The translations under genes were made by a program, and so were the position numbers. A stretch of 64,000 bases of DNA from an uncultured Methanosarcinales archaeon (GTDB taxonomy: Archaea; Nanobdellota; Nanobdellia; Woesearchaeales; JAGVZT01), in the NCBI GenBank assembly GCA_964354685.1, contig CAYHAM010000002.1:71058-135057 (forward strand), written 5' to 3'. This document shows, piece by piece, positions 1-64,000 of the stretch (its first letter is position 1; the number at the start of each line of letters is the position of its first letter). The notes below the pieces were generated by a model. The model was not told the DNA's origin and searched no databases. It saw nothing but the letters and a program-made list of their open reading frames with translations.

Positions 1-1803
1 CTGTTTTTCTGAGTAAAGTTACTGAAATCTTCAAATGTTTCCTTAACTTTTTCTGGGATTTTAACATTTATATTAACAATTCTTGAATCATCCTTAATAA
101 CACTTCTCCCAAAAAGCTTTGCATCAACCCCAATCTCAGTTAAATAATCTAATGTCAGCAAAGTCGCCCTTTCAGCTCCTCCTACATAGTCACTCCTCAA
201 AACGCTTAATGGATAATTCAGCAAAGCTACTTTTAATTCTCTGTAAGGGGTCCATTCTTTGAATTCTTCATCAGAGTACTTGTTAGGATCAAAGGTTCTG
301 TTTTTTATGTCCTTGATTAGTTCTTCTGGCAGTCCTTTTATCTCAAAATTAAACTTTTTATTTTTGGATATGGTTTCGTTTAAACATTTACCAACTTCCC
401 TTAAACTTGGTGAATACTTATTATCCAAAAAAGTGTACTGTATATTCCTTATCCCAGGATAAAGCAAGAATTTAGTTATTTTATTAAGAAAAACCACGTT
501 TTGCTTAACAATCAAGACATTTGCTTTTATATTAACATTATATTTAAATAAATTTTTTATTCCCTTAACTGTCTGCTTAAAACTTCCTTCTCTCCTTGTC
601 AAGAAATCATGCAATAATTGATTATGTGACCATATCTTAACAATAAAAGATTTAACCCCTGCCTTAATTACTTTTTTTGTAAAATCTTTGTAACAAAATA
701 TTTTAGCATTTGTTTCTAAAGTAACATTTATTCCTAATATATTGGCATAATCTAATAATTCAAAGAAGTCTTCTCTTATTGCTGGCTCTCCTCCTGCAAA
801 AATTACTTTGTCAATAAATTTTTGTTTGCAATCTTCTAGTTCTTTCTTGATTTCTTCTGTAGTCTTTTCTTTTAAAATATCTTCATAAACTTCATAAAAA
901 GGATTGTCGTTTGAAAGAGTTCCTAAAAGTATCTGTTTACATGGTTTAAATATGTTCGGCATCCCCCAGTACTCTCTCCAACAATATTCTTTGATATTTT
1001 CAGAAGAGTGCTTTTTAGCTAATCTTTTTATATTCTCTAAGGTTTTTTCAAACTTATCTTTCTGAGGATCAAACATAGGACAAGGATGAGATTCCTTTCT
1101 ATCTAGGGAATAACCCAAAGCATTCCTATTCAACTTGAAACCTAACTTCTTTTTAAATAATCTATAACCTAAATCAATATCCTCATACCCCCACCCAATA
1201 AAGTTTTCATCAAACTTCTCTAAATCCTTTTTCAAAATAGAAACATTATTGGTGTAGAAAACTTCCCATGGGTTTCTGTACTTATGTAAATTATCATTAC
1301 ACTTATGATAAATCTTATCTCTGTACTCTGGTATTATTTCTAATTGTGTAATCTGATTTGGGTTATTATCAATAATCTTTTTAACTTCTTCATAATCATA
1401 GTTCTTATTCTGCAAAGTTCCAGTAATATGCCCACTCACATAACCAATACAAACAGCTTTCTTACTCCTTTTATGGACTTCTACATGCTCATTTATGAAA
1501 TCAGGAACAACAATAACATCACTATCTAGGAATATTATTAATTCTCCTTTAGCATGTTTTACCCCCAAATTCCTTGCCTGTCCTGCCCTAAACCCTTTCC
1601 TCTCCTGCCAATAATACCTCAACTCATAAGGCACTTCCTTAGTCATCTTCTTAACCATCTTATCAGTGCCATCATCTCCACCATCATCCACCACAATAAC
1701 CTCATACTTCTTGGGATCATAGCTCTGATATGCCAAGGATTTGAGAACTAACTCTAAGACCTCCTTTCTGTTATAGGTTGGTATAATAACGCTTACCCTC
1801 ATC
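1..1803 (-). CDS. Family-2 glycosyltransferase (N-terminal GT2 domain) fused to a C-terminal radical-SAM-like TIM-barrel region; 3' end of the gene runs off the window start
   Basis: Reverse-strand translation from ATG at 1803-1801 reads MRVSVIIPTYNRKEVLELVLKSLAYQSYDPKKYEVIVVDDGGDDGTDKMV... with a DxD motif (FLDSDV); continuous reading frame to position 1 by my reading; downstream part reads ...KVIFAGGEPAIREDFFELLDYANILGINVTLETNAK...GSFKQTVKGIKNL, typical of a rSAM core, but no canonical CxxxCxxC was seen (only C-x12-C). Open-ended, so absent from the ORF track. Confidence 0.6.
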
Positions 1804-2020
1804 TATCCCCTCAAGTATTAGAATGGCTTCAAATATATTTAAGATTTGTGTTTGGTTGTTGTGTTAGACTAATGCCATCTGCAAGTTTTTCAGCTTTTAT
1901 GAAAGTTTCCACAGGACATTGGACATATGCACATAAAATATATAAAAAGATTTTTGTAATAAAATCAGTACTAATGGGCATGCAATAAGCCAGCACTTCA
2001 ATTAATGAATGATATTATAT

Positions 2021-2100
2021 TACTACAAAAGTAGTACAAAAAACACTACAAAAATAGTAAAATTTATAAATAAATTAGTATTTTACACTACAAAAATGGT
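2021..2100 (+). promoter_or_regulatory. Three tandem operator-like palindromic repeats (ACTACAAAARTRGTA) upstream of the HEPN/NTase pair
   Basis: tactacaaaagtagtac / cactacaaaaatagtaaaa / cactacaaaaatggtaaaa seen directly; the first is a perfect inverted repeat tactac-aaaa-gtagta. Confidence 0.4.
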
Positions 2101-2614
2101 AAAATCACTCCAAGGCTATAGGGAACAAGGCACAGTAAGAGATCTAACCCCACAAGAAAAGGGTTATTACCAAACCTTTCTTGAAACAACTTATAAGGAT
2201 AATCTAAAAGCTTCAGATTTTCTCCTTGTGAAGTTTCCTAGATGGAGTATCATTTCTGGTTACTATACAATGCACGATATTTCCAAGCTTTATCTTGCAA
2301 AACAGTTTAACCTAAAGTTTTCTCAGCCAGAGGTACATGGAGCTGTGATTCAAGCCTTGAGAGAACTGGTAAAAAGAAAAGATATCTTAGAGTTAATAGA
2401 AGAGGCTAATGAAGAGTATGAAAATATAATCTCCTTGCATTTAAGTTTGAAACAAGGCAAAGAAGAGCGAGAGAAAACCCAATATTACACATCAGAAACA
2501 ATCAAAGCAGAGGTAAACCTACAAAAGGGCTCTTACTTCCTAGAAAGGCTGGTGAAACCCTACATCAAACTAGTAGAAAAACTAATGAAGCCTGAAAAAC
2601 AAAGTGGTTTTTGA
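2096..2614 (+). CDS. HEPN-like small protein, probable partner of the downstream nucleotidyltransferase. Start moved to the in-frame ATG at 2096 because the track start 2009 lies inside the operator repeats
   Basis: All-helical small protein (MVKSLQGYREQGTVRDL...RELVKRKDILELIEEANEEYENII) whose end overlaps the NTase gene by 11 nt; two-gene HEPN/MNT-type architecture; HEPN assignment inferred, not motif-proven. Confidence 0.4.
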   Translation: MVKSLQGYREQGTVRDLTPQEKGYYQTFLETTYKDNLKASDFLLVKFPRWSIISGYYTMHDISKLYLAKQFNLKFSQPEVHGAVIQALRELVKRKDILELIEEANEEYENIISLHLSLKQGKEEREKTQYYTSETIKAEVNLQKGSYFLERLVKPYIKLVEKLMKPEKQSGF

Positions 2615-3170
2615 GATGATAGCAAACGTATTAAACAACAAGAGTGTCTGGAAACTTTTGTTTCTTATCTCGTACTCACCTGGCTCTGGTTATACAAGGG
2701 GAGAATTACTAAAGTTAACAAAATGGAACAATCTTTCACTTGACAGGGTGCTAAAAAAATTGTTGTTTTACAATATAATCCAAAAAGAGGGGAGAATTAT
2801 AAAATTGAACTTTGAGGACATTAAAACAAAAGTTATAGTAAATCTAATAGAACAAGAAAAAAAAAGATTAAACTATCCCTCATACGAACTATATTTAATT
2901 ATCACTGAATTTTTGCGGTTAGTGGAAAATAAACCAATATTTGCGATTTATCTTTTTGGGAGCTGGGCAAAAAAAACAGCTTCAAAAAGTTCTGATATTG
3001 ATTTGGCAATCTTTTCTAAAGATGAGCTCAATTTAATAAAGGTTCAGGACAAAATAGAGCAGAGATTTGAAGTGAAGTTACAATTGCATTATTTCGAGGA
3101 AGATACACTCAAAAATAAAAGAGATCCTTTGATAAAAAACATTCTAAAAGATGGAATAAAAATAAAATAA
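2604..3170 (+). CDS. Minimal nucleotidyltransferase (MNT/Pol-beta superfamily) with N-terminal wHTH-like region
   Basis: LFGSWAKKTASKSSDIDLAIF is the GS-x9-13-DxD NTase motif; overlaps the upstream ORF. Confidence 0.7.
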   Translation: MVFEMIANVLNNKSVWKLLFLISYSPGSGYTRGELLKLTKWNNLSLDRVLKKLLFYNIIQKEGRIIKLNFEDIKTKVIVNLIEQEKKRLNYPSYELYLIITEFLRLVENKPIFAIYLFGSWAKKTASKSSDIDLAIFSKDELNLIKVQDKIEQRFEVKLQLHYFEEDTLKNKRDPLIKNILKDGIKIK

Positions 3171-3178
3171 GAGAAAGC

Positions 3179-3268
3179 TCAAGAACAGCTCTGATCACTC
3201 AAAGATTTCAGAACTAGTTCCAAAATCTCTTTTCTATTGTAAGTATGTATAATAACACTTACTCTCAT
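3179..3268 (-). pseudogene. Truncated duplicate of the 5' end (29 codons then stop) and promoter-proximal sequence of the GT2 gene at 1..1803
   Basis: Reverse translation MRVSVIIHTYNRKEILELVLKSLSDQSCS* parallels MRVSVIIPTYNRKEVLELVLKSLAYQSY of the GT2 gene; ~90 nt of DNA (gtataataacacttactctcatctatcccc...) aligns with 1760-1850 at ~75% identity. Confidence 0.6.
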
Positions 3269-3375
3269 CTATCCCCCCAGATATTACAATAATACCAATC
3301 CTTATATATTTTTATGTTTTATAACCTCTCCAAAATAGCAAAAATTATATATCCTCATATATATTATTTGAGTAT

Positions 3376-5406
3376 ATGAAGATACTCTTCTATGCCATAA
3401 ACGGGGTGGGTTTAGGCCATGTGAACAGAACCCTAGCAATAGCCAAAGAGATAAGAAAACTAAGCCCAAAAGCCCATATAATGTTTGTCACCAATTCTCA
3501 ATTTCCTGATTTAATTGAAAAAGCTAACTTCCCTTACATAAAGCTGCCAATCTTTGAAGGAGACCCTCTTACAAAGGATATGACAAGATACATACCTTAT
3601 TTAGTAAATGAAAAGCTGATAGAAGCAACCTTGTATGACTATGAGCCAGATGCTGTTGTTTATGACACCCATTTTCCATTTGGAACTGTTAAAAAAGCAA
3701 GTGAATTCAATGTTAAAAACATACTAATACTTAGAAAGCTGAAAAACAAGGTTCTTGATGATTACATAAAACAGTTTAAGCATTTTGATCTAATAGTCTT
3801 GGCCCACTCTGAACAAGAGTTTTTAGATATGAAAGTTTCAAAACAATTAATACAAAAGATAAAGAATAAAGGCATTGTGTTTGTTGGTCCAATCATAAGA
3901 AAACCAGAAAATATAGAACCAAATTACAACTTAAACAAATTTAACATCCTTGTAACAGCTGGTGGAGGAGGTTGGAATGATTCCAAGAAGTTTGTTGAAA
4001 TTTGTCTAAAAGTTTGCAAAAAAATTGTTAATAAAAACAAAAACATCAATTGCTACATCATAACAGGCCCTTTATACAGATGGAATATTAATCATATCAA
4101 AAATAACAACATTATAATCAAAAGCTTTGAACCCAAACTGATAGATCTAATGCAAAAATGTGATTTGGTTGTTTCTCAAGCAGGGTATAATGTATGCAAT
4201 GAAATCATGCTAACAAAAACACCAGCAATAATTATCTCAAGAAAAGACCCACTTGAAGACCAAAGAGAAAGGGCAAAATGGCTTTCAGAAAAAGGTGTTG
4301 CAATAACAATCAACACCTTAAATGAAAAAACATTAACAGAAGCTATTGAAAAGTTTTACCAAAATAAAGTTCTACAAACAAAGATGAAGAGAGCATTTTC
4401 TAATATTAAACTTGATATAGGTAATGAAAGATTATCAAAGATGATAATAAATTTGATACCAAAAAGAATAGAAAAACAGGTGAAGCTTTCAAGAAAAAAA
4501 CATAAACTCCTGGATTCAAAATATAGGCAAACCCAACAAATAGAAAAAAACCAAACAAATCTGTTGGAAGAAAAAGGCATACAGGAACAATGGGATACTC
4601 TACTAAAAAAAGAAACAAACCTTAGACAAAAACAAGGCGATATCTATTCCAAATTAGAACCATTATATAAAAAAATAAGAGAGTTAAAAAAACAAACACC
4701 ACAACAAGAATACATTAAACAACTCAATCCATTAGAAAAACAAAAACAACAACTCTTAAAACAAAACAAAAAACTAGAAGAACAAACTAAAAAACTAAAA
4801 GAACAAAACAAAACACTAAAAAACAAAGAGCCCTTTAAAACACTACTAGAACTACAAAAAGAACTCGATCAAAAATATGAAGAACTCTTTGAGCCATACA
4901 ACATCCAGATTGGAGAAGTAATACAGAAACAAGAGCTTGTTCTTGAGGGAAAATACACTGAAAAGACTTGGAATGCACTTGAAAAACAAAAACAAAGTTT
5001 GGAATCAGAAAAACACCAATTCTGGCAAAAAGAGTTAAAACCAATAGAAGACAAAGTTAACCTATCCAAAGCCAAAGTTAAAACATACACTAAAGAACAT
5101 GGCATCTTAGATATTAAAGAGATTGACAAAGATATTGAATCTCTATGGCAAGAAATCAACAAAAACAACAAAGAGCTACAACTTATAGACAACGACATAG
5201 AAAATCTCAACAAAGAAACTAATAAAATCCAAAAATTAGTTGACAAAAAATACAACAAACAACTCCTTCCTCTAGATTACAAGCTAGACAAAATACTCAA
5301 CGAAAAACAAGACTTCCTAAAAAAGCACAAACTATTTAAAGATTTCAAAAGACTGGACAAGGAAAGGGAAAGATTAAATAAAGAGATTTCAGAGCTGCAG
5401 GATTAA
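3376..5406 (+). CDS. UDP-glycosyltransferase (GT1/GT28 MurG/MGT-like N-terminal domain) fused to a ~300-aa K/E/Q-rich coiled-coil tail
   Basis: MKILFYAINGVGLGHVNRTLAIAKEI... (G-rich loop + GHVN), LVTAGGGGW, SQAGYNVCNEI; C-terminal half is low-complexity coiled coil (QKQQLLKQNKKLEEQTKKLKEQNK...). Stop at 5406, next ATG at 5408. Confidence 0.7.
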   Translation: MKILFYAINGVGLGHVNRTLAIAKEIRKLSPKAHIMFVTNSQFPDLIEKANFPYIKLPIFEGDPLTKDMTRYIPYLVNEKLIEATLYDYEPDAVVYDTHFPFGTVKKASEFNVKNILILRKLKNKVLDDYIKQFKHFDLIVLAHSEQEFLDMKVSKQLIQKIKNKGIVFVGPIIRKPENIEPNYNLNKFNILVTAGGGGWNDSKKFVEICLKVCKKIVNKNKNINCYIITGPLYRWNINHIKNNNIIIKSFEPKLIDLMQKCDLVVSQAGYNVCNEIMLTKTPAIIISRKDPLEDQRERAKWLSEKGVAITINTLNEKTLTEAIEKFYQNKVLQTKMKRAFSNIKLDIGNERLSKMIINLIPKRIEKQVKLSRKKHKLLDSKYRQTQQIEKNQTNLLEEKGIQEQWDTLLKKETNLRQKQGDIYSKLEPLYKKIRELKKQTPQQEYIKQLNPLEKQKQQLLKQNKKLEEQTKKLKEQNKTLKNKEPFKTLLELQKELDQKYEELFEPYNIQIGEVIQKQELVLEGKYTEKTWNALEKQKQSLESEKHQFWQKELKPIEDKVNLSKAKVKTYTKEHGILDIKEIDKDIESLWQEINKNNKELQLIDNDIENLNKETNKIQKLVDKKYNKQLLPLDYKLDKILNEKQDFLKKHKLFKDFKRLDKERERLNKEISELQD

Positions 5407-5407
5407 T

Positions 5408-6841
5408 ATGCGGAGGATAAAAGGGGTGGATAAAAACACCATTATAAAGTATTCTTTATTAGTACTAACCTTATTTTTAATACCTTTATTATCACTCTTT
5501 TTTATAGAGGGCACAACCCTTGCTTCAAAACTTGATTTCCTCTTTCAAATCCAAAAACCATTTTTAGTGTTGGGAGTTATGTTTGTGATATTGTTTTATC
5601 TAACAAAAGATAAAAAGATCATAAAAAAACCTAAGCTAAATTATTACTTTTTGATATCATCAATAATCCTTTTTCTCATATTGTCTGCACTTCAAATACC
5701 TTTTTTTGATGCCTTGCAATCTGGTTTAATACAAGTAACAGATCACGGGATAAAATATGACAAGGTTGGTTTTCTTGGTAATACTTTTTACAAAGGAGAA
5801 ACAACGCTAAATCAAAACATAAGTTTGATGAAAAGGATTTACTTAAACGAAATACCAGAAAGCCCTAAACTAAAATGGTATGGTTCATGGTTAGATGGCG
5901 ACAATGATGGTGTTTTTGGACGGGATTTTAAGATTTTTTTAAACATTAACAATCATGGGTATGATATAACTCAACAATTTTCTTCCCTTGACCAAGGAAG
6001 TACAGGATTGATGGAAACAACCATTGATCCACAAGACCTAAAAATAGGTGAGAACACATTGAGTTTTTGGATTCAATCCAACAAAAGCTTTGAAGCCATA
6101 ACATTGATAAAACATATTTACTATCATGAAAACTCTTTCATAACCTATGATAATGGAAAAACATGGCTGCAAGATGATGGAATGTTGCTAGCATTCCTTG
6201 AAAAAGATATCAAAATACATCCAATAAAGAGAATAATCTTCTCCTACAAACCTTTGTTTGTTCTAATATCCTCTATATTGTTATTCATAGGCTTTTTTGG
6301 TTTAAACTATTCAAAAGACTTGTTCAAAAAAGCAGATCTTGAGATATATGCTTCTGCTTTTGCAAGCATAGGTTTTTTCTATGGCACAGCTTTCATTAAA
6401 CAAAACTGGCGACCAATAGCAAACATTGTTGTAAGCCTAGTGTATGCACTTAGCTCTATATTTTTTAAAAATGTAATTGTTGATATAACCAATCCACACT
6501 GTCCATTCCTTGTTGTTAAAGATTTTTCATCAAGAATCTGTGAATCATCTTCTGGAGTTGAGTCAATAGGATATTTTACCTTGTTATTTTTCCTAATATT
6601 AATAACAAACTGGAAATCAATTGACAAGAAAAAAACATTGATCTTTTACTTCATTGGACTAGTAGGTAGTGTTATTGTAAACACCTTAAGGATATTCTCA
6701 ATAATAATGGTAGGAATCTACATAGATCCTGAGTTTGCCCAAGGAATATTCCATACAAATGTTGGTTGGATACTGTTTTTAATATACGCTGCTGCTTATT
6801 GGTTTTTATTATTACCTTACATTAAGAAAAAGAAAAAATGA
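5408..6841 (+). CDS. Archaeosortase/exosortase-family transpeptidase with a ~190-aa extracytoplasmic insertion after TM3
   Basis: Polytopic membrane protein; conserved exosortase motifs seen: Cys in C-x-SS-G-x-ES (RICESSSGVESIG), Asn/Arg in VNTLRIFS, C-terminal H..GW (FHTNVGWILFL); K-rich C-terminus. Confidence 0.7.
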   Translation: MRRIKGVDKNTIIKYSLLVLTLFLIPLLSLFFIEGTTLASKLDFLFQIQKPFLVLGVMFVILFYLTKDKKIIKKPKLNYYFLISSIILFLILSALQIPFFDALQSGLIQVTDHGIKYDKVGFLGNTFYKGETTLNQNISLMKRIYLNEIPESPKLKWYGSWLDGDNDGVFGRDFKIFLNINNHGYDITQQFSSLDQGSTGLMETTIDPQDLKIGENTLSFWIQSNKSFEAITLIKHIYYHENSFITYDNGKTWLQDDGMLLAFLEKDIKIHPIKRIIFSYKPLFVLISSILLFIGFFGLNYSKDLFKKADLEIYASAFASIGFFYGTAFIKQNWRPIANIVVSLVYALSSIFFKNVIVDITNPHCPFLVVKDFSSRICESSSGVESIGYFTLLFFLILITNWKSIDKKKTLIFYFIGLVGSVIVNTLRIFSIIMVGIYIDPEFAQGIFHTNVGWILFLIYAAAYWFLLLPYIKKKKK

Positions 6842-7431
6842 AAGCATACTTAATACCACTTTTAACATATATCCTAACCCCCTTAATATTAAATTTCTTT
6901 ATTAAAAATATTTATATCTCGTATTTTGTTGGTATTATTCTGACAGGAATTCTGCTTTTTTATTTCAGAAAACACTACAAAATAAAATTAAGAATAAAAC
7001 TCTTACCTTTTGTTATTGGAATTATCATTTTCCTTGTTTGGATATTTATCCCAAATATTTATCCTTTTTTCATTAGCACACAATTTGTTCCAACAAACAC
7101 TTCTTTTTTATTATTCAAATTGCTTGCAATGATAAGTGTTGTTCCCTTGACAGAAGAGCTCTTTACTCGTGGTTTCTTGATAAGATACTTTGCTACAAAA
7201 GATTGGAAAAAGGTTCAAATAGGCAAGTTTACCTGGCTTTCCTTTATTATTACAGTTCTGTTCTTTGGCTTTTCTCACAACAGGTGGTTATCAGGACTAA
7301 TTGTAGGAGTATTACTCAATCTTTTGTTATATAAAACAAAGAATTTGGGAGATTGTATTATTGCTCATAGCTTTGCAAACCTGTTGGTAGGAGTCTATGT
7401 TATATACACAAACTCTTGGTTTTTGTGGTGA
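6838..7431 (+). CDS. CPBP-family (CAAX/Abi, PF02517-type) intramembrane metalloprotease
   Basis: Motifs TEELFTRGF (EExxxR), FGFSHN (FxxxH) and IAHSFANL (second His) in a 6-TM protein; start overlaps archaeosortase stop by 4 nt. Confidence 0.8.
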   Translation: MKAYLIPLLTYILTPLILNFFIKNIYISYFVGIILTGILLFYFRKHYKIKLRIKLLPFVIGIIIFLVWIFIPNIYPFFISTQFVPTNTSFLLFKLLAMISVVPLTEELFTRGFLIRYFATKDWKKVQIGKFTWLSFIITVLFFGFSHNRWLSGLIVGVLLNLLLYKTKNLGDCIIAHSFANLLVGVYVIYTNSWFLW

Positions 7432-7488
7432 TTTATCACTCTAAAATCCTCAAAAACTAATTTAAACTACTTATATTTAAACAGTAAT

Positions 7489-8406
7489 ATGGGGGTTAGT
7501 ACAGAGCTAAAAGAGTGGGTTAACAAGGGATTAAAAAAAGGCTACTCAAAGGACAAGCTTAGACAGGAGCTTACAAAGGCAGGTTATTCTGATAAGGACA
7601 TAACTTCTGCTTTAAAGGAAACAGGATCTAGCCCAAAGCGTAATCCTCTAGTTATTGGTATTGTTTTGATTGCAGTTATTATTGGATCTATTTACTTGTT
7701 TAATGCATTGCAGACAAAGGTCATTGTTCTTGAGGCTGAAAAGGACTTTAATTTGGGAGAGTGGGTGAGGGTAGAGCCGGAAGGCGACTATGTTGTTATA
7801 AACAACGAGACTGAAATTTGGAGTAGACCTTTCAACCTAAAAAAACTTTCCAATTTTCGCGAAGCACAAAAAATAAATGTCAGGGTTATTGCCAAAGGCG
7901 GTGAGGGGGAGGAGGAAAACCTGATTCTCATTTTAGAGGTTGTTAATCAGAGCCATTATGGAAATTTTGAGAACTCAACAATTTATCCTTCAATAGTCAC
8001 TGTCATTTCAGACGTAAGCGGCAATAAGACAATAGAGACCCGCTTCTCTGGCAAATATTTGAACGGAGTGATGAATGACAAATTGGTTCAGAAAAAAGGC
8101 ACTTTTGATACGTCCAACGCAGTCTTTATGAATAGCAGATTCCAAGATATGGTTATCGAGGGCAACAAAACAATCTTTTATTACAGAAAGGATAAATGGC
8201 CTGTGCTTTCTGTTGTCTTTGGAGAGGACCTCAACAACTGGAAGTTGCTGGAGATATCCTCAACAGAGTGGCAAAGTTTTCTGATTCAGTTTGACATGAA
8301 TAGGTTTTCAGACTTTGAAAATGCGGAATTAATATTCGAGTTAAGCACAGACACTTTAAACCCTATACCTACATACATTGATAAAGTTTATGTCACTTTA
8401 GAATAA
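7489..8406 (+). CDS. N-terminally anchored membrane/surface protein, paralog A (short cytoplasmic N-domain, one TM, ~230-aa external domain)
   Basis: MGVSTELKEWVNKGLKKGYSKDKLRQELTKAGYSDKDITSALKETGSSPKRNPLVIGIVLIAVIIGSIYLF...; first ~80 codons nearly identical at DNA level to 8756.. paralog. Confidence 0.6.
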   Translation: MGVSTELKEWVNKGLKKGYSKDKLRQELTKAGYSDKDITSALKETGSSPKRNPLVIGIVLIAVIIGSIYLFNALQTKVIVLEAEKDFNLGEWVRVEPEGDYVVINNETEIWSRPFNLKKLSNFREAQKINVRVIAKGGEGEEENLILILEVVNQSHYGNFENSTIYPSIVTVISDVSGNKTIETRFSGKYLNGVMNDKLVQKKGTFDTSNAVFMNSRFQDMVIEGNKTIFYYRKDKWPVLSVVFGEDLNNWKLLEISSTEWQSFLIQFDMNRFSDFENAELIFELSTDTLNPIPTYIDKVYVTLE

Positions 8407-8420
8407 ATTTCAAGTAAATA

Positions 8421-8648
8421 CTATCTCAATTTTTTCTTTATTATTATAGACAAACAGATGACGGCTAAAAGTGCTAAGACAGACGTGGCACCAGAAAATT
8501 CTGGTACGCAGTTACAACTCGCGTCGCAAACTTTTGTACCTGGGCAACCGCCGTCACACCCATTGCCTGCAAAACACGCCCCGAAAGCAACCGAAGAACT
8601 AAGTAGGATGAGAACAAACATGGTTAAAACCAAGGCACCTCTTTTCAT
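8421..8648 (-). CDS. Tiny secreted Cys-rich protein with PEF-CTERM-like sorting signal (putative archaeosortase substrate)
   Basis: MKRGALVLTMFVLILLSSSVAFGA (signal peptide) + CFAGNGCDGGCPGTKVCDASCNC (7 Cys in 23 aa) + VPEFSG + ATSVLALLAVICLSIII (TM) + KKKLR. Confidence 0.7.
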   Translation of the reverse strand: MKRGALVLTMFVLILLSSSVAFGACFAGNGCDGGCPGTKVCDASCNCVPEFSGATSVLALLAVICLSIIIKKKLR

Positions 8649-8755
8649 CTTAACAATTCTTTATAGATTTCTAATATATAAAGTTTTTGTTTTTCTGTTT
8701 TATTATTCACAAATAGTCAAAAACTAATTTAAACTACTTATATTTAAGCAGTAAT

Positions 8756-9685
8756 ATGGGGGTTAGCAAAGAGCTAAAAGAGTGGGTTAACAAGGGATTA
8801 AAAAAAGGTTACTCAAAGGACAAGCTTAGGCAGGAGCTTACAAAGGTAGGTTATTCTGATAAGGACATAACTTCTGCTTTAAAGGAAACAGGATCTAGCC
8901 CAAAGCGTAATCCTCTAGTTATTGGTATTGTTTTGATTGCAGTTATTATTGGATCTATTTACTTGTTTAATGCATTGCAGACAAAGGGAATTGTGCTAGA
9001 GGCAGAGAAAGATTTTAAGTCTGGTGACTTTGGTGTGGAGTTCGAGCCCTTTACTGATTACATCAGACTCAGCAGTAATGGCTATATCACAACCGAATCT
9101 CTGAATCTTAAGGAACTTAAAAACTTTGAAAAAGCAGACAAGATCAATGTTGAATTTATTGCCAGAGGAGAAACAGGCAAGGCAGAAAACATAGTCTACA
9201 CATACGAGCTTCTTGATGGTGAGACATTTGACAATTTGGAGGATTCAATGAATTACTCAACCAGGATAACTTTGCTCTGTGATATAACTTGTGACAAGAC
9301 TCTTGAGAAAAGCCTGAGCGGACAATGGCTGAACAGAGTCATGAATGAGAGACTTAACCAGGAAGAAGACACATTTGACCAGGGTGAAATCTTTGTTTCA
9401 CACGCCAAGTTCAAGGACATAACTGTTGAAGGGAACAAAATGGTTATACGATATGAGAGGAGTATCTGGCCTGTTGTTTATGTATCAACCTGGTCCACAG
9501 AATGCTTCTCCTGCAAAAAGCCTGCTGCGGTGGAAATATCTTCACAGGAATGGGAAACCTACACTGTACAGTTTGATTTGGCTGACCCGAAATCAGATTA
9601 TTCCTACCTGGGTATAGAATTGTCAACTGATGAAGAAAACCCAAAGCCGGTCTACATAGACCAAGTAATTGTCAGCTTAAAATAA
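8756..9685 (+). CDS. N-terminally anchored membrane/surface protein, paralog B
   Basis: Same N-terminal 80 aa as paralog A; diverged C-terminal domain with 4 Cys (CDITCDKT...STECFSCKKP). Confidence 0.6.
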   Translation: MGVSKELKEWVNKGLKKGYSKDKLRQELTKVGYSDKDITSALKETGSSPKRNPLVIGIVLIAVIIGSIYLFNALQTKGIVLEAEKDFKSGDFGVEFEPFTDYIRLSSNGYITTESLNLKELKNFEKADKINVEFIARGETGKAENIVYTYELLDGETFDNLEDSMNYSTRITLLCDITCDKTLEKSLSGQWLNRVMNERLNQEEDTFDQGEIFVSHAKFKDITVEGNKMVIRYERSIWPVVYVSTWSTECFSCKKPAAVEISSQEWETYTVQFDLADPKSDYSYLGIELSTDEENPKPVYIDQVIVSLK

Positions 9686-9688
9686 GCC

Positions 9689-9931
9689 TTACCTTAATCT
9701 TTTCTTTATTATCACAGCCAAGACAAAAACACACAGCATGGCTAGGATAGCAGTCACGCTTGAGAATTCAGGAACACACCCACAAGGAGGACCATCACAC
9801 GTCTGAGTGGGAGGAACGCATCCACCGTTACAGCCTCCATATCCGTCATTAACGCACGCACCAAAAACATTTGACGCACTTAACAATAAAACAGTTACAA
9901 GAATTATTAAAACCAAAGCACCTCTTTTCAT
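9689..9931 (-). CDS. Tiny secreted Cys-rich protein with PEF-CTERM-like sorting signal, paralog 2
   Basis: MKRGALVLIILVTVLLLSASNVFGA + CVNDGYGGCNGGCVPPTQTCDGPPCGC + VPEFSS + VTAILAMLCVFVLAVII + KKRLR. Confidence 0.7.
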   Translation of the reverse strand: MKRGALVLIILVTVLLLSASNVFGACVNDGYGGCNGGCVPPTQTCDGPPCGCVPEFSSVTAILAMLCVFVLAVIIKKRLR

Positions 9932-10017
9932 CTTAATGCCTCTTTAAAAGCTTTTATATATAAATCTTTTGAATTTTCAAGCAATATTTAAATATGTAAC
10001 TCCAATATTAAAAAAAT

Positions 10018-12381
10018 ATGAGAGTGGCACTATTTGCCCCAGAATTCCCTCCTAAGATTGGAGGCATGGAGAGATATGCATTTGAGCTAGCAAAAAGTCT
10101 CTCTAAAAACAACAAGGTTGGTGTTATAACAAGAGAAGATCATAAAAATATTGATTACAAAAAGCTTGGTTTAGCAAGTGTTAATGTTAAATGTTTACTA
10201 ACTTTAGATTTTGACCAAGATTTAGAGCTTGTTCTAGATTATTTAAAAAACAACAAAGCAGACATTTTACATATCAACAATGCAGGATTTTCTCCTGCCA
10301 TACCCAAGATAAAATCAAGACTTGATATCCCAGTTGTTGTTACAGTGCATGGAAAGGACTTCCTAAACTCTTTTATCTACACTAAACAAAATAAGAACAT
10401 AAGTAAAGATATACTGAATGCTGACAAAATAATAGCAGTTAGTAACTATGTAAAAAGCAGGATCATTAGACAAGATTTTGAGCCAGACAAGGTTGCTATT
10501 ATCTTACATGGCACAGATATTACCTTATTTAAACCCGAGAAAAAAGACACCAAATTGCTAAAAAAGCTTGGAATATCAGAACAAGACTTTGTTCTTTTAA
10601 CAGTTTCTAGGATTACAAAAAGAAAGGGGATAATACAAGTAATAAAACTCTTGCCAAACCTAATCAAAGAGACACCAAACCTAACATACCTTGTTATTGG
10701 TCCAACAAGAGAAACTGATTATTACAACACAGTAAAATTACTTGTTAAAAAATTAGGGTTAGAGAGGAATGTTATATTTACTGGTTATGTAAAAAATAAG
10801 GAGCTTCCCAAGTATTATAACCTATGTGATATATTTTTAATGCCAACCACAGAACCTTCTGAGGGAGACATAGAAGGCTTCGGGATTGTTTTTTTAGAGG
10901 CAAACTCTTGTGCAAAGCCTGTAATTGGCTCAAAAAATTCAGGTGCTGAAGATGCAATCATCAACGGAAAAACAGGTTTTTTAGTTAATATTAATAATGA
11001 AAAAGAAATAGAAAAAGTAATTATTAGATTATTAAAAAATAAAGAGCTAAGAGAAAAACTAGGAAAAGCAGGAAGAGCAAGGGTTATCAAAGAACTCAAT
11101 TGGAACAATGTGACTAAAAAAGTTTTAAATGTTTATAACAGTGTTATAAAACCCACCATCTACTTCAACAACTACATAATTCACAATGAACACTTTATTG
11201 GTGGTGCAAACCTCTACTACAACGAAGTCTCTCAAATTTTGAATAAACAAGGTTTTAATCACCTTAATTTTCATGATGTTCTAAACAATCCTGACATTAT
11301 TAAAAAGATAAAAAACAAAGACACAGTCATCACAAACTGCGGTCCTTATGCTTACATCTACCATTACTTAAGAAAAAAACACAATCTAAACTTTAGAATT
11401 GTCAGAGATGTTCAGGCAGCACTGTGGTCCGGTTATTTGCTCCAAGAAACTTTATGCTCAAAGATGCAGCAAGATAATGATATTATCTTATTCCCTTCAG
11501 AATACGCAAGACAGCTCTATATCAAGCTATTCCCACACATAAACAAAAACAACTCCTTTGTCTGCTACCCCTGCATGAAATTTTTTCCTAAAATTAAAAG
11601 GGTTAAAAAACCTTCTGATGGCTTGACTATTGGTTATCTTGGAAGAGTAAGTTATGAAAAAAACTTCAAACAATTGTTAGAGGCATTTGTTAATGTTTCT
11701 AAAAAAATAAACACAAAACTCTTAGTCGCAGGAAGAGTGGAAGACACAAGATTTATGCCAAACAATATCAAAAAAATGCTAAATGACAAAGGTATCAAAC
11801 CCAACAACTACACCCATATCAACAATGGGGGATATCTCTCATACAACAAGGTCTGGGAATTGCTACAAAAGATTGATTTACTAATCTTTCCATCAACAGC
11901 AAACGTAGAAACACTCGGACGGGTTATATTAGAAGCTGCTCATCTTAATATCCCAATTATAGCTGCTGAGCATGCTGCTTCTCCCGAACTTTCAGATAAA
12001 AAAAATCTTCTTAAAGTCAATTACTTTAAAAAAGCCAACAGTTTGGTGGGAACCTGTGCTCTTGGAAGTATTGATGTTGATGAGCTATGCAATAAAATAA
12101 CAAATCACAAAAAACTATCAAAAAACACCAATATTAACCAATACAAGGATCATGATAAAAAACTATTAAAGATAATTGATGGAAAACAAAAAACAGAGGC
12201 TTTTAAAAAATTAGATCCAAACATAGCTAACTTCATCACAAAACTCAATGTTGTTGGACTAGATGCAAGTGAAAACCTTATTGAAAAAACCATTCCCATC
12301 ATAAAAAACTTTGATTACAGAAGATTAAGCTATGCCAGAGTTGTGTGCAAAAAGATAAATTTCAAGCCTTATCTCTATTAA
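10018..12381 (+). CDS. Two-domain glycosyltransferase (tandem GT4-like GT-B domains)
   Basis: N-half: GT4 signature EGFGIVFLEANSCAKPVIGSKNSGAEDAIINGKTGFLV; C-half: second GT4-like region ETLGRVILEAAHLNIPIIAAEHAASPEL. Confidence 0.75.
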   Translation: MRVALFAPEFPPKIGGMERYAFELAKSLSKNNKVGVITREDHKNIDYKKLGLASVNVKCLLTLDFDQDLELVLDYLKNNKADILHINNAGFSPAIPKIKSRLDIPVVVTVHGKDFLNSFIYTKQNKNISKDILNADKIIAVSNYVKSRIIRQDFEPDKVAIILHGTDITLFKPEKKDTKLLKKLGISEQDFVLLTVSRITKRKGIIQVIKLLPNLIKETPNLTYLVIGPTRETDYYNTVKLLVKKLGLERNVIFTGYVKNKELPKYYNLCDIFLMPTTEPSEGDIEGFGIVFLEANSCAKPVIGSKNSGAEDAIINGKTGFLVNINNEKEIEKVIIRLLKNKELREKLGKAGRARVIKELNWNNVTKKVLNVYNSVIKPTIYFNNYIIHNEHFIGGANLYYNEVSQILNKQGFNHLNFHDVLNNPDIIKKIKNKDTVITNCGPYAYIYHYLRKKHNLNFRIVRDVQAALWSGYLLQETLCSKMQQDNDIILFPSEYARQLYIKLFPHINKNNSFVCYPCMKFFPKIKRVKKPSDGLTIGYLGRVSYEKNFKQLLEAFVNVSKKINTKLLVAGRVEDTRFMPNNIKKMLNDKGIKPNNYTHINNGGYLSYNKVWELLQKIDLLIFPSTANVETLGRVILEAAHLNIPIIAAEHAASPELSDKKNLLKVNYFKKANSLVGTCALGSIDVDELCNKITNHKKLSKNTNINQYKDHDKKLLKIIDGKQKTEAFKKLDPNIANFITKLNVVGLDASENLIEKTIPIIKNFDYRRLSYARVVCKKINFKPYLY

Positions 12382-12575
12382 TAGGTACCATGAATTGTAA
12401 CAGGTCTACCTTCTTCTGGATCTAGCCAAGCTGTTAAACCCTTTGCACTCTTTGATGCAACAATGCTTGCAACAGCAGCTGTACCAACAATTGCTCCAAC
12501 TGTTAGAACTGATTTTTTAGAGATCCTACCATTCTCTCTTTTCAAGAACAAACCTAGTTTTTCCTTTATACCCAT
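12378..12575 (-). CDS. Small hypothetical membrane protein (one TM helix)
   Basis: 65-aa ORF with hydrophobic VLTVGAIVGTAAVASIVA; overlaps GT4 stop; no homology recognised. Confidence 0.25.
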   Translation of the reverse strand: MGIKEKLGLFLKRENGRISKKSVLTVGAIVGTAAVASIVASKSAKGLTAWLDPEEGRPVTIHGTY

Positions 12576-12635
12576 TTGGTAACCTCTTTTTATACACTAA
12601 AAAACCTTTTATTAATAAAAGTTTCGATTTTTAAC

Positions 12636-12887
12636 TCAATGTTTAAACTCCTTAATAGCACTATTAATGACTCCAAGCATATAATTATGGAAAGCATATC
12701 CCAACTCTTTATTCACAATCCCTTTCTTTGGCTTTAAACTCACAATTACCTTGTCAAAAGGGTCTCCATCCAAAAAAACCCAGTTCTTTTTTGTAAAAAC
12801 CCTGACTGTTTGAAGTATTGCCAAGTAACCATAAAAGTGCGTATCTATAATAATCCTCACTTCACCATCTTTTATCTCAAGGCTCAT
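12636..12887 (-). CDS. Small hypothetical protein, paralogous to N-terminal half of 12877..13272
   Basis: Shared pattern Y-x-L-x2-V-x6-F-x9-GDP-x4-IV-x3-PK with upstream neighbour; same operon as prepilin peptidase. Confidence 0.45.
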   Translation of the reverse strand: MSLEIKDGEVRIIIDTHFYGYLAILQTVRVFTKKNWVFLDGDPFDKVIVSLKPKKGIVNKELGYAFHNYMLGVINSAIKEFKH

Positions 12888-13272
12888 CTGTCTCCTCCCA
12901 TGGCTTGTTTATACCATAAGGATCATCTAAATAGCCCTCTTCTAACTCAGGCTCCTGCTTTTTTAAGGCTCTTGAAACAATCTGCTTTTTGAGTTCTAAA
13001 CCCCCTTCTGATTCCACCTTGTGTGTCAATAAAACTATCAACAAATTGTCAAAGCTCCTCCCCAGCAGCTCAAGATCTAATTGCATTTTTGGCCTGAACT
13101 CGACAATTATCTCTTCTTCAGGGTCACCTCTTATCATGATAAATGACTGCTTCATAAAAGGCTCACAAGCCTTATAAACAACATCAAGAGGATAAACCCT
13201 TGGATTAAGAGAAACGAGAATACTCTCTTGCTGAATCTCTAAATTATTAACTATTGTAACCTTAAAGGTCAT
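12877..13272 (-). CDS. Small hypothetical protein (paralog pair with 12636..12887), acidic C-terminus
   Basis: IMIRGDPEEEIIVEFRPK vs VFLDGDPFDKVIVSLKPK; immediately downstream of the prepilin peptidase gene on the same strand. Confidence 0.45.
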   Translation of the reverse strand: MTFKVTIVNNLEIQQESILVSLNPRVYPLDVVYKACEPFMKQSFIMIRGDPEEEIIVEFRPKMQLDLELLGRSFDNLLIVLLTHKVESEGGLELKKQIVSRALKKQEPELEEGYLDDPYGINKPWEETDEP

Positions 13273-13309
13273 ATAAATCCACTCCCCAGTCGTAAAAGAA
13301 AGTTTTGTT

Positions 13310-14317
13310 TTATATAAATCTTTCTATGAGTGTTCTTAGAAAAACAAAGAGGTTACCTTGGCACACAATGGTTATCAAAACGCCCATAAATATAATCACA
13401 GCAAAAGGCAATGTTTCATGGATAATTACCCTTTTATCCTCTTTTATAATCTTTTTTATTTTATTAGGTGTAAGTGTAACTAGACCTTCCTTTGTCTGCA
13501 TAGCCATTCCAGGCTCAAGGTCTTTCGCATTCACTCTTCTTGTAAGAACCATGTCTCCAAACTCTTTTAAAACAATTATGCCAAGCAATATCACAAATAT
13601 AGCGACAAAATCCTTCCAAAAGCCTATTGTAAAAACATTACTGTAATCAAAAATCAGCCTAAACAATGAAAAGAGTAAACCGATTTTCAACTTGTCCCAA
13701 CCAAACCTTTCGATCACATAAAAAAGCAGAAAAATTGCAATTATACTTATAAAAAAATAGTTTGGAATTTTAATCAATGCAAGCAAGTTTCTAACCAACC
13801 AAGAAAACCCAAAAACCAGGAGAACTAGACCAATTAATGCCTTTGTTTCAAAAGCCTTCCTAAAACAATCTTTCTTCTGCTTTGTATTTGATTTTAACAA
13901 AACATAAAAAGCATAATAAACAAAAACAGGTGTAAATGTATTTATAAGAATAACAAAAGAAGGAAAATAATCAATATTCCCAAATTGATAAATTGACAAT
14001 GGAACAAGAGCTGAGAATGCAATAAACAGCTTTGCATCTGCAGGGCTCCAAAGATTCAACTCAAAAAATAAATATCCAAGCAATATGGCAAACAGAATAT
14101 TTGTAAAAAGAGTTGTATAATAAATAGGGTTTGGCAAAAGCCCAAGATAATTACCCAATAAAAACCTTATCAAGATTATTATCAAAGAAACAACTATTGC
14201 TGAAAAAACCCACTTGTTTCTTATCTTGCTAAACTTTATATCTTCATAAGTTGTTATTGCACCAAGCAATACAACAAAAATTATTGACAAAGCATCTACC
14301 ACCCATAGCATAAGCAA
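13310..14317 (-). CDS. Archaeal type IV prepilin/preflagellin peptidase (A24 family, PibD/FlaK/EppA-like) with extra C-terminal region
   Basis: Polytopic membrane protein with first catalytic Asp region TTYEDIKFSKIRNKW and second Asp motif NLWSPADAKLFIAF (G/A-x-GDxKL-like). Confidence 0.65.
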   Translation of the reverse strand: MLMLWVVDALSIIFVVLLGAITTYEDIKFSKIRNKWVFSAIVVSLIIILIRFLLGNYLGLLPNPIYYTTLFTNILFAILLGYLFFELNLWSPADAKLFIAFSALVPLSIYQFGNIDYFPSFVILINTFTPVFVYYAFYVLLKSNTKQKKDCFRKAFETKALIGLVLLVFGFSWLVRNLLALIKIPNYFFISIIAIFLLFYVIERFGWDKLKIGLLFSLFRLIFDYSNVFTIGFWKDFVAIFVILLGIIVLKEFGDMVLTRRVNAKDLEPGMAMQTKEGLVTLTPNKIKKIIKEDKRVIIHETLPFAVIIFMGVLITIVCQGNLFVFLRTLIERFI

Positions 14318-14382
14318 AAAAAGAAAGTTATAGATTTTTTAAATCTTTGCTTTTGGAGTATTTAACTATTTTATTATTAGAT

Positions 14383-14650
14383 TAAACACTCGCGAGGTTG
14401 CTACAAATTATTAAAATTTTATTACTAAAAATAACCTTCGCGGGGTTGCTTGTTATAACCTCATTATACGCAACCCCGTGGTGATAGGGTTCCTATCCTC
14501 TTCAGGAAGCAAGGAACCTCAGATAAGTACACGCTTGATATGTCAGAATACCAGAGGTATTCTGAGCATGATCAAAAACAATCTTTGTTGTTTTTGACAT
14601 AAGCAAGAGATATATCACTCGTGAATTATTTTAAAATTAAAAAGAAGATT
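14383..14650 (+). repeat. Copy 1 of a conserved structured intergenic element (hairpin gcggggttgc/gcaaccccgt + 50-nt conserved core + ACTCGTGAATT tail)
   Basis: Core gttcctat..ctcttcaggaagcaaggaacctcagataagtacacgcttgatatg is ~90% identical to 23607-23660; 3' end atcactcgtgaattattttaaaatt matches 23727-23750. Confidence 0.6.
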
Positions 14651-14687
14651 GTTATTGAAAATATTAATAAAGTAGAATTATAAAACA

Positions 14688-15119
14688 TCACTTACAATCA
14701 ATATCAATCCTGAAGTCTATGTTTCGTTCGGGGAAATACAGTTCTAAGCTTTTTGACACCACTTGGTTTGGTTGGATGTAACCAAGGCTTACAACATCAT
14801 AACTTATACCATCATTGCCTTTAAATAGTAATACCTCTGCATAACACTCTTTTTCAGTGGAAAATGTATGTTTAATATCAAAATTAATGAGAGTCTTTTC
14901 TCCCTCCTCCAACTCTAAGTTGGTAACAATTATCTTACCTAAGGGTCTGTTTTTGCACAGCAGAAGAATAATTATTATAAATCCGACAACAAAAACAATT
15001 GGAACAAATTTTTTATTAGAACTCTTGCTTTTCTTTACTATTTTTTTCCTAATGGTTTTTTTAATAGGCCTTTTACTTCTAGCTTTGTACCTCTTTTTTG
15101 CCATACTAAATCTACCCAA
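14688..15119 (-). CDS. Membrane protein with extremely basic N-terminal tail, one TM helix and ~90-aa external domain
   Basis: MGRFSMAKKRYKARSKRPIKKTIRKKIVKKSKSSNKK then FVPIVFVVGFIIIILLL. Confidence 0.5.
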   Translation of the reverse strand: MGRFSMAKKRYKARSKRPIKKTIRKKIVKKSKSSNKKFVPIVFVVGFIIIILLLCKNRPLGKIIVTNLELEEGEKTLINFDIKHTFSTEKECYAEVLLFKGNDGISYDVVSLGYIQPNQVVSKSLELYFPERNIDFRIDIDCK

Positions 15120-15211
15120 TATTTAAACTATTTAAAACTTTTTATTTTTGAAAACAAAAACTATATAAATCAAAAGCATATGAAACTTATTTAAATATAA
15201 AAAAGAGGGAT

Positions 15212-17827
15212 TTGATGAAAAATTTTTTTATATTAATGGTTATTTTCCTTGCAATAATTTCAACTGCTTCTTATGCAGCATTCTGGTGTCAATATAGAGT
15301 AAATGATGGAGAATGGGTTACAGGGCATAGTAGTAATACTGAATGTATTTATGAATTATACTGTGCCGAGGGGGATAAATATGACACAAGGATAAGGGAC
15401 ACAGGTACTACTCCTGACACATATCAAAGACTTGGCACACTATGGGGTGTAGCCAGAAGAGTAGGTACTGATGGCACTTGGGGTAATCAGACAGTACCCT
15501 CTTGCTGTAATGATGCAAATGATTGCTTATACGCAAGCAAGTGTTGGGATAATGGTTTAATTGCTGGAAGTATTCCTAACAGACACTACTGTAACAATGG
15601 AATATGGCAAGGAGGTGATGCTGGCTCTACTCGGTGCACAGCTATCAAAGGTTCTGGATATTGGGCTTTAGGAGGAGAGGTTGCTGCTAGCAACTGTTGT
15701 GGAGATGATACTAATGAGTTTCGTATAAGTGGAAGTGGCTACATAAGATGTTGTAATGCTTCCATTGATTGTGTTGATTCTACTGGGACTTGCAGGGATG
15801 GCACAGAGCTGTGTGGAGCTGATGGCAAGGGAGATGGTATTGACAATGATTGCAATGGACAAACAGATGAGATCTGCGAATGCAACCCAAGTGATACAAG
15901 ACAATGCGGCCCAAACACAGAAGATGGTCCATGCGAGTATGGCACACAAACCTGCCAGCCAGATGAGACATGGGGTGATTGCATAGGAGGAGTCTACCCT
16001 ATTAATGAGCTTTGTGTTAATGGAATTGATGATGATTGTGACAACTCCACAGACGAAGTAGAATGCTGTGGAAACGGAGATGATACAGACCCAGGTGAGG
16101 AGTGTGAACCTCCAAGCACATATTTATCATCATGTGACCAATATGGAGCAACATACTTACAAGATTCTTGTGACTATAAATGTGAATTACAGGATGGCAG
16201 CACTTGTGAATCTGGTTATGCTGGCTGCACATCATATTCTGGATGTGATGGAATAGCTCCTGAGACTTGTATAGACACTAAAACCATTTGCACAAGCGAC
16301 TGCCAATATGAAGAAAGGGATAACAACCAAAACTATTGTACTGACTCCACTGGATGTGTTCCTTTCAGTTGGATCCCATCTGGTGAAGATGGTGTTGGTG
16401 AATATGACTTTGTTGGAGATGTTGAATGCTGTGGAGATGACTTTGATGAATTTTCCACATATTACAATATGGGAGCAACTGGTGGTTGTAATGACATCAC
16501 AATTGAAGAATGCATAGGACTGCCAGATAACACAAGTGATATTGCTTGCTGTAATAATCAAACAGACTGTGTTTTCCAAAAAACTTGTTACCCAATTAGT
16601 AGTCTGCTTGATATTGATGGTGATCTTATAAATGGAGAGTTTTGTAGTCAAGTTGATGATACAGAATGGAAAGATTGTGATATAAGCCAAAACGCATGTG
16701 AAAACACTTGTGGTTATACTTATGTAATGGGAGGAGAAAATAACACTTTTGGTGAATATGATGAAGGAAGTTCAACAGAGTGCTGTGGTGATGATGCTGA
16801 TGAAAGTGTTAATTGGAGACAAGTAAGTAGCCAAACAAAATTCTCTGGTTATGAGGAGATCTACTCTAACCCAAGCGATAGAGCATGCTGCCAAAGCCCA
16901 AATAGCTGTGTTTTTAATGGAAAATGCTATATGGATGTAGATGATGTCAAAACCCTTTATGGAGTAACAGATGTATACGACTCTCCTTATAGAAACTTAT
17001 CTTACTTTGATTTAAATAATGATAGTGCGCTAGAAATGTGTGACCCTGGCAATTGGACAGATCCTTATGAATCTGAGGAAGGATGTGAAGATATGGGTGG
17101 TGTATGGATAAAAATTAATGGAGAAGATGTTTGCTATATTTATATCCCACCTGGACCTCCTAGCCCTCCTGAACCACCTGCACCCCAAGAGCCACCTGAT
17201 CCTAATAAACCCCAATACCCTGATCCACCCCCATCAGAGATTGCTGCAACATTCTATGGAAAAGTGGATAATATTGATGGCTTTAACATTAGTGGTGCTC
17301 TAGTTGAGTTTATAGGTACTTCTAAAATAATACCAGGAACAACAATCTGGTATTACACATATACAAATTCATCTGGTAATTACCTAATCTATGTTTTGGG
17401 TAATGCAACCTATGATATACTTGTTTCAAAGCAAGATTACCAATCTTCCTCAAAGATAATCCAATATATAAAAATACAAGATACAAAACAAGTAAACTTC
17501 ACATTAATTAGCTCTTATGAACAATGCACACAAGACTGCACATTCCAAGATGATGAGTATTGTCATGCAAGCTGTGATGGAAGGGTTGGTTGCCAATTTA
17601 ATAGCACTCAAACAAAGAACATCTGTAATGGAAAAGTGAGTGGATGGGTTGTTGACTATAATACAACCCATGAGATTATCTGTTGTGAAAGCTCACCTCA
17701 TGAAAAGAGATATTTACGAGTTGTGAAGATACAAACAGGTATTGATATTAAGAATATTGTGAGAATAATTAGATTGGTTATTCTAAGAGGCAAGCCAGCT
17801 AAGATGATAGTAGATACCTTTGGATAA
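15212..17827 (+). CDS. Large secreted Cys-rich protein with MopE-like putative metal-binding motifs, three CCGDD repeats, Pro-rich linker and C-terminal carboxypeptidase-regulatory-like beta-sandwich
   Basis: Signal peptide MMKNFFILMVIFLAIISTASYAA; GDGIDNDCNGQTDE and GIDDDCDNSTDE; NCCGDDTNEF / ECCGDDFDEF / ECCGDDADES; PPGPPSPPEPPAPQEPPDPNKPQYPDPPP; FYGKVDNIDGFNISGALVEF...NSSGNYLIYV. Confidence 0.7.
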   Translation: MMKNFFILMVIFLAIISTASYAAFWCQYRVNDGEWVTGHSSNTECIYELYCAEGDKYDTRIRDTGTTPDTYQRLGTLWGVARRVGTDGTWGNQTVPSCCNDANDCLYASKCWDNGLIAGSIPNRHYCNNGIWQGGDAGSTRCTAIKGSGYWALGGEVAASNCCGDDTNEFRISGSGYIRCCNASIDCVDSTGTCRDGTELCGADGKGDGIDNDCNGQTDEICECNPSDTRQCGPNTEDGPCEYGTQTCQPDETWGDCIGGVYPINELCVNGIDDDCDNSTDEVECCGNGDDTDPGEECEPPSTYLSSCDQYGATYLQDSCDYKCELQDGSTCESGYAGCTSYSGCDGIAPETCIDTKTICTSDCQYEERDNNQNYCTDSTGCVPFSWIPSGEDGVGEYDFVGDVECCGDDFDEFSTYYNMGATGGCNDITIEECIGLPDNTSDIACCNNQTDCVFQKTCYPISSLLDIDGDLINGEFCSQVDDTEWKDCDISQNACENTCGYTYVMGGENNTFGEYDEGSSTECCGDDADESVNWRQVSSQTKFSGYEEIYSNPSDRACCQSPNSCVFNGKCYMDVDDVKTLYGVTDVYDSPYRNLSYFDLNNDSALEMCDPGNWTDPYESEEGCEDMGGVWIKINGEDVCYIYIPPGPPSPPEPPAPQEPPDPNKPQYPDPPPSEIAATFYGKVDNIDGFNISGALVEFIGTSKIIPGTTIWYYTYTNSSGNYLIYVLGNATYDILVSKQDYQSSSKIIQYIKIQDTKQVNFTLISSYEQCTQDCTFQDDEYCHASCDGRVGCQFNSTQTKNICNGKVSGWVVDYNTTHEIICCESSPHEKRYLRVVKIQTGIDIKNIVRIIRLVILRGKPAKMIVDTFG

Positions 17828-17878
17828 GGACTTTTTCTAAAATATCAATTAACACAAAATTTATAAACCAACATATAT

Positions 17879-18397
17879 ATGAAAAGCATTATGAAAAAGG
17901 GGTACTTCTTTATGCTGGATGCATTTATATCAATGAGTATTATAGTTCTCAGCCTTATATTAATTTTATCATTCCACTCTTCAAAGCCATACCAAATGCA
18001 GGGGATATTCCTAGCACAAGACACCATGGACTTATTGGCCAAAACAAAAATATATGAGCTTGACAATGATTTTGTAATTAATCTCACCCTGGAAGGCAAT
18101 ATAACCAACACTGATTATTCATTGCTTGAACAAACAGCAGAGTTCTTTGTTACTAACCAAACAGAGCTTGCTCAAGATTTTATAATAAATGTCACTCAAA
18201 ATATGGTGTCTGACAAATACGGATTCGAGCTCAGAATTTACAATGACACAAATTTGTTTAATATAACAGTCACCCCTGGAATAAATCTACAAAATGAATC
18301 AAACATACTCTTAATCTCAAAAGAGATTGTTTCTGGTATGTTGGAAGATTACTCAACATGGGGACCAATGACAGCTGAGGTGAGAGTGTGGCAATAA
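17879..18397 (+). CDS. Archaeal type IV pilin-like protein (class III signal peptide)
   Basis: MKSIMKKG|YFFMLDAFISMSIIVLSLILILSF: KKG followed by a hydrophobic helix, typical PibD/EppA cleavage context. Confidence 0.6.
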   Translation: MKSIMKKGYFFMLDAFISMSIIVLSLILILSFHSSKPYQMQGIFLAQDTMDLLAKTKIYELDNDFVINLTLEGNITNTDYSLLEQTAEFFVTNQTELAQDFIINVTQNMVSDKYGFELRIYNDTNLFNITVTPGINLQNESNILLISKEIVSGMLEDYSTWGPMTAEVRVWQ

Positions 18398-19398
18398 AGA
18401 ACAAGAAAGGAATGTTTTTTACACTAATCGCGATCATAATGGTTATTGCAATAATCCTATTCTTCACCCCTAATTATGAGTATCTGCCACAAATGAGTCA
18501 AATCCCAACAAAAAAGGTTAGGGTAACAAAAGCCAACAATCTAATGAGTAACTTTAAAACAACACTAATTGAAAGAGAATTAAAAAGCTCTAGTTATTAT
18601 GCTGTTAAGCAATTGATACAATGCATTAACAATCAAAGCGAGTTCTCAGAGGATTTGCAAGCAGATTTTGCTGAGATCCTTCTAAATGGCACATTTAAAG
18701 GAAATGTTCTAGCAACAGAGTGTGGCAATGACCAGATGACTGGTAGAACACTACCCCCTAAGTTAGAACAACTAAGTAATGTTTCTGAAGAAGAATTTCA
18801 CCTACCAACAAACTTCACTATCCTTAATGTCACAATATACCAATCAAACCTTACAAGCTATGACTCCTTTGCTGTTGACCTAAGCCTTAATATCAAAATG
18901 GATGCAGGAATAGCAGGATGGGACACAAATACCATCATAACAACAATACTTGATGTTGAAGATTTTGATGATCCTTATTATTTGGCAAATGCCAATTTCA
19001 CAAATAAGATAAACTTTTCGAATATCACCAACTGGACAACAAGCCTTGTCTTTGATCACATTGATGCTATGCACTATGTATTTGAAGAGCAGGCCCCAAG
19101 CTTTTTGATGAGGTTTGAGAACAACAGTGCTGCATCTTCTTGCTGCGGAATAGAATCTTTAGTAAATCCAAATGAGTTAAACATAAGTGATGAGCCATGG
19201 AGCTATGTTGATTATTGCTTTTATGGTCATGGGTGCAATGATTCAAGATCAGGAAACAAAAGTTTGTGGAACATAACAGGCATAAGCAGTGGAGATGAAA
19301 CAGAGAAGTTTTATATGTTCAAGCTAGAGATATACCACATTGATAAATACGACCTTGCTGCTGATGACAGGGTTGTTTGCGAAGGTTCTTGTCCATGA
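18388..19398 (+). CDS. Archaeal type IV pilin-like protein (class III signal peptide), larger, Cys-containing C-terminal domain
   Basis: MAIKNKKG|MFFTLIAIIMVIAIILFF; overlaps upstream pilin-like gene (operon). Confidence 0.6.
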   Translation: MAIKNKKGMFFTLIAIIMVIAIILFFTPNYEYLPQMSQIPTKKVRVTKANNLMSNFKTTLIERELKSSSYYAVKQLIQCINNQSEFSEDLQADFAEILLNGTFKGNVLATECGNDQMTGRTLPPKLEQLSNVSEEEFHLPTNFTILNVTIYQSNLTSYDSFAVDLSLNIKMDAGIAGWDTNTIITTILDVEDFDDPYYLANANFTNKINFSNITNWTTSLVFDHIDAMHYVFEEQAPSFLMRFENNSAASSCCGIESLVNPNELNISDEPWSYVDYCFYGHGCNDSRSGNKSLWNITGISSGDETEKFYMFKLEIYHIDKYDLAADDRVVCEGSCP

Positions 19399-19877
19399 GC
19401 TACTACGATTCAATCTCAAAAGGCTATGAAGAGCTTTATGGAGAAGAACAACTAAGCAAAGCAAGGATTATTTTGGAGAATATTAAGCCTAATAAAAAAC
19501 AATATTTATTAGATATTGGATGTGGCTCAGGAGCTTTCTTAGAGCTTTGTGAATGTAAAAAAGTAGGAATAGACACAAGCTTAGGATTATTAAAAAAAGC
19601 AAAAAACTTTGTTGTGCAAGGCAAGGCAGAGTCTCTGCCATTCAAAGACAAAAGCTTTGACTATGTTGTTTCTATCACCTCAATCCACAACTTTGATGAC
19701 ATTGACAAAGCTATCAAAGAGATAAAAAGAGTTGCAAAAGGTAAAGTGATAATAAGCCTGCTTAGAAAAACAAATGATTTTGACAAAATCAGTAAAAAGC
19801 TTGAAAAAAATTTTCTTTTAAAAAAAGTAATACTTGAGAAAAAGGATGCTATATTCTTTCTCAACAATAAAATTTAA
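19395..19877 (+). CDS. Class I SAM-dependent methyltransferase (small, Rossmann fold)
   Basis: Motif I LLDIGCGSGAF; start ATG at 19395 overlaps pilin stop (ATGA); track ORF started at 19377. Confidence 0.7.
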   Translation: MSYYDSISKGYEELYGEEQLSKARIILENIKPNKKQYLLDIGCGSGAFLELCECKKVGIDTSLGLLKKAKNFVVQGKAESLPFKDKSFDYVVSITSIHNFDDIDKAIKEIKRVAKGKVIISLLRKTNDFDKISKKLEKNFLLKKVILEKKDAIFFLNNKI

Positions 19878-19900
19878 ATACTAGACTTTATTGTTAATAT

Positions 19901-20737
19901 TTGGGGAATATGAAAGAACAAGATACAAAAGAGGGGATAAATCTAGCCCATGTTGAGAAGGACGTTAAAAGGCAATTACCACTAGAGTTTTTCTTTACAA
20001 TTGCAAAAGTTTTTAATCCAAATTCTTATGAAGAGCTAAGCCATAGAACAATGAAGGATGTTGTTTCTTATTTTATTTCAATACTATTTGTAAGCTATGT
20101 AGCAATGGTTTTAGTCAGCTTACCAGTGCTAGTGTCTCTAGAATCACAACTCAGCACAGAGCTCTCAAAGTTTGATGAGCTCATTGTTGATTTAAAGATA
20201 AGCATGAACCAGCCAATCTACATTAGACAGCTAAATCTGGGCATAGATGCAACTGGAGACAAAGAGTTAACACAAGAAAACATATTAATAACAAAGAACT
20301 ATATACAAACAAAACCTTTGATATGTTTCTTCAAGCCATTTTGTTGGCTCAAAAATGGTAATGTAAGCAAGATTAGTTTGGACGAATACAAAGACCTTGT
20401 TGTGAAAAAGCAAGAGTTTGTTGAGTGGCTATACCTTCTAGCATTGTTCCTGTTGCCATGGCTCCTTATCAACCTATACTTTCTGCTACTATTAAAATTT
20501 TTGTTAGTAGCACTAATGTTTACAGTAATTGGCGCAATTCTCGTAAGAATAGTAAATCGTAGAGTCAGGGTTAATAGGATCTTCAAAATAGGTATTTACT
20601 CTTTAACACCAATGATAATATTAGACACATTAAACATACCTGTTGGTTTAAACCTGATTTACATCCCTTTTGTAATATCCTTTTTCTATTTTATTGTTGG
20701 CGTGGTATTAGCAAGTGAAAGAGGATACAAAAGATGA
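19901..20737 (+). CDS. Hypothetical integral membrane protein
   Basis: Several TM segments (ISILFVSYVAMVLVSLPVLVSL; WLYLLALFLLPWLLINLYFLLLLKFLLVALMFTVIGAILV); no recognised motifs. Confidence 0.5.
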   Translation: MGNMKEQDTKEGINLAHVEKDVKRQLPLEFFFTIAKVFNPNSYEELSHRTMKDVVSYFISILFVSYVAMVLVSLPVLVSLESQLSTELSKFDELIVDLKISMNQPIYIRQLNLGIDATGDKELTQENILITKNYIQTKPLICFFKPFCWLKNGNVSKISLDEYKDLVVKKQEFVEWLYLLALFLLPWLLINLYFLLLLKFLLVALMFTVIGAILVRIVNRRVRVNRIFKIGIYSLTPMIILDTLNIPVGLNLIYIPFVISFFYFIVGVVLASERGYKR

Positions 20738-21228
20738 CTATTATTACAAATCCAAGACAAACAGTTCTTGTAACATGCAGAAGTCAAGTTAAGGTTTTAA
20801 ACAAGGAGATAGTAAAAGACAACATAATAACACTAGATTGGCACATGCCAACAAGCTTTAAACCTGAGATATATGCAATCTCTGTTGGCAAAACAAGATT
20901 TTCTATGGAACTAATAAGAAAGTCAAAGGTATTTGTTGTTAATTTTATGCCATACTCATTCAAAGATGCTGTTCTAAGGTGCGGCAGAGTCTCAGGAAAG
21001 CATGTTGACAAGTTTGAGGATACAGGGCTAACAAAAGTAGAAACAGAAAAACTGGATTGCCCAAGGATCAAGGAAGCAGTTGCCTGGCTTGAATGTGAGG
21101 TTATAGGCGAGCTGGAAACAGGTGACCACATCATCTTCATAGGTAAAGTTGTCAACTCTGAGCTCATGAAAAAAGAGAAGAGAGTATTCCATCTTGATGG
21201 AGATAACTTTACCACAACTCTAGATTAA
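20734..21228 (+). CDS. Flavin reductase-like (FMN-binding split-barrel) domain protein
   Basis: LVTCRS..NIITLDWHMP..EIYAISVGKTRFSMELIRKSKVFVVNF..RCGRVSGKHVDKFEDTGL..AVAWLECEVIGELETGDHIIFIGKVVN pattern of PF01613-type proteins. Confidence 0.65.
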   Translation: MTIITNPRQTVLVTCRSQVKVLNKEIVKDNIITLDWHMPTSFKPEIYAISVGKTRFSMELIRKSKVFVVNFMPYSFKDAVLRCGRVSGKHVDKFEDTGLTKVETEKLDCPRIKEAVAWLECEVIGELETGDHIIFIGKVVNSELMKKEKRVFHLDGDNFTTTLD

Positions 21229-21242
21229 AAAGAGGTGATAAG

Positions 21243-21449
21243 GTGGCAAGAAAAGAGAATAAGGTGATGAACGAGATTACCCTTCTAATAGTAATAACCA
21301 TTGTACTCTTTGTTTTTGAGGGCATGCACTGGATATCAAAAGGGAGTGCTCTCAGCCCAACAAATGCTTACATTGCATTTGGCGCTTTAGCGCAGATAAT
21401 GACACTGGTATTTGTGATGTATATAGCGTTTATGATGGCTAAGAAGTAG
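21243..21449 (+). CDS. Small hypothetical membrane protein (2 TM)
   Basis: 68-aa ORF with two hydrophobic helices. Confidence 0.35.
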   Translation: MARKENKVMNEITLLIVITIVLFVFEGMHWISKGSALSPTNAYIAFGALAQIMTLVFVMYIAFMMAKK

Positions 21450-21563
21450 ATTTGATTTTGTTGTTTCAAATTCTTTGTTGAGAATCTTGGTTACTGCTAA
21501 GTAGCAAAAAGAGAAAACTTTATATATGCTTAACAACTATATCAGATATACAAGCTACTACGG

Positions 21564-22151
21564 GTGGTTCTATTGGGAATCTCAATAGGTGGAATAGTAC
21601 AGCAATTATGGGAAGAAGGTAGAGTAGAGCCAGGTCAAGTCATATTAGGCACCAGAAGAAAAACAAGAGAACTTCATACTGTCTGTTGGAATCATGAAAA
21701 GGGCTGGATAATAGTTCAGTACAATCCAGAAGAACAAATTGGTGTAGATTTTGCATTATATCCAGAATTGCGTCATGCAGAGGCATTCAGTAGAGCCCAT
21801 GAATATTTAAAACCAGGATATTTAAGAGACGTATTCAAAGGTGCAGTTGCAGGTATTGGTGTATTAACATATAGTGAACTATGGGTTGTTGATCACATGC
21901 AATGTCTCTACAGACAAGAGGAAACTCCTGGACTATCTCGAGCTTTAGTTTCAAAATACGGAGGAGCTCGATATCATTTGTTAGAATATTTGTTGGGATT
22001 ATCTGAACAAGAAAAGATTACAGAGTTGCAGTATCTTTGTGATACAAAACAAAAGGGAGGGAGAAAAAATCCCCAGATATTCCAAGAAGTCTGCCTAAAA
22101 CATGGATATATCATTCCAAAGACTGACGGATATTTAATTGCAAAAAGGTAG
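21564..22151 (+). CDS. Hypothetical protein (GTG start), GC-richer than surroundings
   Basis: 195-aa ORF, no recognised motifs; composition looks shifted. Confidence 0.4.
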   Translation: MVLLGISIGGIVQQLWEEGRVEPGQVILGTRRKTRELHTVCWNHEKGWIIVQYNPEEQIGVDFALYPELRHAEAFSRAHEYLKPGYLRDVFKGAVAGIGVLTYSELWVVDHMQCLYRQEETPGLSRALVSKYGGARYHLLEYLLGLSEQEKITELQYLCDTKQKGGRKNPQIFQEVCLKHGYIIPKTDGYLIAKR

Positions 22152-22914
22152 AAAATTAAAAAGTTTAATTACAAAAACTTTAAAAACACTCTCAATATTA
22201 ATACTTTCTATGCCCAAGAAATCCAGGGAAAAGTTCAAAGTCTATAAAAATGTCTTTGACGAGTTCGCCCTAAGAACACTGTTTGAACTAGAATCAAAGG
22301 GCCATTTCCTAGAAGAAGGCTTGGTTCCAATAAGCATAGGTAAAGAATCTAATGTTTTCTGGGGGCAAGGCAAAGCAGGAGAAGTTATTGTTAAAATCTA
22401 CAGGCTAGAGAGTTGTGATTTCAACAGGATGTATGACTATATTAAGTTTGATCCAAGATTCCTAAAGCTCAAAAAACATCGCAGAAAGATTATTCTAGCA
22501 TGGGCTCAAAGAGAGTATAGAAACCTGTTAAAAGCCAGAGAAGCAAATGTGAATGCACCTCTACCTCATGCTATATTAAACAATGTTTTGGTTATGGAAC
22601 TTATTGGAAAGCATGCACCTGCTGCAAAAATCAAAGATGTTTTGCCAAAAAACCCTAAGATGTTCTTTGATGAGATTGTTAAAAACATAGAAAAATTCTA
22701 CAAAGCAGGCTATGTACACGGAGACCTATCCAAATTTAATATTCTAAATGATGATGAAAGACCAGTTCTAATTGACTTCTCCCAAGCAACTCCTCTAAAA
22801 AACCCAAATGCAACTGATTATCTGAAAAGAGACATTAAAAATGTTGCTGACTTTTTTAGAAAGCTTGGTGTTAAGATAGATGATGAAAAAATATTCAAAA
22901 AAATCATATCATGA
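22138..22914 (+). CDS. rio1: RIO-type serine/threonine protein kinase (Rio1-like); true start probably ATG near 22213 (MPKKSREKF...)
   Basis: ISIGKESNVFWG (ATP loop), YVHGDLSKFNIL (catalytic loop), LIDFSQA (metal-binding). Confidence 0.8.
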   Translation: MQKGRKLKSLITKTLKTLSILILSMPKKSREKFKVYKNVFDEFALRTLFELESKGHFLEEGLVPISIGKESNVFWGQGKAGEVIVKIYRLESCDFNRMYDYIKFDPRFLKLKKHRRKIILAWAQREYRNLLKAREANVNAPLPHAILNNVLVMELIGKHAPAAKIKDVLPKNPKMFFDEIVKNIEKFYKAGYVHGDLSKFNILNDDERPVLIDFSQATPLKNPNATDYLKRDIKNVADFFRKLGVKIDDEKIFKKIIS

Positions 22915-23511
22915 GCTTTTTGTTTTATACCTGCCTCTCATCTCCACTTTCTCAAACCTTTCCAGAATCTGCTCAGCATGCTTTACCTTCTTCTTATATG
23001 CTCCAATTACTTCCTTAAAGGCTTGCTCAAAAATAGAATAATGCTTTGACTCCAAAGCCTGCTTTAACAAATGCAAATCAACTGCCTTGTCTTCTATCTT
23101 GCTTGATTCAAAGCTCAACCCAAAATCAATAAAATAAATCTGCTCTTTTAACACCATGTTAGAGGTTGTCAAATCAGAATGAATAACATCATTGTTATGC
23201 AAAATAGCAACCTTCTCCCCAATCTCCTTGCAATATTTTTTATAATTCTTATTGTTCAAAACATCCCTTAACCTAGGCCCATCAATAAGCTCCATCTCAA
23301 CAATCATCTTCCTGTCATCAGAACTCAAAAGCTTTGGAGTAAAACCGAGCTTAGCCAATTTATCAAGCAACTTTGACTCTCGCCTTGTCCTAAACCTTCT
23401 CAGCTTCTCATCTATTTGTTCTATTCTATAGCCCTTCTTGATTCTATCTTTGATTACTTTACTCTTATCCAGGTATATTATAGCCTCTGCTCCGTCTCCA
23501 ATTTGTTTCAT
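22909..23511 (-). CDS. bud32: KEOPS complex kinase Bud32 (Kae1-associated kinase)
   Basis: GAEAIIY, VIHSDLTTSNMVL, IDFGLS; ~200 aa as in archaeal Bud32. Confidence 0.8.
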   Translation of the reverse strand: MKQIGDGAEAIIYLDKSKVIKDRIKKGYRIEQIDEKLRRFRTRRESKLLDKLAKLGFTPKLLSSDDRKMIVEMELIDGPRLRDVLNNKNYKKYCKEIGEKVAILHNNDVIHSDLTTSNMVLKEQIYFIDFGLSFESSKIEDKAVDLHLLKQALESKHYSIFEQAFKEVIGAYKKKVKHAEQILERFEKVEMRGRYKTKSS

Positions 23512-23562
23512 AGAGATGTTTAATTGGTTGCTCTTTATAAATATTATTTATATTATTATAAC

Positions 23563-23750
23563 TAGCGAGTTGCCAGTGCTTAACCGCAAGAAAGGCAACT
23601 CGTTGTGTTTTTGTTCCTATATTCTCAAGGAAACAAGGAACCTCAGATAATTACACGCTTGATAGAGGCATGTGGAAAATCACTCGCTAAAGAATTTTAA
23701 TTTTAAATAATTATTATGCAACTCGTGAATTGTTTCAAATTTTTTAAAAA
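23563..23750 (+). repeat. Copy 2 of the conserved structured intergenic element (hairpin cgagttgcc/ggcaactcg + conserved core + ACTCGTGAATT tail)
   Basis: ttcctatattctcaaggaaacaaggaacctcagataattacacgcttgataga and gcaactcgtgaattgtttcaaat match copy 1. Confidence 0.6.
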
Positions 23751-23802
23751 ACATAGTATTTAGAATAAACTATTTAAACAAAACCAAATTAACACAGCAC
23801 AT

Positions 23803-23875
23803 AGCCCCGTGGTCTAGTGGTCAAGGATAACCGGCTCTGGACCGGTTGGCGGCAGTTCGAATCTGCCCGGGGCTA
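23803..23875 (+). tRNA. tRNA-Gln (anticodon CUG)
   Basis: Acceptor AGCCCCG/CGGGGCU, D-arm GUCU..GGAU, anticodon stem ACCGG/CCGGU with loop CUCUGGA, T-arm GGCAG-UUCGAAU-CUGCC, discriminator A; no encoded CCA. Confidence 0.8.
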
Positions 23876-23886
23876 TCTTTTAATGT

Positions 23887-24375
23887 TTATACGATAATTT
23901 GCTCTGAATTTTCTCTTTCATAAGCAAGCATTCCATCAATGTAATCATCGATCCCCTCTATTTTTCCCTCCTCTATTTTTCGTATACTTTCCCCAGGATT
24001 CCTAAGAATATCACGAATAAGTTTATATAGATCATCCTCTATAACTGGTTCACTCTTCTCAGATCTTTCTGCTACATAACTATTAATAATACCAAGAACA
24101 AAAGATCTAACCTCTCTTTCTAGAGCCGACTCTTGTTCCTGACCATTTGAACGACCTGCTTTCTTTATTTCTATTCCTCTTTCTCTGTAATAACCATCCA
24201 TCATTCTATTCCAATACCTTATAACATTAGTTGGTTCATTAAACACAGGTTTAGGCTCCTCTGGTTCACCAAGAGAGTTCCAAGTATCTTTAATAGCAAA
24301 CCAAAAATCATCTGCCCAGGCACCCACATCTTCTAACCGTTTATATGCTCTTCTTAGATAATTAACCATAATCAA
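23887..24375 (-). CDS. Hypothetical protein
   Basis: 162-aa ORF, acidic, no recognised motifs. Confidence 0.4.
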   Translation of the reverse strand: MIMVNYLRRAYKRLEDVGAWADDFWFAIKDTWNSLGEPEEPKPVFNEPTNVIRYWNRMMDGYYRERGIEIKKAGRSNGQEQESALEREVRSFVLGIINSYVAERSEKSEPVIEDDLYKLIRDILRNPGESIRKIEEGKIEGIDDYIDGMLAYERENSEQIIV

Positions 24376-24476
24376 AGGGAAAAAACCACCTTATATAAAA
24401 CTTTCTATCCTTCGATACTCTTCAGTAACTACAAACAACAAGATTTAAATAACTATTCCCAGCCCCAAAGTTTGCA

Positions 24477-24938
24477 ATGGAAAAAGCAACACAACCAAAT
24501 TTTGTCCCAATCTGTGCAGTTGTTTATGTAGAAGACAAAGGTTTAGAAGTTGTTCCTGCTGGTGATGTTATTTGTGATCTTGATTCTCTGCTAAAAGCTT
24601 ATAGTTTACCCTATGATGATACAGGAGGAGCAATGTATCCTACAATGGGTAAAGGCCTAAAAGCGCCTGCAAAACTATCAATATTTGGTTTAACAGAAAC
24701 AAGCCTTACACAAGATACCCAAAAAGTTGTTAGAGGTAGACACTCTGGTAGACCTCATATTTTTGTATTTAGTGAGAGGTTTAAGACAATTGATGAATTA
24801 ATGCAAAGTATAAGTGGATTCTTAGAAAACCAAAGTGAATTAGAACAAAAAGCCTGGATGGGTAACTGGGAGCCATTGAAAATTGCACTTATGGCAAAAT
24901 ATAATGTAAGAGATGGAATTGACCAAGGAATTTATTAA
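24477..24938 (+). CDS. Hypothetical protein
   Basis: 153-aa ORF, no recognised motifs. Confidence 0.4.
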   Translation: MEKATQPNFVPICAVVYVEDKGLEVVPAGDVICDLDSLLKAYSLPYDDTGGAMYPTMGKGLKAPAKLSIFGLTETSLTQDTQKVVRGRHSGRPHIFVFSERFKTIDELMQSISGFLENQSELEQKAWMGNWEPLKIALMAKYNVRDGIDQGIY

Positions 24939-24953
24939 TATAAACCACAAAAA

Positions 24954-26336
24954 CTATATTTTCTTCCACCTAACCCCTTGCGGAGTATCCTCAAGAATTA
25001 TTCCACTATTCTTCAAATCTTTTCTTATCTTGTCTGCTAATTCAAAGTTTTTATCTTTTCTTGCTTGCTCTCTTTTTTCTACCAATAGCTTTATCTCTTT
25101 ATCAAGCTCTTCTTCCTCAAACTTCATAACACCCAAAACACTATCCAGGCCCATCATTGTTTCTAAAACTTTTTGAGCATCTGCTTTGCTTATCTGATTT
25201 TTAACAATAAGCTTGTTTATTTGCCTCATAAATTCAAAGATATTGCCTAAAGCATCAGATAAATTAAAATCGTCATCCACAGCCTTTTCAAACTTTGTTT
25301 TAACATCTTTGATCAGCTTTTGAACATCCTTGTTCTGCTTTCCATCCTTTACCTCTCTTAGTTTTATAATAAAATCATTAAATCTTTCAACAGAGTTTTT
25401 TGCACCATCTAATGCCTTTTCAGTGAAGTTTATTGGAGCCATGTAATGAGATGATATAAAGAAATACCTCAATGCCATTGCATCCCATTTTTTGAGAGCA
25501 TCCTTTATTGTTATGAAATTGCCAAGAGATTTTGACATTTTTTCTCCTTTTACTTTGAGGAATCCGTTATGCATCCAATACCTTACCAAAGGCTTTTTGC
25601 CAGACACTGCCTCAATCTGAGCTATCTCTGATTCATGATGTGGGAATATAAGATCAATTCCGCCGCCGTGTATATCATATTGCGGTCCAAAAACTGTTTC
25701 TGTTATTGCAGTATCCTCAATATGCCAACCAGGCCTGCCTTTACCCCATGGGCTTTGCCAATAAGGCTCTCCAGGCTTTTGCTTCTTCCACAAAGAGAAA
25801 TCACCAGGGTTGCGCTTCTGTGGATTTGGCTCAACTCTACGAACCTTTAATTCGTCAAGATTCTGATGAGATAACTTCCCATACTCTTTAAACTTTGAAA
25901 TATCATAATAAATTCCATCATCAATCTCATAAGCATACCCTCTCTCAAACAGTCTTTTGATCTGACTAATTATCTGTGGAATAAAATCTGTTGCATTTGC
26001 ATATTGATTAATAGATTTAACATTCAATGCTTCCATATCCTCATAGTAAGACTTTGTGAACTCCTCAGCCACTTTTTTTGGATCTTGTTTTGTCTCATTT
26101 GCCCTATTTATAATTTTATCATCTATATCTGTTATGTTTTGTAAGTAGAAAAGCTTATACCCTTTGTATCCTAGATAGCGTGCAATCATATCAAACTGTA
26201 CATAACTCTTTGCATGACCAATATGACTGTGGTCATATACTGTTGGACCACAAACAAACATCTCAACCTTATCTTTATGTCTAGGTTTGAATACCTCTTT
26301 TTTCCTCGACATTGTGTTATAAATCCTTAATGTCAT
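24954..26336 (-). CDS. cysS: Cysteinyl-tRNA synthetase
   Basis: CGPTVYDHSHIGHA (HIGH) and KMSKSLGN motifs; 460 aa. Confidence 0.95.
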   Translation of the reverse strand: MTLRIYNTMSRKKEVFKPRHKDKVEMFVCGPTVYDHSHIGHAKSYVQFDMIARYLGYKGYKLFYLQNITDIDDKIINRANETKQDPKKVAEEFTKSYYEDMEALNVKSINQYANATDFIPQIISQIKRLFERGYAYEIDDGIYYDISKFKEYGKLSHQNLDELKVRRVEPNPQKRNPGDFSLWKKQKPGEPYWQSPWGKGRPGWHIEDTAITETVFGPQYDIHGGGIDLIFPHHESEIAQIEAVSGKKPLVRYWMHNGFLKVKGEKMSKSLGNFITIKDALKKWDAMALRYFFISSHYMAPINFTEKALDGAKNSVERFNDFIIKLREVKDGKQNKDVQKLIKDVKTKFEKAVDDDFNLSDALGNIFEFMRQINKLIVKNQISKADAQKVLETMMGLDSVLGVMKFEEEELDKEIKLLVEKREQARKDKNFELADKIRKDLKNSGIILEDTPQGVRWKKI

Positions 26337-26911
26337 TTTTGCAAAATACCTTTAACTACACTCTTGTGCTTTTTATTGAACTCCTTTGCTAAGATATCCA
26401 TATAAATATCATTCATAAACTTCCCTGCAATAAGCCTTGCTTCTCTCCTCATCCCAATTTTCCTAAAACCAACCTTTTCATAAACCCTTTGTGCCCTTTT
26501 GTTCTCCTCATAAACCCAAAGCACTATACTGTTCAAACTTAACACATTAAAACCATAATCTAACATCAAGGTTACTGCCTCTGTTCCATAACCCTTGTTC
26601 CAATATCTCTTATCCATTATTGCTATTCCAAACTCTGCTGTTCTATTTATATGATTGATATTATGCAACCCAGTGTTCCCTATCAGCTTCTCTGTTTTCA
26701 GCTCAATAATAGAGAAAACCAAATCATCCTTTTTCTTCCTATGCTCCTCATACCACTCTACCTCATCCTCATATCTTATGTTTCTTGTAAATAAGACTAA
26801 GAACTGAGTTACCTCTAAATCATTAACCCATTTGTAAAAGTTTTTTATATCTCTCTTTTCCAATACAGCTAATCCAACCCTTCTTCCCTTGAGTTTAAAC
26901 ACACGTGTCAT
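26333..26911 (-). CDS. GNAT-family N-acetyltransferase (RimJ/RimL-like); start taken at MTRVFKLKG (26911) rather than track start 26986
   Basis: GNTGLHNINHINRTAEFGIAIMDKRYWNKGYGTEAV..VYEKVGF acetyl-CoA binding pattern. Confidence 0.7.
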   Translation of the reverse strand: MTRVFKLKGRRVGLAVLEKRDIKNFYKWVNDLEVTQFLVLFTRNIRYEDEVEWYEEHRKKKDDLVFSIIELKTEKLIGNTGLHNINHINRTAEFGIAIMDKRYWNKGYGTEAVTLMLDYGFNVLSLNSIVLWVYEENKRAQRVYEKVGFRKIGMRREARLIAGKFMNDIYMDILAKEFNKKHKSVVKGILQK

Positions 26912-26916
26912 TTTAC

Positions 26917-27837
26917 TCAGCCATACAAACCAATACTTAAATATCTTTCGCCTCTGTCTGGCAACACAGTAACAACATTCTTGCATTTCTTTGCAATCTT
27001 TAAAGCTGCCAAAACATTTGCACCAGAGCTTATCCCAGCCATTAAACCATATTGCTTTGCAAGCTTCTTGCTCATCTCAATTGCATCATCACTCTTGATT
27101 GCAATCACCTCATCAATCAGATGCATATTCTCTTTAACCAGCTTTGGAACAAAACCCTCACCAATACCCTGTATCTTGTGCAAGCCAGGCTTACCACCTG
27201 TTAAAACAGCTGACTCTGCTGGCTCAACACCAACAATTTTAATATTTGGGTTTTTTGCTTTTAATGCCTGAGCAACCCCAATCAAAGTTCCACCAGTTCC
27301 TATGCCTGCAACAAAAGCATCTATTTTACCATCTGTTTGCTCAATAATCTCTTTGCCTAAACCTTCTCTATGAGCAGCAGCATTATCAGGATTCTCAAAC
27401 TGCCTTGGCAGCCAGGCATCTGGGTTTTTTCTAACAATATCTTCATATTTTTTAATAGCTCCCTTAATATCATCTTCAGCAGGTGTTAGCACAATCTCTG
27501 CTCCCAATGCCTTCATCATGCCAACTCTTTCCATGCTCATTGACTCTGCCATTATTGCAACAAACTTATAGCCTCTAACAGCAGCAACCATTGCAAAGCC
27601 TATTCCTGTGTTTCCACTTGTAACCTCAATTATCTTTGAACCTGGCTTAAGCTCGCCTCTTTCCTCTGCCTTTTTCACCATATACCAAGCCATCCTATCC
27701 TTTATGCTCCCTGTTGGATTCAAGCTCTCAAGCTTTGCATAAATATTGCCAATCTTAACCAAAGGTGTTTTCCCTATTGTATCTAGTACACCCTCTTTTC
27801 CATCACCTCTTCCCTTGTTTTTATAGCTCTTTATCAT
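26917..27837 (-). CDS. cysK: Cysteine synthase / O-acetylserine sulfhydrylase (PLP-dependent, CysK/CysM family)
   Basis: LESLNPTGSIKDRMAWYMV (PLP lysine), TSGNTGIGFAMVAA, GAEIVLTP. Confidence 0.85.
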   Translation of the reverse strand: MIKSYKNKGRGDGKEGVLDTIGKTPLVKIGNIYAKLESLNPTGSIKDRMAWYMVKKAEERGELKPGSKIIEVTSGNTGIGFAMVAAVRGYKFVAIMAESMSMERVGMMKALGAEIVLTPAEDDIKGAIKKYEDIVRKNPDAWLPRQFENPDNAAAHREGLGKEIIEQTDGKIDAFVAGIGTGGTLIGVAQALKAKNPNIKIVGVEPAESAVLTGGKPGLHKIQGIGEGFVPKLVKENMHLIDEVIAIKSDDAIEMSKKLAKQYGLMAGISSGANVLAALKIAKKCKNVVTVLPDRGERYLSIGLYG

Positions 27838-28028
27838 CTTTAATAACCTCCTTATAGCGATTAGAATATTGCTTTAACAAACCATTAAAGCTATGGAGAA
27901 TTTAGACAATGAAGCTGTGACTAACAACAGTCACACTTGCAACAACAACAGCATTCGCATTTTTGTTTCTTTGTCGCCTTCTTCATTTTAAAGTAGGGAA
28001 TATAAACCTATATTTAAAGATTCTGTTT

Positions 28029-28286
28029 TTATATATGATTATATTTAAAAACCTCTTTAGCAGAAAACATCTTCTTGCACTTGTGGCACTGGAAGATCAT
28101 CTCTCCAGTTGGCATGGGAAAGTCTGAGTGAGATATTATATGGTAATTACACTTAGGGCAATTCAAGAACTCCTCCTTTATTGAGAAAAACTTAGAGCAC
28201 TCCCTGCAATACTTTAGCTCCTCGTTTATATTCATTATCTTATGGCTAGGAGCATCACAAAAAGGGCAAAACTCGATGTCAACCAT
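28029..28286 (-). CDS. Small zinc-ribbon protein (multiple CxxC pairs)
   Basis: CPFC..CREC..CPKC..CHKC in 85 aa. Confidence 0.5.
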   Translation of the reverse strand: MVDIEFCPFCDAPSHKIMNINEELKYCRECSKFFSIKEEFLNCPKCNYHIISHSDFPMPTGEMIFQCHKCKKMFSAKEVFKYNHI

Positions 28287-28368
28287 ATTCAGAGAATTTT
28301 TAAGAGGTGTTTATAAAGATTTTGTAAAAAATTTTATTTTATTACAATTCTAGAACAGAGGTAAATAT

Positions 28369-29328
28369 TCATCCTTCAAGAAGTCTCTGACTCAAACTAC
28401 CATCAGGTAAATTTTGTATGCGTAGAGTACATCTGTAAGTACGGTTTTCTAATACACCATGTTTTTTATCTAGATGCCAATCGCTGACACCCCTGCTAGT
28501 TGGAGAGTATCCCAATTGTTCATTGCCTTCAAGATATCTTGTATCCAGGAGAATTGCTAGAACTGCATTTCTCAAAGGTTGTGTTCGATAACCTATTTTA
28601 TTAAGAACTAAATTGATCTGGAGTCTAGTGAGTGGTGGTAATTTTTCATAATCTATTGCTTTAGCATCAGATCCTCTTATTTCACTATAAAATTTATTTA
28701 GTCCCTCATATAACCCCAAAATATCAATAGGCCCACAATCCATCTCTCCATAATTAGTCAAATATCCATTAACCACTGTGCCTTTTGGAGGTTCTCTTGC
28801 AACTTCTGGCCTTGGTGTTAAAATAACATTCTCAACATAGAGAATATGGTTTTCTGGTCTAGCTATCCTACTCCCCTTTGGACATGACTTAACCAAGTCA
28901 ACTAAGCTCCTTGCTTCTTTTTTTGAAACAATAACACCATCTCCATTTACAATAACCCCCTCTCCTTTTGATTTCCCAAAACTCAAATAATCAGGCATTC
29001 CATCACCATATTTATCAGCATACCATAATGTTATCTCAACCTCACGGTTAAACTCAGGAAATCCTCCTCTGTAATTCCGAGATAATCGCATAAGGTGTAG
29101 CATCTCCATACCAAATTCTTTTTTCCAGTCTGTAAATGTTATTAACACTTCTCCTGCAGATTGACGGCCTCTTAGTGTTCGTAATAATTCGCCAGATTCA
29201 TCTCTTACTCTTTCAAATATATCAAGAATTCCTCTACGATTAACTGGATTGATATAACCAAATGGAACAAACCATTGTGCATCGGTGTTTACAATTTCAA
29301 TCCCAACCCTTTGACAAATTCCGCCCAT
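28369..29328 (-). CDS. Hypothetical protein (first gene of a GC-richer five-gene block)
   Basis: 319-aa ORF, GC-richer codon usage than flanks, no recognised motifs. Confidence 0.45.
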   Translation of the reverse strand: MGGICQRVGIEIVNTDAQWFVPFGYINPVNRRGILDIFERVRDESGELLRTLRGRQSAGEVLITFTDWKKEFGMEMLHLMRLSRNYRGGFPEFNREVEITLWYADKYGDGMPDYLSFGKSKGEGVIVNGDGVIVSKKEARSLVDLVKSCPKGSRIARPENHILYVENVILTPRPEVAREPPKGTVVNGYLTNYGEMDCGPIDILGLYEGLNKFYSEIRGSDAKAIDYEKLPPLTRLQINLVLNKIGYRTQPLRNAVLAILLDTRYLEGNEQLGYSPTSRGVSDWHLDKKHGVLENRTYRCTLRIQNLPDGSLSQRLLEG

Positions 29329-29465
29329 TTTAGATTTATAGTGAAATTTTATTTTCCTCCTGTCATATTAAACATCCCACTAATTAATAATCAATCAGAA
29401 CCATTTTTATAATTCAAAATCCTTATTTATATATAAATCTTTTGGTTATTTACCACCAAACAGTA

Positions 29466-29789
29466 CTAATTATCGCCCCAATCTACAAACTCTGCTTCAC
29501 TTACATCCATCTGACAAGTAGTGCGCCATGGGATCCTCTCAGAATAATCCACACAACCTCTAGCATACAAATCTCCGATAACCTCCTGCTCTTTTCCCAC
29601 TGGAACAATCAACTTGTATATGTTATCAAGACTAGCTTCTCTCCGTAGTTCCTCATCAACACCAGTAAACAACTCGAATCCTTGATACTCACTAACTATC
29701 CCTTTCACAACCTCCTCATCAGCCTCTGGTTTAAATCTCACAATTATTTTACCAGGCACATAATCATCAAGTTTTTCTTCCAACACCAT
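29466..29789 (-). CDS. Small protein with subtilisin-propeptide (inhibitor I9)-like pattern, paralog 1
   Basis: PGKIIVRFKPEADEEVVKGIVSEYQGFEL..ELRREASLDNIYKLIVPVGKEQEVIGDLYARGCVDYSE; tandem paralog of next gene. Confidence 0.35.
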   Translation of the reverse strand: MVLEEKLDDYVPGKIIVRFKPEADEEVVKGIVSEYQGFELFTGVDEELRREASLDNIYKLIVPVGKEQEVIGDLYARGCVDYSERIPWRTTCQMDVSEAEFVDWGDN

Positions 29790-29812
29790 TTTGATTACCT
29801 CTATAATCTTGA

Positions 29813-30169
29813 CTAATAAATCATGTTTCTCCTTTCTTTCATTGCCTCAATAAATTTTTGTGGAAGTGTCTCATGCGAATGTATCATATAAGCAGTATGC
29901 CATACAATCATCTTAGTATAATCTATACACTCACGATGCTTGGCATACAAATCCCTGATGGTTTCCTGCTCCTTACCAACAGGCACTGCTAACACATAGG
30001 TTTTATCAAGACCTGTTTTTTTACGCAATTCCTCATCAGCTCCCTTAACCATTAGTTCCGCTTGATACTCACCAATTGCTTCTATTATCTCCTCCTCTGT
30101 TGCTTCTGGCCTAAAAATCAAAATTATTTTACCAGGAGTGTAACAGTTGACTAATTTATCCAACTCCAT
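29813..30169 (-). CDS. Small protein with subtilisin-propeptide (inhibitor I9)-like pattern, paralog 2
   Basis: PGKIILIFRPEATEEEIIEAIGEYQAELMVKGADEELRKKTGLDKTYVLAVPVGKEQETIRDLYAKHRECIDYTK. Confidence 0.35.
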   Translation of the reverse strand: MELDKLVNCYTPGKIILIFRPEATEEEIIEAIGEYQAELMVKGADEELRKKTGLDKTYVLAVPVGKEQETIRDLYAKHRECIDYTKMIVWHTAYMIHSHETLPQKFIEAMKERRNMIY

Positions 30170-30214
30170 TTTTATACCTCCATAAAAAATTAAAAAAAGA
30201 GGACAAAATGTCCC

Positions 30215-31411
30215 CTATTTCTTGGCTTTGCCCTCTCCAACTGGCTTCAGCTTTGCAAACACATCAGAACCCTCTGAATCCTTAAGATTCTGGTCGTGCA
30301 ACTCAAACCATGGCAGACCATACTGCTGGTACTTCTCATACGTCACTGGTGTTGGTGGTGCTTCATACCCTGTAACCTGTTTGAAGTCCTCACTGCTCAC
30401 CAAATAGATAACATCAACCGCTGTAGGCTTCTCTTGCCACACATCAAATCCATAAGGATCTGGGTAGATCTTCTGCATGATCTCCCCTCCTCTGCCAAAC
30501 CCCATACTCTGCACGCTTGCAACATTAACACTCTTGACTGCTCCTCTGGTTGTACCTAATGTGTCACCTAATGTAGATGCTGATTCCATTGCATACATCA
30601 TTGAGTGTTTTCCAGTATTGTAAACTTCATAGATTGTGGGTTCGTAGATAGTGGGTTGGGGGTGGAGCCATTGATCATTTATTTTTATCCCTGGCTTGCT
30701 TCCTGGTATATAGACCCCTGGCTCAAATAATAATCCAGAATTTAACCAAGAACCACCAACAATATACTCATGAGGTCTTGTTGCATGCACCAATTTCTCG
30801 CCCTCTTTTGGATCAAACACAATTAGCTGAATCCCTCCAACTGTCTCCTCACCAGTTATCTGGCCCTCAACTGTTTCACCTGAACCCATCTCAGCAGCAA
30901 CAAACTGGTAAATCTTGCCATCAGTGTCTTTCCATCCATCAAGCCAAGGCTGTGGTGGAACAACAAGATAATTCTGGTTTCCTTCCAGTTTAATCACTAA
31001 TCCATCTTCTCCTTTCTTCTTTCTCCTCTTCTTTTCTGCAAACTTGTTCTTGCTTGGGTCAAATGGAACCCCAGAAACAGCATTAATATTACCTGCTCCA
31101 ACAATCAATGCTTTGGGATTATCCATATAGCCTCGAGCAAAATTCATCCACATTGCCTCCTGCCTGTACATTGGCATAAAAAAACCATCTTCTCTCCATT
31201 CCTCTGGAGTTCCGGACTTGAAATCGCTCACCTTATACACAGGGAATGAGCCAAGCCCAGCAGGCAGGCTATTTATTTGGCTCTCAGGCACTCTACAGGT
31301 TCGCTGGAAATTCAAGCGCAAACCCCCAACAACAATATACTCGTGTTTCAACTTCTCAACCAAGTTGTTTCCATCTGGTATTCTAACCATTTTATTTACC
31401 TCCTGATTCAT
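30215..31411 (-). CDS. Hypothetical protein, 398 aa
   Basis: GC-richer ORF with internal KKRRKKKGEDG stretch; no recognised motifs. Confidence 0.45.
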   Translation of the reverse strand: MNQEVNKMVRIPDGNNLVEKLKHEYIVVGGLRLNFQRTCRVPESQINSLPAGLGSFPVYKVSDFKSGTPEEWREDGFFMPMYRQEAMWMNFARGYMDNPKALIVGAGNINAVSGVPFDPSKNKFAEKKRRKKKGEDGLVIKLEGNQNYLVVPPQPWLDGWKDTDGKIYQFVAAEMGSGETVEGQITGEETVGGIQLIVFDPKEGEKLVHATRPHEYIVGGSWLNSGLLFEPGVYIPGSKPGIKINDQWLHPQPTIYEPTIYEVYNTGKHSMMYAMESASTLGDTLGTTRGAVKSVNVASVQSMGFGRGGEIMQKIYPDPYGFDVWQEKPTAVDVIYLVSSEDFKQVTGYEAPPTPVTYEKYQQYGLPWFELHDQNLKDSEGSDVFAKLKPVGEGKAKK

Positions 31412-31859
31412 CTTTTATACTATCAAAATTTATACTATCAAAAGGCGAAACCATTACTATTATATTATAAGAAGTCGCATACTCTGCAACCAATGCCCAA
31501 TAACACTTGTCATTATTTTTAACCTCTACAATCTCTCCAGGCAACGTAATAGAATACTTTATTCCTTTTTGCTTGTGTTCATCAACTGTATAGCCCTCGT
31601 CTTTGTAGAATTCTCTCACCAAATCTGATATTGCTGATACTGAGCCTCTAAAAAAAGATGTGTTGATCAAATCAATGCTTCCTGTGTTTGGCTCCTCATA
31701 CTTTTTCACTATCCAATCTACTCCTTCACCATCATGGTCATGATTAAGTCCTAAATGAGAGCAAAGCTTGTCCTTTAGCCTTTCCAAAACAGAATTTGGA
31801 AAATACCCTCTGCAAAACTCATCCACTGATGTAAAAACCCTTCCTTTTGTTTCTTCCAT
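31392..31859 (-). CDS. Hypothetical protein, 155 aa
   Basis: Overlaps upstream gene by 20 nt (operon); no recognised motifs. Confidence 0.4.
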   Translation of the reverse strand: MEETKGRVFTSVDEFCRGYFPNSVLERLKDKLCSHLGLNHDHDGEGVDWIVKKYEEPNTGSIDLINTSFFRGSVSAISDLVREFYKDEGYTVDEHKQKGIKYSITLPGEIVEVKNNDKCYWALVAEYATSYNIIVMVSPFDSINFDSIKDESGGK

Positions 31860-32016
31860 TTTTTCTCTCTAAATCCTCTTGTCTTTTGAATAAGGGATAT
31901 TGTGGAGAAATATGTATTTAACCAGTGTAATAACCACATCAATACACAATTGTGTACTTTTTAAAAAAATAGTTATTTTAAAAAAATTTAAATACTTGAA
32001 ATGCTTCTCTATTTCC

Positions 32017-32922
32017 ATGAAACGAAAAATCGTGCAACACGGGAGCTGCTCCTTGACAGTAACCCTCCCTATAAAATGGGCAACCAAATTCAACCTACAA
32101 AAAGGGGATTTGCTAAATGTTGAGGAATCAGGGCCCTCGCTGATAGTATCAACACAGCAGGAGACAGCCGCACCAAAAAAGGTGCTCTCAGTGCCAGAAA
32201 CAGGAATATTCACAAAAAACAACCTGAGCCACCTTTACCAATTAGGCTATGATGAGATTGAGATAAGGTTTGACAACAACCAAACCATCGAACAGATTAA
32301 CCAGAGGTTGCCAAGCTGCATTGGCTTTGAGATAATTGACCAAAAGCAAAACAAGGTCCTTATCAAGAGCATTGCAACAACAATAGAGTCAGAATTTGAC
32401 ACCTTGCTCAGAAAATCATTTCTCATAACAAATGAAATGGCAAAGAGTATTCTAGAAATCCTTGAGAAAGGAGAGTATCATAGGTTAAATGAATTAAGAA
32501 ACATGGAGTCTTTGAACAACAAATTCACTGATATCTGCATTCGCATTCTCAACAAAAGAGGCTACAAAAACCAAAAGAGAACAATGCAGATGTATGAGAT
32601 GGTCAAAAACATTGAGAGAATAGCAGACGAATTCAAATACATCTGTAACTTGTTTGCAGGCTATGACAAAAAGATTGAAAAAGAGGTAATTGCATCTTTC
32701 AAAGAGGCTGTTGACTACTACTTAACCTTCTATAGCATGTTCTACAAATTTGATCCAAAGCTCAAAGAGAAGATATTTCTTGATAGGAAAAAATTAATTG
32801 ATAAATACTTATCACAAATAGAAAAATCAAAAGGGAAAACATCAATATTCCTCCATAACATGATCAACATTGTTCAGAAAACCTATGAAGGAGCAGGCGG
32901 ATATTTTGCTTTAGTATTATGA
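32017..32922 (+). CDS. Archaeal phosphate-uptake-regulator-like protein: N-terminal AbrB/SpoVT swapped-hairpin domain + PhoU-like helical domain
   Basis: MKRKIVQHGSCSLTVTLPIKWATKFNLQKGDLLNVEESGPSLIVS (AbrB-type) followed by helical repeats; start at ATG 32017 rather than track start 31900. Confidence 0.7.
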   Translation: MKRKIVQHGSCSLTVTLPIKWATKFNLQKGDLLNVEESGPSLIVSTQQETAAPKKVLSVPETGIFTKNNLSHLYQLGYDEIEIRFDNNQTIEQINQRLPSCIGFEIIDQKQNKVLIKSIATTIESEFDTLLRKSFLITNEMAKSILEILEKGEYHRLNELRNMESLNNKFTDICIRILNKRGYKNQKRTMQMYEMVKNIERIADEFKYICNLFAGYDKKIEKEVIASFKEAVDYYLTFYSMFYKFDPKLKEKIFLDRKKLIDKYLSQIEKSKGKTSIFLHNMINIVQKTYEGAGGYFALVL

Positions 32923-34425
32923 ATTGAATATTGGTAACAAATAAGACTGGTTTTCAAGCAATACTCTCAATTCATCTTTAATTGTATTTGTTTGCTCTCT
33001 ATAACCATAATACTCTAGTTGCTTCAAATCACTCCATAACAATTTACAATGAATTAGTGCTTTTTCTCTAATATCATCAGGATCATCCCTCACTGGATCA
33101 TACATCTCATAGATATTCCACAACACAGACTGTATCAAAGCATCCCTCTCTTGGCTAACAACCTTAAACTCTAACCCATGTCTTTTACCATTTGACTCAA
33201 ACTGCTGTTTATAGGCTTGAGCCAATCCTTCAAAACCATAATCATATTTACCACATACACTTGAAGCCTTTCTAAAGTGATGTAGCCAAAAATCTGTTGG
33301 GTCGCCGAAATGCCTATCAAGCATGAGAGACCCCCAATCAATAACCCCAAACTCTTTTATGCTGGGTATTCTCTTATAAGTGATTGGATCCATCTTTGTT
33401 AGCAAAGTAACCAAATTACCTGTGTGGATATCACCATGCGAAACAACACTCATACCACTCTGCTCATTGTAAAGCTCCTCGCAAACCTTGATAAGACCAT
33501 CTGCACACCCCCCCTCAATTCCCAATGCTGCTAATAGCCTCTCTTTTATTTCTCTTCTTGGGCTTGCATTCTCGATCTCAATCCCATATTTTTCAAATTC
33601 ACCATTGTTTCTGGCACAGGTTAATTTCACGTGGCAATCTGCCAGCAACCTTGCCACAGCAAGCGCAGTCTCATACACCATATCTGGTCTCTCAACCATA
33701 TTTGCAATTAGATTATCGTAAGGATCACCAGCGTGTGCCACAATCCCACCTAAAATAGCAACATCATAAGGGTACTCCTTCATTGAATTCTTTGGATCAA
33801 ACCCAATAGGCCTTCCTGTTGGAATCCCTTGCTCATAAGCTATATGGTAAATAGCAAGCTCTTTTGCAGTCTCATCAGGGTCAGCCTTAAACACCCAGAC
33901 TCTAGAAAGTCCACCATCAACCAAATAAGAAACATCCTTTACCTCCCACTTTCTTGTTGTTTGCAAACCTCTAACTCTTGTAACAACAACATCAACATCA
34001 ATACCCTGGCTCTTGTAATCCAGGGATATGAGCTGCTCCAATATCTTAATCTCATTTGGCTTGGTTTTCTCAACCTCATCCTCAAAAGTGTGTGGAATTT
34101 TAAGATATGTCATATCATCCATCACATGGTCGTGTAACGTTTCCTCTGATGCTCTATTCATAGAGGTTACAAACGCTTGTACATCTCTTAAACCTTCAGC
34201 TTGATAAACCTCTTCTTCATCCACGGTCCAATCTTTGGCTGTTCCCATAGTTGTAGCCAGATCCTCTGCGCTTGTTTTTCTACTTCGATCTCGATCTAAT
34301 AGATAAACTGTCTTAACTGATCTTAAAGCAGCCTTAACTGCTGGGTCACCCCCAAACCAATAGGTTCCAACTTGGATTTTTTCAAACTCCAACCTTCCTA
34401 GTAAATCTTCCATTTTCATAAACAC
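32917..34425 (-). CDS. Protein-kinase-like (aminoglycoside/choline-kinase APH fold) phosphotransferase with N-terminal extension
   Basis: VVSHGDIHTGNLV (HxD..N catalytic loop) and VIDWGS (DFG-equivalent). Confidence 0.55.
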   Translation of the reverse strand: MFMKMEDLLGRLEFEKIQVGTYWFGGDPAVKAALRSVKTVYLLDRDRSRKTSAEDLATTMGTAKDWTVDEEEVYQAEGLRDVQAFVTSMNRASEETLHDHVMDDMTYLKIPHTFEDEVEKTKPNEIKILEQLISLDYKSQGIDVDVVVTRVRGLQTTRKWEVKDVSYLVDGGLSRVWVFKADPDETAKELAIYHIAYEQGIPTGRPIGFDPKNSMKEYPYDVAILGGIVAHAGDPYDNLIANMVERPDMVYETALAVARLLADCHVKLTCARNNGEFEKYGIEIENASPRREIKERLLAALGIEGGCADGLIKVCEELYNEQSGMSVVSHGDIHTGNLVTLLTKMDPITYKRIPSIKEFGVIDWGSLMLDRHFGDPTDFWLHHFRKASSVCGKYDYGFEGLAQAYKQQFESNGKRHGLEFKVVSQERDALIQSVLWNIYEMYDPVRDDPDDIREKALIHCKLLWSDLKQLEYYGYREQTNTIKDELRVLLENQSYLLPIFNS

Positions 34426-34562
34426 TTATTAAGTTATAGTGTAATAATAAGCTTATGTGTGTATTTTGTGTATTTATTTTATTCCCAAACTTTGGTATTT
34501 AATTATAGTATATCCAATTGTATTTAAATTTTTTGATTTTTGACCACTCTAAAGATGTTACA

Positions 34563-35225
34563 TTATTTACCAATCACCAGCACAAACTCTCCCTTAACCT
34601 TCTTTTTTTCAAAATACCCCAAAACCTCATTCGGCTTGCCTATAACAAACTCCTCAAATATTTTTGTTAGTTCTCGAGCAACAACTATATTATAATCTGG
34701 GATAATCTTAACCATCAACTCTAATGTTTTTATTATCCTGTACGGAGATTCATAAACAACTATTGTCTCCTTCCTATTCTTAATCTCCTCAAAAAACTCT
34801 TTTTTCTTCTTCTCTTTTTTTGACAAAAACCCATAAAAACTAAACTTATCAGTTGGCAAGCCAGAGGAAACCAAAGCTGCTAGAAATGAGCTTGGACCAG
34901 GAACTGGAACAACCGTTATATTTTGTTTTACACACTCTCTAACCAAATAGAACCCAGGATCACTAATCCCAGGAGTGCCAGCATCAGAAACAATTGCTAT
35001 GCTCTGGCCCTGTTTCAATATTTTGATAAACAAAGGTGTTCTCCTCTCCTTTTTGTTATCATCAAAGCTTATTATTTTGTTTCTTATCTTGTAATGACTC
35101 AAAAGTTTTTTTGTCTGCCTTGTATCTTCTGCTGCTATCAAATCAACTTCTCTCAAAACCCTCAAAGCTCTAAAAGTTATGTCTTCTAAATTACCAATCG
35201 GTGTGGCAATAAGGTACAATGGCAT
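34563..35225 (-). CDS. rsmI: Tetrapyrrole-methylase-family 16S rRNA (cytidine-2'-O)-methyltransferase RsmI
   Basis: MPLYLIATPIGNLEDITFRALRVLREVDLIAAEDTR...IVSDAGTPGISDPG; start at ATG 35225 (track extended to 35645 with an unlikely N-terminus). Confidence 0.85.
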   Translation of the reverse strand: MPLYLIATPIGNLEDITFRALRVLREVDLIAAEDTRQTKKLLSHYKIRNKIISFDDNKKERRTPLFIKILKQGQSIAIVSDAGTPGISDPGFYLVRECVKQNITVVPVPGPSSFLAALVSSGLPTDKFSFYGFLSKKEKKKKEFFEEIKNRKETIVVYESPYRIIKTLELMVKIIPDYNIVVARELTKIFEEFVIGKPNEVLGYFEKKKVKGEFVLVIGK

Positions 35226-35262
35226 ATTATTAAAATAAATAAAAACATTTATAAATTGTTCT

Positions 35263-36231
35263 GTGTTACGGCTGTATATAAAGAGGGGTGATCTTTTGGC
35301 AAAAGAAAAAGAGGGTTCAAAAGCAAACTGGATAATAATCATTATTTCTATTCTTGTGTTGATGGTCATAGGCTTTTTTGTTACTATTATTATAGCAATG
35401 TTTATGGATTCGAGTGAAATTGTGCTAGGAAACGTGGCTTTAATACCAATAAAGGGAGTGATTGTAACCTCTGGAACAGACTCTATCTTCTCCAGTGGGA
35501 TAGTATCATCAGAAGAAACAGTTGAACTAATAGAAAAAGCAGATGAAAACCCCTCAATAAAGGCGATACTATTTGAAATAGACTCTCCAGGAGGAGGTGC
35601 GGTTGCCTCAGATGAGATCGGCAATGCGATAAAGGCTGTTAACAAAACAACAGTAGCCTGGATAAGGGATGTTGGAGCAAGCGGTGGCTATTGGGTTGCA
35701 TCTGCTTGCGATAAGATTGTTGCCAACAGAATGTCAATAACAGGCAGCATAGGAGTAACCTCTAGCTATCTTGAATTCTCTGGCTTACTTGATGATTACA
35801 ATGTGACCTATGAGAGATTGGTTTCAGGCGAATACAAAGACATGGGCTCGCCATTCAGAAGCCTAACACAAAATGAGAGGGCAATACTCCAATCAAAAAT
35901 AAACACAATCCATGATATGTTTGTTGAGGAGGTCTCAAAAAACCGCAACTTAGATGAAGAAACAGTAAGAGGCTTATCAACAGGAATGTTTTACCTGGGT
36001 GTAGAAGCAAAAGAGCTCGGTTTAATAGACGAGCTTGGTGGCAAAAAAGAGGCTGAGGAATTAATAAAAAAAGAGGCTGGTTTAGATGAGATCGAGATTG
36101 TTGAGTTCAAGAGAAAACCAACTGTATTAGAAAGCCTAAGCCAGATAATATCAAAATCCTTTTTCAGTATTATGTCCTCAAACTTAAATTTCTTAGAGAG
36201 TAATACCCAACCCAAATTAGAATTGAGATGA
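35263..36231 (+). CDS. sppA: Signal peptide peptidase SppA (S49 family, 36K type)
   Basis: IDSPGGGAVASDEIGNAI, GASGGYWVASACDKIVA, SITGSIGV (catalytic Ser/Lys regions); N-terminal TM. Confidence 0.8.
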   Translation: MLRLYIKRGDLLAKEKEGSKANWIIIIISILVLMVIGFFVTIIIAMFMDSSEIVLGNVALIPIKGVIVTSGTDSIFSSGIVSSEETVELIEKADENPSIKAILFEIDSPGGGAVASDEIGNAIKAVNKTTVAWIRDVGASGGYWVASACDKIVANRMSITGSIGVTSSYLEFSGLLDDYNVTYERLVSGEYKDMGSPFRSLTQNERAILQSKINTIHDMFVEEVSKNRNLDEETVRGLSTGMFYLGVEAKELGLIDELGGKKEAEELIKKEAGLDEIEIVEFKRKPTVLESLSQIISKSFFSIMSSNLNFLESNTQPKLELR

Positions 36232-37313
36232 ACAACAAAAAAGCAGACATAACCAAATATGTTTTCATATCCGTATTCTTAATACTATTAATTTTCTCAT
36301 TGCTTATAATAAAACCATACCTCAATGCAATTTTAGGAGGGATTGTGCTGGCAATAATTTTTTACCCACTCCATAGTTTGATATATCGCAAGACAAAGAA
36401 GAAAAACTTGAGTGCAATGATTATCACAATAATTGCAATTTTAATTGTTTTTCTACCAATACTCTTTGTTTTTCAGCAGGTAACTTACCAGGCAAAGGTT
36501 GCTTATGTTCTAACAAAACAAAAACTTGTTAGCGGTCAACTAATAGCAGACAATCTTTGTGTGGATCAGCAAAACCTAATGTGTAATATCAATGATAAGT
36601 TTAAGAGCATTGTGTTAGAACCTAAATTTGCCTACTATAGAGACAATGCATTGCAAAAAATAGAAGGTTTTCTATGGGAATTAACACCAAACCTTCTCAT
36701 GGCCATACCAAAGATAATCATAAATCTTTTCATCCTTGTTTTTGTGTTGTTTTATGCATTAAGAGATGGTGAGAGCCTATTCAGAAGGATTGGAAGAATG
36801 TTGCCTTTGAAGAGCTCACACAAGGAGAAGATATTTGCAAAGATTAAAGATGTAAACTATGCTATTGTGTATGGTCATGTAATCACAGGTCTTGTTCAAG
36901 GTGCTATTGGAACAATAGGGTTTTATATTTTTGGCGTAACCTCACCTCTTATCCTAGGCATTGTAATGACCATCGCAGCCTTAATACCTTTTGTTGGAGC
37001 ATCCATAGTGTGGTTTCCAATTGCCTTGCTAAAAATATTTGATGGCCTAGCTGTGGGTGACCAAACTATCTTCTGGAAAGGATTAGGCCTTATGCTCTAT
37101 GGTATATTTATTGTGAGCACAATCGATAATATTATAAAGCCAAAAATAACTGCAGACAAAGCAAAGGTCAGTCCAGTGATAATCCTGCTGGGCCTGATTG
37201 GTGGAGTAACCCTTTTTGGAATTGTTGGCATCATTGTTGGCCCACTTGTATTAGCACTGACAAAAACCTTCATAGAAATATACGAGAAGGAAAGACATGA
37301 AATTACAGGTTAA
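36228..37313 (+). CDS. AI-2E family (UPF0118/PerM-like) transporter
   Basis: 8-TM protein with VYGHVITGLVQGAIGTIGFYIFGV and IAALIPFVGASIVWFP signature region. Confidence 0.75.
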   Translation: MNNKKADITKYVFISVFLILLIFSLLIIKPYLNAILGGIVLAIIFYPLHSLIYRKTKKKNLSAMIITIIAILIVFLPILFVFQQVTYQAKVAYVLTKQKLVSGQLIADNLCVDQQNLMCNINDKFKSIVLEPKFAYYRDNALQKIEGFLWELTPNLLMAIPKIIINLFILVFVLFYALRDGESLFRRIGRMLPLKSSHKEKIFAKIKDVNYAIVYGHVITGLVQGAIGTIGFYIFGVTSPLILGIVMTIAALIPFVGASIVWFPIALLKIFDGLAVGDQTIFWKGLGLMLYGIFIVSTIDNIIKPKITADKAKVSPVIILLGLIGGVTLFGIVGIIVGPLVLALTKTFIEIYEKERHEITG

Positions 37314-38793
37314 GGATGTGGACATCGCAACTGGTGGCCCTTTAATTGTTATTCTTAATGAGATTGATGCCCATAAGCTTGATCTCCACTATGAAGACAG
37401 AATCAAAATAAAAAAGAATAGAAAAGAAATCATCGCAATCATTGACCTTGCTGAGGCTGGTAGCAGAACTGTTCCAAAAGGGAAGATAGGGTTTATGGAA
37501 GAGGCATTGAAAAAGCTTGGTGTAAAGCACAATGACTATGTGGTAATAGACTATGAGCAAAAACCTATTTCTATACAATACATAAAACAAAAGCTCGAGG
37601 GAAAAGAGCTAAACAAACAAGAGATGAGAACCATTGTTAGTGATATTGTTAATAATCGTTTGAGTGAGGTGGAGATGACATACTTTGTTTCAGCATGCTA
37701 CTCAAATAAACTGAGTAAAAAAGAGACTATATACTTAACAAAGGCAATGGTTGAAACAGGAGATGTTTTGAAATTAAAAGACAAGATCATTGTTGACAAG
37801 CACTGTGTTGGTGGTGTGCCTGGCAACAGGACAACAATGGTTATTGTCCCAATTATAGCAGCTGCTGGTCTGAAGATGCCAAAAACATCATCAAGATCAA
37901 TAACAAGCCCTGCTGGAACAGCTGACACAATGGAAGTCCTGGCAGATGTATCCATACCTGTTGAGAAGATGAAGAAGATTGTTGATAAAACAAATGCATG
38001 CATTGCATGGGGCGGTGCTTTTAACCTAGCAGCAGCTGATGACAAACTGATTTACTTGAGACATCCACTGAGCTTAGATCCAGAAGGAATGGTGCTTGCT
38101 AGTGTATTAGCAAAAAAACACTCTGTTGGCTCAACCCATGTTTTGATAGACATTCCAATTGGCCGCGGAGCTAAGATAAGCAAGGAAAAAGAGGCAATCA
38201 GATACAAAAGAGAGTTTGAAAAGATCGGAAAAGAGCTTGGAATGAAAGTAAAGGTTATGATAACAGATGGTTCCCAACCAATTGGAAATGGTATAGGTCC
38301 TTCATTAGAAGCAAGGGATGTTCTCTGGGTTTTGATGAATCACAAAAAAGCACCATCTGATTTAAGGGACAAATCATTGCAAATGGCTGGCACAATCTTT
38401 GAGATGGTTGGTAAGGCCCCTAAAGCAAGCGGCAAGAGGCTTGCAGGCTATACCTTGAAATCAGGAAGAGCTTACACAAAAATGAAGGAGATTATCAAAG
38501 CACAAGGTGGCAATGTATTTGAACCATCAAAGATAAAGCTTGGAAAGTACACACTTAATATAAAGGCAAAAAGAAATGGCAGAGTAAAGCACATAGATAA
38601 CAAGACAATTGCAAGAATTGCTCGCATAGCAGGTGCTCCACGCGACCAAGGAGCTGGGTTATATCTGTACAGACATAATGGAGATTATGTTAAAAAAGGA
38701 GATAAGCTATATACAATCTATTCTGACAGCACACAAAGACTAAGGTTTGCAAAAAAGATTGCTGAAAAAGATTCTGGATTCTTGGTTAATTAA
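37297..38793 (+). CDS. AMP phosphorylase (archaeal thymidine-phosphorylase-family enzyme with N-terminal extension)
   Basis: MKLQVKDVDIATGGPLIVILNEIDAHKLDLHYEDRIKI N-domain, then HCVGGVPGNRTTMVIVPIIAAAGLKMPKTSSRSITSPAGTADTME phosphorylase core; ~500 aa. Confidence 0.8.
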   Translation: MKLQVKDVDIATGGPLIVILNEIDAHKLDLHYEDRIKIKKNRKEIIAIIDLAEAGSRTVPKGKIGFMEEALKKLGVKHNDYVVIDYEQKPISIQYIKQKLEGKELNKQEMRTIVSDIVNNRLSEVEMTYFVSACYSNKLSKKETIYLTKAMVETGDVLKLKDKIIVDKHCVGGVPGNRTTMVIVPIIAAAGLKMPKTSSRSITSPAGTADTMEVLADVSIPVEKMKKIVDKTNACIAWGGAFNLAAADDKLIYLRHPLSLDPEGMVLASVLAKKHSVGSTHVLIDIPIGRGAKISKEKEAIRYKREFEKIGKELGMKVKVMITDGSQPIGNGIGPSLEARDVLWVLMNHKKAPSDLRDKSLQMAGTIFEMVGKAPKASGKRLAGYTLKSGRAYTKMKEIIKAQGGNVFEPSKIKLGKYTLNIKAKRNGRVKHIDNKTIARIARIAGAPRDQGAGLYLYRHNGDYVKKGDKLYTIYSDSTQRLRFAKKIAEKDSGFLVN

Positions 38794-38805
38794 TAAAGAG
38801 TATAT

Positions 38806-38880
38806 TAATATACAAATATCTATATTAAAATATGATTATTGTCTTAAAAGTTGTTAAAAATATATTAATATACAAAAAAA
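38806..38880 (+). promoter_or_regulatory. Direct repeat TATATTAATATACAAA (x2) in the tuf promoter region
   Basis: atattaatatacaaatatc ... atattaatatacaaaaaaat ~58 nt apart, 120 nt upstream of the aEF-1alpha start; SD aaggagg before the ATG. Confidence 0.35.
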
Positions 38881-39001
38881 TATATTAGTTTACTATTAAG
38901 TACATATAAACCAATCCGAAATATTTATAAATGATACTATAATCCTCTTGCCTATAAAAATATATAGTTTATACTAAAATACCTTAAGGAGGGGTGTTAA
39001 A

Positions 39002-40291
39002 ATGGCTGAAAAAAAGGAACATATGAACCTCGTGTTTATTGGACACGTTGATCACGGTAAGTCAACCAGTCTAGGTAGACTTATGTTTGACTCAAAGAAT
39101 ATTGATGAGCAAGCAATGAGAAAGTTAACCGAGCTAGCTAAAAATCTTGGAAAGCCAGGGTTTGAGTTTGCATATGTAATGGACAATTTGAAAGAAGAGC
39201 GTGAGAGAGGACTAACAATTGACCTAGCTCACAGGAGATTTGAAACTCCAAAATATTACTTCACAATTATAGACGCACCAGGACACAGAGATTTTGTCAA
39301 GAACATGATCACAGGAGCATCTCAAGCAGATGCTGCTGTTCTAGTTGTTTCTGCTAACCCAGGAGATGGTGTCCAGCAGCAAACAAAAGAGCACGTATTC
39401 TTGGCTCGAACTCTAGGAGTGTCACAACTAATTGTTGAAGTCAACAAGATGGACATGGCAAAGTATGACCAAAAGAGATATGAAGAGGTAAAGAAACAGG
39501 TTAGTGATTTGTTGAAAACAGTCGGCTATGATCCAAACAAAGTGCTATTCATTCCAACATCTGGATTAAAAGGAGACAATATTTTCAATAAGAGCACAAA
39601 CATGGATTGGTACAAAGGACCAACATTGTATGGAGCTTTGGATACATTCACACTACCAGAAAAACCAACACAGCTTCCTTTAAGGCTGCCAATACAAGAC
39701 CTCTACAACATAAAGGGTATTGGTGTTGTTGGTGTTGGTAGAGTTGAAACAGGAATGATGAAGGTTAATGATAAGGTAATTGCAGTACCAGGCAGAGAAG
39801 GCAAAGGTGTACACGGTGAGGTTAAGAGTATTGAAATGCACCACGAAGCAATGCAAAAAGCAATGCCTGGTGACAATGTTGGTTTTAACATCAGAGGCTT
39901 TGGTAAAAAGGATATTACAAGAGGAGATGTTATAGGCCATGAGGACAATGTGCCATCAATAGCAATAGAGTTTACTGCCCAGATTGTTGTTTTAAACCAT
40001 CCAACTGTTGTCACTGTTGGCTACACACCAGTGTTCCACATACACACTGCACAGGTGGCTTGTCAGATAACCTCAATTGAGAAGAAGATTGATGCAAGGA
40101 CTGGTGCAACTATCCAAGAAAAACCAGACTTCATCAAAAATGGAGATGCTGCCATTATCAAAGTAAAACCAGTTCAACCAGTGGTTATAGAAAAGCAAAA
40201 AGACATACCTCAGTTGGCAAGGTTTGCCATTAGGGATTCTGGGCAAACTGTTGCTGCAGGAATCTGCATTGACTTGATTAAGAAGAACTAA
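39002..40291 (+). CDS. tuf: Translation elongation factor aEF-1alpha
   Basis: [22 protein letters not shown]-motifs; 429 aa archaeal length. Confidence 0.95.
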
Positions 40292-40295
40292 AGAG

Positions 40296-40380
40296 AGGTG
40301 CTTTTTGGTTTGTCAAAAACCAAAGGTTTTTGAGCATGCTCAGAAACTTTTGAAAAGTTTTTGACATTTTATCTTTTTTT
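40296..40380 (+). terminator. Nested palindromes between tuf and rps10 (gtcaaaaac...gtttttgac enclosing the perfect 12-bp palindrome tgagcatgctca)
   Basis: Seen directly; followed by T-run (ttatcttttttt). Confidence 0.4.
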
Positions 40381-40423
40381 CACATGCATGGTGAACTTGG
40401 TTTATCATGTGGTAATGGAATAG

Positions 40424-40744
40424 GTGAGTAATATGCAACGCGCAAGAATAAAGCTAGCAAGCACAGACATTGACAAAATAAATCAGACTTGTGAGAGAAT
40501 CAAAGAGATAGCAGAAAAAACAGGAGTAGAGATGCGCGGTCCAATACCATTACCAACTAAGAAGTTGAAGGTCACAACTCGAAAAAGCCCATGTGGAGAG
40601 GGCAAGGCTTCTTTTGACAGATTTGAGATGAGAATACATAAAAGACTAATAGACTTAGGAATAGATGAAAGGGCTTTACGCTTAGTTATGAGGGTTCCTA
40701 TACCTGAAGGATTGAACATTGAGATAGAGATGGTTGAGAAATAG
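40424..40744 (+). CDS. rps10: Ribosomal protein uS10
   Basis: [53 protein letters not shown]...RLIDLG; canonical tuf-rps10 order. Confidence 0.9.
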
Positions 40745-40802
40745 CAAAAGATTTTTATTCTGATACTATTCTTTAATAGGAATAATTAAATTAATATGCT
40801 AA

Positions 40803-41171
40803 ATGGAGGTGGATTATATGACATGTTCGAAGTCTCTTGATCAAGTAGTAGACGAAAACAATATGCCTGGTAATTTTAGGGTTACACTTAGAGAAGGTTA
40901 TGAGCTTCCTCCAGAATGGGTAGAAAAATACAATGCTCAAAGATATTACGATGATGAGGAAATTGCTCTTTTACAAAAGTGTGCAGAGGATACAACAGAT
41001 CCTAAATCCAAGGAAATACTTAGTCTAGCAAATGACAGGATGTATCTTTTAAGAGGTATTCCTCCTTATTTGGCAAAGAAGGTCATGGACGAGTTGCGTA
41101 AGCATGAAGCTGTTGAAATGGTTGTGAGAATAGATCCTAGATACGCTCTCTCTGGTTCACCACAACACTGA
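40803..41171 (+). CDS. Hypothetical protein
   Basis: 122-aa ORF with SD-like ggaggtgga upstream; no recognised motifs. Confidence 0.45.
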   Translation: MEVDYMTCSKSLDQVVDENNMPGNFRVTLREGYELPPEWVEKYNAQRYYDDEEIALLQKCAEDTTDPKSKEILSLANDRMYLLRGIPPYLAKKVMDELRKHEAVEMVVRIDPRYALSGSPQH

Positions 41172-41257
41172 TAATCACTTCAATTACTTACTTTGTTTTT
41201 GATTTGATAGTTCTATTAATTGTTTTATTATAAATATTTAACAAACAAGATAAAAAA

Positions 41258-41746
41258 TTATCTTTTTATAGCATCTTCATACATTTTACTACACTCTTCA
41301 TCTTTAAAGAGGGTAGCAACAAGATCTGAGCCAGTTGGCATAAATTCCATAAAAGGTTCTTCAACACTTCCTTCTCTAAGATATATTCTACCATCACGCA
41401 TGAAAACAGCCCTAGTAGTATCCAAAACAACATTAGTAAAAGAAGGTTCAAGTCTTCTTTGATCACCTTTACGTTCAATTAAAAGGAGGCCTGGACAATA
41501 ACCTAATGAACCTATTTCTGATTCCAAATCATCCATTCCCTGACCTTCAACTCTCTTAAATACTCTAGATGTTTTATAATCAACCAGACCATATAACAAA
41601 AATCTCTCCTTCCCCTCATAATCCAGAACTGTTACTTCTTCAGGAATATCCAGCTTTGCTAATTTACATGCTAAGTCACAATCCCGATTCCCCCCAAAGA
41701 TAACCGCATTAAATCCATTTCCATTATCTTTTAATAAATCAACCAT
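41258..41746 (-). CDS. Hypothetical protein
   Basis: 162-aa ORF; no recognised motifs. Confidence 0.45.
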   Translation of the reverse strand: MVDLLKDNGNGFNAVIFGGNRDCDLACKLAKLDIPEEVTVLDYEGKERFLLYGLVDYKTSRVFKRVEGQGMDDLESEIGSLGYCPGLLLIERKGDQRRLEPSFTNVVLDTTRAVFMRDGRIYLREGSVEEPFMEFMPTGSDLVATLFKDEECSKMYEDAIKR

Positions 41747-42101
41747 TTAACAACACCCCCTTAAAAGTATATTTTTAAAGACGTAATTGAATTATATAAA
41801 CTTTTCGAGTATTAACCAAAAACTTTATAAACCATAAAAACATTCTAATTCAAGTGATAAAAATGGCAAATGGTGGTTTAGTTCATCTCGGGAAAAAGTA
41901 ATTCTGTTTTAATTAGATTAACCACTATTGTTGTTTCTTCATTGTTCCATAGGTAGCTCTATGCTACCTTGAATTCTAAAACCAATCATCAACAAACCCT
42001 TTTTTGTGAGATAAGCCTTTATCGGGCTTATTGATTATCGACTGTATTTTTGTAGTCATAAGTACAATTTATCGACGATAAATAGCAAAAGCTATAACCA
42101 T

Positions 42102-42173
42102 GGTTGCAGTGGTGTAATGGCAGCACAAGAGATTGTGGCTCTCTAGGACCGGGTTCAACTCCCGGCTGCAGCC
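42102..42173 (+). tRNA. tRNA-His (anticodon GUG) with genomically encoded G-1 and discriminator C
   Basis: G-1 + acceptor GUUGCAG/CUGCAGC, D-arm GUGU..GCAC, anticodon stem AGAGA/UCUCU loop UUGUGGC, T-arm CCGGG-UUCAACU-CCCGG, discriminator C pairing G-1. Confidence 0.8.
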
Positions 42174-42211
42174 CTCAAGTCATGTGGACTATAAACACGG
42201 AGGAAAAGAAA

Positions 42212-42283
42212 ATGAAATGGAAACAAAAAATAATACAGGAGGCTCAGGCGCTACCAGGCGCTGAGTGTGTTCACACCTATTAG
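42212..42283 (+). CDS. Candidate small peptide ORF (23 aa; 33 aa if started at 42182), one Cys near C-terminus
   Basis: MKWKQKIIQEAQALPGAECVHTY with GGAGG 8 nt upstream of ATG 42212; 3' end overlaps the start of the downstream ORF. Speculative. Confidence 0.2.
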   Translation: MKWKQKIIQEAQALPGAECVHTY

Positions 42284-43292
42284 AAGATCTACCCTAGAGA
42301 GATCTCTTGAATATTTGGTGTGTCCAGCAGATCAAGGAGAACTAGAGTTAGATGTTGCAAACAGAGACTGGATATCTGAAGGTAAATTTCAGTGCACAGA
42401 ATGTGATGCAACATACAACATAAGAAATGGTGTGCCATATTTCTTTGATGACGGCAATGGATATGAATGGGACAAAGACATCTCTGAAGAAAAAATTTTA
42501 GCCAGTATTATAGATTCAATAGGCAAAGATAGTATCACGTGGACACAAATAATTGCATTGAGTAACCTATTTTTAGATAGGTTTAGAGATAGAAAACAAG
42601 CAATTGATGCAATCTTTAAGGTTGTTGAAAGAGTTGTGGCAACCATTGATGCTAACAGTCAACTACAAGCATATCTAACACAAGCAGCAACTGCAGCAAG
42701 ATACAATTTAGAGAACTACAGAGGGACCTTCACTCTCCCAAATGACATCTTGAAGTTTGTAATAGGAAACTATCAGCCAAGTTCAGGAATTGTTGTTGAG
42801 GGGGCATGCGCAACAGGGGAATGTTTGTTACAACTAACTGAAGCCATAGGTTCTGACTTTTACTTGGGTTTAGACATTGCAGGTGCCATGGTAAGAAATG
42901 CCCAGCAACAGGCATTGGAAAACATGCTTTTTGTGCAAGCAGACATTTGTTCTCTACCAATTAGAACAAACTCAGCAGGAATCTATGTTTTAAACAATGT
43001 CTTTGACAGAGTCATGGACCCGCAGAAGGCATGCGAACAAGCTAATAGGATTCTCAACAAAGAGCAGAGTGAACTTGTTTTAAGCAACTGTGATCCATTA
43101 CAGTACGGTTATGTAACTGAAGAGGGTCTAGAAGTTACTTTTGTACCAGAAGAAAAGCAAATCAGTCTTGAGAAAGGTTTTGAGCTAGCAGGATTCAGAG
43201 TGGTTGTGGAACAAAAAGGCATATGGCCAATATATACTGTGGCCTATGATCAAGAATTCTTACCCTACAAAAGCTTGGGTGGGAGGAGGTAA
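42267..43292 (+). CDS. Trm112-like zinc-ribbon domain fused to a class-I methyltransferase-like domain (non-ATG start)
   Basis: LVCPADQGELELD...QCTECDATYNIRNGVPYF (Trm112/DUF343-type ribbon); later GIVVEGACATGECLLQL...LGLDIAGAM...FVQADICSLP resembles degenerate MTase motifs I-III; GC-richer than flanks. Confidence 0.5.
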   Translation: MFTPIRRSTLERSLEYLVCPADQGELELDVANRDWISEGKFQCTECDATYNIRNGVPYFFDDGNGYEWDKDISEEKILASIIDSIGKDSITWTQIIALSNLFLDRFRDRKQAIDAIFKVVERVVATIDANSQLQAYLTQAATAARYNLENYRGTFTLPNDILKFVIGNYQPSSGIVVEGACATGECLLQLTEAIGSDFYLGLDIAGAMVRNAQQQALENMLFVQADICSLPIRTNSAGIYVLNNVFDRVMDPQKACEQANRILNKEQSELVLSNCDPLQYGYVTEEGLEVTFVPEEKQISLEKGFELAGFRVVVEQKGIWPIYTVAYDQEFLPYKSLGGRR

Positions 43293-43297
43293 ACAAA

Positions 43298-44302
43298 ATG
43301 ACCGCAGTACCAATAAACGAACAAGTACCCGTGATAAAGGGTCTAAACTTGTCAAACAAGGAGCTTAGAAAAGCAGAGCTCAATAACAAGATGCTTCTCA
43401 TAGACATAGAAACAAGCAACAAGTGCAACCTAAACTGCCAGTATTGCTTTAGAGACATCTATGGAACAAAAGAGGCTTTAGAAAAAGAGCTAAAGCTTGA
43501 CAAGAGACTAGACTTAATTAAACAAGCAAAAGAGCTAGGATGTGAAACAATAAAGATAACAGGAGCAGGAGAGCCATTTGCAGACAAGGAATTTTGGCCA
43601 ATGATAGAATATGCCAACAAGCTTGGAATGTGGGTTTTGATCTTTACCAATGGCTCCTTGATTGATAAGAATGTGGTAAAGAGACTTGCAAAGATGAATG
43701 TGTCAATCATAGTCAAATGCAACTCTTTTAACGAAGAAAAAGAAGACACAATGGTTGGCAGAAAAGGATATGCAGAAAGGAGAAACAAGGCAATCCAATT
43801 CCTAATAGAAGAAGGATTCAACAAAACAAACCCAACAAGATTAGGAAGAGACTTAGTAATCACAAACATAAACAAGGATGAGCTTTATGACTCTTTGAGA
43901 TGGTGCAGAAAAAACAATGTTTTCCCTTTGTTCAGGCCTTTAATGCCAATTGGAGCAGCAAGGAAGCTAACTGATTGGATGATAAGCAAAGAAGAGACAA
44001 AAGCGATGTATGAGAAAGCAAGAGAAGTTGACAGCAAAGAGTTTGGCATAAACTACAATCTAACCCTGCCTTACATGGGAGGGGTATGGTGTAGGCAACT
44101 CCACTATGCTATCTATGTTAACATACTAGGAGAAGTCTATGCATGCACTGGTTCAAAGAAACTATTCGGCAACTTCAACAAACAAAGTTTAAAAGAGATT
44201 TGGAATAGCGAAGAGGCAAGGATAATAAGGAAAACACCTTATGAAAGCTGTCCACTCAGAGAATCCTATTGGAGAGGAGACAAAGACTATGACTGCATTT
44301 AA
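43298..44302 (+). CDS. Radical SAM enzyme with C-terminal SPASM/twitch-like domain
   Basis: CNLNCQYC (CxxxCxxC), ITGAGEPF, FTNGSL; C-terminal GGVWCRQLHYAIYVNILGEVYACTGSKKLFGN. Confidence 0.7.
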   Translation: MTAVPINEQVPVIKGLNLSNKELRKAELNNKMLLIDIETSNKCNLNCQYCFRDIYGTKEALEKELKLDKRLDLIKQAKELGCETIKITGAGEPFADKEFWPMIEYANKLGMWVLIFTNGSLIDKNVVKRLAKMNVSIIVKCNSFNEEKEDTMVGRKGYAERRNKAIQFLIEEGFNKTNPTRLGRDLVITNINKDELYDSLRWCRKNNVFPLFRPLMPIGAARKLTDWMISKEETKAMYEKAREVDSKEFGINYNLTLPYMGGVWCRQLHYAIYVNILGEVYACTGSKKLFGNFNKQSLKEIWNSEEARIIRKTPYESCPLRESYWRGDKDYDCI

Positions 44303-44347
44303 TTTTTTTTATTTTTTCGATAAGTTTAAATACAAACCAAAATTTGG

Positions 44348-45649
44348 ATGATTAAGATGAAACTCGAAACAGCAAAAGGAGTCCGCGACTTCCCACCAGA
44401 AGAGAAAATCATAAGACAGCAGATTACAGATAGACTTAAAACTATTTTTGAGATATATGGCTATTCTCCATTGGAAACTCCAATTATTGAGAGATACGAG
44501 GTTTTAACTGCAAAGTTTGCAGCAGGAGAAGAATCAGATGCTCTAAAAGAGACATTCAAGTTTGAAGACCAGGGCAAGCGCAAGTTGGGGCTAAGGTTTG
44601 ATCTAACAGTTCCTCTTTCTAGGTTTGTTAGCATGAACCCAAAAATAAAAATGCCATTTAAAAGATATGAAATAGGAAGAACTTATAGAGATGGCCCAAT
44701 AAAACTAGGGCGATATAGAGAATTCTGGCAATGTGATGTTGATGTGGTTGGATGCAAAGACATGCTAGCAGATGCAGAGATAATAAAGCTCAGCTTAGAT
44801 GTTTTCAAAGAGCTTGGCTTTGATGCTTACATTGAACTAAACAATAGAAAACTATTAAATGGAATTTTGGAATATGCAAATGTTCCAAAACAAAAAAAAG
44901 AGCAGGCAATAATAGCAATAGACAAACTAAAAAAGCTTGGCTTAGCAAAGGTAAAAAAAGAATTAAAAGAAAAAGGCATAAGTGATGACTCAATCAAAAA
45001 AGTAGTAGATGTCCTAGAAACCAAAGGCACAAATGAACAGATTCTAAGCAAACTCAAAAAAACAATTGACAACAAAATAGGTTTAGAAGGAATTGAAGAG
45101 CTGGAACAAATCTTTAATTATTTAACACCTATTGAAGCAAAGGATGTAAAACTAAACATCTCTTTAGCACGAGGCCTAGCTTATTACACAGGCCCTGTTT
45201 ATGAGGGCTTTCTAAGAAAATCAAAAATATCAAGCTCAATATGTGGTGGTGGAAGATATGACGACTTGATTGGCTTATACATTGGAGGAAAAGAACAATA
45301 CCCAGCAACAGGAATAAGCTTTGGCCTAGAACCAATCACAGAAGCAATAAAGCTAACAAAAAAGGAAATTGTAAAAACAGTTTCTCAGGTTTACATCATC
45401 CCGATTAAAACAAATAAAGAGGCTTTAGAAATTGCCCAAAAACTAAGAAAAGCAGGAATCAAAACAGACATTGATTTGTTAGGCCGTGGATTAAGCAAAA
45501 ACCTAGACTATGCAAACAAGCTCAATATCCCTTATGTTGTTATAGTAGGCCCAAAAGACCTAGAGAAAAACCAGGCAACAATAAGAAACATGAAAACAGG
45601 CAAAGAAGAAAAGGTTTTGATAAAAGACATTGCTGAATATAAATTCTAA
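44348..45649 (+). CDS. hisS: Histidyl-tRNA synthetase
   Basis: Class II motifs: KGVRDFPPEE, FKRYEIGRTYRDG, GGGRYDDL; C-terminal anticodon-binding domain. Confidence 0.95.
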   Translation: MIKMKLETAKGVRDFPPEEKIIRQQITDRLKTIFEIYGYSPLETPIIERYEVLTAKFAAGEESDALKETFKFEDQGKRKLGLRFDLTVPLSRFVSMNPKIKMPFKRYEIGRTYRDGPIKLGRYREFWQCDVDVVGCKDMLADAEIIKLSLDVFKELGFDAYIELNNRKLLNGILEYANVPKQKKEQAIIAIDKLKKLGLAKVKKELKEKGISDDSIKKVVDVLETKGTNEQILSKLKKTIDNKIGLEGIEELEQIFNYLTPIEAKDVKLNISLARGLAYYTGPVYEGFLRKSKISSSICGGGRYDDLIGLYIGGKEQYPATGISFGLEPITEAIKLTKKEIVKTVSQVYIIPIKTNKEALEIAQKLRKAGIKTDIDLLGRGLSKNLDYANKLNIPYVVIVGPKDLEKNQATIRNMKTGKEEKVLIKDIAEYKF

Positions 45650-45817
45650 TCTCGCTTATTTAGCCTTCTTTTTCAATTTAAAATAGATTTTTAGGCTTAT
45701 TTTAACAGTTTTGACCATTATTTGTTATCCAAAAGTAAAAAGCGAAACATTTATATATGTGGATTAAATCTCTAAAATCAAGGCTATCTTTACAGAAGCG
45801 TAAGTGTTTTTTTATTG

Positions 45818-45958
45818 TCAAGAACCACCAGTCATGGACTAATAGCCTGTTGCTTATCGCAATACTACACAGTGGTTCTTGAGCATGATCGGAATTTTCA
45901 TTATGCACCGACACGAAGTGTAAGCCACCAGTCAGAGGCTGGATGGAAAATTCCGACA
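45818..45958 (+). ncRNA. Candidate two-hairpin small RNA (H/ACA-like architecture; second hairpin followed immediately by ACA)
   Basis: Hairpin 1: tcaagaaccac...(46 nt)...gtggttcttga; linker gcatgatc; hairpin 2: ggaattttca...(50 nt)...ggaaaattcc then gACA; 10-mer ccaccagtca occurs in both hairpins. Confidence 0.35.
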
Positions 45959-45999
45959 TTTTAATGTAAAAGCAAGCGTTTTCTTAAATAAAAGGGTTT

Positions 46000-47274
46000 G
46001 TGATAAATATGGAAAAAGAGTTGTTCAAAAGCTATACTTTACAAGTTTGCTACAGTATTGCTCAACTCCTTGGCTGGAGCTTTGTAATATTTTACCTTGT
46101 TGTAAATGGTTTCACAAAGCTAGAGATTGTTATTTACTTCACCACAGTTTATCTAACAGCATATATAACAACATATTTTATGGAAGGGTTAGAGCTAAGA
46201 AAAGCAATAATCTACTCACTATTTTTAAGAATCATTTCATTCCTTCTCCTAGCAAGATTTTTCTTCAGATCACAATTATATTTGGTAGCAGTGGCATGGG
46301 GAATGTTCATACCCTTATTCTGGATCCCTCAGAGGATAAACTATTATAACCATTCAAAAAAACACAACACAGCAACACTAGCAGGATTATTTAATTCCAT
46401 TGAACCACTGCTGAGCTTGCTGTTACCAGTCCTAGGTGGACTAACCATAAAATATTTTGGTTATAATATATTATTCTTAATAGCAGTAATCATCTTAATA
46501 ATCACTTTAATCCCTGCCTCGCACCAAAAACCAAGAAGTGTTTGCTTTAATTACAAAGATGCTATAAGAAAAACAAAAGGTATTAGGACACTTGTCTTTC
46601 TTGAGGGTTTAGACACAATAACCAGTATTATCCTTATTCCACTGATAAGCATAAGTTTTATCCAGAAAGAAACGAGTTATGGTATCTTCTTATCAATTGT
46701 TAGTTTGTTTGGGGTAATTGCCTCTTTTATAACAGCAAGAAACTCTGACAAAGTAAATGAGAGAGCAGCTTACATCTATCCCACCACTATTCTATTAACC
46801 CTATTTACAATATTCGCAGCCCTATCTAATTCATTGCTTTTGTGGGGTCTATTTATTGGTCTAATGACATTCCTAACACGAATCTTAGCACCATTATATG
46901 AAACAGTTGTTATAGACACCAAACAGAGTTTAATAGATAGTATGCACGCAAGAGAGATATTCCTCAACCTTGGTAGGATCGCTGGTTGTTTCATAGTACT
47001 CACCAGTCTTTTGCTTTTTGATAGCCTAAGGATCCCAATGATAATAATAACAACAATAACTCTAGCTTACCCTATTATGCTAAGCAAGAAACAAATATAC
47101 AAACACAGTGATACAATCTCTGATTATTTTGCAAATAACACAGCAAACATGTCAAGAACATTTGCTGCTCAAAGTTTGCTTTTAGTTCCAAAAACAATTA
47201 TCCCTAAGATAGCACCAAAACACAATGATAAGCTATATTACAATTGGAAATATAAGCACAAGAGCATAAGATAA
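46000..47274 (+). CDS. Polytopic membrane transporter, probably MFS-type
   Basis: ~12 predicted TM helices in two halves; no sharper motif. Confidence 0.5.
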   Translation: MINMEKELFKSYTLQVCYSIAQLLGWSFVIFYLVVNGFTKLEIVIYFTTVYLTAYITTYFMEGLELRKAIIYSLFLRIISFLLLARFFFRSQLYLVAVAWGMFIPLFWIPQRINYYNHSKKHNTATLAGLFNSIEPLLSLLLPVLGGLTIKYFGYNILFLIAVIILIITLIPASHQKPRSVCFNYKDAIRKTKGIRTLVFLEGLDTITSIILIPLISISFIQKETSYGIFLSIVSLFGVIASFITARNSDKVNERAAYIYPTTILLTLFTIFAALSNSLLLWGLFIGLMTFLTRILAPLYETVVIDTKQSLIDSMHAREIFLNLGRIAGCFIVLTSLLLFDSLRIPMIIITTITLAYPIMLSKKQIYKHSDTISDYFANNTANMSRTFAAQSLLLVPKTIIPKIAPKHNDKLYYNWKYKHKSIR

Positions 47275-47276
47275 AG

Positions 47277-47379
47277 GGCGGTAGCCGGGACTTTCAAAGA
47301 CAAGTATTCTTGTGCTTATTTGAACCCGGGCCGGAGGATCCACAGTCCTCAATGCTGCCAGGCTACACTACTACCGCCA
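47277..47379 (+). ncRNA. Candidate 103-nt structured RNA closed by a perfect 7-bp terminal stem GGCGGUA/UACCGCC + unpaired A (tRNA-like closure, no T-loop found)
   Basis: Internal hairpins acaag-uauu-cuugu and gagga-uccacag-uccuc; GC-rich relative to genome; sits between a stop codon and the next promoter. Confidence 0.35.
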
Positions 47380-47436
47380 TAGCAGTATGGGTAACAGAAT
47401 GGTTTATAAATATTTTGAATTTAAAAGAGTTATAAA

Positions 47437-49023
47437 ATGCAGATTGAACCAATAACCAGTGTTTTGATATTGCTTTTAGTAGTATCGATTGTTTCAATAA
47501 TAGTTAGAAGAATAAAACTCCCATACAGTATTGCACTTGTTCTCACGGGGCTTGCTATGAGTTTCCTAGCAGTTTATCATGGAATAAAGCTAACACCAAC
47601 ACTACTATTCACAATATTCCTACCACCTCTCTTGTTTGAGGCTGCAATCAACATGAATGTTGAGCTAATGATTCGCTACAGAAAGTCAATCTCTATCCTC
47701 TCCTTTGCAGGAACCACACTCATCATTCTAATTGTTGGCGGATTGCTCCATCAATTATTGCATATTCCACTTGCCATTGCGCTTTTGTTTGGAGCATTGA
47801 TAAGCCCAACAGATCCAATATCTGTTCTCTCAATATTCAAAGAGTCAAGAATTAACCAAAGGCTAACCACAATTATAAGCTCTGAAGCTTTATTTAATAA
47901 TGGAGTTGGTGTAGTTTTCTTTAAGATTATATTGGCATTAGTTCTTGCTAACACACTTAATGTTGTTAATGGGTTATACATGTTTTTAACCTACACTTTT
48001 GGGGGGGTAATAATTGGGTTATTACTTGGTTATATTCTCTCAAAAATCATGGAAAAAATAGAAGATCACTTGGTTGAGATAGTACTAACAACAATAATTG
48101 CATATGGTAGTTATATTTTGGCAGAGAATCTACAAACATCAGGAGTCATGGCAGTTGTGGCTTCAGGGCTTGTGATAAGCTACTACAGCCCAAAGATATT
48201 CAATCCAACTGAAAAGGTTTCCATTATTGACTTCTGGAGTTATATAGCCTTTATACTCAACTCAATAATATTTTTATTAATAGGCCTTGAGATAAAAATA
48301 ACAACATTAATAAAATATTCAATCCCAATATTGATGGTAATAGCCATTGTCTTACTAAGCAGGGCAATTGTTGTTTATTTACTCTCAATAATTATCAATA
48401 AAGTGGGAAGGCACTTAAGCCTTTCATGGCAAACCATTATAGTCTGGTCAGGGATTTATGGCTCTCTCTCCATGGTACTTGCACTCGCACTACCAGAAAG
48501 CATTGCTGAGAGAGAATTATTATTAGCACTAACATTTGGAGTTGTTTTGTTCTCCATTGTTGTACAAGGGATGACATTAAAACCATTAATCAACTTTTTG
48601 AAACTAGGTAGCAAGCAAAAGCATGAGGAGTATGAGACCTATATTGGCCAGCTATTGGCAAACAAGGCAGCAACTGAAGAGCTTGACAGGCTTTATAAAA
48701 AAGGTTTAATAACAAAGGGGATATACAAAGATGCCAAGGGAGTATATGACAAGATTGATAGAAACACTGAATTCAGGATAAAAGATCTGCTTCAAAAACA
48801 CAAGTATCTTGAAAAAGATCAACTAAGGATTGTTCAGAGTGTTACCCTAGATGCAGGCAAGAACGCAATAAGACAAGCACACATGAATGATCTAATATCA
48901 GAAGATGTTATGAAGAAACTCATTGCCAAAATAGATGAAAAAATAACAGAACTAAGGAAATATGAGAATGGTAACGGAGAAGAAATCAAAGAAGAGATTA
49001 ATAATGAAAAAACTAGTGATTAA
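47437..49023 (+). CDS. Na+/H+ antiporter, CPA1 (NhaP-type) with C-terminal cytoplasmic regulatory domain
   Basis: 13 TM N-terminal region with FLPPLLFEAA and ISPTDPISVL (CPA1 TDP motif); soluble C-terminal ~140 aa. Confidence 0.8.
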   Translation: MQIEPITSVLILLLVVSIVSIIVRRIKLPYSIALVLTGLAMSFLAVYHGIKLTPTLLFTIFLPPLLFEAAINMNVELMIRYRKSISILSFAGTTLIILIVGGLLHQLLHIPLAIALLFGALISPTDPISVLSIFKESRINQRLTTIISSEALFNNGVGVVFFKIILALVLANTLNVVNGLYMFLTYTFGGVIIGLLLGYILSKIMEKIEDHLVEIVLTTIIAYGSYILAENLQTSGVMAVVASGLVISYYSPKIFNPTEKVSIIDFWSYIAFILNSIIFLLIGLEIKITTLIKYSIPILMVIAIVLLSRAIVVYLLSIIINKVGRHLSLSWQTIIVWSGIYGSLSMVLALALPESIAERELLLALTFGVVLFSIVVQGMTLKPLINFLKLGSKQKHEEYETYIGQLLANKAATEELDRLYKKGLITKGIYKDAKGVYDKIDRNTEFRIKDLLQKHKYLEKDQLRIVQSVTLDAGKNAIRQAHMNDLISEDVMKKLIAKIDEKITELRKYENGNGEEIKEEINNEKTSD

Positions 49024-49928
49024 ACCTTTGTCAGAATCCTAGCTTTATCCTTTTCTACAATTAAAGTATGCTCTGCCTGGCTAACAATGCCCTTAGCCTT
49101 ATCTGCCAAAGGTGGAAAGTCTCTAATAACATCATTGTTTAGCAACCTTTTCAAGGCAAAGTTAACCTTTAACGTGGTAAACTTTTTTAGTAACCAGCGC
49201 CTTGCAAAAGGCAAATGCTCATACTCTTCGATAAAAGCTAAAACCTCTCTTGTCACGTTATCTCTAACAGGCTTGTGCTCAATCATTTGAAATAGGGTTG
49301 CATTAGAAGTCTCAACTACAATGCCAGCTCCTGTTGATGCAAAAGGCTCTATTGCTATAATCTGGCCTTCTTCTAACCTGGTTTTGTCATTAGTTGCTGT
49401 GTTAGGGATTGTGGGAGGGCTATGAACATCATACTCATCCAAGCCATGACCACTAAGATTCCTAATTGGTGCAAACCCATACCCTGAAATTGTTTCTTGA
49501 ATTATTTTACCTATCTCACCAAGTGTAACACCAGCCTTAACAATCTTTATTGCATTATTCAAAGCATCTCTTGACGCTTTCACCAATTCAGAATAATTGC
49601 CAGACAAATCAACAGTGCAAGCAGTGTCACCAATAAACCCATCCACATGCACTCCAACATCAAGCTTAACAACCTGGTCCTCAAAAATAATCTTATCATC
49701 AGCATCTGGATAAAAATGGGCGGCAACATGATTCAAAGACATCTGAGTGGGAAAAGCAAGTTTGCCTCCATTTTTAATAATAAACCCCTCAATCTTGTCA
49801 GTAACTTCAAGCAAAGAATTCCCTTTTTTAATCAAACCCTTGCCATAATCAATAGCGCTTGCTGCTATTTGCCCAGCCTTTTCATACTTCTCAAGCTCTT
49901 TTTTCTCCATTTTAGCTCTAGAAAACAC
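49020..49928 (-). CDS. map: Methionine aminopeptidase, type 2 (archaeal)
   Basis: AFPTQMSLNHVAAHFYP, VKLDVGVHVDGFIGD, inserted helical subdomain; ~300 aa. Confidence 0.85.
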   Translation of the reverse strand: MFSRAKMEKKELEKYEKAGQIAASAIDYGKGLIKKGNSLLEVTDKIEGFIIKNGGKLAFPTQMSLNHVAAHFYPDADDKIIFEDQVVKLDVGVHVDGFIGDTACTVDLSGNYSELVKASRDALNNAIKIVKAGVTLGEIGKIIQETISGYGFAPIRNLSGHGLDEYDVHSPPTIPNTATNDKTRLEEGQIIAIEPFASTGAGIVVETSNATLFQMIEHKPVRDNVTREVLAFIEEYEHLPFARRWLLKKFTTLKVNFALKRLLNNDVIRDFPPLADKAKGIVSQAEHTLIVEKDKARILTKV

Positions 49929-49997
49929 AAAATTATATATAGTTATCGAAAATTTTATTAGTTAGAAGCAAATATGTATATGAAAAAGGGGTGAAAC

Positions 49998-50801
49998 ATG
50001 GAGTTTAAGATAGAGAAACACGAACTCAAGAAGAAAAAGGAACAAAAAAAGGATGACCTTGACATTGCATATAAATTTACAAACAAAATCTACACAGAGT
50101 TTGGTGAGTTTGTAAAAGGTGTTGTTTTGTTTGGAAGCTCTGCAAGAAAAGATATAAATCCAGGAGATATTGATATTCTGATAATAGTTGATGATGTTAG
50201 CCTAAATCTAACAGAAGATGTTGCTGAAACCTATAGAATCATTGTTGAAAAATGTATTGCAGACACTTCCTTAAAGCTCCATGTAACAACATTGAAGTTC
50301 AGCTCTTTTTGGGAATACATGCGTGCAGGAGACCCTGTTGGGGTTAATATCTTAAGAGAAGGCATTCCCTTAGTAGATTCAGGCTTTTTCAGGCCAATGC
50401 AGCTTTTGCTTCAACAAGGCAGGATAAGGCCAACACCAGAATCAATATGGACATACTTCTCAAAAGCACCAGTCACCTTGCACAACTCAAAATGGCATTT
50501 ATTGCAGGCAACCCTTGATTTGTACTGGGCTGTAATTGATTCTGCTCATGCAGCCTTAATGAGTCTAGATGAGATCCCACCAAGCCCAGACCATGTTGCT
50601 GACCTAATAGAGCAAAGAATGGTAAAACCAGGGCTAATAGATAAAAAATACGCAACAACAATGAGAAATTTTTATAATATATCAAAGATGATTTTGCATC
50701 GCGAGATAAAAGAGATTGAAGGAGCAGAGTTTGATGGCTATTTTAAAGAAGCCTTTGAGTTTGTGAAAGTGATGAAGGAGTTTATTGAAAAAAAGAAATA
50801 G
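49998..50801 (+). CDS. Nucleotidyltransferase-domain protein (Pol-beta superfamily) with C-terminal helical (HEPN-like) domain
   Basis: LFGSSARKDINPGDIDILIIVDD NTase motif. Confidence 0.65.
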   Translation: MEFKIEKHELKKKKEQKKDDLDIAYKFTNKIYTEFGEFVKGVVLFGSSARKDINPGDIDILIIVDDVSLNLTEDVAETYRIIVEKCIADTSLKLHVTTLKFSSFWEYMRAGDPVGVNILREGIPLVDSGFFRPMQLLLQQGRIRPTPESIWTYFSKAPVTLHNSKWHLLQATLDLYWAVIDSAHAALMSLDEIPPSPDHVADLIEQRMVKPGLIDKKYATTMRNFYNISKMILHREIKEIEGAEFDGYFKEAFEFVKVMKEFIEKKK

Positions 50802-50831
50802 ATTTATACTAATTCTGGTTTTAATGCTTTA

Positions 50832-51392
50832 ATGACCTTTGACAACCAAAAAAAACTAGCTTTGGGCAAAAAAGACAAATCTGACAAAGGCCAAATTGAC
50901 AAAAGAATAAAACCCTTCGTGGATTTGATTAACTCTAAAAGGGATTACTACACAACAAGCTCATGCTCTGGCCGCATAGGAATATTAACAGAAGGCTCCA
51001 AAGGCCAAGCTAAGTGGATATTCAAAAGCCATGAGCCAGTAAAGTTAGAGCAAATAAAAGGGAGTTTAGAAAATCAAAACAACCAAAAGCTCTGGTTCAG
51101 GCAAGAGTCACTTATACTCCATGTATGTTGTAGGGATATTAAATCAGCACAAAAGCTTCTTAAAACAACACAGAAAGCAGGCTTCAAAAGAACAGGGATA
51201 ATAGGCATAGACAAAAGAGTAATAGTTGAAGTAAAAAGCGATGAAACTATTAATACAATCCTCTACAACAACACATCGCTAATGCCACAAGAATACATGA
51301 AAGTTATGATAAAAGAGGCTAACAAAAAACTAAAAAACAATTTTAAGAGAATAAAAAAATTAGAAAAAGAGATTAAAAAAATTACTTTCTAG
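50832..51392 (+). CDS. taw3: tRNA wybutosine-synthesizing protein 3 homolog (Tyw3/Taw3, DUF207)
   Basis: YYTTSSCSGRIGIL contains the family-defining SCSGR motif; ~190 aa. Confidence 0.7.
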   Translation: MTFDNQKKLALGKKDKSDKGQIDKRIKPFVDLINSKRDYYTTSSCSGRIGILTEGSKGQAKWIFKSHEPVKLEQIKGSLENQNNQKLWFRQESLILHVCCRDIKSAQKLLKTTQKAGFKRTGIIGIDKRVIVEVKSDETINTILYNNTSLMPQEYMKVMIKEANKKLKNNFKRIKKLEKEIKKITF

Positions 51393-52992
51393 TCACCAAC
51401 TTCACTATCAAAAACACTATTCCCAAAATCAACAGTACATTAACCAAGACTAATCCAACAAGGTAAACATTATCAAGACTTAGCAAAGGTTTCTCCTCCT
51501 CTTCTACTGGAATAACAACTCCACCTTCTGAAGGAGGCACAACAATAACCTCACCCTCTGCTTCAGCTTCTGCCTCGGCCTCTGCTTCTCCCTCTCCGCT
51601 CACACACTTCTGAACAATTAAGTTCACACTTCCAGTGTTTGAAACATCTTGGTCATCAAAGTTATCCATATCAAAGTAGGTGTTTAACCTTATTGAATAT
51701 GTTCCAGGCGCAACATCACTCATTATATGCAATGGGTACTCTAGGCTTTTACTATCTCCATCATTAAGATCGATATCATAATCCTGGATTGATATGCCCA
51801 ATGTGGTTTGCTTTGCCTCAAACACAATCTTATTAGATTTTTTAGAGCCAGAATTTGTTACCTTAACCCTCAACACAGAATCCCTCTCACAACTAATAGT
51901 AGAAGGCTCCATTGAAAAACTTGAAATCCTTATATCTTCTCTTTCCTTCTCAACATCCAAGAAAACTGTCCATGTAACCTCGTGATTATTATTATTCTCA
52001 TCCTCACCCTTAACCTCTATTATAACATCGTGCTTACCTTCCTCAATCTCTGTTGGAATTGTTCCTAAATCCACTGTTACTATTTCCTCATCATCATAGT
52101 TAATATCAAATGAGTCACTATCCCAAGATTCATCACCATCATCATCCCAATCCTTAACAGTTATTGTTATCTCATCCTGAATATCAACCTCTTCCTCATC
52201 AGTATCCCCAGAGTATAGGTTTTTAACCGTGATCTCAAACTTTAATGACTCATCAGGCTTTGCATTAAAAGTGTCTCTATCATCAAGTCTATCACTATTA
52301 TCCTCTACAAAGACCTCAACCTTGTTAATATCTAACATCGATTTCATATTAACATTTATGCTGAAAACAGCACTAGCTATTGCATTGCTTGAATCCTTAA
52401 CTTCTACAGTACAATGGGTTACTCCATCCCAAGACTCATCAGAACCACGGCTTGCAGTTAAAGTATTACCAGATATACTACACTCTGCCCTTGAAGAATT
52501 TTCACTTGTAGCAGAGGTAGGAGTTGGAATCTCTCCATCAGGATCAGAAGCAGATATTGTAATACTAGCTTCATCCTCATCAGAATTAATTGTTATTGTC
52601 CCTGGAGTTACTGTAGGTGGAGAATTTAGTATAGTTACTGTTGTATTCGTCCATAAGGTATAATTGGCTCCGTCAAAACATCTCACAGACCCTTTCCAAA
52701 CCTCTCCTTTAGCTGTTAAAGTATCATCAACAGTGGTAATTAATGTATTTACACCACTTGAAACAGAATTACTTCCAGATGTTTGTGAAACATCATTTTT
52801 GTAAATTACATATTCTGCTGTTAATGTGCTATTATCAGAGTCTGTACATATAGCATTAAGACTTAAATCTACTGTTGTATTTGCAACAGCTGGTGTTAAA
52901 CTTACACCACTTATTGTTGGTGGAACTGCGTATACAGTCAAAGCCAAAATCAAAAACACTAACACCCCTAACAAGATCTTGTTTATCTTCAT
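51382..52992 (-). CDS. Cell-surface protein: signal peptide, beta-rich repeats, acidic EAEAEAEAEAEGE linker, C-terminal TM anchor + basic tail
   Basis: MKINKILLGVLVFLILALTVYA...; C-terminus PLLSLDNVYLVGLVLVNVLLILGIVFLIVKLVTRK. Confidence 0.65.
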   Translation of the reverse strand: MKINKILLGVLVFLILALTVYAVPPTISGVSLTPAVANTTVDLSLNAICTDSDNSTLTAEYVIYKNDVSQTSGSNSVSSGVNTLITTVDDTLTAKGEVWKGSVRCFDGANYTLWTNTTVTILNSPPTVTPGTITINSDEDEASITISASDPDGEIPTPTSATSENSSRAECSISGNTLTASRGSDESWDGVTHCTVEVKDSSNAIASAVFSINVNMKSMLDINKVEVFVEDNSDRLDDRDTFNAKPDESLKFEITVKNLYSGDTDEEEVDIQDEITITVKDWDDDGDESWDSDSFDINYDDEEIVTVDLGTIPTEIEEGKHDVIIEVKGEDENNNNHEVTWTVFLDVEKEREDIRISSFSMEPSTISCERDSVLRVKVTNSGSKKSNKIVFEAKQTTLGISIQDYDIDLNDGDSKSLEYPLHIMSDVAPGTYSIRLNTYFDMDNFDDQDVSNTGSVNLIVQKCVSGEGEAEAEAEAEAEGEVIVVPPSEGGVVIPVEEEEKPLLSLDNVYLVGLVLVNVLLILGIVFLIVKLVTRK

Positions 52993-53186
52993 TTTTTAAC
53001 CCCCGTATTTATGTTGTACAACATATATGATTGAGTATATATTTTCTATTAATTAGTTACTATACTAAGTTAGTTCTCTAAAGTAGTATATAAATTTTTC
53101 GGTAGTTGCAATATATATTAAGCCAAATATATGAAAAAACCCAACAAAAGATATAAGCAAAGCTCAAAACTAAACAATAGGGGATT

Positions 53187-54194
53187 ATGCCAAAAAAAAA
53201 CTCTTTTAGGATATTTGCAAACCGCTCAGGCATATATATGGGAAACAGGATTTGCAAAGCCCTAGCAAAAAGAAGAGAAAAAACCATACTCGAGCTTCCA
53301 CAAGTTCAAGATTTTGCAGTTGGTGAATCAAAGGTTGTTCTAAAAAACTCTGTCAGAGCAAGCAATATATTCCTTATCCAAAGCCCAATAAACAAATTTA
53401 CAACAAGAAGCATACATGATGAATTGTTTGAAACCCTTATGACTATAGATACAATGAAAGGCTGCGGTGCATCAAAGATTGTTCTAATAATGCCTTGCTT
53501 GCCATACACAAGGCAGGACAAGCGCTTTGGAAGAGAGCCTTGCACAGCATCTATAATTGCCCAATTGCTTAGCAATGCAGGCATTGACCATATAATAACA
53601 GTTGACATCCATGCAGACCAAATATTAGAATACTTCAAAATACTCGGAGTACAAGCAGATGGATTATATGCATCTCCTATATTAATTAGTTACATAAAAA
53701 GAAACTTCAAAAAAGAAAACCTATGGATATTAAGCCCTGATGCAGGTGGCTTGAAAAGGGCAATGTTCTATGCAAACAAGCTCGGAGCAAAGGTAGCAGT
53801 AGCTGCAAAATCAAGATCATATGAAAAGAGCAATTTTATAGATGAAGTCCACATCCTTGGAGATCTGCACGGAGGTGATGTTATAATAGTAGATGACATG
53901 GTGGACACAGGAGGAACTGTTTGCAAGGTTATTGAAAAACTACATAAGCAAGGTGTCAATAGTGTCAGTATTTGCACTGCACACCCATTGCTCAGCCCTC
54001 CAGCAGTACCAAGGCTAGACAAACTACACAGCGAGGGAAAACTAGACAAACTCATTGCAACTGATTCCATCTTTTACCCAATTGCCTTCCACAATTTACA
54101 TCCATGGTTTGTACAACTACCACTAGCACCATTGCTGGCAGATGTGATATTAGCAATACATAAAGGAGAATCAATAAGTAAGTTCTATTTGTAA
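53187..54194 (+). CDS. prs: Ribose-phosphate pyrophosphokinase (PRPP synthetase); alternative in-frame start ATG 53238
   Basis: HADQ, DIHADQILEYF, VIIVDDMVDTGGTVCKV (PRPP-binding loop). Confidence 0.85.
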   Translation: MPKKNSFRIFANRSGIYMGNRICKALAKRREKTILELPQVQDFAVGESKVVLKNSVRASNIFLIQSPINKFTTRSIHDELFETLMTIDTMKGCGASKIVLIMPCLPYTRQDKRFGREPCTASIIAQLLSNAGIDHIITVDIHADQILEYFKILGVQADGLYASPILISYIKRNFKKENLWILSPDAGGLKRAMFYANKLGAKVAVAAKSRSYEKSNFIDEVHILGDLHGGDVIIVDDMVDTGGTVCKVIEKLHKQGVNSVSICTAHPLLSPPAVPRLDKLHSEGKLDKLIATDSIFYPIAFHNLHPWFVQLPLAPLLADVILAIHKGESISKFYL

Positions 54195-54204
54195 TTTAAA
54201 GGTA

Positions 54205-54753
54205 ATGTCTATGGAGCTAAGTATTTTTACAAAACAAAGAGAATTGGTAAGAGCAACAGTTGACTCTTTCGATGATTGGAACAACATAGAGGTTGCCACA
54301 CTTCTTGAACCAAGTAAAGATCTCCTTGAATTGTTTAAAAGAAATGGTCAATCATTTGAGATTGTTGACTATCATGGTATCTCTTGTTGTGTTATGCATC
54401 GAGACCTATATTTTTATCATCCACCATTATCAGCAAAATCATCAGGGTCTAAGGCTATATACTATGCGCGAAGCATGGTTAAGATGGATGGTCTTCTACT
54501 ACAATACCTTCCTCCACAAACAATCACATCAAAACATTATCATACAGCAAAAATCGAAACTTATCACAATCTTGAAGGTCGTTGTTTGATTGAGGTTGAT
54601 GGTGAAGACATCTTGCTTGAACAATCTAGTCACAAAATACCACCAAATGTTGTCCATCAAGTAAGAACAGAAGATGATGCATCCTTAACACTCTTGGAAA
54701 TCATTGGTGATCCAAATGGCCTTAGCATGGATGACCACCATTATGTAGAATAA
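54205..54753 (+). CDS. Cupin-domain protein
   Basis: HYHTAKIETYHNLEGRCLIEVDGE ... HKIPPNVVHQVR (two-motif cupin pattern). Confidence 0.55.
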   Translation: MSMELSIFTKQRELVRATVDSFDDWNNIEVATLLEPSKDLLELFKRNGQSFEIVDYHGISCCVMHRDLYFYHPPLSAKSSGSKAIYYARSMVKMDGLLLQYLPPQTITSKHYHTAKIETYHNLEGRCLIEVDGEDILLEQSSHKIPPNVVHQVRTEDDASLTLLEIIGDPNGLSMDDHHYVE

Positions 54754-55365
54754 TTAATTTTGGTCATTTATCCCAACCAAACTATCAAAACTCTTCAAAA
54801 CAGAAAACTTAATCTCAGGATGTTTTTTCTCCAATTTGTTTAACATTTCTCTTATATCCTTATTGTAAGGCTTTGATTTTTTGTATTTGAATCCCTTTAT
54901 TTTTGCAAAGATCTCTATCTCTTTATCTGACACATTCCTCAAAAGTTTTATTCTCAATGGCTTCTTTGGTTTTTCAAACTCAAGCTTGCCAAACATCTTG
55001 CTCAGAAAATACTCAACCTCATCCTCAAGACTCCATGGCAAAACAATTTTATTAACAGCATCTGTTTTTACAATTGTTTTTAGCTTTTTCTCACTAATGT
55101 TAAATCTATTTTCAACCTCAAAAACAAGAAATGTAACAGGCAAGTGCTTCAAAATACTTCTTAACAAGTATTGGCTAACAAGGCTCTCCTTTGTTTTATC
55201 ATTCAATATCAAGATGTGATCCTTTCTTGAAAAGAGCTTTCTTAGCCTTACCTCCTTTCTAACCCTTTTCTCTATAAGCTTTAGAAAGCAGCCATCACAA
55301 AGCCTGCCTGGGACATGACCCAGTCTGATGCTTGCAGCCTTTTTCTTACATTTAAAACAATTCAT
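54754..55365 (-). CDS. Zn-ribbon protein resembling the N-terminus of Ncs6/TtuA tRNA-thiolation enzymes but with a degenerate PP-loop (Ncs2/Ctu2-like?)
   Basis: MNCFKCKKKAASIRLGHVPGRLCDGCF...VRKEV...HILILNDKTKESLVS where SGGKDS would be expected. Confidence 0.35.
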   Translation of the reverse strand: MNCFKCKKKAASIRLGHVPGRLCDGCFLKLIEKRVRKEVRLRKLFSRKDHILILNDKTKESLVSQYLLRSILKHLPVTFLVFEVENRFNISEKKLKTIVKTDAVNKIVLPWSLEDEVEYFLSKMFGKLEFEKPKKPLRIKLLRNVSDKEIEIFAKIKGFKYKKSKPYNKDIREMLNKLEKKHPEIKFSVLKSFDSLVGINDQN

Positions 55366-55520
55366 GGTTTTTATATATAAAAGCCCACATGTTAAAGGTA
55401 TGTTACCACTCTACAACACTCAAAAACGAAAAGTATTTATATAAGTTATATCTACTAACAAGTAGAAATTAAAAATTTCATTTCAAAGTAACAATGGATT
55501 AAGGGGGTGGTTCGTTTCTC

Positions 55521-55660
55521 AGCCCGTTTATAATCTATCACCTCTTTTTCCTGGGAAAAACTCTTCGGAGTTTTTCCTGGGTTTTAAATCCTGATCACCT
55601 CTTTTTCCCGCGAAGGTTCTCAGCAATGGGAACCTTCAAGGGTTTTAAACAAAATTCTAT
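55521..55660 (+). repeat. Tandem hairpin modules: 2 x [ATCACCTCTTTTTCC + self-complementary 29/33-nt insert + GTTTTAAA]; CRISPR-like in layout but more likely tandem terminator-like/structured RNA units
   Basis: Insert 1 tgggaaaaactc-TTCG-gagtttttcctgg (10-bp stem, UUCG loop); insert 2 aaggttc-tcagcaatgg-gaacctt; flanking 28-mer GTTTTAAATCCTGATCACCTCTTTTTCC present once intact and twice degenerate. Confidence 0.5.
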
Positions 55661-55737
55661 GAATCTCTTTTTTTTGTACAATCTTTAAAAGGATTCAATT
55701 ATGCTAAGTTTTTCAATTATTATAATATATATTCTCA

Positions 55738-55906
55738 AGAAAAAATCCAGCCAACCATGGCTTCGACGGCCAACTTTTCTCCTTTATACAAAACGAGATT
55801 GTCGAAAAGCTTGTCCTATTCCACAAAATTTGCTTCAGGCTTTTATTCTCAGATTAACTAAGCCTTTGCAAATTTTGCTCCATCTCGCCATGGCTGGATT
55901 TTTTAT
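55738..55906 (+). ncRNA. Long hairpin element unit 1 (~169 nt; arms aaaaaatccagccaaccatggc / gccatggctggatttttt)
   Basis: Terminal inverted repeat seen directly; paralogous to the adjacent unit 2; in an 800-bp gene-free region. Confidence 0.4.
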
Positions 55907-55914
55907 TAAATGAG

Positions 55915-56081
55915 GCAACAACAATGGCGGTCGGCGAGCCGGGGGTTGTCCCTTACGGGGCACTTGGAAACACGGAGTGTTTCCGGTGTGCTCAGAAATC
56001 TCCGATTTCTGACATGGCGAGTAGGACAAATCGTAGCGAAGCGAAGATTTGGCCGTCGACCCGCCATTATTGTTGTTGCCG
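55915..56081 (+). ncRNA. Long hairpin element unit 2 (~167 nt, GC-rich; arms ggcaacaacaatggcggtcggcgagcc / ggccgtcgacccgccattattgttgttgcc)
   Basis: ~28-bp imperfect closing stem; internal hairpins ggaaacac-gga-gtgtttcc and cagaaatc-tcc-gatttctg. Confidence 0.4.
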
Positions 56082-56165
56082 AATTAATCTTTAGTTTATA
56101 TTATTTAATCATCAACACAAGAATAAGCTAAATCATCGCGAATATTATTAATAATCAAATAAAAT

Positions 56166-57926
56166 CTAACCAAACAGCTCATTTACCAACTCAATATACA
56201 TTGCCAAGCTCCATGCTTGACTCAAGCAACCCCTGCTCTCTTGCCTAAAGGCTGAGCTCACCTCTGCATGATTAGCAATAGCACCCATCCAAAGAATCTC
56301 TTTTGTTGATGCCTCTAATATTCTATCAATATACTTCTTAAAATAATCTCTGTCTAACCTAAACATACAAATAGCTGCCAAATTGTTAATCCAATACCAA
56401 GAATCACCTCTATGATAACTTATGTTATCCTCGCCAGTGTGCTTTGGCTTAAACAGAGGATTATTCCTATCAATTGTTGTTAATCCACCCCACTCAAGCC
56501 AGAGCTTTTGCAATGCATTATCAAAGCATTTCTTCCACTCATCTTCTGCAAGCAATTCAGGATAAACATAGTATGCAATAAATACATTTGGTCTTATGGT
56601 AAAATCATGCAAACCATCTGCAAGCATATCTCCATTCCAAAAACCAACCTTAACCCTCTCCTTAAGGCTTTTAGCCAAATCAATAAACTGTTCTTGGTTA
56701 GAGAATTGATAAACAAACTTGTACAAAGCAAGCTGCAAAGCCTGTATTTCTATCCTTGCACCATCTCTCCTGTCTTGGCCATTAACCATTGTGTCCATCC
56801 AAGTCTCTTTCTGGTTGTTGTAAACCAAATTATCTCTAATATAGTGTTGTAAAGTCTTATCCAAAATATATTCTAGCTTTGCCTTTAGAAATGTTAGCTC
56901 TACCTTGTCTATCTTTTTTAGATTGTAAAGTTGAGAAAGCCTGTACAAACACCAACCAGTTGTATCAGCAGATTCCAAATTTTCATGGTGTAAATTGGAA
57001 ATACGGTTTGGAAGCCTTCCATTTTGTTGAACATTATTCAGCTCTTTCAAGAGTATCTCCTTTGCCTCATCATAGCGCTTTTGTTTTATCAAAGCACCAA
57101 CTGCTATAGCCTCATCCCTTGTCCAGAACTGGAAAAACCAAGGCAAGCCTGCAAATATCCGATCATTCACAATCAAATTATCCAGGGCTATTAAAGCAGA
57201 GTTATAAGCAAGATTTATTTCGTCATCTTTTGATATCTTCTTTGTTTTGAGCTTTTTTGGTTTATATTTCTTGAATAGCTCCTCTGCTTCTGTTTCAGCC
57301 TCAACAGTGTCTTTTGAAGCTGCTATCACTATTTTTTTTGCGTCAATACTCAAAGCCTGCAAAACATACCTTGCAAAAGGAAAAGAATTACGCTCTTTAT
57401 CAGATAAATAATCTACCTTAATCCAATTATTCAATATGTTATGATTACCATCATGCCTTATAACAATAAAGAATCTAAACTCGTTCACCTCATGGCTTTG
57501 GTCTTCTCTTGAGTCTGTTTTTTTTGTGAATTCTATGATCACCTCATTACCATCAGCAGTTATCTCATAATACCTCCCCCATTCTCTTAAATCATAACTC
57601 TTCCTCACATCAAGGTTTAGACTTATTGGTCGGTTTGGTTGTAGTATTATGCAACTCTTTTTTTCTGGCAAGGTTATTTTTGTTCCATTCAACTCAACAC
57701 AATCAAAATTATTGACAACACTATCAAAACCAAATCCAAAAGAATCAATAATCTTGTACATCTCCAACTCTTTTTTATCAAAAACAAAAAACCCGTCATA
57801 CCTTGAAGGATTAGCAGAAGAAAGCATCAGATAAGAGCCATCACTATTTGTCAATAAAGCTCTAACATCTCCCTGCACCTCTTTTTTCAAGGCTTTTCTA
57901 TCAAGCCTATGCTCCACCCCAACCAT
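56166..57926 (-). CDS. Amylo-alpha-1,6-glucosidase / glycogen debranching enzyme family ((alpha/alpha)6 barrel, GDE_C)
   Basis: GLPWFFQFWTRDEAIAVGAL parallels the GYPWF..WGRDT signature; ~590 aa. Confidence 0.7.
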   Translation of the reverse strand: MVGVEHRLDRKALKKEVQGDVRALLTNSDGSYLMLSSANPSRYDGFFVFDKKELEMYKIIDSFGFGFDSVVNNFDCVELNGTKITLPEKKSCIILQPNRPISLNLDVRKSYDLREWGRYYEITADGNEVIIEFTKKTDSREDQSHEVNEFRFFIVIRHDGNHNILNNWIKVDYLSDKERNSFPFARYVLQALSIDAKKIVIAASKDTVEAETEAEELFKKYKPKKLKTKKISKDDEINLAYNSALIALDNLIVNDRIFAGLPWFFQFWTRDEAIAVGALIKQKRYDEAKEILLKELNNVQQNGRLPNRISNLHHENLESADTTGWCLYRLSQLYNLKKIDKVELTFLKAKLEYILDKTLQHYIRDNLVYNNQKETWMDTMVNGQDRRDGARIEIQALQLALYKFVYQFSNQEQFIDLAKSLKERVKVGFWNGDMLADGLHDFTIRPNVFIAYYVYPELLAEDEWKKCFDNALQKLWLEWGGLTTIDRNNPLFKPKHTGEDNISYHRGDSWYWINNLAAICMFRLDRDYFKKYIDRILEASTKEILWMGAIANHAEVSSAFRQESRGCLSQAWSLAMYIELVNELFG

Positions 57927-58081
57927 TAAAAAGAGAGTAGAAAGAGGAAATATATAAATTTATCTCAACAAATCTGGTTTATTAGTGCAAATCCCATCAA
58001 CCTCTTTTTATTCTCTCTAGAACTAAGAAGAATAAATTCCCACATCCGGTTTTTTCATTCCTCTTCCATTTTTATTCATAT

Positions 58082-59293
58082 TTATTTTTGATATGATTTA
58101 CTAGGGAGATTACTCCCTCCTAAACCAAGAGACCATAAAGGCGAAAGTGTTTGAACATGAGCCTGTGGCTCAAATTGATCTCCTAAGTTATGTTTCAGAT
58201 CTATCCTTCTTCCATTTAGGTAAGATTGGGCTCCTTCATTACCAATACAAGCTCCTAAAACTCTCCTCCTATTACCTTTAGAAACAGAGTAAGCTGACAA
58301 AGTTCTCAAATCTGGGAATCTTATACCATAGCTCCTTGCACCATTAACAAAAAGTTTTGCACCCTCAATTTCTCCATCCAAACCAACAAATGATGCGCCA
58401 TCCTTTCGTGCTATAACAGTTTCTAATTCCATGATATCATCTATAGTAGCATCTATTAGATTTGGTGTTTTACCTTTATAATAATCCTCAACTGGGTTGC
58501 CATCCAATGGTGTTGTTAATATGTCTTTTAATCTCTTATCTCCAACAACAATTAACAACTTACCATCATATTTATTTGCAAACTCCTCTGTACTCTCAAT
58601 AACCTTTGCAGCCAACCCTTCTGGAACAGGACTGTAACGTCCATAATTCAATCCATCAAAGCTGGGTATAACAGGCAACTCTGGCCTGTAGGCAAAAATA
58701 GGCAATTCTGCTCTTTCCACAAATTGTTTTTTATTAAGCTCTTCCCCTTTAACTAAGCCATCAACCGTCTCAATATCTTGTGTGGTTGTGTAAACTCTCC
58801 CATTAACATAGAATGTAAGTCTGTCCTTTTCTTTACTCAAAACCCCAATCATACCATTTGTCAAATGAGACCAGAAAGCAGTTGTGGTGCCTCTTGCATT
58901 GTTGTCTAGGATATATTGTACTCCAGGCAAACCTCTGTGAACACTTTCTATAGCAACACCTTCTTTAATTAAAATTCCATTAGGACTAAATATAAATGCA
59001 CCTTTTTTCTGGCTGATGCTATTAAGGTAATCTCCTACATTATAATCACCATTTCCTCTCAAAGCAGGTAATGATTCAAAATGACTAAAATTCCTCATTC
59101 CTTCAAGATCAGCTTCAAATCCACCCATCTCTTTTCGGTCACACAAACCACCTATTAAGCCAGCATGCTTACCATCTGTGTGATTTTTCTTCATTAGATC
59201 CAACATACTACTATATAGGAAGAAACCTATTTCAGGATCAAACCTTTTACCACCCTTTCTGATCTGATTTTGTTTTCTCATTTTAAAAACCAT
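58082..59293 (-). CDS. Hypothetical protein in the glycogen cluster (possible carbohydrate-active enzyme)
   Basis: 403-aa ORF between debranching enzyme and GalT-like gene; no recognised motifs. Confidence 0.4.
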   Translation of the reverse strand: MVFKMRKQNQIRKGGKRFDPEIGFFLYSSMLDLMKKNHTDGKHAGLIGGLCDRKEMGGFEADLEGMRNFSHFESLPALRGNGDYNVGDYLNSISQKKGAFIFSPNGILIKEGVAIESVHRGLPGVQYILDNNARGTTTAFWSHLTNGMIGVLSKEKDRLTFYVNGRVYTTTQDIETVDGLVKGEELNKKQFVERAELPIFAYRPELPVIPSFDGLNYGRYSPVPEGLAAKVIESTEEFANKYDGKLLIVVGDKRLKDILTTPLDGNPVEDYYKGKTPNLIDATIDDIMELETVIARKDGASFVGLDGEIEGAKLFVNGARSYGIRFPDLRTLSAYSVSKGNRRRVLGACIGNEGAQSYLNGRRIDLKHNLGDQFEPQAHVQTLSPLWSLGLGGSNLPSKSYQK

Positions 59294-59562
59294 ATTTTTT
59301 AAGAGAAAGGAGTTTTAGCCTCCTTTTTTCAAAAGCATAGCTAATTTTGTGTTTTATTTCTAAATTCTAATTATCTATTCTCCTTTTTCTTATAGAGAAA
59401 CTCTTTTTCTTTCTTTTCTTTGGAGGAGAGCATCTCTAATTACTAGTTAAAGAGTATTTTAATTATATAAATCTTTCTATTTTCTATAAAGAATCCATTA
59501 AATAGCCTTCTTTTGCTTAAAATAAGCCTATAATAACCTTTTTGTCAAAGAAAAAGTAGCAC

Positions 59563-59650
59563 CACGAGTTGCCTTTTATGTGATTGAACACTGGCAACTC
59601 GCTAATTATTATTTTAATAATTTTATATATGTTATAGCAACTCGCGAGTA
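59563..59650 (+). repeat. Copy 3 (short form) of the hairpin element family (cgagttgcc-N19-ggcaactcg, then gcaactcgcgag)
   Basis: Same hairpin arms as copy 2 at 23568-23611; lacks the 50-nt core. Confidence 0.5.
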
Positions 59651-59680
59651 TTAATAATTATAAAAACCAAAGAAAAGAAA

Positions 59681-60613
59681 TTATCCTTCTCTATAGAACT
59701 TAGCAGCATCCTCTGGCATTACCTGGTTAACAATAATCCCAGAGCTAAACTCAAAACCACCATATTTGGCCAATCTTGGGAGAATCTCCATATGAAAGTG
59801 CAAATCCTTGCCCTTTGGAGCATAGTGCAAAACAAAGTTGTAAGCAGCATTCAGCTTTGCAAGCTTTGTCAAAATATTTTTAAGCATCCCTGCCAAATCA
59901 GTTAGTTGTTTTTCATCCATATCATTCAAACCCTTTAAATGCTGCTTTGGTAAAATCCATATCTCAAAATTAAACCTGGATGCATAAGGGCAAAAGCTAA
60001 CAAAGCTCTGATTCTCTAAAGCCCTTCTATCTAAATACTTCTCAACATTCAAAACATCACAATACAGGCATCTCTTTTTATCATGACTATTCTCAACCTC
60101 CTCCTGAACAGTAGTTGGCACCATGCTTATTGCTGCTATTTGAGTATGAGAATGAACAAGAGAAGTAGCACCCTCTCTCCCTTGGTTTTTGAAAACAACA
60201 ACATAAACATTCCTCTTTTCAAGATCCTTTATTCTAGCAGCATAAAAACCAAGAATATCTCTTATATCATCCACAGATAAATCATGCAAACTCTTATTAT
60301 GATCAGGAGTTTCAACAACAATCTCATGTTCCCCAAAGGCACTTGAATATGTAAAAAAGCCATTGCTCTTAACCAATGGATCGCCCTCGCGAGCAACAAA
60401 AGAAAACTTGTTTGGAAAACATCTAACATACCAATTGCCATCCCTCTCAAGCCTGCCAATCTCAGGTGGTGTTCTATCTTCCATGCCAGGACAAAACTCA
60501 CAATCTTTAATCTCAGGCACATCTTCTGGTTGCTTAAACTCGTAAGGCCTTTTACCCCTTCTCCTTGATACAATAACCCACCTATTAAGAAAATAGTCCT
60601 TCCTCAGCTCCAT
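59681..60613 (-). CDS. GalT-family (HIT-superfamily) hexose-1-phosphate nucleotidyltransferase / sugar-nucleotide phosphorylase
   Basis: Zn site CEFCPG, first HxHxQ (SLVHSHTQI) and second HxHxE (DLHFHMEILP) half-site motifs. Confidence 0.7.
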   Translation of the reverse strand: MELRKDYFLNRWVIVSRRRGKRPYEFKQPEDVPEIKDCEFCPGMEDRTPPEIGRLERDGNWYVRCFPNKFSFVAREGDPLVKSNGFFTYSSAFGEHEIVVETPDHNKSLHDLSVDDIRDILGFYAARIKDLEKRNVYVVVFKNQGREGATSLVHSHTQIAAISMVPTTVQEEVENSHDKKRCLYCDVLNVEKYLDRRALENQSFVSFCPYASRFNFEIWILPKQHLKGLNDMDEKQLTDLAGMLKNILTKLAKLNAAYNFVLHYAPKGKDLHFHMEILPRLAKYGGFEFSSGIIVNQVMPEDAAKFYREG

Positions 60614-62397
60614 GTTTTCTCAACTGCTAGATTGTGTGCTCTTATATAATTTTCAATCAAAATTTTCCAATCAGCAAGTGCTGCTAACTTTTGTGCCTCA
60701 ATCTTGTTTTCAATCCTCTCTTGCTTTGTTAGTTTTGCATAATCATAAAATATCTGGGCAAGTTGATCAACAACCTCATCATCACTTTTACCCAGTCTAT
60801 CCAGCACAAATATTCCAGGGTATTGAGTAACTCCTGTCTTGCTTCTTATATATCTACCAAAACCTGCTAAGTCTGTTGTAACAGAAACAACACCTAATGC
60901 ACCTGCTTCTAGAGGTGTATAACCCCAAGGCTCATAATAGGATGGAAAAACCCCTAAATGAGAGCCCTGCATACTTTCATAAGGAGTTGTGTCCAAAAGC
61001 CTGTCAGCGCCTGTTAAATAAATTGGATAAAAAACAACCTTCACATTATCCTCTTTTTTATTTGAAAGATTATACTGTTTAAAATATTGCAATATAAGGT
61101 CCTTATCCTCATTATACAAATCATGAGTGCTTAATGGTGGATCACCTGTTTTTTTTAGAAAACTCAATATCTTCTTCTTATTCTCTTGAACAACCTCTGG
61201 CCCAAGCAAGAACTCATCAGACATCTTCTTTTGTCCAATCGAAGCATACAAAATACGCTCTCCAATTTGCTGTATGGAATCACTAACAGAATCCTTCACA
61301 TCTTCAAATAGGGTCTTGCTCTCTAGTAGTTCTGGTTTTATTCCACGAATATTCCCTGGAATCCAGAAAAATGCAATAACTGTTTTATCTGATCTCTCTT
61401 TTTTCAACCTCTCATTCAGCTTTCCAAGTGACTTTATGAATATGTCAATACCCTTGTCACGGAACTCATACCTACCAGCGATGAAATAAATTATGGCCTC
61501 GTCAATATCAAACGTGTAGTATGGAAAGAAATAGTACATCAAGAACTCTCTAATCTTTCCCCTAAATAGCCTATGCTTAATAGAAGCCTCTTCAAATGTT
61601 GGGAATTTATCAATATCAAGACCATTTGGAAGCAACACATCTGGCTTTTTTCCAAGCAACGCCTCTGCCTCTATTCCAGTAATCTCAGAAACTGTTGTGA
61701 AAACATCAGCATTTTTTGCGCATTGAGTTTCCATCTGGTGCTTTGTCTGTATCCCAAACTCATAGGCAACCTTGTCTGGATCAATCTTTCCCAAGAGAGA
61801 ATAAAGGTTACCATTGTTACCTGTAATGGTTCTACCAAGCGTTGTTGCATGTGTTGTAAAAACTGTACCAACCCGAATGTTTTTTGATTTTAAGTATAAC
61901 AACCCTGCTCCACTCAGCCACTCATGGAAGTGTGCAACCATCTTTTTGTCAGAAAGCTTTGACATCTCTTCCAAAAGCTTGCCAACACAATAAGACCAAA
62001 CAACAGGCTCATCAAAATCATGATAAACAGTGCCCAATGAATCAATCTTAAACCTCTCCCAAAACTCCTTTTTTATGAGATTGTTGTTCTTTGCATAGCC
62101 ACTAAAATCTATCAATATTGTCTGCGGCTCTCCAGAAACAAGCCACACCCCATAATGGCAGATTATACCTTGATTTTTTAGATTGTCAAAAACACTTTTT
62201 AAACCAATTGGAGGTATCATCTCCTGGAACTCTCCTGTTGCTTTATCCACAAAGTAAGGCCCAACAGCATAATAGTTTTGCTTGTAATACCCTAATGTGG
62301 GAGCTATTTTTGACCTGACAACAGTGTATATGCCCCCAACCTTGTTGCAAATCTCCCAAGAGACCTCAAACAAGAAATCTGCCTCTTTTTTTATCAT
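60604..62397 (-). CDS. Glycogen synthase, eukaryote-like GT3 type
   Basis: FEVSWEICNKVGGIYTVVRSK N-terminal signature of GT3 glycogen synthases; ~600 aa; overlaps GalT-like gene. Confidence 0.8.
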   Translation of the reverse strand: MIKKEADFLFEVSWEICNKVGGIYTVVRSKIAPTLGYYKQNYYAVGPYFVDKATGEFQEMIPPIGLKSVFDNLKNQGIICHYGVWLVSGEPQTILIDFSGYAKNNNLIKKEFWERFKIDSLGTVYHDFDEPVVWSYCVGKLLEEMSKLSDKKMVAHFHEWLSGAGLLYLKSKNIRVGTVFTTHATTLGRTITGNNGNLYSLLGKIDPDKVAYEFGIQTKHQMETQCAKNADVFTTVSEITGIEAEALLGKKPDVLLPNGLDIDKFPTFEEASIKHRLFRGKIREFLMYYFFPYYTFDIDEAIIYFIAGRYEFRDKGIDIFIKSLGKLNERLKKERSDKTVIAFFWIPGNIRGIKPELLESKTLFEDVKDSVSDSIQQIGERILYASIGQKKMSDEFLLGPEVVQENKKKILSFLKKTGDPPLSTHDLYNEDKDLILQYFKQYNLSNKKEDNVKVVFYPIYLTGADRLLDTTPYESMQGSHLGVFPSYYEPWGYTPLEAGALGVVSVTTDLAGFGRYIRSKTGVTQYPGIFVLDRLGKSDDEVVDQLAQIFYDYAKLTKQERIENKIEAQKLAALADWKILIENYIRAHNLAVEKTWS

Positions 62398-62533
62398 AAA
62401 GTTGTAGCATTTGCTTTTCTTTAAAAACTTTTTATACTACTTAAAAGTTTAGTCATAAAAATTGGTACAACAAGACCAAATCTCCATATATTTACCAAAA
62501 AATATTTAAATAAAGCCTATAAATTCTGGTTTA

Positions 62534-62884
62534 ATGCCAGATGAAGAGATAGTTGCTGAAGATGAAGAGATAGTTGCTGAAGAGACTTTGGAGCTTGGGG
62601 GCAATATTGAGCTTTCTGGTTTCCATACTCTAGATAGAGACACTATGATAGTTCTAAAGAAGATGGTAGGCAACTATGCAAAGAAGTTTTCTGAAACATG
62701 CAAGAAGTTTGAGAAGCTTAGCTTGAAAATGAAGCTTGTGCATGAAAGGGAAAGATCTGAGAAATATGAGCTGAAGGGCATGGTTGTTGATGGAGGCAAG
62801 CAGTACAACTCAGATATAACAGAAAGAAACTTGTTCTTTGGAGTTGACAAGATTTTCAAGAAAATAGAAGCAATGATAAAATAA
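62534..62884 (+). CDS. Ribosome hibernation factor-like protein (HPF/RaiA, S30EA family) with N-terminal acidic repeat
   Basis: EKYELKGMVVDGGKQYNSDITERNLFFGVDKIFKKIEAMI matches the HPF C-terminal beta-alpha pattern; N-terminus EEIVAEDEEIVAEE is encoded by a 21-nt direct repeat. Confidence 0.5.
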   Translation: MPDEEIVAEDEEIVAEETLELGGNIELSGFHTLDRDTMIVLKKMVGNYAKKFSETCKKFEKLSLKMKLVHERERSEKYELKGMVVDGGKQYNSDITERNLFFGVDKIFKKIEAMIK

Positions 62885-62937
62885 GCAAAGATTTTTATAT
62901 ATAAATAAAACAGAACTAGTTAAAAGAGGTGGTTGAT

Positions 62938-64000
<1,063 letters not shown>

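Follow-up and report, generated by a model that had tools for sequence, protein, structure and literature searches.

A probable reduced HXS cassette adjoining a detached pilus operon front end in a Woesearchaeota-like DPANN archaeon

The region described here probably consists of two juxtaposed cell-envelope modules of a Woesearchaeota-like DPANN archaeon, a reduced HXS cassette and a detached pilus front end. Both lie in the window, i.e., the whole 64-kb stretch of DNA that was analysed. The first module (12378-15119, minus strand) would comprise p143, an A24 peptidase, HxsD, HxsD_rel, and p65 and represent a reduced archaeal HXS cassette. The second (15212-19877, plus strand) would comprise p871, p172, p336, and a methyltransferase and represent the front end of a pilus operon, detached from the ATPase, the platform, and the major pilins, which would be encoded elsewhere in the genome. 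All seven ORFs of the original prediction were found where it had placed them, and the range first described leaves out p65 (12378-12575, minus) and the methyltransferase (19395-19877, plus). That prediction was right about the A24 enzyme, the class III N-termini, the type IV pilus membership, and the absence of motor genes, while its reading of the region as one peptidase/pilin locus was not supported.

The A24-family aspartyl peptidase (13310-14311, minus, 333 aa) belongs to an HXS-linked DPANN clade. Its ORF spans 13310-14317, and homologues as well as the public gene call put the start at 14311. The catalytic residues are D24 in YEDIKFSKIRNK and D92 in WSPADAKLF, the latter within the NLWSPADAKLF motif on which the enzyme had first been called. 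Loss of both Asp relative to PibD/FlaK had been named as grounds for rejecting the enzyme, and both are present and invariant in an alignment of 20 homologues. A single-sequence phmmer search against the PDB gave no match, and a profile was therefore needed to reach FlaK (3S0X, E=2e-4). In that alignment, the two Asp fall on the FlaK motifs QDFRSREIED and GGGDGK, whose Asp we take to be the catalytic D18 and D79. The window peptidase scores 16 bits on Pfam PF01478, under the gathering cut-off of 26.5; Peptidase_A24 is matched by 18 of the 20 homologues at E<=0.01 (best 6.4e-8) and Arc_PepC by 13. EppA carries an Arc_PepC-type C-terminal domain, as in these homologues, of which one gave a weak EppA match in NCBIfam (E=1.1e-4); NCBIfam holds no model for the HXS-linked clade itself. 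With its catalytic residues and profile matches, the protein is evidently a genuine A24 aspartyl protease.

The conserved partner of this peptidase clade is, judging by gene order, the HXS cassette. Among 53 species-representative DPANN loci with at least 3 kb downstream of the peptidase, HxsD follows directly in 42, the radical-SAM maturase HxsB is found besides HxsD in 40, and HxsA in 32. The gene order in relatives is peptidase-HxsD-HxsD_rel-HxsB-HxsA, with HxsD_rel the second gene after the peptidase in most loci. Curated NCBIfam cut-offs are reached by HxsD_rel, HxsB (429-475 bits, cut-off 370), and HxsA4 of relatives, and HxsD falls 0.3 bits short. In L033, HxsD is fused to an HxsA leader, and in L016 and L045 a PMT_2 glycosyltransferase domain is fused to the peptidase; PMT_2 proteins are confined to peptidase loci. 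A neighbor-joining tree nests the window peptidase among HxsB-containing sisters.

Two small proteins previously left unexplained are, by homology to these relatives, HxsD and HxsD_rel. The 131-aa HxsD homologue (12877-13272, minus) has a weak precomputed match to PF27806 (HxsD) and is related by BLAST (E=3e-32) to the HxsD of L002, which scores 49.7 bits on TIGR03976 against a cut-off of 50. The 83-aa HxsD_rel (12636-12887, minus) matches NCBIfam NF038315 at E=1.3e-3, and its L002 orthologue (49% identical, homology E=1e-20) scores 42.9 bits on the same model, above the cut-off of 41. The two window proteins themselves reach 16-19 bits on the HxsD models (TIGR03976/NF038315), below the cut-offs of 41-50. 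The HMM search that had been proposed for the pair thus returned weak HxsD-family matches, with relatives at or near the cut-offs, and the two are paralogues as first suggested (BLASTP E=1.5e-10). In the window HxsD, the NEL(I/L)NYAVY motif is degenerate and the C-terminal DDPYGIxKPWEE tail is conserved.

The third HXS component is p65 (12378-12575, minus, 65 aa), an HxsA4-type precursor outside the range first described. Its basic leader contains the invariant G-x-I-S-K motif, here ENGRISK; a hydrophobic helix and an AxA-like site come next, and the protein closes with a short core whose last residues are VTIHGTY. A G-x-[IVM]-[STAP]-K motif is found in 48 of 49 HxsA-type leaders. On NCBIfam, p65 gives a weak match to the HxsA3 leader, and by BLAST and HMM it is homologous to the HxsA4 proteins downstream of HxsB in relatives, the L002 homologue scoring 66 bits on the HxsA4 model (cut-off 55). 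It contains zero HxS repeats and a single H-x-T unit, VTIHGTY, compared with up to 53 units in relatives. The accessory gene p143 (14688-15104, or to 15119, minus) encodes a single-pass membrane protein of 138 or 143 aa, whose TM helix links a polybasic tail in the cytoplasm to a small, two-Cys domain outside the cell, in agreement with the membrane protein with a poly-basic N-tail noted earlier. In L008 and L009, a p143 homologue immediately precedes the peptidase gene; eight other peptidase/HXS loci also contain homologues, and pilus loci gave none. A double GT4 glycosyltransferase assigned by Pfam (10018-12381, plus, 787 aa), convergent with p65, is possibly associated with the HXS module: it occupies the same position in L009 (49% identity), and homologues of its C-terminal half adjoin p143 homologues in L021 and L030.

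The cassette lacks a recognizable maturase. No HMM match to HxsB was found anywhere in the 64 kb, which extends 13 kb to one side and 50 kb to the other, nor within 10 kb either side in L009. The window and L009 keep peptidase-HxsD-HxsD_rel-HxsA without HxsB, and in both the precursor core is shortened to ...VTIHG[ST]Y. Scanning the larger ORFs of the window turned up only one rSAM/SPASM protein, at 43298-44302. It was weighed as a candidate for the missing maturase but dismissed, since neither HxsB nor HxsC was among the best 25 of the 69 NCBIfam families it matched. PADLOC 2023, which is without HXS models, returned only generic viperin and methyltransferase matches in the window. It could be that the cassette is complete but split, with HxsB and possibly HxsC outside the window still modifying p65. 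Short-core HxsA variants (...GTHANY and ...GSHTHY) indeed coexist with HxsB in L042 and L030, the window covers only part of a ~260-kb contig, and in L013, L038, and L049 the cassette is separated by several kb from the peptidase or lies on the opposite strand. Besides the missing HxsB on the flanks in both genomes, this reading is opposed by the HxsD motif matching LLNDYxLRE, which in a comparison with relatives is degenerate in the window and L009 only, and by a deletion in the Arc_PepC region of both peptidases (~37 residues in that of the window), so that a split cassette appears improbable. The loss of HxsB and of the HxS repeats, the degenerate HxsD motif, and the peptidase deletion would also fit a decaying, non-functional HXS remnant left after HxsB was lost. 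Yet the 11 genes recur in L009 with every ORF intact, one block being inverted, at 31-54% amino-acid identity. All five ORFs of the module have stayed intact in two genomes whose identity has dropped to 33-54%, p65 (53-60% identity to its L009 orthologue) ranks with the best-conserved genes of the block, and neither the two catalytic Asp nor the leader motif nor the C-terminal tail of HxsD has been lost. Decay is accordingly very hard to credit.

A maintained, reduced cassette invites a possible mechanism. The HxsA4-type precursor would insert with its N-terminus inside the cell, HxsD proteins would bind its conserved leader, and the A24 protease would, like a prepilin peptidase, cut on the cytoplasmic side of the membrane, at the invariant Gly that precedes the helix by 6-7 residues. 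The short peptide ending in His/Tyr might then be freed or displayed outside the cell, and by analogy with bacterial HXS it may serve in envelope defence against viral DNA entry. By their motifs, p172 and p336 (KKG plus hydrophobic stretch) and p65 (ENG|RISK) are candidate substrates for cleavage after Gly/Ala at the cytoplasmic face, and the protease may act on HxsA4, on the pilin-like proteins, or on both. The Gly site of p65 is not a canonical class III signal, as the Gly is followed by K-I-S-K before the hydrophobic stretch and position -2 is acidic, and the AxA-like site after the helix is a candidate alternative for signal peptidase I. Counted for a dedicated HxsA protease were the leader motif, the HxsD-HxsA fusion, the PMT_2 fusions, and the separate GGGD-type A24 enzymes, together with the N-terminal processing of bacterial HxsA, described in a text that names no peptidase or protease (PMC13128918). 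We consider it possible, though short of probable, that the DPANN A24 clade was recruited as the dedicated protease of rSAM-matured, probably O-glycosylated HxsA4 surface peptides, forming an archaeal counterpart of the HXS barrier to viral DNA entry, with the window and L009 as a stable rSAM-less derivative linked to pilus tip genes.

The second module starts with p871 (15212-17827, plus), a secreted protein of 871 aa. Its 68 Cys (7.8%) and Sec-type signal peptide bear out the Cys-rich secreted protein described before. Its assignment as a MopE-motif protein stands in part: a regex recovers a single clean copy, CVNGIDDDCDNSTDE, at residue 268, and Pfam did not recover the motif, reporting CarboxypepD_reg at 682-765 alone, below threshold. 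Its N-terminal part is variable and rich in repeats; after a Pro-rich linker come a CarboxypepD_reg-like domain and a conserved C-terminal domain (676-871) that is always terminal where found. From a census of this C-terminal domain, p871 can be recognized as the gene at the head of the DPANN pilus operon, variable and adhesin-like.

The two following genes encode pilin-like proteins. p172 (17891-18397, plus; 172 aa from 17879, 168 aa from 17891) starts MKKG|YFFMLDAF, followed by a hydrophobic helix and an alpha/beta domain (AF2 model pLDDT 85). In its family alignment, K2, K3, G4, Y5, F6, and F7 are nearly invariant and L9 and D10 invariant. It directly precedes p336 in 77 loci. p336 (18388-19398, plus, 336 aa) starts MAIKNKKG|MFFTLIAII, contains a conserved APSFLMRF...SSCCGIESLVNPN motif (AF2 model pLDDT 84.6), and has >225 homologues, none with a Pfam domain. 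A FlaFind-style check of the KKG proteins, applied as a home-made rule, passed p172 and p336, the only ORFs of the window with convincing class-III-like N-termini, and the junction is conserved in both families. Foldseek against the PDB gave nothing significant for p336 and does not establish a pilin fold for either protein; p172 most resembles PDC sensor domains, with a similarity below significance. The stop codon of p336 is overlapped by the start of a class I SAM methyltransferase (19395-19877, plus, 160 aa; Pfam Methyltransf_11 at 70 bits), and the trio p172-p336-methyltransferase recurs in L009, L087, L089, L113, and L162.

In a census of 34 loci of the p172/p336 family with at least 4 kb downstream, 23 continue with two accessory genes, a T2SSE ATPase, two T2SSF platform genes, and small pilins, in line with the original view of the KKG proteins as being of type IV pilus type. 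From sequence and synteny, p871, p172, and p336 are the conserved 5' end of a DPANN type IV pilus operon. In the lineage of the window, the ATPase and platform genes after p336 are replaced by the coupled methyltransferase. The claim that the assembly ATPase and platform genes are missing from the 64 kb was likewise upheld, as neither T2SSE, T2SSF, nor other pilus-operon families were found by Pfam on 20 of the largest ORFs (>=300 aa) outside the locus and by jackhmmer with DPANN ATPase and platform seeds.

Whether the two modules act together may be judged from their arrangement in relatives. They are adjacent in the window and L009 only. In L009, only 23 bp separate HxsD_rel from the pilin-like genes, which come next on its strand, an arrangement compatible with their being co-expressed with the peptidase. 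Such a cluster, peptidase-HxsD-HxsD_rel-p172-p336, is what would be expected of a single attachment locus. On that view, the A24 enzyme would serve the organism as prepilin peptidase and act mainly on p172/p336, the HxsD-like genes being bystanders or additional clients and the motor being encoded elsewhere. The peptidase is also the sole A24 gene in the 64 kb, the K-K-G junction is nearly invariant in both pilin-like families, most pilus operons have no adjoining peptidase of their own, and in L043 a pilus front end lies 8 kb from the peptidase. However, the peptidase is adjacent to HXS genes in 42 of 53 loci, and a pilus ATPase occurs within 10 kb of it in 0 of ~85. The nearest relatives have the pilin-like pair apart from the peptidase, either on a different contig (L087 vs L008) or at a distance of ~30 kb (L089 vs L071). 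A canonical GGGD-type A24, distinct from the HXS-linked one, adjoins the pilus operon in L097, and both types coexist in the L063 genome; the HXS-linked clade is in addition fused or linked to PMT_2 and radical-SAM enzymes. A single attachment locus is thus unlikely, and the same evidence speaks against the peptidase and the KKG proteins being a dedicated pair, as originally claimed. In the favoured two-module arrangement, the adjacent A24 enzyme may process the KKG proteins too, as a role that is not conserved in its clade.

HXS was shown to act as an antiphage barrier only in 2026, in bacteria, as the HxsABCD system (TIGR03976-03979; Li et al., Nat Commun 2026, PMC13128918). That survey covered bacteria only, with 99.7% of systems in Pseudomonadota, and reports the HxsA effector as N-terminally processed and exported, the text mentioning neither peptidase nor protease (PMC13128918). 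Prepilin peptidases are unmentioned in a review of RiPP leader-peptide proteases (PMC10885120), and no link of A24 to HXS or RiPPs was found in the open-access papers searched. The A24 protease conserved in DPANN HXS cassettes is a concrete candidate for the effector-trimming step, and the link would also bring archaea into the range of HXS and assign prepilin-peptidase-like enzymes a function beyond filament assembly. For annotation of these genomes, a "prepilin peptidase" beside KKG proteins should not be equated with a pilus locus. The analysis also defines how genes are ordered in the DPANN pilus operon, with its variable adhesin-like gene at the head, which bears on the attachment of episymbionts to their hosts.

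Compared with FlaK, EppA, and PibD, the peptidase is likewise a polytopic membrane protein with two catalytic Asp in D-x-K-x-x-x-I-x-N and x-G-D-x-K-L motifs. In contrast, the second motif of the HXS-linked clade reads W-[STN]-[AP]-[GA]-D instead of GGGD, and its conserved neighbours are HXS genes, radical-SAM enzymes, and PMT_2 glycosyltransferases rather than pilins, archaellins, or ATPases. The pilus genes resemble tip/minor-pilin modules of type IV pili (GspK-I-J; PilY1 with minor pilins) and euryarchaeal Epd pili in having a large variable surface protein and several pilin-like proteins at the head of the operon, which in DPANN relatives also encodes a T2SSE ATPase, T2SSF platform proteins, and small QxxxEF-type pilins. 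Unlike these modules, that of the window lineage stands apart from the motor genes and has a small methyltransferase coupled to it, and p172/p336 are without sequence or significant fold similarity to known minor pilins. With bacterial HXS, the window has in common HxsD homologues and a precursor with an HxsA-type leader, an export signal, and a His-containing core, and the DPANN relatives add a bona fide HxsB maturase and His-Xaa-Ser repeats; the proposed N-terminal processing and export of the effector likewise have their parallel in bacteria. The host here is archaeal, however, and the order peptidase-HxsD-HxsD_rel-HxsB-HxsA differs from the bacterial HxsD-B-C-A. The DPANN cassette has a second HxsD paralogue, usually no HxsC, and an HxsA without a peptidoglycan-binding domain, and whereas the window itself is without HxsB, HxsC, and the repeats, it retains the A24 membrane protease that sets the DPANN cassette apart from the bacterial one.

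The window is archaeal DNA of low GC content (~35%), with genes for an eEF1A-type elongation factor, an AMP-phosphorylase-like protein, a glycogen synthase, and an archaeosortase. Nearly all homologues of its locus genes belong to MAGs of Woesearchaeota and other DPANN. The seven open reading frames (ORFs) of the original prediction, which proposed a pilin/prepilin-peptidase locus at 12636-19398, were all found in place, and the public gene call together with homologues sets the start of the peptidase at 14311 (333 aa) and that of p172 at 17891, at MKKG, and supports the GTG start of p336. The locus is best read as a reduced HXS (His-Xaa-Ser) cassette on the minus strand (12378-15119) adjoining a detached pilus head module on the plus strand (15212-19877). 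Upstream lies a cell-surface biogenesis cluster (3376-7431) with a GT28-like protein (676 aa), the archaeosortase (477 aa; Exosortase_EpsH, E=2e-12), and an Rce1/CPBP-type intramembrane protease (197 aa). At 7489-9931, two membrane-anchored paralogues of 305 and 309 aa, almost identical over their first ~75 residues, are each followed by an opposite-strand ORF of 75-80 aa (8421-8648; 9689-9931) that starts MKRGALVL... and has a signal-peptide-like N-terminus and Cys. Elsewhere, a probable surface protein of 536 aa (51382-52992, -) is secreted and highly acidic, and combines a signal peptide and an (EA)n stretch with a TM anchor at its C-terminus; neither it nor three ORFs of 319, 398, and 403 aa at 28369-31411 and 58082-59293 (-) have a Pfam match.

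Scored alone, the window peptidase falls below the threshold of Pfam A24 (16 bits, cut-off 26.5). Several of the 29 relatives found carry PF01478 together with PF06819 (Arc_PepC), and in an alignment of 20 sequences D24 (YEDIK..KIRNK) and D92 (W..[GA]DAKL) are invariant, Peptidase_A24 being matched by 18/20 aligned homologues and Arc_PepC by 13/20. In a profile match to FlaK 3S0X (E=2e-4), the two Asp of the peptidase fall on the conserved Asp motifs of FlaK, which we take to be those of D18 and D79. The earlier A24 assignment thus stands, as D24 and D92 are both kept and no loss of a catalytic Asp was seen. Because this pair is retained and the relatives match A24, the protein is an A24 enzyme, and NCBIfam has no model for its clade.

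The gene order at three relatives of the peptidase is peptidase, HxsD (TIGR03976; 49.7 bits, cut-off 50), a second small protein matching HxsD_rel (NF038315; 42.9 bits, cut-off 41), a ~460-aa radical-SAM protein matching HxsB (TIGR03978; 429-475 bits, cut-off 370), and a last small protein with long HxSHxS runs matching HxsA4 (NF038313; 66 bits, cut-off 55). In the window, the 83-aa and 131-aa proteins match HxsD-like NCBIfam models weakly, the latter bearing the precomputed Pfam label PF27806 HxsD, while a previously unlisted 65-aa ORF (p65; 12378-12575, -) weakly matches the HxsA3 leader. BLAST shows these three window proteins to be homologues of the relatives' HXS proteins, with E=3e-32 (131 aa), E=1e-20 (83 aa), and E=4e-9 (65 aa). 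The 83/131-aa pair had been described as paralogous, which the comparison of the two bears out (E=1.5e-10).

A scan with the peptidase alignment, covering one genome per GTDB species, yielded 80 DPANN loci, in which HXS genes were called with local HMMs built from seeds. Where the sequence extends at least 3 kb downstream (53 loci), HxsD is the gene directly 3' of the peptidase, in the same orientation, in 42, HxsB lies within 3 kb in 40, and a recognisable HxsA is present in 32; three additional peptidase loci have an HXS cassette nearby. A T2SSE ATPase within 10 kb of the peptidase was found in 0 of ~85 loci. In a NJ tree, the window peptidase pairs with that of L009, a relative of the same gene content, within a group also holding L071, L007, and L008, all with HxsD and HxsB. 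The HXS-linked clade excludes two A24 proteins of greater divergence: that of locus L097, with a canonical GGGD motif, is directly upstream of a pilus operon, and the 269-aa GGGD-type protein of L063 sits among housekeeping genes in a genome that also has an HXS-linked copy. The HXS-linked peptidases of L016 (9977-12640) and L045 (8195-10756) carry a fused PMT_2 (GT-C protein O-mannosyltransferase-like) domain, and stand-alone PMT_2 proteins occur in ~14 peptidase loci and 0 pilus loci, a linkage suggesting that the Ser-rich HxsA4 peptides are glycosylated. Peptidase paralogues lacking an adjacent HXS cassette adjoin B12-binding radical-SAM enzymes (L015, 12876-14873; L067, 8479-9873; L081, 11148-12386), with a PMT_2 protein likewise adjacent in L015. 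Finally, a 193-aa protein of L033 (19578-20159, -) is a fusion in which an HxsD domain is combined with an HxsA-type leader (GEQGNISK), a helix, and a core that is acidic and rich in Gly, Ser, and Cys; as a Rosetta-stone case, it hints at an action of HxsD on the leader. The PMT_2, radical-SAM, and fusion links fit peptide maturation better than filament assembly.

Distinct HxsA-type proteins carry G-x-[IVM]-[STAP]-K (48/49) 6-7 residues before a ~18-residue hydrophobic helix, which is followed by an AxA-like site and a core with a terminal Tyr or Trp. HxsA4-type precursors with Cys-rich tails after or replacing the HxS repeats are found in L017 (5590-7552), which has two precursor genes in tandem, L007 (7997-8494), and L034 (5482-5709; e.g., CGCGCGCGC). 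Diverse cores therefore stand behind a single conserved leader. With part identities, conserved synteny, and precursor architecture established, a mechanism can be proposed in which the precursor would be inserted with a cytoplasmic N-terminus, the HxsD proteins would bind the leader, as suggested by the L033 fusion and the HxsC-HxsD complex of bacterial HXS (PMC13128918), and the A24 protease would cut at the conserved Gly on the cytoplasmic face. This site is not a canonical class III signal: the residues after the Gly are basic and polar, and an acidic residue occupies position -2. Cleavage behind the helix by signal peptidase I is a further possibility. In bacterial HXS, HxsA requires N-terminal processing, and no peptidase or protease is mentioned in the text of the paper on that system (PMC13128918). 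By analogy with the bacterial systems, the archaeal cassettes may form a barrier to phage DNA entry.

HxsD and HxsD_rel occur without HxsB in the window and L009 only, L012 and L033 being ambiguous. A search of the 64-kb window with the HxsB HMM gave no match, and the radical-SAM/SPASM protein at 43298-44302, considered as HxsB or HxsC, matched neither in the best 25 of 69 NCBIfam families. L009 has the same eleven genes (GT787, p65, p871, p143, peptidase, HxsD, HxsD_rel, p172, p336, methyltransferase, and a DUF1189 protein) at identities of 31-54%, with the p871-to-HxsD_rel block inverted. GT787, a 787-aa double GT4 glycosyltransferase (10018-12381), is convergent with p65 in both, and in L021 and L030 genes homologous to its C-terminal half neighbour p143 homologues at ~4 kb from HXS cassettes. 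The absence of HxsB coincides with three changes: the precursor core is cut down to ...VTIHG[ST]Y, NEL(I/L)NYAVY, the HxsD motif corresponding to LLNDYxLRE, is degenerate only in the window and L009 genomes, and both peptidases miss part of the Arc_PepC region present in HxsB-containing sisters. A distant HxsB, encoded elsewhere in the genome outside the window, is a less likely alternative; short-core HxsA variants are found together with HxsB in L030 and L042. We read the HxsB-less cassette as a putative stable derivative rather than decay, since neither genome shows a disrupted ORF and p65, at 53-60%, ranks with the best-conserved genes.

A simple FlaFind-like rule finds convincing class-III-type N-termini in the window only in p172 and p336, in agreement with the original prediction, and both families show almost no variation at the K-K-G junction. 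More than 225 p336 homologues exist, none with a Pfam domain. After a metagenome scan had added 80 p336-family loci, operons were counted over the 34 loci whose downstream sequence is at least 4 kb long, and 23 show the order p130-like (1-2 copies), p172, p336, 150-aa protein, 330-aa protein, T2SSE ATPase, two T2SSF, and small pilins with SQAALEF-type N-termini; five additional loci have the two accessory genes (150 and 330 aa). In a sub-family comprising the window, L009, L087, L089, L113, and L162, p172-p336 is followed by a small class I SAM methyltransferase (19395-19877 in the window) overlapping the p336 stop codon in all six, with no ATPase nearby. Bacterial PilD N-methylates pilins, and a separate pilin methyltransferase is conceivable here by analogy. 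The modular p871 has 2,117 relatives, mainly via its Cys-rich repeats, and its last ~190 residues form a domain that is C-terminal in all 29 ORFs carrying it in the fetched loci, joined to N-terminal parts of widely differing length. Of 28 pilus loci in which the upstream sequence spans at least 3 kb, 14 encode this domain upstream in the same orientation, so that p871, p172, and p336 together head a type IV pilus operon, most likely as adhesin plus minor pilins. The AF2 models of p172 and p336 are confident (pLDDT ~85), and Foldseek gave no significant match.

The adjacency of HXS and pilus genes is lineage-specific; in L043, 8 kb separate a full HXS cassette from the pilus front end downstream of it. 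In L009, the p172/p336 pair starts 23 bp after HxsD_rel on the same strand, making co-expression with the peptidase plausible, and this arrangement is compatible with the earlier model of KKG-protein processing by the peptidase. The pair lies on a different contig (L087) in the L008 genome and ~30 kb off (L089) in the L071 genome. We therefore keep such processing as a live, though less likely, rival.

An open-access literature search turned up no publication that connects A24 peptidases with HXS or with RiPP leader removal, and HxsA4, HxsC4, and HxsD_rel are already modelled in NCBIfam. Bacterial HXS comprises four genes in the order HxsD-B-C-A, and its survey covered only bacteria, with 99.7% of systems in Pseudomonadota (PMC13128918). 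The wider A24-HXS association is a more interesting result than the window's own cassette.

Follow-up and report, generated by a model that had tools for sequence, protein, structure and literature searches.

The window, a stretch of 64,000 nucleotides with a GC content of 35.5% and AT-rich intergenic regions, contains three copies (copies 1, 2 and 3, or w1, w2 and w3) of one small non-coding repeat family with inverted-repeat ends. The host is a Woesearchaeote, a member of the DPANN archaea, and its nearest Bud32 is that of Ca. Woesearchaeota RBG_13_36_6 at 95% identity. There is about an even chance that these sites are copies of a non-autonomous MITE-like DNA repeat, new and lineage-restricted, whose target-site duplications are not discernible in the AT-rich flanks. 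Apart from internal hairpins that are kept by selection, the element is of a fairly ordinary kind. DPANN genomes are small and are considered streamlined. To our knowledge, repeat elements have hardly been described in these archaea, and the literature on non-coding RNAs or MITEs of DPANN archaea and Woesearchaeota yielded nothing relevant. A dispersed, rearranging repeat would show that such genomes still host mobile or recombining DNA. It would also offer a handle on strain-level variation, and the core would represent a new archaeal RNA family if it proves to be a transcribed RNA.

The sites had been singled out in an earlier note as a family of conserved structured intergenic elements. The core, hairpins and tail that it ascribed to copies 1 and 2 were borne out, but the orientation and short form of copy 3, the shared position beside genes and the extent of the elements were not. 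The core of approximately 50 nt common to copies 1 and 2 is upheld by exact comparison, with 83% identity across 64 nt in a pairwise alignment of 14477-14540 and 23601-23664. The 30-mer AAGGAACCTCAGATAANTACACGCTTGATA occurs in the window only at 14511 and 23635, with an expectation of 0. The motif GCAACTCG occurs seven times against 0.33 expected, and six of the seven occurrences lie inside copies 2 and 3. The shared core, the unique 30-mer and the excess of GCAACTCG show that the repeat is real and exclude a chance match. The gttgc/gcaac hairpin, the ggttcc/ggaacc hairpin within the core and the 3′ tail ACTCGTGAATT are all present as had been described, as is the tRNA-Gln beside copy 2 (Table 1).

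A copy of the element measures approximately 170-260 bp. It begins with an AT-rich left end, followed by the hairpin H1, the linker TGGTGAT, the hairpin H2, a single-stranded AAYAGAYAA, the hairpin H3 and a variable linker. The 3′ part consists of ATCAC, which pairs with the GGTGAT linker, the inverted left-end motif and an AT-rich right end. H1 has a 10-bp stem, in which the left-end motif pairs with an inverted copy of itself located internally, and a loop of 19-23 nt that carries GTGYYYAAY. H2 is composed of GTTCC..GGAAC with an inner 4-bp stem and a CTTAAGG loop, and H3 reads Y-A-C-N-[CGCT]-K-G-(A)-T-R with a bulged A. The family end motifs are CGAGTTGCC and ACTCAGGTCGCC, and two classes of ends are distinguished: class A, CGAGT(TGCC)...ACTCG, and class B, ACTCAG...CTGAGT.

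In this genome, the end motif recurs some 30-38 nt outward as an outer repeat, seen as ACTCGCGAGGTTGC in copy 1, as GCAACTCGTGAATT in copy 2 and as the reverse complement of the ACTCGCGAGGTTGC motif in copy 3. The limits first set for the three copies were too narrow, since the AT-rich inverted flanks and these outer repeats belong to the element. The two-part left end of copy 1 is also found in copy 3 on the minus strand. By direct reading of the sequence, the ends of copy 2 mirror each other, with (G/A)GTTGC, 29-33 nt of AT-rich DNA and AGCGAGT on both sides. Both extra hairpins of copy 1 begin with TCA and end with TGA; the first is unique in the window, and a partial copy of the second arm is located at 14645-14658.

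Table 1. Positions of the parts of the three copies and of the tRNA-Gln genes (window coordinates unless another locus is named)
Feature	Positions	Strand	Composition or remark
Copy 1, outer left repeat ACTCGCGAGGTTGC	14388-14401	+	duplicate of H1 5′ arm
Copy 1, AT-rich spacer	14402-14439	+	38 nt
Copy 1, H1 GCGGGGTTGC / GCAACCCCGT	14440-14479	+	20-nt loop
Copy 1, conserved core	14480-14540	+	linker GGTGAT, H2, single-stranded TCAGATAAG, H3
Copy 1, H2	14488-93 / 14513-18	+	GGTTCC / GGAACC, inner TCCT/AGGA
Copy 1, H3	14528-14540	+	TACA-CGCT-TG(A)TA
Copy 1, extra hairpins after H3	14543-14598	+	without counterpart in any other member
Copy 1, first extra hairpin	14543-14565	+	TCAGAATACC-aga-GGTATTCTGA, perfect 10-bp stem
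Copy 1, second extra hairpin	14572-14598	+	TCAAAAACAA..GTTGTTTTTGA
Copy 1, right end	14614-14640	+	ATCAC, ACTCGTGA (inverted left-end motif), AT-rich tail AATTATTTTAAAATT
Copy 2, composite left end	23526-23574	+	GGTTGC (23526-31), AT-rich spacer, AGCGAGTTGCC (23564-74, H1 5′ arm)
Copy 2, H1 GCGAGTTGCC / GGCAACTCGT	23565-23603	+	19-nt loop AGTGCTTAACCGCAAGAAA
Copy 2, conserved core	23604-23664	+	linker TGTGTTTTT, H2, single-stranded CTCAGATAAT, H3 (23652-64)
Copy 2, H2	23613-18 / 23636-41	+	GTTCCT / AGGAAC
Copy 2, composite right end	23676-23745	+	AAAATCAC, inner repeat ACTCGCT (23682-88), AT-rich spacer
Copy 2, right end continued	23718-31 (outer repeat)	+	outer repeat GCAACTCGTGAATT, then tail GTTTCAAATTTTTT
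Copy 3, whole	59470-59649	-	inverted and decayed
Copy 3, outer left repeat ACTCGCGAGTTGC	59649-59637	-	then AT-rich spacer
Copy 3, H1	59602-59593 / 59573-59565	-	5′ arm / 3′ arm
Copy 3, linker TGGTGCTACT	59564-59555	-	
Copy 3, H2	59556-59537	-	AT-rich remnant; H3 unrecognisable
tRNA-Gln beside copy 2	23802-23877		without T-loop insertion
tRNA-Gln with T-loop insertion, L001	~3085-2985	-	
tRNA-Gln with T-loop insertion, L002	~1165-1065	-	
tRNA-Gln with T-loop insertion, L003	~262-165	-	
tRNA-Gln with T-loop insertion, L004		-	

Copy 3 had been taken for a short form in the same orientation as the other two. It is instead a decayed full-length copy, and it lies on the minus strand. By our own count from the sequences, its hairpin loop has 13/19 identities to the family loop on the minus strand versus 4/19 on the plus strand. 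The minus strand also gives the best covariance-model match of the region (59485-59568, 13.4 bits) and an exact CTCGTGGTGCT, and it is the only strand on which the left flank matches the family. From 59612 to 59470, the minus strand reads AAAATAATAATTA, followed by GCGAGTTGCC-AGTGTTCAATCACATAAAA-GGCAACTCG-TGGTGCTACT. The linker is identical to that of the member L003.

The earlier note had proposed a search for the core in relatives, and six further members were found in relatives and metagenomes: L002 (two copies), L003/L004, L007, L011 and L014. The covariance model R1 finds eight full members at 84-112 bits, namely copies 1 and 2, L019, L002, L003, L004, L011 and L014, where L019 is an identical strain. 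Copy 1 scores 84 bits (14475-14634) and copy 2 scores 103.6 bits (23599-23700). Weak or decayed members are the second copy of L002 (L002-2) at 24 bits, L007, which is cut by a contig end, at 23 bits and copy 3 at 13 bits. An orthologous element is located between Bud32 and tRNA-Gln in L002 and L003/L004, which are contigs with close Bud32 homologues. L001 has a run of N at this site, and in the closest relative, RBG_13_36_6, a run of N stands exactly at the element site, an instance of how such elements break assemblies.

The members L014 and L011 were recovered from metagenomes with a degenerate pattern that fits all known members; two GTDB matches of the same pattern are gammaproteobacterial chance matches. 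The exact 22-mer core pattern has no match in public genome or metagenome collections, and more distant Woesearchaeota loci, about 50 kb in total, contain no copy. A viral origin was rejected, as 79/79 viral-contig matches to a loose pattern failed the covariance model. It appears that the family is confined to a narrow clade of Woesearchaeota.

The neighbours differ among the copies and include Bud32/tRNA-Gln, the peptidase, rpS2, a DUF4190 gene and convergent gene ends. All three window copies had been placed immediately upstream of a minus-strand gene start. This is correct for copy 1 (~71 nt) and copy 2 (~52 nt) but not for copy 3 (~270 nt), and the position is not a trait of the family, as L014 sits between two convergent gene ends. 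L011 lies upstream of rpS2 in the same direction, and the copy in L007, a divergent member of the family, adjoins the DUF4190 gene. The second copy of L002, on the same 7.9-kb contig as the first, has lost H3.

The TATA box of Bud32, TTTATAAA (23534-41), is palindromic and lies 22 nt from the ATG, inside the AT-rich left end of copy 2. Equivalents occur in L003, L002 and L007, where the TATA box stands 22-24 nt away from the start ATG of the divergent gene, which is the DUF4190 gene in L007 and Bud32 in the others. Leaderless mRNAs are implied by this spacing. The element therefore not only abuts promoters but contains a TATA box at the Bud32 site, and it may supply or share the Bud32 promoter.

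These contexts bear on the proposal that the copies are a shared cis-regulatory 5′ leader or riboswitch of the adjacent minus-strand genes. Such a leader would suit copies 1 and 2, at 52-71 nt from minus-strand start codons, but it is contradicted by the variable gene contexts and orientations and is very improbable. The neighbouring genes are unrelated, the orientation to them may be divergent, co-directional or convergent, and the orthologous peptidase locus in L020 is without the element. Moreover, the leaderless Bud32 ATG is separated from the element by the TATA box, which places the element upstream of the promoter and outside the mRNA.

Among the three options raised in the earlier note, which also included an sRNA family, the MITE-like one is the best supported, on the strength of its terminal inverted repeats, a change of end class at one locus, an orthologous site without the element, and copies that are rearranged or decayed. 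The inverted ends were assessed as anchored complementarity over 20 nt. L014 has 16/20 (permutation p<0.0002) and L003 has 14/20 (p=0.0014), with 9-13/20 in the other members (p 0.009-0.04), such that all eight end pairs have p<0.04. In L014, the inverted arms extend over 34 nt at 74%. These ends lie in AT-rich flanks, and they could just as well represent an RNA closing helix, which would look alike; the outer “helix” extends far into AT-rich DNA.

The empty site is found in L020, where orthologues of the genes flanking copy 1 (65% and 55% amino-acid identity to the window genes) are ~52 nt apart versus 376 nt in the window, although at 65% amino-acid identity L020 is too diverged to define the insertion junction. 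At the Bud32 site, the element is of class A in the window and of class B in L002 and L003, and L002 carries class A elsewhere on its 7.9-kb contig. Individual copies are also rearranged: in copy 1 the left end is duplicated and two hairpins have been inserted, and in copy 2 the right end is duplicated; copy 3 is decayed and L002-2 is without H3. The family has several of the features by which MITEs are recognised: it is small (<~600 bp) and non-coding, it has terminal inverted repeats, its copies are dispersed (three in the 64-kb window and two in the 7.9-kb L002 contig), and it is polymorphic for presence and absence.

No transposase, integrase or reverse-transcriptase Pfam domains are present in the ~48 ORFs of the window or in the called genes of related loci. 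Likewise, the window ORFs and related loci gave no autonomous IS partner that combines the same inverted repeats with a transposase. With neither a transposase nor a resolvable target-site duplication, the case for a MITE is built on inverted ends, polymorphism and modular decay. All pairwise identities between members are 69-80%, whether within the same or between different genomes. Since the copies are roughly equidistant at ~75% identity, there has been no recent burst. Counted against the MITE reading is the greater conservation of the interior relative to the ends, the reverse of what a typical MITE shows.

This conservation was followed through the covariation check suggested in the earlier note. 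Paired columns keep pairing through compensatory changes among six members, in which 86.4% of the cells are paired versus 38-51% with the 3′ partners slid. Seven pairs have changed on both sides. For the percentage paired, the number of double-change cells and the covariation score, the observed values were reached by at most 2 of 500 shuffles. In H3, A-U is replaced by C-G at columns 57-62, and U-A, C-G and U-G are all found at columns 54-66. In H2, C-G is replaced by U-A. The H1 stems are wholly different among members yet always pair, as seen in CGAGTTGCC/GGCAACTCG, GCGGGGTTGC/GCAACCCCGT, CAGG-TC-GCCTG/CAGGC-T-CCTG and GCTGG/CCAGC. The covariation of H1 is argued by inspection, outside the counted model, because MAFFT could not bring the two classes into register in the arms of this hairpin. 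The invariant columns are concentrated in H2 and H3, and the linkers and promoter-side flanks are essentially randomised. Pairing of the H2 loop with the H3 region in a pseudoknot was rejected in the absence of covariation, as CTTAAGG faces both CTTGAT and CTGGAT types.

The orthologous copies of L002 and L003 are 79% identical, whereas in the short interval from the Bud32 ATG to its TATA box only about half of the positions agree by eye. The compensatory pairs, the block-wise conservation and this orthologue identity indicate that the resident copies are under purifying selection. The conservation of orthologous copies points to a function at the host level or in cis, as opposed to purely selfish DNA. 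With compensatory changes and invariant blocks amid saturated flanks, the core is evidently used, probably as RNA, and a fold of a single strand is what the alignment most simply suggests.

The same data are the ground for the main rival, a family of paralogous genes for small structured RNAs of ~130-150 nt with their own AT-rich promoters and oligo-T terminators, which would act in trans. This live alternative is considered less probable than the MITE-like reading. The inverted ends would here form a closing helix P1, and, equally tentatively, H1-H3 with the invariant AAYAGAYAA would present a binding surface for a protein or an RNA target. Compensatory changes in all helices agree with such genes, as do the retention of the H2 loop CTTAAGG, the H3 CGCT loop and the bulged A across genomes while the linkers are saturated. 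The folding z-scores are -3.3 for copy 2 and -6.2 for copy 1. The L014 copy, between convergent genes, cannot be a leader, and the orthologous copies at the Bud32 site are retained in L002 and L003/L004. G-U pairs also exceed A-C pairs on the plus strand (15 versus 6), but as a strand signal this is weak and partly circular, the structure having been deduced from the plus strand itself. TATA-like boxes precede H1 by 20-35 nt and the right end is followed by T-runs, but both are uninformative in DNA of 35% GC with AT-rich intergenic regions.

However, the inverted repeats reach 30-50 nt into AT-rich DNA and, with the outer repeats, extend further than a transcript initiated at an internal promoter could. 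With the conserved T-rich box at -23, transcription would begin inside the H1 5′ arm. Essential genes would also account less well than a repeat element for the decayed copies (copy 3 and L002-2), the duplicated ends, the vacant L020 site and the class switch at one locus. The sRNA family explains the conservation better than a MITE does, but it is the weaker explanation of the long inverted ends in AT-rich DNA, of the outer repeats and of the decayed copies. The earlier sRNA option therefore stands in so far as the hairpins are selected, but it is not the leading reading.

A module that acts at the DNA level was also considered. The palindromic ACTCGCGAGT, along with CGAGTTGCC-N19-GGCAACTCG and GTTCC..GGAAC, would in that case be transcription-factor sites, or the element would be a bidirectional terminator or insulator. 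The motif ACTCGCGAGT is a perfect 10-bp palindrome at 59640-49 and matches in 9/10 positions at 14388-97, the motif is strongly over-represented, and T-runs on both strands flank the GC-richer core. A TATA box 22-24 nt from a leaderless start codon adjoins copy 2, L003, L002-1 (the first L002 copy) and L007, but L014 is without an adjacent promoter. The motif also differs by class within one genome (L002), with CGAGT versus CTCAG and GTTCC versus GTTTC or GCTTT. As only complementarity is kept between the classes, base-pairing is indicated and not a fixed protein site. A model of protein-binding sites alone is thereby contradicted, and the DNA-level module is improbable.

Database searches gave no established identity for the element. 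The Rfam search recommended in the earlier note found no family that matches the copies: at gathering thresholds the window contains two tRNAs only, and at E<=10 copy 1, copy 2 and L014 return only chance-level noise. A 5S rRNA, the product of a single essential gene with a three-way junction of helix II-III and helix IV-V arms, was considered on the resemblance of GGAACCUCAGAUAAGUAC to loop C/helix III. It was rejected, as there is no RF00001 match at E<=10, the topology is wrong with the motif 3′ of the second hairpin, and the element is multi-copy, decaying and absent at an orthologous site. C/D-box and H/ACA sRNAs were rejected because the box-like GTGATAG and CTGA are not conserved across members; the internal loop of H2 is also too small for a pseudouridylation pocket. 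ORFs of 39 and 31 aa span the cores, but a small protein was dismissed: the shared frame meets TAA, in the CTTAAGG loop, in L014 and L003, and the element is thus non-coding. A template or variable repeat of a diversity-generating retroelement does not apply, as the differences between copies are not adenine-specific and there is no reverse transcriptase. A bulge-helix-bulge splice site at the closing helix is contradicted by continuous helices. An IS200/IS605-derived palindrome-associated element (PATE), which would have similar subterminal hairpins at its two ends and lack inverted repeats, was rejected too, since the element has a single H1-type hairpin at the left, one arm at the right end, and inverted repeats.

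The MITE-like reading can be compared with known systems. The ERIC/IRU sequences of enterobacteria are reportedly imperfect palindromic intergenic repeats of 127 bp. They resemble the Woesearchaeon element in being small, non-coding and found only between genes, with inverted-repeat ends, discrete internal indels and no known transposase partner. In both, the sequence is conserved across species while positions differ, which suggests constraint at the RNA level. The Woesearchaeon element differs in having an archaeal host, three hairpins instead of one palindrome and two end classes, and there is no sequence relationship. The Correia elements (CREE/NEMIS) of Neisseria and the BOX/RUP elements of S. 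pneumoniae are similarly MITE-like, modular, hairpin-forming and promoter-adjacent, with modules gained and lost, and they can fold as RNA and serve as a source of promoter or terminator signals. Clear TA duplications and inverted repeats of 26 bp characterise the Correia elements, and BOX is composed of A, B and C modules. These hosts are bacterial, however, and TA duplications and defined modules are not evident in the Woesearchaeon element. Closer by host are the archaeal MITEs of Sulfolobus (SM1-SM4), Haloquadratum and Methanocaldococcus, which are likewise non-autonomous, bounded by inverted repeats, 100-350 bp in length and intergenic. Those match the inverted repeats of identified IS elements in their own genomes and have target duplications, whereas no parent IS was found for the Woesearchaeon element, which is most conserved in its interior and not at its ends.

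For a MITE-like element of this kind, the following course is proposed. A trans-encoded transposase or recombinase would recognise the reiterated end motif, and the element would be moved or copied into AT-rich intergenic DNA, often right beside promoters. Recombination between repeated ACTCG motifs could then reshape the resident copies: ends would be duplicated, internal parts deleted and the class at one locus changed. The H2/H3 core would be retained by purifying selection after insertion. Its use would most probably be as a folded RNA, produced when transcription enters the element by read-through or starts in its own AT-rich end.

The 3′ arm of H1, GGCAACUCG, has the sequence of the right-end motif and is the complement of the left end. 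A bolder version of the proposal, which is a long shot, would make the selectively maintained H1-H2-H3 core a new DPANN-specific functional RNA carried on a mobile cassette bounded by inverted repeats. In its boldest form, this RNA would pair with the ends of its own element and help a trans-encoded recombinase to recognise or join them, as omega or bridge RNAs do; this form is offered by analogy. The omega RNAs of TnpB/IscB and the bridge RNA of IS110 are also conserved, structured, non-coding segments inside a mobile element, with an internal segment that, like the 3′ arm of H1, complements one element end and repeats the sequence of the other. The differences are that no TnpB, IscB or IS110 recombinase gene is nearby and that there is no Rfam match. 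In addition, IS110 elements are without inverted repeats and omega RNAs lie at one end beside the nuclease gene, unlike the arrangement in the Woesearchaeon element.

Further observations were made on the neighbouring genes and on the rest of the window. The gene at 13310-14317 (-) beside copy 1, called a prepilin peptidase, has no Pfam match at E<=0.01, and its distant homologues carry PF06819 and PF01478; the name is owed to remote relatives only. The 403-aa gene at 58082-59293 (-) beside copy 3 lies in a glycogen cluster (glycogen synthase, GalT-like, amylo-1,6-glucosidase) and has no Pfam match. Its sole homologue among 5.8 billion proteins, at E<=1e-30, is itself.

The tRNA-Gln(CUG) orthologues of four relatives contain an insertion of 27-28 nt inside the T-loop, between GTTCGAA and TCTGCC, with ATAGAAATCAAATTGGTTTCCAAGAAA as the inserted sequence. 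The insertion looks like a non-canonical intron near position 59/60. ARAGORN finds no tRNA at these loci, so such tRNA genes would escape routine annotation.

Between the genes for CysRS and a PALP enzyme, 580 nt (26337-26916) contain no ATG-initiated ORF of at least 70 aa in an ORF scan. The region resembles a coding sequence on the minus strand, probably a gene that starts with a codon other than ATG. A 21-nt tandem repeat (AAAAAACTAAAAGAACAAAAC-like, at least 3 units) is located at 4747-4826, within a 676-aa ORF with a glycosyltransferase domain (3376-5406). Finally, 300 nt at 7420-7719 and 8687-8986 are 94% identical and fall within tandem paralogous genes (ORFs 7489-8406 and 8756-9685; 305 and 309 aa, no Pfam match), with a further 50-nt repeat at 8614/9897, which suggests recent duplication or gene conversion.

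Follow-up and report, generated by a model that had tools for sequence, protein, structure and literature searches.

A conserved methyltransferase and radical SAM gene pair adjoining tRNA-His and hisS in archaeal genomes

Radical SAM enzymes of the twitch/SPASM type (SkfB, SuiB, CteB, anSME, and EpeE; PF04055 plus PF13186) have a CX3CX2C core followed by a C-terminal Fe-S domain with a beta-hairpin CX(n)GX4C, and MoaA (GTP 3',8-cyclase) has a C-terminal auxiliary cluster with three invariant Cys. Trm112-type ribbons are known to partner methyltransferases that act on tRNA, rRNA, and release factors; in Trm9, Trm11, Mtq2, Bud23, and Hvo_0019-Trm112 (PDB 6f5z), a Methyltransf_11-type Rossmann domain is combined with a Trm112 zinc ribbon supplied by a separate subunit. 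In the wyosine (Trm5/TYW1-Taw1) and mcm5U (Elp3 then Trm9-Trm112) pathways, an Fe-S radical SAM enzyme and a class-I methyltransferase act on one nucleoside, and the methyltransferase of the mcm5U pathway is partnered by Trm112.

The locus described here, in a window of 64,000 nt (the whole stretch of DNA that was analysed) from a tiny DPANN archaeon, brings comparable enzymes together. Following tRNA-His(GUG), which has an encoded G-1, are a 23-codon ORF, a GTG-start gene for a Trm112-ribbon/class-I methyltransferase (MT), a gene for a radical SAM enzyme (rSAM), and hisS, so that both enzyme genes lie between tRNA-His and hisS (Table 1). The original prediction placed a tRNA-His with encoded G-1 next to these genes and an rSAM with the motif CNLNCQYC 5 nt past MT; both were confirmed, the former by ARAGORN, Rfam, and the sequence itself, the latter by an rSAM start at 43298 relative to the MT stop at 43292. 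The tRNA body spans 42103-42174, with G-1 genome-encoded at 42102, C73 present, and CCA unencoded; it was the sole match in an Rfam scan of the region.

The locus differs from each known system. Relative to twitch/SPASM enzymes, to which it is 16-20% identical, rSAM has a deletion of CX2CX5CX3C, at most one auxiliary cluster, and neither an RRE nor a precursor gene. MoaA is similar in size and its three auxiliary Cys recur in the wider rSAM clade, but here no molybdopterin genes are nearby and the partner is an obligate methyltransferase. In contrast to the Trm112-activated methyltransferases, MT carries its ribbon in cis and adds a helical insert of ~90 residues, and it is the ortholog of no named Trm112 partner. 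The pair may follow the logic of the wyosine and mcm5U pathways by analogy, but it has no Wyosine_form or GNAT domain and homology is at the superfamily level only. Finally, RlmA(I), the 23S rRNA m1G745 methyltransferase, is 14% identical to MT with no shared specific motifs, and has no rSAM partner.

Table 1. Features of the tRNA-His to hisS region, in window coordinates
Feature	Position	Strand	Basis or remark
tRNA-His, anticodon GTG	42102..42174	+	ARAGORN; Rfam tRNA 56.2 bits; sequence
Shine-Dalgarno GGAGG	42199..42203	+	8 nt 5' of ATG 42212; sequence
23-codon ORF (MKWKQKIIQEAQALPGAECVHTY)	42212..42283	+	orphaned MT 5' end, out of frame now; not a conserved peptide gene
10-nt tandem duplication, CAGGCGCTAC then CAGGCGCTGA	42245..42264	+	+1 frame shift; sequence
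MT, class-I SAM methyltransferase with N-terminal Trm112-type ribbon, 341 aa, GTG start, pI 4.5	42267..43292	+	Pfam, NCBIfam, family alignments; AF2 pLDDT 89
Trm112-like zinc ribbon, aa 14-58 (C19-P-x-D22 ... C43-x-x-C46; putative ligands C19, D22, C43, C46)	42306..42440	+	PF03966
MT Rossmann core, aa 168-293, with N..DR and NC.P.Q motifs	42768..43145	+	Pfam, family alignment
rSAM, 334 aa, pI 8.9	43298..44302	+	Pfam, NCBIfam, alignments; AF2 pLDDT 89
CX3CX2C (C43, C47, C50), ligands of radical SAM [4Fe-4S] cluster	43424..43447	+	invariant, all homologs
Reduced SPASM / twitch-like domain	44090..44296	+	PF13186 41 bits; alignments with full-SPASM outgroups
T8-A-T6 run	44303..44317	+	directly 3' of rSAM stop; putative archaeal oligo-T terminator
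TTTAAATA, TATA-box-like element	44325..44332	+	5' of hisS; putative separate promoter
hisS, histidine--tRNA ligase	44348..45649	+	TIGR00442 377 bits, cut-off 287; alternative start ATG 44357

The radical SAM enzyme

rSAM matches Radical_SAM at 67.9 bits (cut-off 29.5) and also SPASM in Pfam, and its AF2 model agrees with the radical SAM fold, placing it in the radical SAM superfamily. It has its own Shine-Dalgarno sequence (GGAGGAGG) within the 3' end of MT, and is translationally coupled to it. Of the C-terminal SPASM/twitch-type Cys pattern proposed originally, the twitch part stands, but the full seven-Cys SPASM motif (CX9-15GX4C ... CX2CX5CX3C ... C, with two auxiliary clusters) was not found. 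The only C-terminal Cys are C265, C283, C318, and C333, with C265-X17-C283 forming a beta-hairpin with GX4C. In alignments, the CX2CX5CX3C segment is present in distant homologs (P0071-P0079 and P0249), and its deletion in rSAM points to one twitch-like auxiliary cluster; the reduced SPASM domain could hold at most one auxiliary [4Fe-4S] cluster. C318 is invariant, C333 does not vary across the DPANN/CPR family alignment (A3), and just three C-terminal Cys are invariant in the sister clusters.

A comparison with curated rSAM/SPASM models assigned rSAM to no family. All NCBIfam radical SAM models scored far under their cut-offs, the best being the maturase model TIGR04317 (90 vs 380) and PqqE reaching 51 vs 381; none of the AhbD/NirJ, W-cofactor maturase, or other curated radical SAM equivalogs of NCBIfam reached cut-off. 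The rSAM family forms a single 50%-identity cluster (597 bits), and its nearest relative beyond scores 332 bits. Sister clusters at 35-47% identity include Prosthecochloris marina WP_110022176 and Paenibacillus macerans WP_328270130. Homologs at 30-40% identity belong to bacterial ACP/KS/AMP-ligase-type clusters and have a full SPASM domain, and are uninformative for the rSAM family. Rosetta-stone fusions were sought among the best 150 relatives from 1.84 billion representatives, by scanning 4 of the 11 longer than 600 aa and one of 523 aa; none of these five was fused to MT or to an RNA-binding domain, and a double rSAM, a B12-rSAM, and a response regulator were seen instead.

Similarity searches with rSAM bear on the possibility that both enzymes together make or tailor a small molecule; candidates are modified nucleotides or nucleosides, fragments of a cofactor, and derivatives of an amino acid, perhaps histidine. 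The substrate would then bind at an open iron site of the auxiliary cluster, like that of MoaA. Among PDB sequences, rSAM is most similar to MoaA (45 bits), with SkfB, viperin-like enzymes, and NifB next. Foldseek ranked SkfB, SuiB, CteB, anSME, and EpeE at the top (E about 1e-12 to 1e-14, TM about 0.6), covered viperin at TMt 0.7-0.78, and also found MoaA, DesII, and BlsE, while the pVip models of PADLOC match rSAM at 69 bits. Three invariant C-terminal Cys, as in the sister clusters, would suit an open coordination site, and the extreme conservation of rSAM in archaea and CPR bacteria suits a universal small substrate. However, these scores reflect generic core similarity far under family cut-offs: NCBIfam MoaA models give 58-65 bits against 231-325 (e.g. 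65 vs 284) and viperin gives 64 vs 180. Additionally, the loci compared share no further pathway genes near the pair, such as transporters, ligases, or kinases, and DPANN genomes are generally without biosynthetic pathways. A metabolite as substrate is therefore possible but doubtful; if correct, it would be a metabolite important to obligate symbionts of both domains.

The methyltransferase and the upstream small ORF

MT was described originally as a Trm112 ribbon fused to a degenerate methyltransferase, with a non-ATG start overlapping the small ORF. The fusion and the overlapping GTG start were upheld, but the enzyme is not degenerate, as motifs II to IV are invariant. Its N-terminus matches Trm112p (PF03966; 24.6 bits, cut-off 22), and the best PDB sequence match of the ribbon is Haloferax Trm112 (6zxw_H). 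In contrast, the archaeal equivalog NF038101 (Trm112_arch) gives 35.9 bits against 77, so the ribbon is related to Trm112 at the domain level without being its ortholog; several members of the MT family have no ribbon at all in the family alignment. The remainder matches Methyltransf_11/25/31, all above cut-offs, and has the features of class-I SAM-dependent methyltransferases (Rossmann fold, motif I, an acidic residue ending beta-2, and motif IV). The sequence of motif I is GACATGE here and in the rest of this subgroup, but G.GPG(D/E)N in other family members. The helical insert carries a family-specific motif, RY..E.Y.GTF, at aa 145-155, just upstream of the Rossmann core.

The best PDB sequence match of the MT family profile is Hvo_0019, the Haloferax Trm112 partner (56 bits). 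In Foldseek, histidine N-methyltransferases (OvoM, OvsM, the OvoA methyltransferase domain, and METTL9) rank first, which favours a small-molecule substrate, but comparison of MT with OvoM, OvsM, the OvoA C-terminal domain, and METTL9 gave no specific similarity beyond the generic class-I fold. A search for RNA-binding domains (THUMP, PUA, TRAM, S4 etc.) in MT, rSAM, longer family members, and the fusion relatives scanned found none. The acidic pI of MT is atypical for an RNA methyltransferase, and both this and the missing RNA-binding domain count in favour of a small molecule. An acidic MT could also bind a basic ribosomal protein. The pair might thus modify a protein of translation (a ribosomal protein, an elongation or release factor, or HisRS), with the Trm112-like ribbon aiding methylation, as Trm112 partners include the release-factor methyltransferase Mtq2 and the top fold matches of rSAM include anSME, SkfB, SuiB, and EpeE, which act on proteins or peptides. 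However, the family alignment has no NPPY or other protein-methyltransferase signature in MT, hisS is the only conserved candidate substrate gene in the locus, and the occurrence of homologs in CPR bacteria and archaea would require a protein site common to both domains. Protein modification is therefore improbable.

Radical SAM/SPASM enzymes are often RiPP maturases, and the original prediction considered a 23-33-aa ORF with a good Shine-Dalgarno sequence as a possible precursor, which rSAM would mature and MT would methylate. Such an ORF does exist, with GGAGG 8 nt upstream, and SkfB and SuiB are among the top Foldseek matches of rSAM, but its role as a precursor was not borne out. Deletion of 42245-42254 in silico, i.e. 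of one copy of the duplicated CAGGCGCT(AC), fuses the small ORF in frame to MT, and the resulting N-terminus, MKWKQKIIQEAQALSVFTPIRR..., aligns with those of homologs, e.g. MLAQTALGVFTAIRR. Because removal of one copy restores a homolog-like MT N-terminus and relatives are without such an ORF, the small ORF is not a precursor; it is the old 5' end of MT, displaced by a 10-nt tandem duplication, and no peptide gene. Similarly, no co-occurrence of the small ORF with rSAM was found, as the ORF is absent from all relatives: the tRNA-His-to-MT spacers of nine loci contain no equivalent, and in eight of these the spacer of only ~15-40 nt leaves no space for a peptide gene. There is also no RRE (PqqD-like wHTH) in or next to rSAM, where Pfam gives only Radical_SAM, SPASM, and Fer4_12 and only ~35 residues precede the core, and rSAM is far more conserved than is usual for RiPP maturases. 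A 47-aa "precursor" before an outgroup rSAM homolog turned out to be the split N-terminus of that homolog's own gene. A RiPP system is therefore very improbable, and a false lead of this kind is removed.

GGAGG at 42199-42203 served translation from the ancestral start of MT, and MT today is most likely translated from the GTG at 42267, probably via reinitiation after the short upstream ORF. Two other explanations for the shifted frame were rejected. An assembly artefact is not indicated, since an independent Logan assembly has the same sequence, although the underlying reads may be the same, and a programmed +1 frameshift would need a slippery or stop-stimulated site yielding the conserved VFT.IRR segment, which was not found. 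An identical out-of-frame stop position in a second locus (L012) is explained by hidden stops in homologous ATT-AGA / ATT-GAA codons. In at least two lineages the 5' end of MT is either out of frame or lacks a start codon, a pattern of mis-annotation to be aware of.

Conservation and origin of the locus

The suggestion that the two enzymes act as a modification duo holds up on comparison with relatives. All 20 distinct archaeal loci have a member of one MT family directly 5' of rSAM. hisS follows immediately in 13 of these, while in the other seven the pair is placed elsewhere without hisS; tRNA-His lies upstream of MT in nine (with a spacer of about 100 nt in the one exception to the short spacing). 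Flanks outside tRNA-His, MT, rSAM, and hisS are not common to the loci. The order tRNA-His-MT-rSAM-hisS was found in both rSAM clades (76-85% and 62-65% identity), with HisRS identity of only 43-56%. Across loci, rSAM retains 62-85% identity and a fixed length of 334 aa, whereas MT in the same loci falls to 25-57%. In CPR bacteria (Peregrinibacteria and Parcubacteria), an rSAM of 61-63% identity is followed by a divergent MT-family protein of 280-312 aa (hhalign probability 85%, E 7e-6; common motifs ARY..E.Y, LDRV, and DG.E.L), and neither hisS nor tRNA-His adjoins. DPANN archaea and CPR bacteria retain very few enzymes. The pair is apparently present in a minority of Woesearchaeota, with about 70 rSAM clusters and >120 comparably related HisRS clusters among the matches listed.

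The region was noted originally as a higher-GC islet. The 2.2-kb stretch is indeed above the window mean (39.6% vs 35.5% GC; 97.7th percentile of sliding windows), but per-gene GC is within about 1 SD (MT 0.393, rank 6/52; rSAM 0.383, rank 16/52; mean 0.360, SD 0.031), and EF-1alpha has 0.402. The locally GC-rich string quoted at the time is the 10-nt duplication. Likewise, an insertion at the tRNA was proposed, but a recent one is unsupported: no second copy of the tRNA-His 3' end was found in the 64 kb with up to 3 mismatches allowed, a Pfam scan of neighbouring genes found no integrase, neither gene is a compositional outlier, and the order is kept in both deep rSAM clades. A mobile or tRNA-targeted island was rejected on these grounds, and the locus is a conserved DPANN gene pair and not a foreign islet. 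An ancient insertion into the tRNA-His/hisS slot may have taken place.

Such an ancient entry would fit a history in which tRNA-His and hisS were ancestral neighbours and MT-rSAM, an accessory cassette (e.g. for viperin-like defence or stress), came to use the tRNA promoter with no relation to histidine decoding. For instance, when tRNA-His/hisS junctions without the pair were sought, the pair was at none of the four control hisS loci sampled, and one of these (L046) has tRNA-His, a GNAT gene, an M20 deacylase gene, and hisS in the same geometry. Because this bracket holds two unrelated genes, it may exist independently of the pair. The patchy, cross-domain distribution, the loci without hisS, the pVip matches, and discordant rates in one locus (L018; rSAM 81%, MT 27%, and HisRS 43% identical) point the same way. 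In contrast, there is no integrase, att repeat, or compositional signal, both rSAM clades preserve the four-gene order across phylum-level distances, with every other flanking region shuffled, and the empty-slot geometry was seen at just the one control locus. For MT, PADLOC gave no match, and for rSAM its pVip score reflects generic core similarity. That the pair is a passenger in a variable slot is therefore rather unlikely. A defence system was considered separately and rejected, as PADLOC returned generic pVip-core matches only, none of them to MT, and a PHROGs search returned generic radical SAM families only.

A proposed tRNA-His-led two-enzyme module

The pair begins 37 nt 3' of tRNA-His with no terminator between. 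The oligo-T run after rSAM and the TATA-like box before hisS suggest that tRNA-His-MT-rSAM is the likely transcription unit and hisS a conserved neighbour; as hisS apparently has its own promoter, its link to the pair is one of neighbourhood and not of an operon. T-runs directly after rSAM also occur in L006, L007, L009, L010, L018, and L037, and TATA-like boxes similar to the one before hisS were seen in other loci.

The reading favoured here, with somewhat less than even confidence, is that tRNA-His leads a module of two enzymes, which modify a conserved substrate, probably one related to translation. MT and rSAM would act sequentially on this one substrate, which would not be a peptide encoded in the locus. 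rSAM would split SAM to a 5'-deoxyadenosyl radical, activating a C-H (or adding to a base), while its auxiliary cluster would keep the substrate in place or pass on electrons, and MT would transfer a methyl group before or after the rSAM step. In favour of such a module are the invariable pairing of MT and rSAM, the recurrent gene order with tRNA-His and hisS, the strong constraint on rSAM, the lack of room for a precursor gene, the missing RRE, the transcription signals, the known partners of Trm112-type ribbons, and the Hvo_0019 match of the MT family. Counted against such a module are the acidic MT, the absent RNA-binding domain, the CPR homologs away from hisS and tRNA-His, the apparent promoter of hisS itself, the slot in L046, the minority distribution in Woesearchaeota, and the ribbon missing in several MT family members. 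It is tentatively suggested that the substrate is an RNA or a component of the translation apparatus, tRNA-His being the obvious candidate. If so, the pair would represent a new RNA or protein modification pathway, and would be one of few enzyme modules to share a transcript with their tRNA.

More specifically, the pair may install an undescribed, radical SAM-dependent methylated modification on tRNA-His, or on the His-tRNA-His or HisRS-tRNA-His system, in DPANN archaea, with exchange with CPR bacteria, but in this full form the proposal is unlikely. To our knowledge, none of the known tRNA-His modifications needs an MT-rSAM pair, and a literature search found nothing relevant on the MT/rSAM family, on tRNA-His with radical SAM enzymes in DPANN, or on OvoM/OvsM structures. 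If true, a single transcript would carry both the modification enzymes and their substrate tRNA, and histidine decoding or identity would have a lineage-specific extra layer in ultra-small symbionts. Overall, a strongly conserved rSAM and a fast-evolving MT, repeatedly found between tRNA-His and hisS, point to an unrecognised, strongly constrained function. An HTH_10 regulator, absent from the window, recurs upstream of the pair in seven loci.

Conservation of a methyltransferase–radical SAM module between tRNA-His and hisS

The gene anatomy set out in the original prediction is correct, since tRNA-His, a small ORF, a methyltransferase gene (MT), a radical SAM gene (rSAM) and hisS were all recovered in that order. 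The window has the low-GC character of a DPANN archaeal genome (35.5% GC), and the named relatives come mostly from MAGs labelled Woesearchaeota.

Features of the tRNA-His to hisS interval, in window coordinates
Feature	Position	Strand	Remarks
tRNA-His(GTG)	42103-42174	+	G-1 encoded at 42102; C73 follows
Shine-Dalgarno GGAGG	42199-42203	+	8 nt ahead of ATG 42212
Small ORF, 23 codons	ATG 42212 to TAG 42283	+	
MT, GTG start, 341 aa	42267-43292	+	Trm112p-type ribbon (aa 14-58) and class-I methyltransferase core
rSAM, 334 aa	43298-44302	+	begins 5 nt past MT; matches Radical_SAM and SPASM
T8-A-T6 run, then TTTAAATA box	between rSAM and hisS	+	
hisS	44348-45649	+	

Twenty distinct archaeal loci were compared, drawn from genome and metagenome collections (MAG labels Woesearchaeota, Aenigmatarchaeota, Micrarchaeota, "archaeon" and, in one case, Methanosarcinales). 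The locus is a conserved two-gene module, in which a class-I MT accompanies an rSAM with a single auxiliary cluster and no peptide substrate gene is included. An MT of one family lies immediately 5' of rSAM in 20/20 loci, hisS lies 3' of the pair in 13/20, and tRNA-His lies 5' of it in 9/20 (the window, L005, L006, L014, L018, L030, L033, L036 and L037). Genes outside these four hardly ever recur from one locus to another. The full four-gene order is present in both rSAM clades (76-85% and 62-65%), across which HisRS is only 43-56% identical to that of the window; the position behind tRNA-His and before hisS is kept in many DPANN genomes. In several loci rSAM is set apart from hisS by a T-run and a TATA-like box, so the transcription unit is likely to be tRNA-His-MT-rSAM, and hisS a conserved neighbour of that unit.

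Exchange of the module has extended to CPR bacteria, namely Peregrinibacteria (two MAGs) and Parcubacteria, whose rSAM proteins are 61-63% identical. In these loci a 280-312-aa protein without Pfam matches follows rSAM, and none precedes it. Profile comparison with the MT family (probability 85%, E 7e-6, family-specific motifs in common) shows it to be a divergent member of that same family.

The interval had been described as a higher-GC islet and a possible insertion at the tRNA. The 2.2-kb stretch has a GC content of 39.6%, at the 97.7th percentile of sliding windows over the window. Per gene, MT (0.393, rank 6/52) and rSAM (0.383, rank 16/52) are within about 1 SD of the gene mean (0.360, sd 0.031); EF-1alpha and S10, just upstream, have values of 0.402 and 0.393. 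There is no second copy of the tRNA-His 3' end elsewhere in the window and no integrase among six neighbouring ORFs scanned, and nothing was seen in repeat analysis. We see no compositional or structural mark of a mobile insertion, and the higher-GC islet is a weak feature.

Other neighbours recur more sporadically. An HTH_10 (bacterio-opsin-activator-type) regulator of ~220-260 aa, with the N-terminus MW(I/V)(C/A)KL..KHDCIIG..C, is found 5' of the pair in seven loci (L005, L009, L011, L012, L013, L015 and L022); the window has no homolog. A RIO-type kinase (22909-23511, -) adjoins tRNA-Gln (23802-23877, +) in the window, the two lie immediately 5' of MT-rSAM in L001 (4025-4705), and a RIO kinase lies ~1.5 kb 5' of tRNA-His in L006 (2690-3283). 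These placements are what is left of a broader synteny that the closest relatives once shared.

The small ORF and the 5' end of MT

The small ORF had been proposed as a peptide precursor. In the GC-rich string quoted in that proposal, CAGGCGCT occurs at 42245-42252 and again, 10 nt on, at 42255-42262. The ORF's frame differs from that of MT by one, and removal of one 10-nt copy joins the two into a single product, MKWKQKIIQEAQALSVFTPIRRSTLERSLEYLVCP..., of which the EAQ-ALSVFTPIRR segment aligns with homolog N-termini (e.g. MLAQTALGVFTAIRR, MRRKAPQVLVVFTVSRR and MYKKVLIVFTVIRK). In addition, the strong Shine-Dalgarno sequence serves ATG 42212, and GTG 42267 has none. The small ORF is therefore the ancestral MT 5' end, severed when 10 nt were duplicated in tandem. 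An independent Logan assembly (run ERR3804374) has an identical sequence here. No conserved peptide gene was found in the tRNA-to-MT spacers of the nine loci with tRNA-His upstream, which measure ~15-40 nt in 8/9 and ~100 nt in L006. As for the proposed ORF, a RiPP interpretation is all but ruled out. The L006 spacer (4838-4876) holds a strong hairpin, GAGGTGCTGAAAATTCC TTCG GGAATTTTGGCACCTC, between tRNA-His and the MT start, in that locus only.

Some homologs begin only two or three residues ahead of the conserved F-.-IRR (e.g. P0099, MVVFIRR...), so a protein starting at GTG 42267 is plausibly functional. It is probably translated by reinitiation after the upstream ORF, whose stop is 12 nt past this GTG. 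A second lineage, L012 and L027 (98% identical), also has a disturbed MT 5' end: the Trm112 ribbon is encoded in frame (L012 3776-3834, and L027), but follows GTG-ATA-TAA and lacks a canonical start; the ribbon region is overlapped by a 75-codon ORF in a different frame, and the public annotation starts MT 100 codons later (288 aa). The ribbon may be on its way to being lost, translation may begin at a non-canonical codon, or the gene may be a pseudogene. Several MT family members are missing the ribbon entirely, and the MT N-terminus is evolutionarily labile.

At L039 (4861-5942), the locus of an outgroup bacterial homolog (P0072), a 47-aa ORF resembles a RiPP precursor. It was rejected as such, being a split-off rSAM N-terminus that matches ...PPIIKGWGIF... 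of intact homologs. The P0072 gene adjoins a ValRS-like gene and a nitroreductase/RraA fusion.

The two enzymes and their possible substrate

PF03966 and Methyltransf_11/25/31 all exceed their Pfam cut-offs in MT. Family-wide invariant positions lie ahead of beta-1 (R145-Y146..E149.Y151.G153), in motif I (G184) and motif II (G201.D203), and at N244..D247-R248, C275.P277.Q279, W320 and E330, which suggests that MT is an active enzyme that binds SAM and that its substrate pocket has a signature of its own. MT is acidic (pI 4.5; rSAM, 8.9) and evolves much faster than rSAM (L018 MT is 27% identical, its rSAM 81%). Foldseek ranks histidine-imidazole N-methyltransferases first (OvoM, OvsM, OvoA-MT and METTL9), a likeness that is tempting beside hisS and tRNA-His but not robust.

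The rSAM cluster motif is C43-X3-C47-X2-C50. A search against subfamily models, as the original prediction had proposed, gave no confident class: all curated NCBIfam models fell far under cut-off, the best being the tungsten-cofactor-oxidoreductase maturase TIGR04317 (90 vs 380), followed by StsB, WgkB, NirJ, AhbD, MoaA and viperin (60-83 bits). The best PDB sequence matches are MoaA (45 bits) and SkfB, and the AF2 model (pLDDT 89) matches SkfB, SuiB, EpeE, viperins, MoaA and anSME about equally (TM about 0.6). Distant homologs (30-40% identity) retain the full SPASM motif. In the DPANN/CPR family a ~15-residue deletion takes out CX2CX5CX3C and leaves C265, C283, C318 and C333; only the first three are invariant in sister clusters (35-47% identity; Prosthecochloris, Paenibacillus macerans and metagenomic proteins). 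This pattern is consistent with a single twitch-like auxiliary cluster, which may have an open iron site like that of MoaA. Only ~35 residues, themselves nearly invariant, precede the core, and rSAM therefore has no RiPP recognition element. When 1.84 billion representatives were searched exhaustively with a profile, the whole DPANN/CPR family fell into a single 50%-identity cluster (597 bits), with the next relative at 332 bits. Five long relatives scanned (523-803 aa) are double-rSAM, B12-rSAM or response-regulator fusions, with no MT or RNA-binding domain.

Both superfamilies are well known, and this specific family is without a curated model or characterised member; nothing on it was found in the literature. 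It is unusual in its reduced SPASM, its obligate fast-evolving MT partner, an rSAM conservation above that of HisRS, its tRNA-His/hisS synteny and its cross-domain distribution. The two enzymes would share a single, highly conserved substrate. Our preferred reading is that it belongs to the translation apparatus, tRNA-His being the obvious candidate: the synteny is deep, MT is probably co-transcribed with the tRNA and bears a Trm112-type ribbon, and Trm5/TYW1 and Elp3/Trm9-Trm112 offer an analogy. Even so, we consider this assignment less likely than not. Rival readings are a small-molecule pathway with MoaA/viperin-like chemistry, a protein modification system, and a passenger cassette that occupies a variable slot between tRNA-His and hisS.

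Controls on the hisS link came from long Woesearchaeota contigs, four of whose hisS loci were inspected (HisRS 59-62% identity to that of the window). In none of the four does the pair adjoin hisS, and three have no tRNA-His near hisS. In L046 (2178-5299), tRNA-His lies 1.75 kb 5' of hisS on the same strand, and the interval holds a GNAT acetyltransferase and an ArgE/DapE-type M20 deacylase. The geometry is that of tRNA-His-MT-rSAM-hisS, and the interval may be a variable slot; the bracket can thus exist with other genes inside, which weakens, though does not remove, the case for a functional tie of the pair to histidine decoding. About 70 clusters at 90% identity make up the rSAM family, and comparably related HisRS form at least 120; most of these genomes probably lack the pair. 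Some Woesearchaeota HisRS (P0150, P0196, P0241; L022 4996-6756) are 580-745 aa long with a fused tRNA_SAD (PF07973), a domain associated with Thr/Ala-tRNA-synthetase editing.

Additional sequence elements

A ~140-nt intergenic stretch 5' of tRNA-His (window 41855-41990, +; L006 4495-4640) shows ~77% nucleotide identity between the window and L006, despite MT proteins only 34% identical. It has AATTCTG(T/A)TTTAATTAG and a 7-bp hairpin with one compensatory pair (GGTAGC...GCTACC vs GCTAG...CTAGC), has no Rfam match, and may be an ncRNA or regulatory element. The motif GGTG....AGTTCAY recurs 5' of tRNA-His (window 41872-41886; L014 3639; L018 3735 and 4005; L036 2790), where in L014, L018 and L036 it coincides with the 5' end of a small gene of AbrB/SpoVT-like type; L018 has a further copy in the stretch from tRNA-His to the start of MT. 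The motif may be an operator, or it may be the signature of an RBS plus spacer. Elsewhere in the window, paralogous ORFs of 305 and 309 aa lie in tandem (7489-8406 and 8756-9685, +), and their nearly identical N-termini, MGVS(T/K)ELKEWVNKGLKKGYSKDKLRQELTK..., look like those of a recent tandem duplication.
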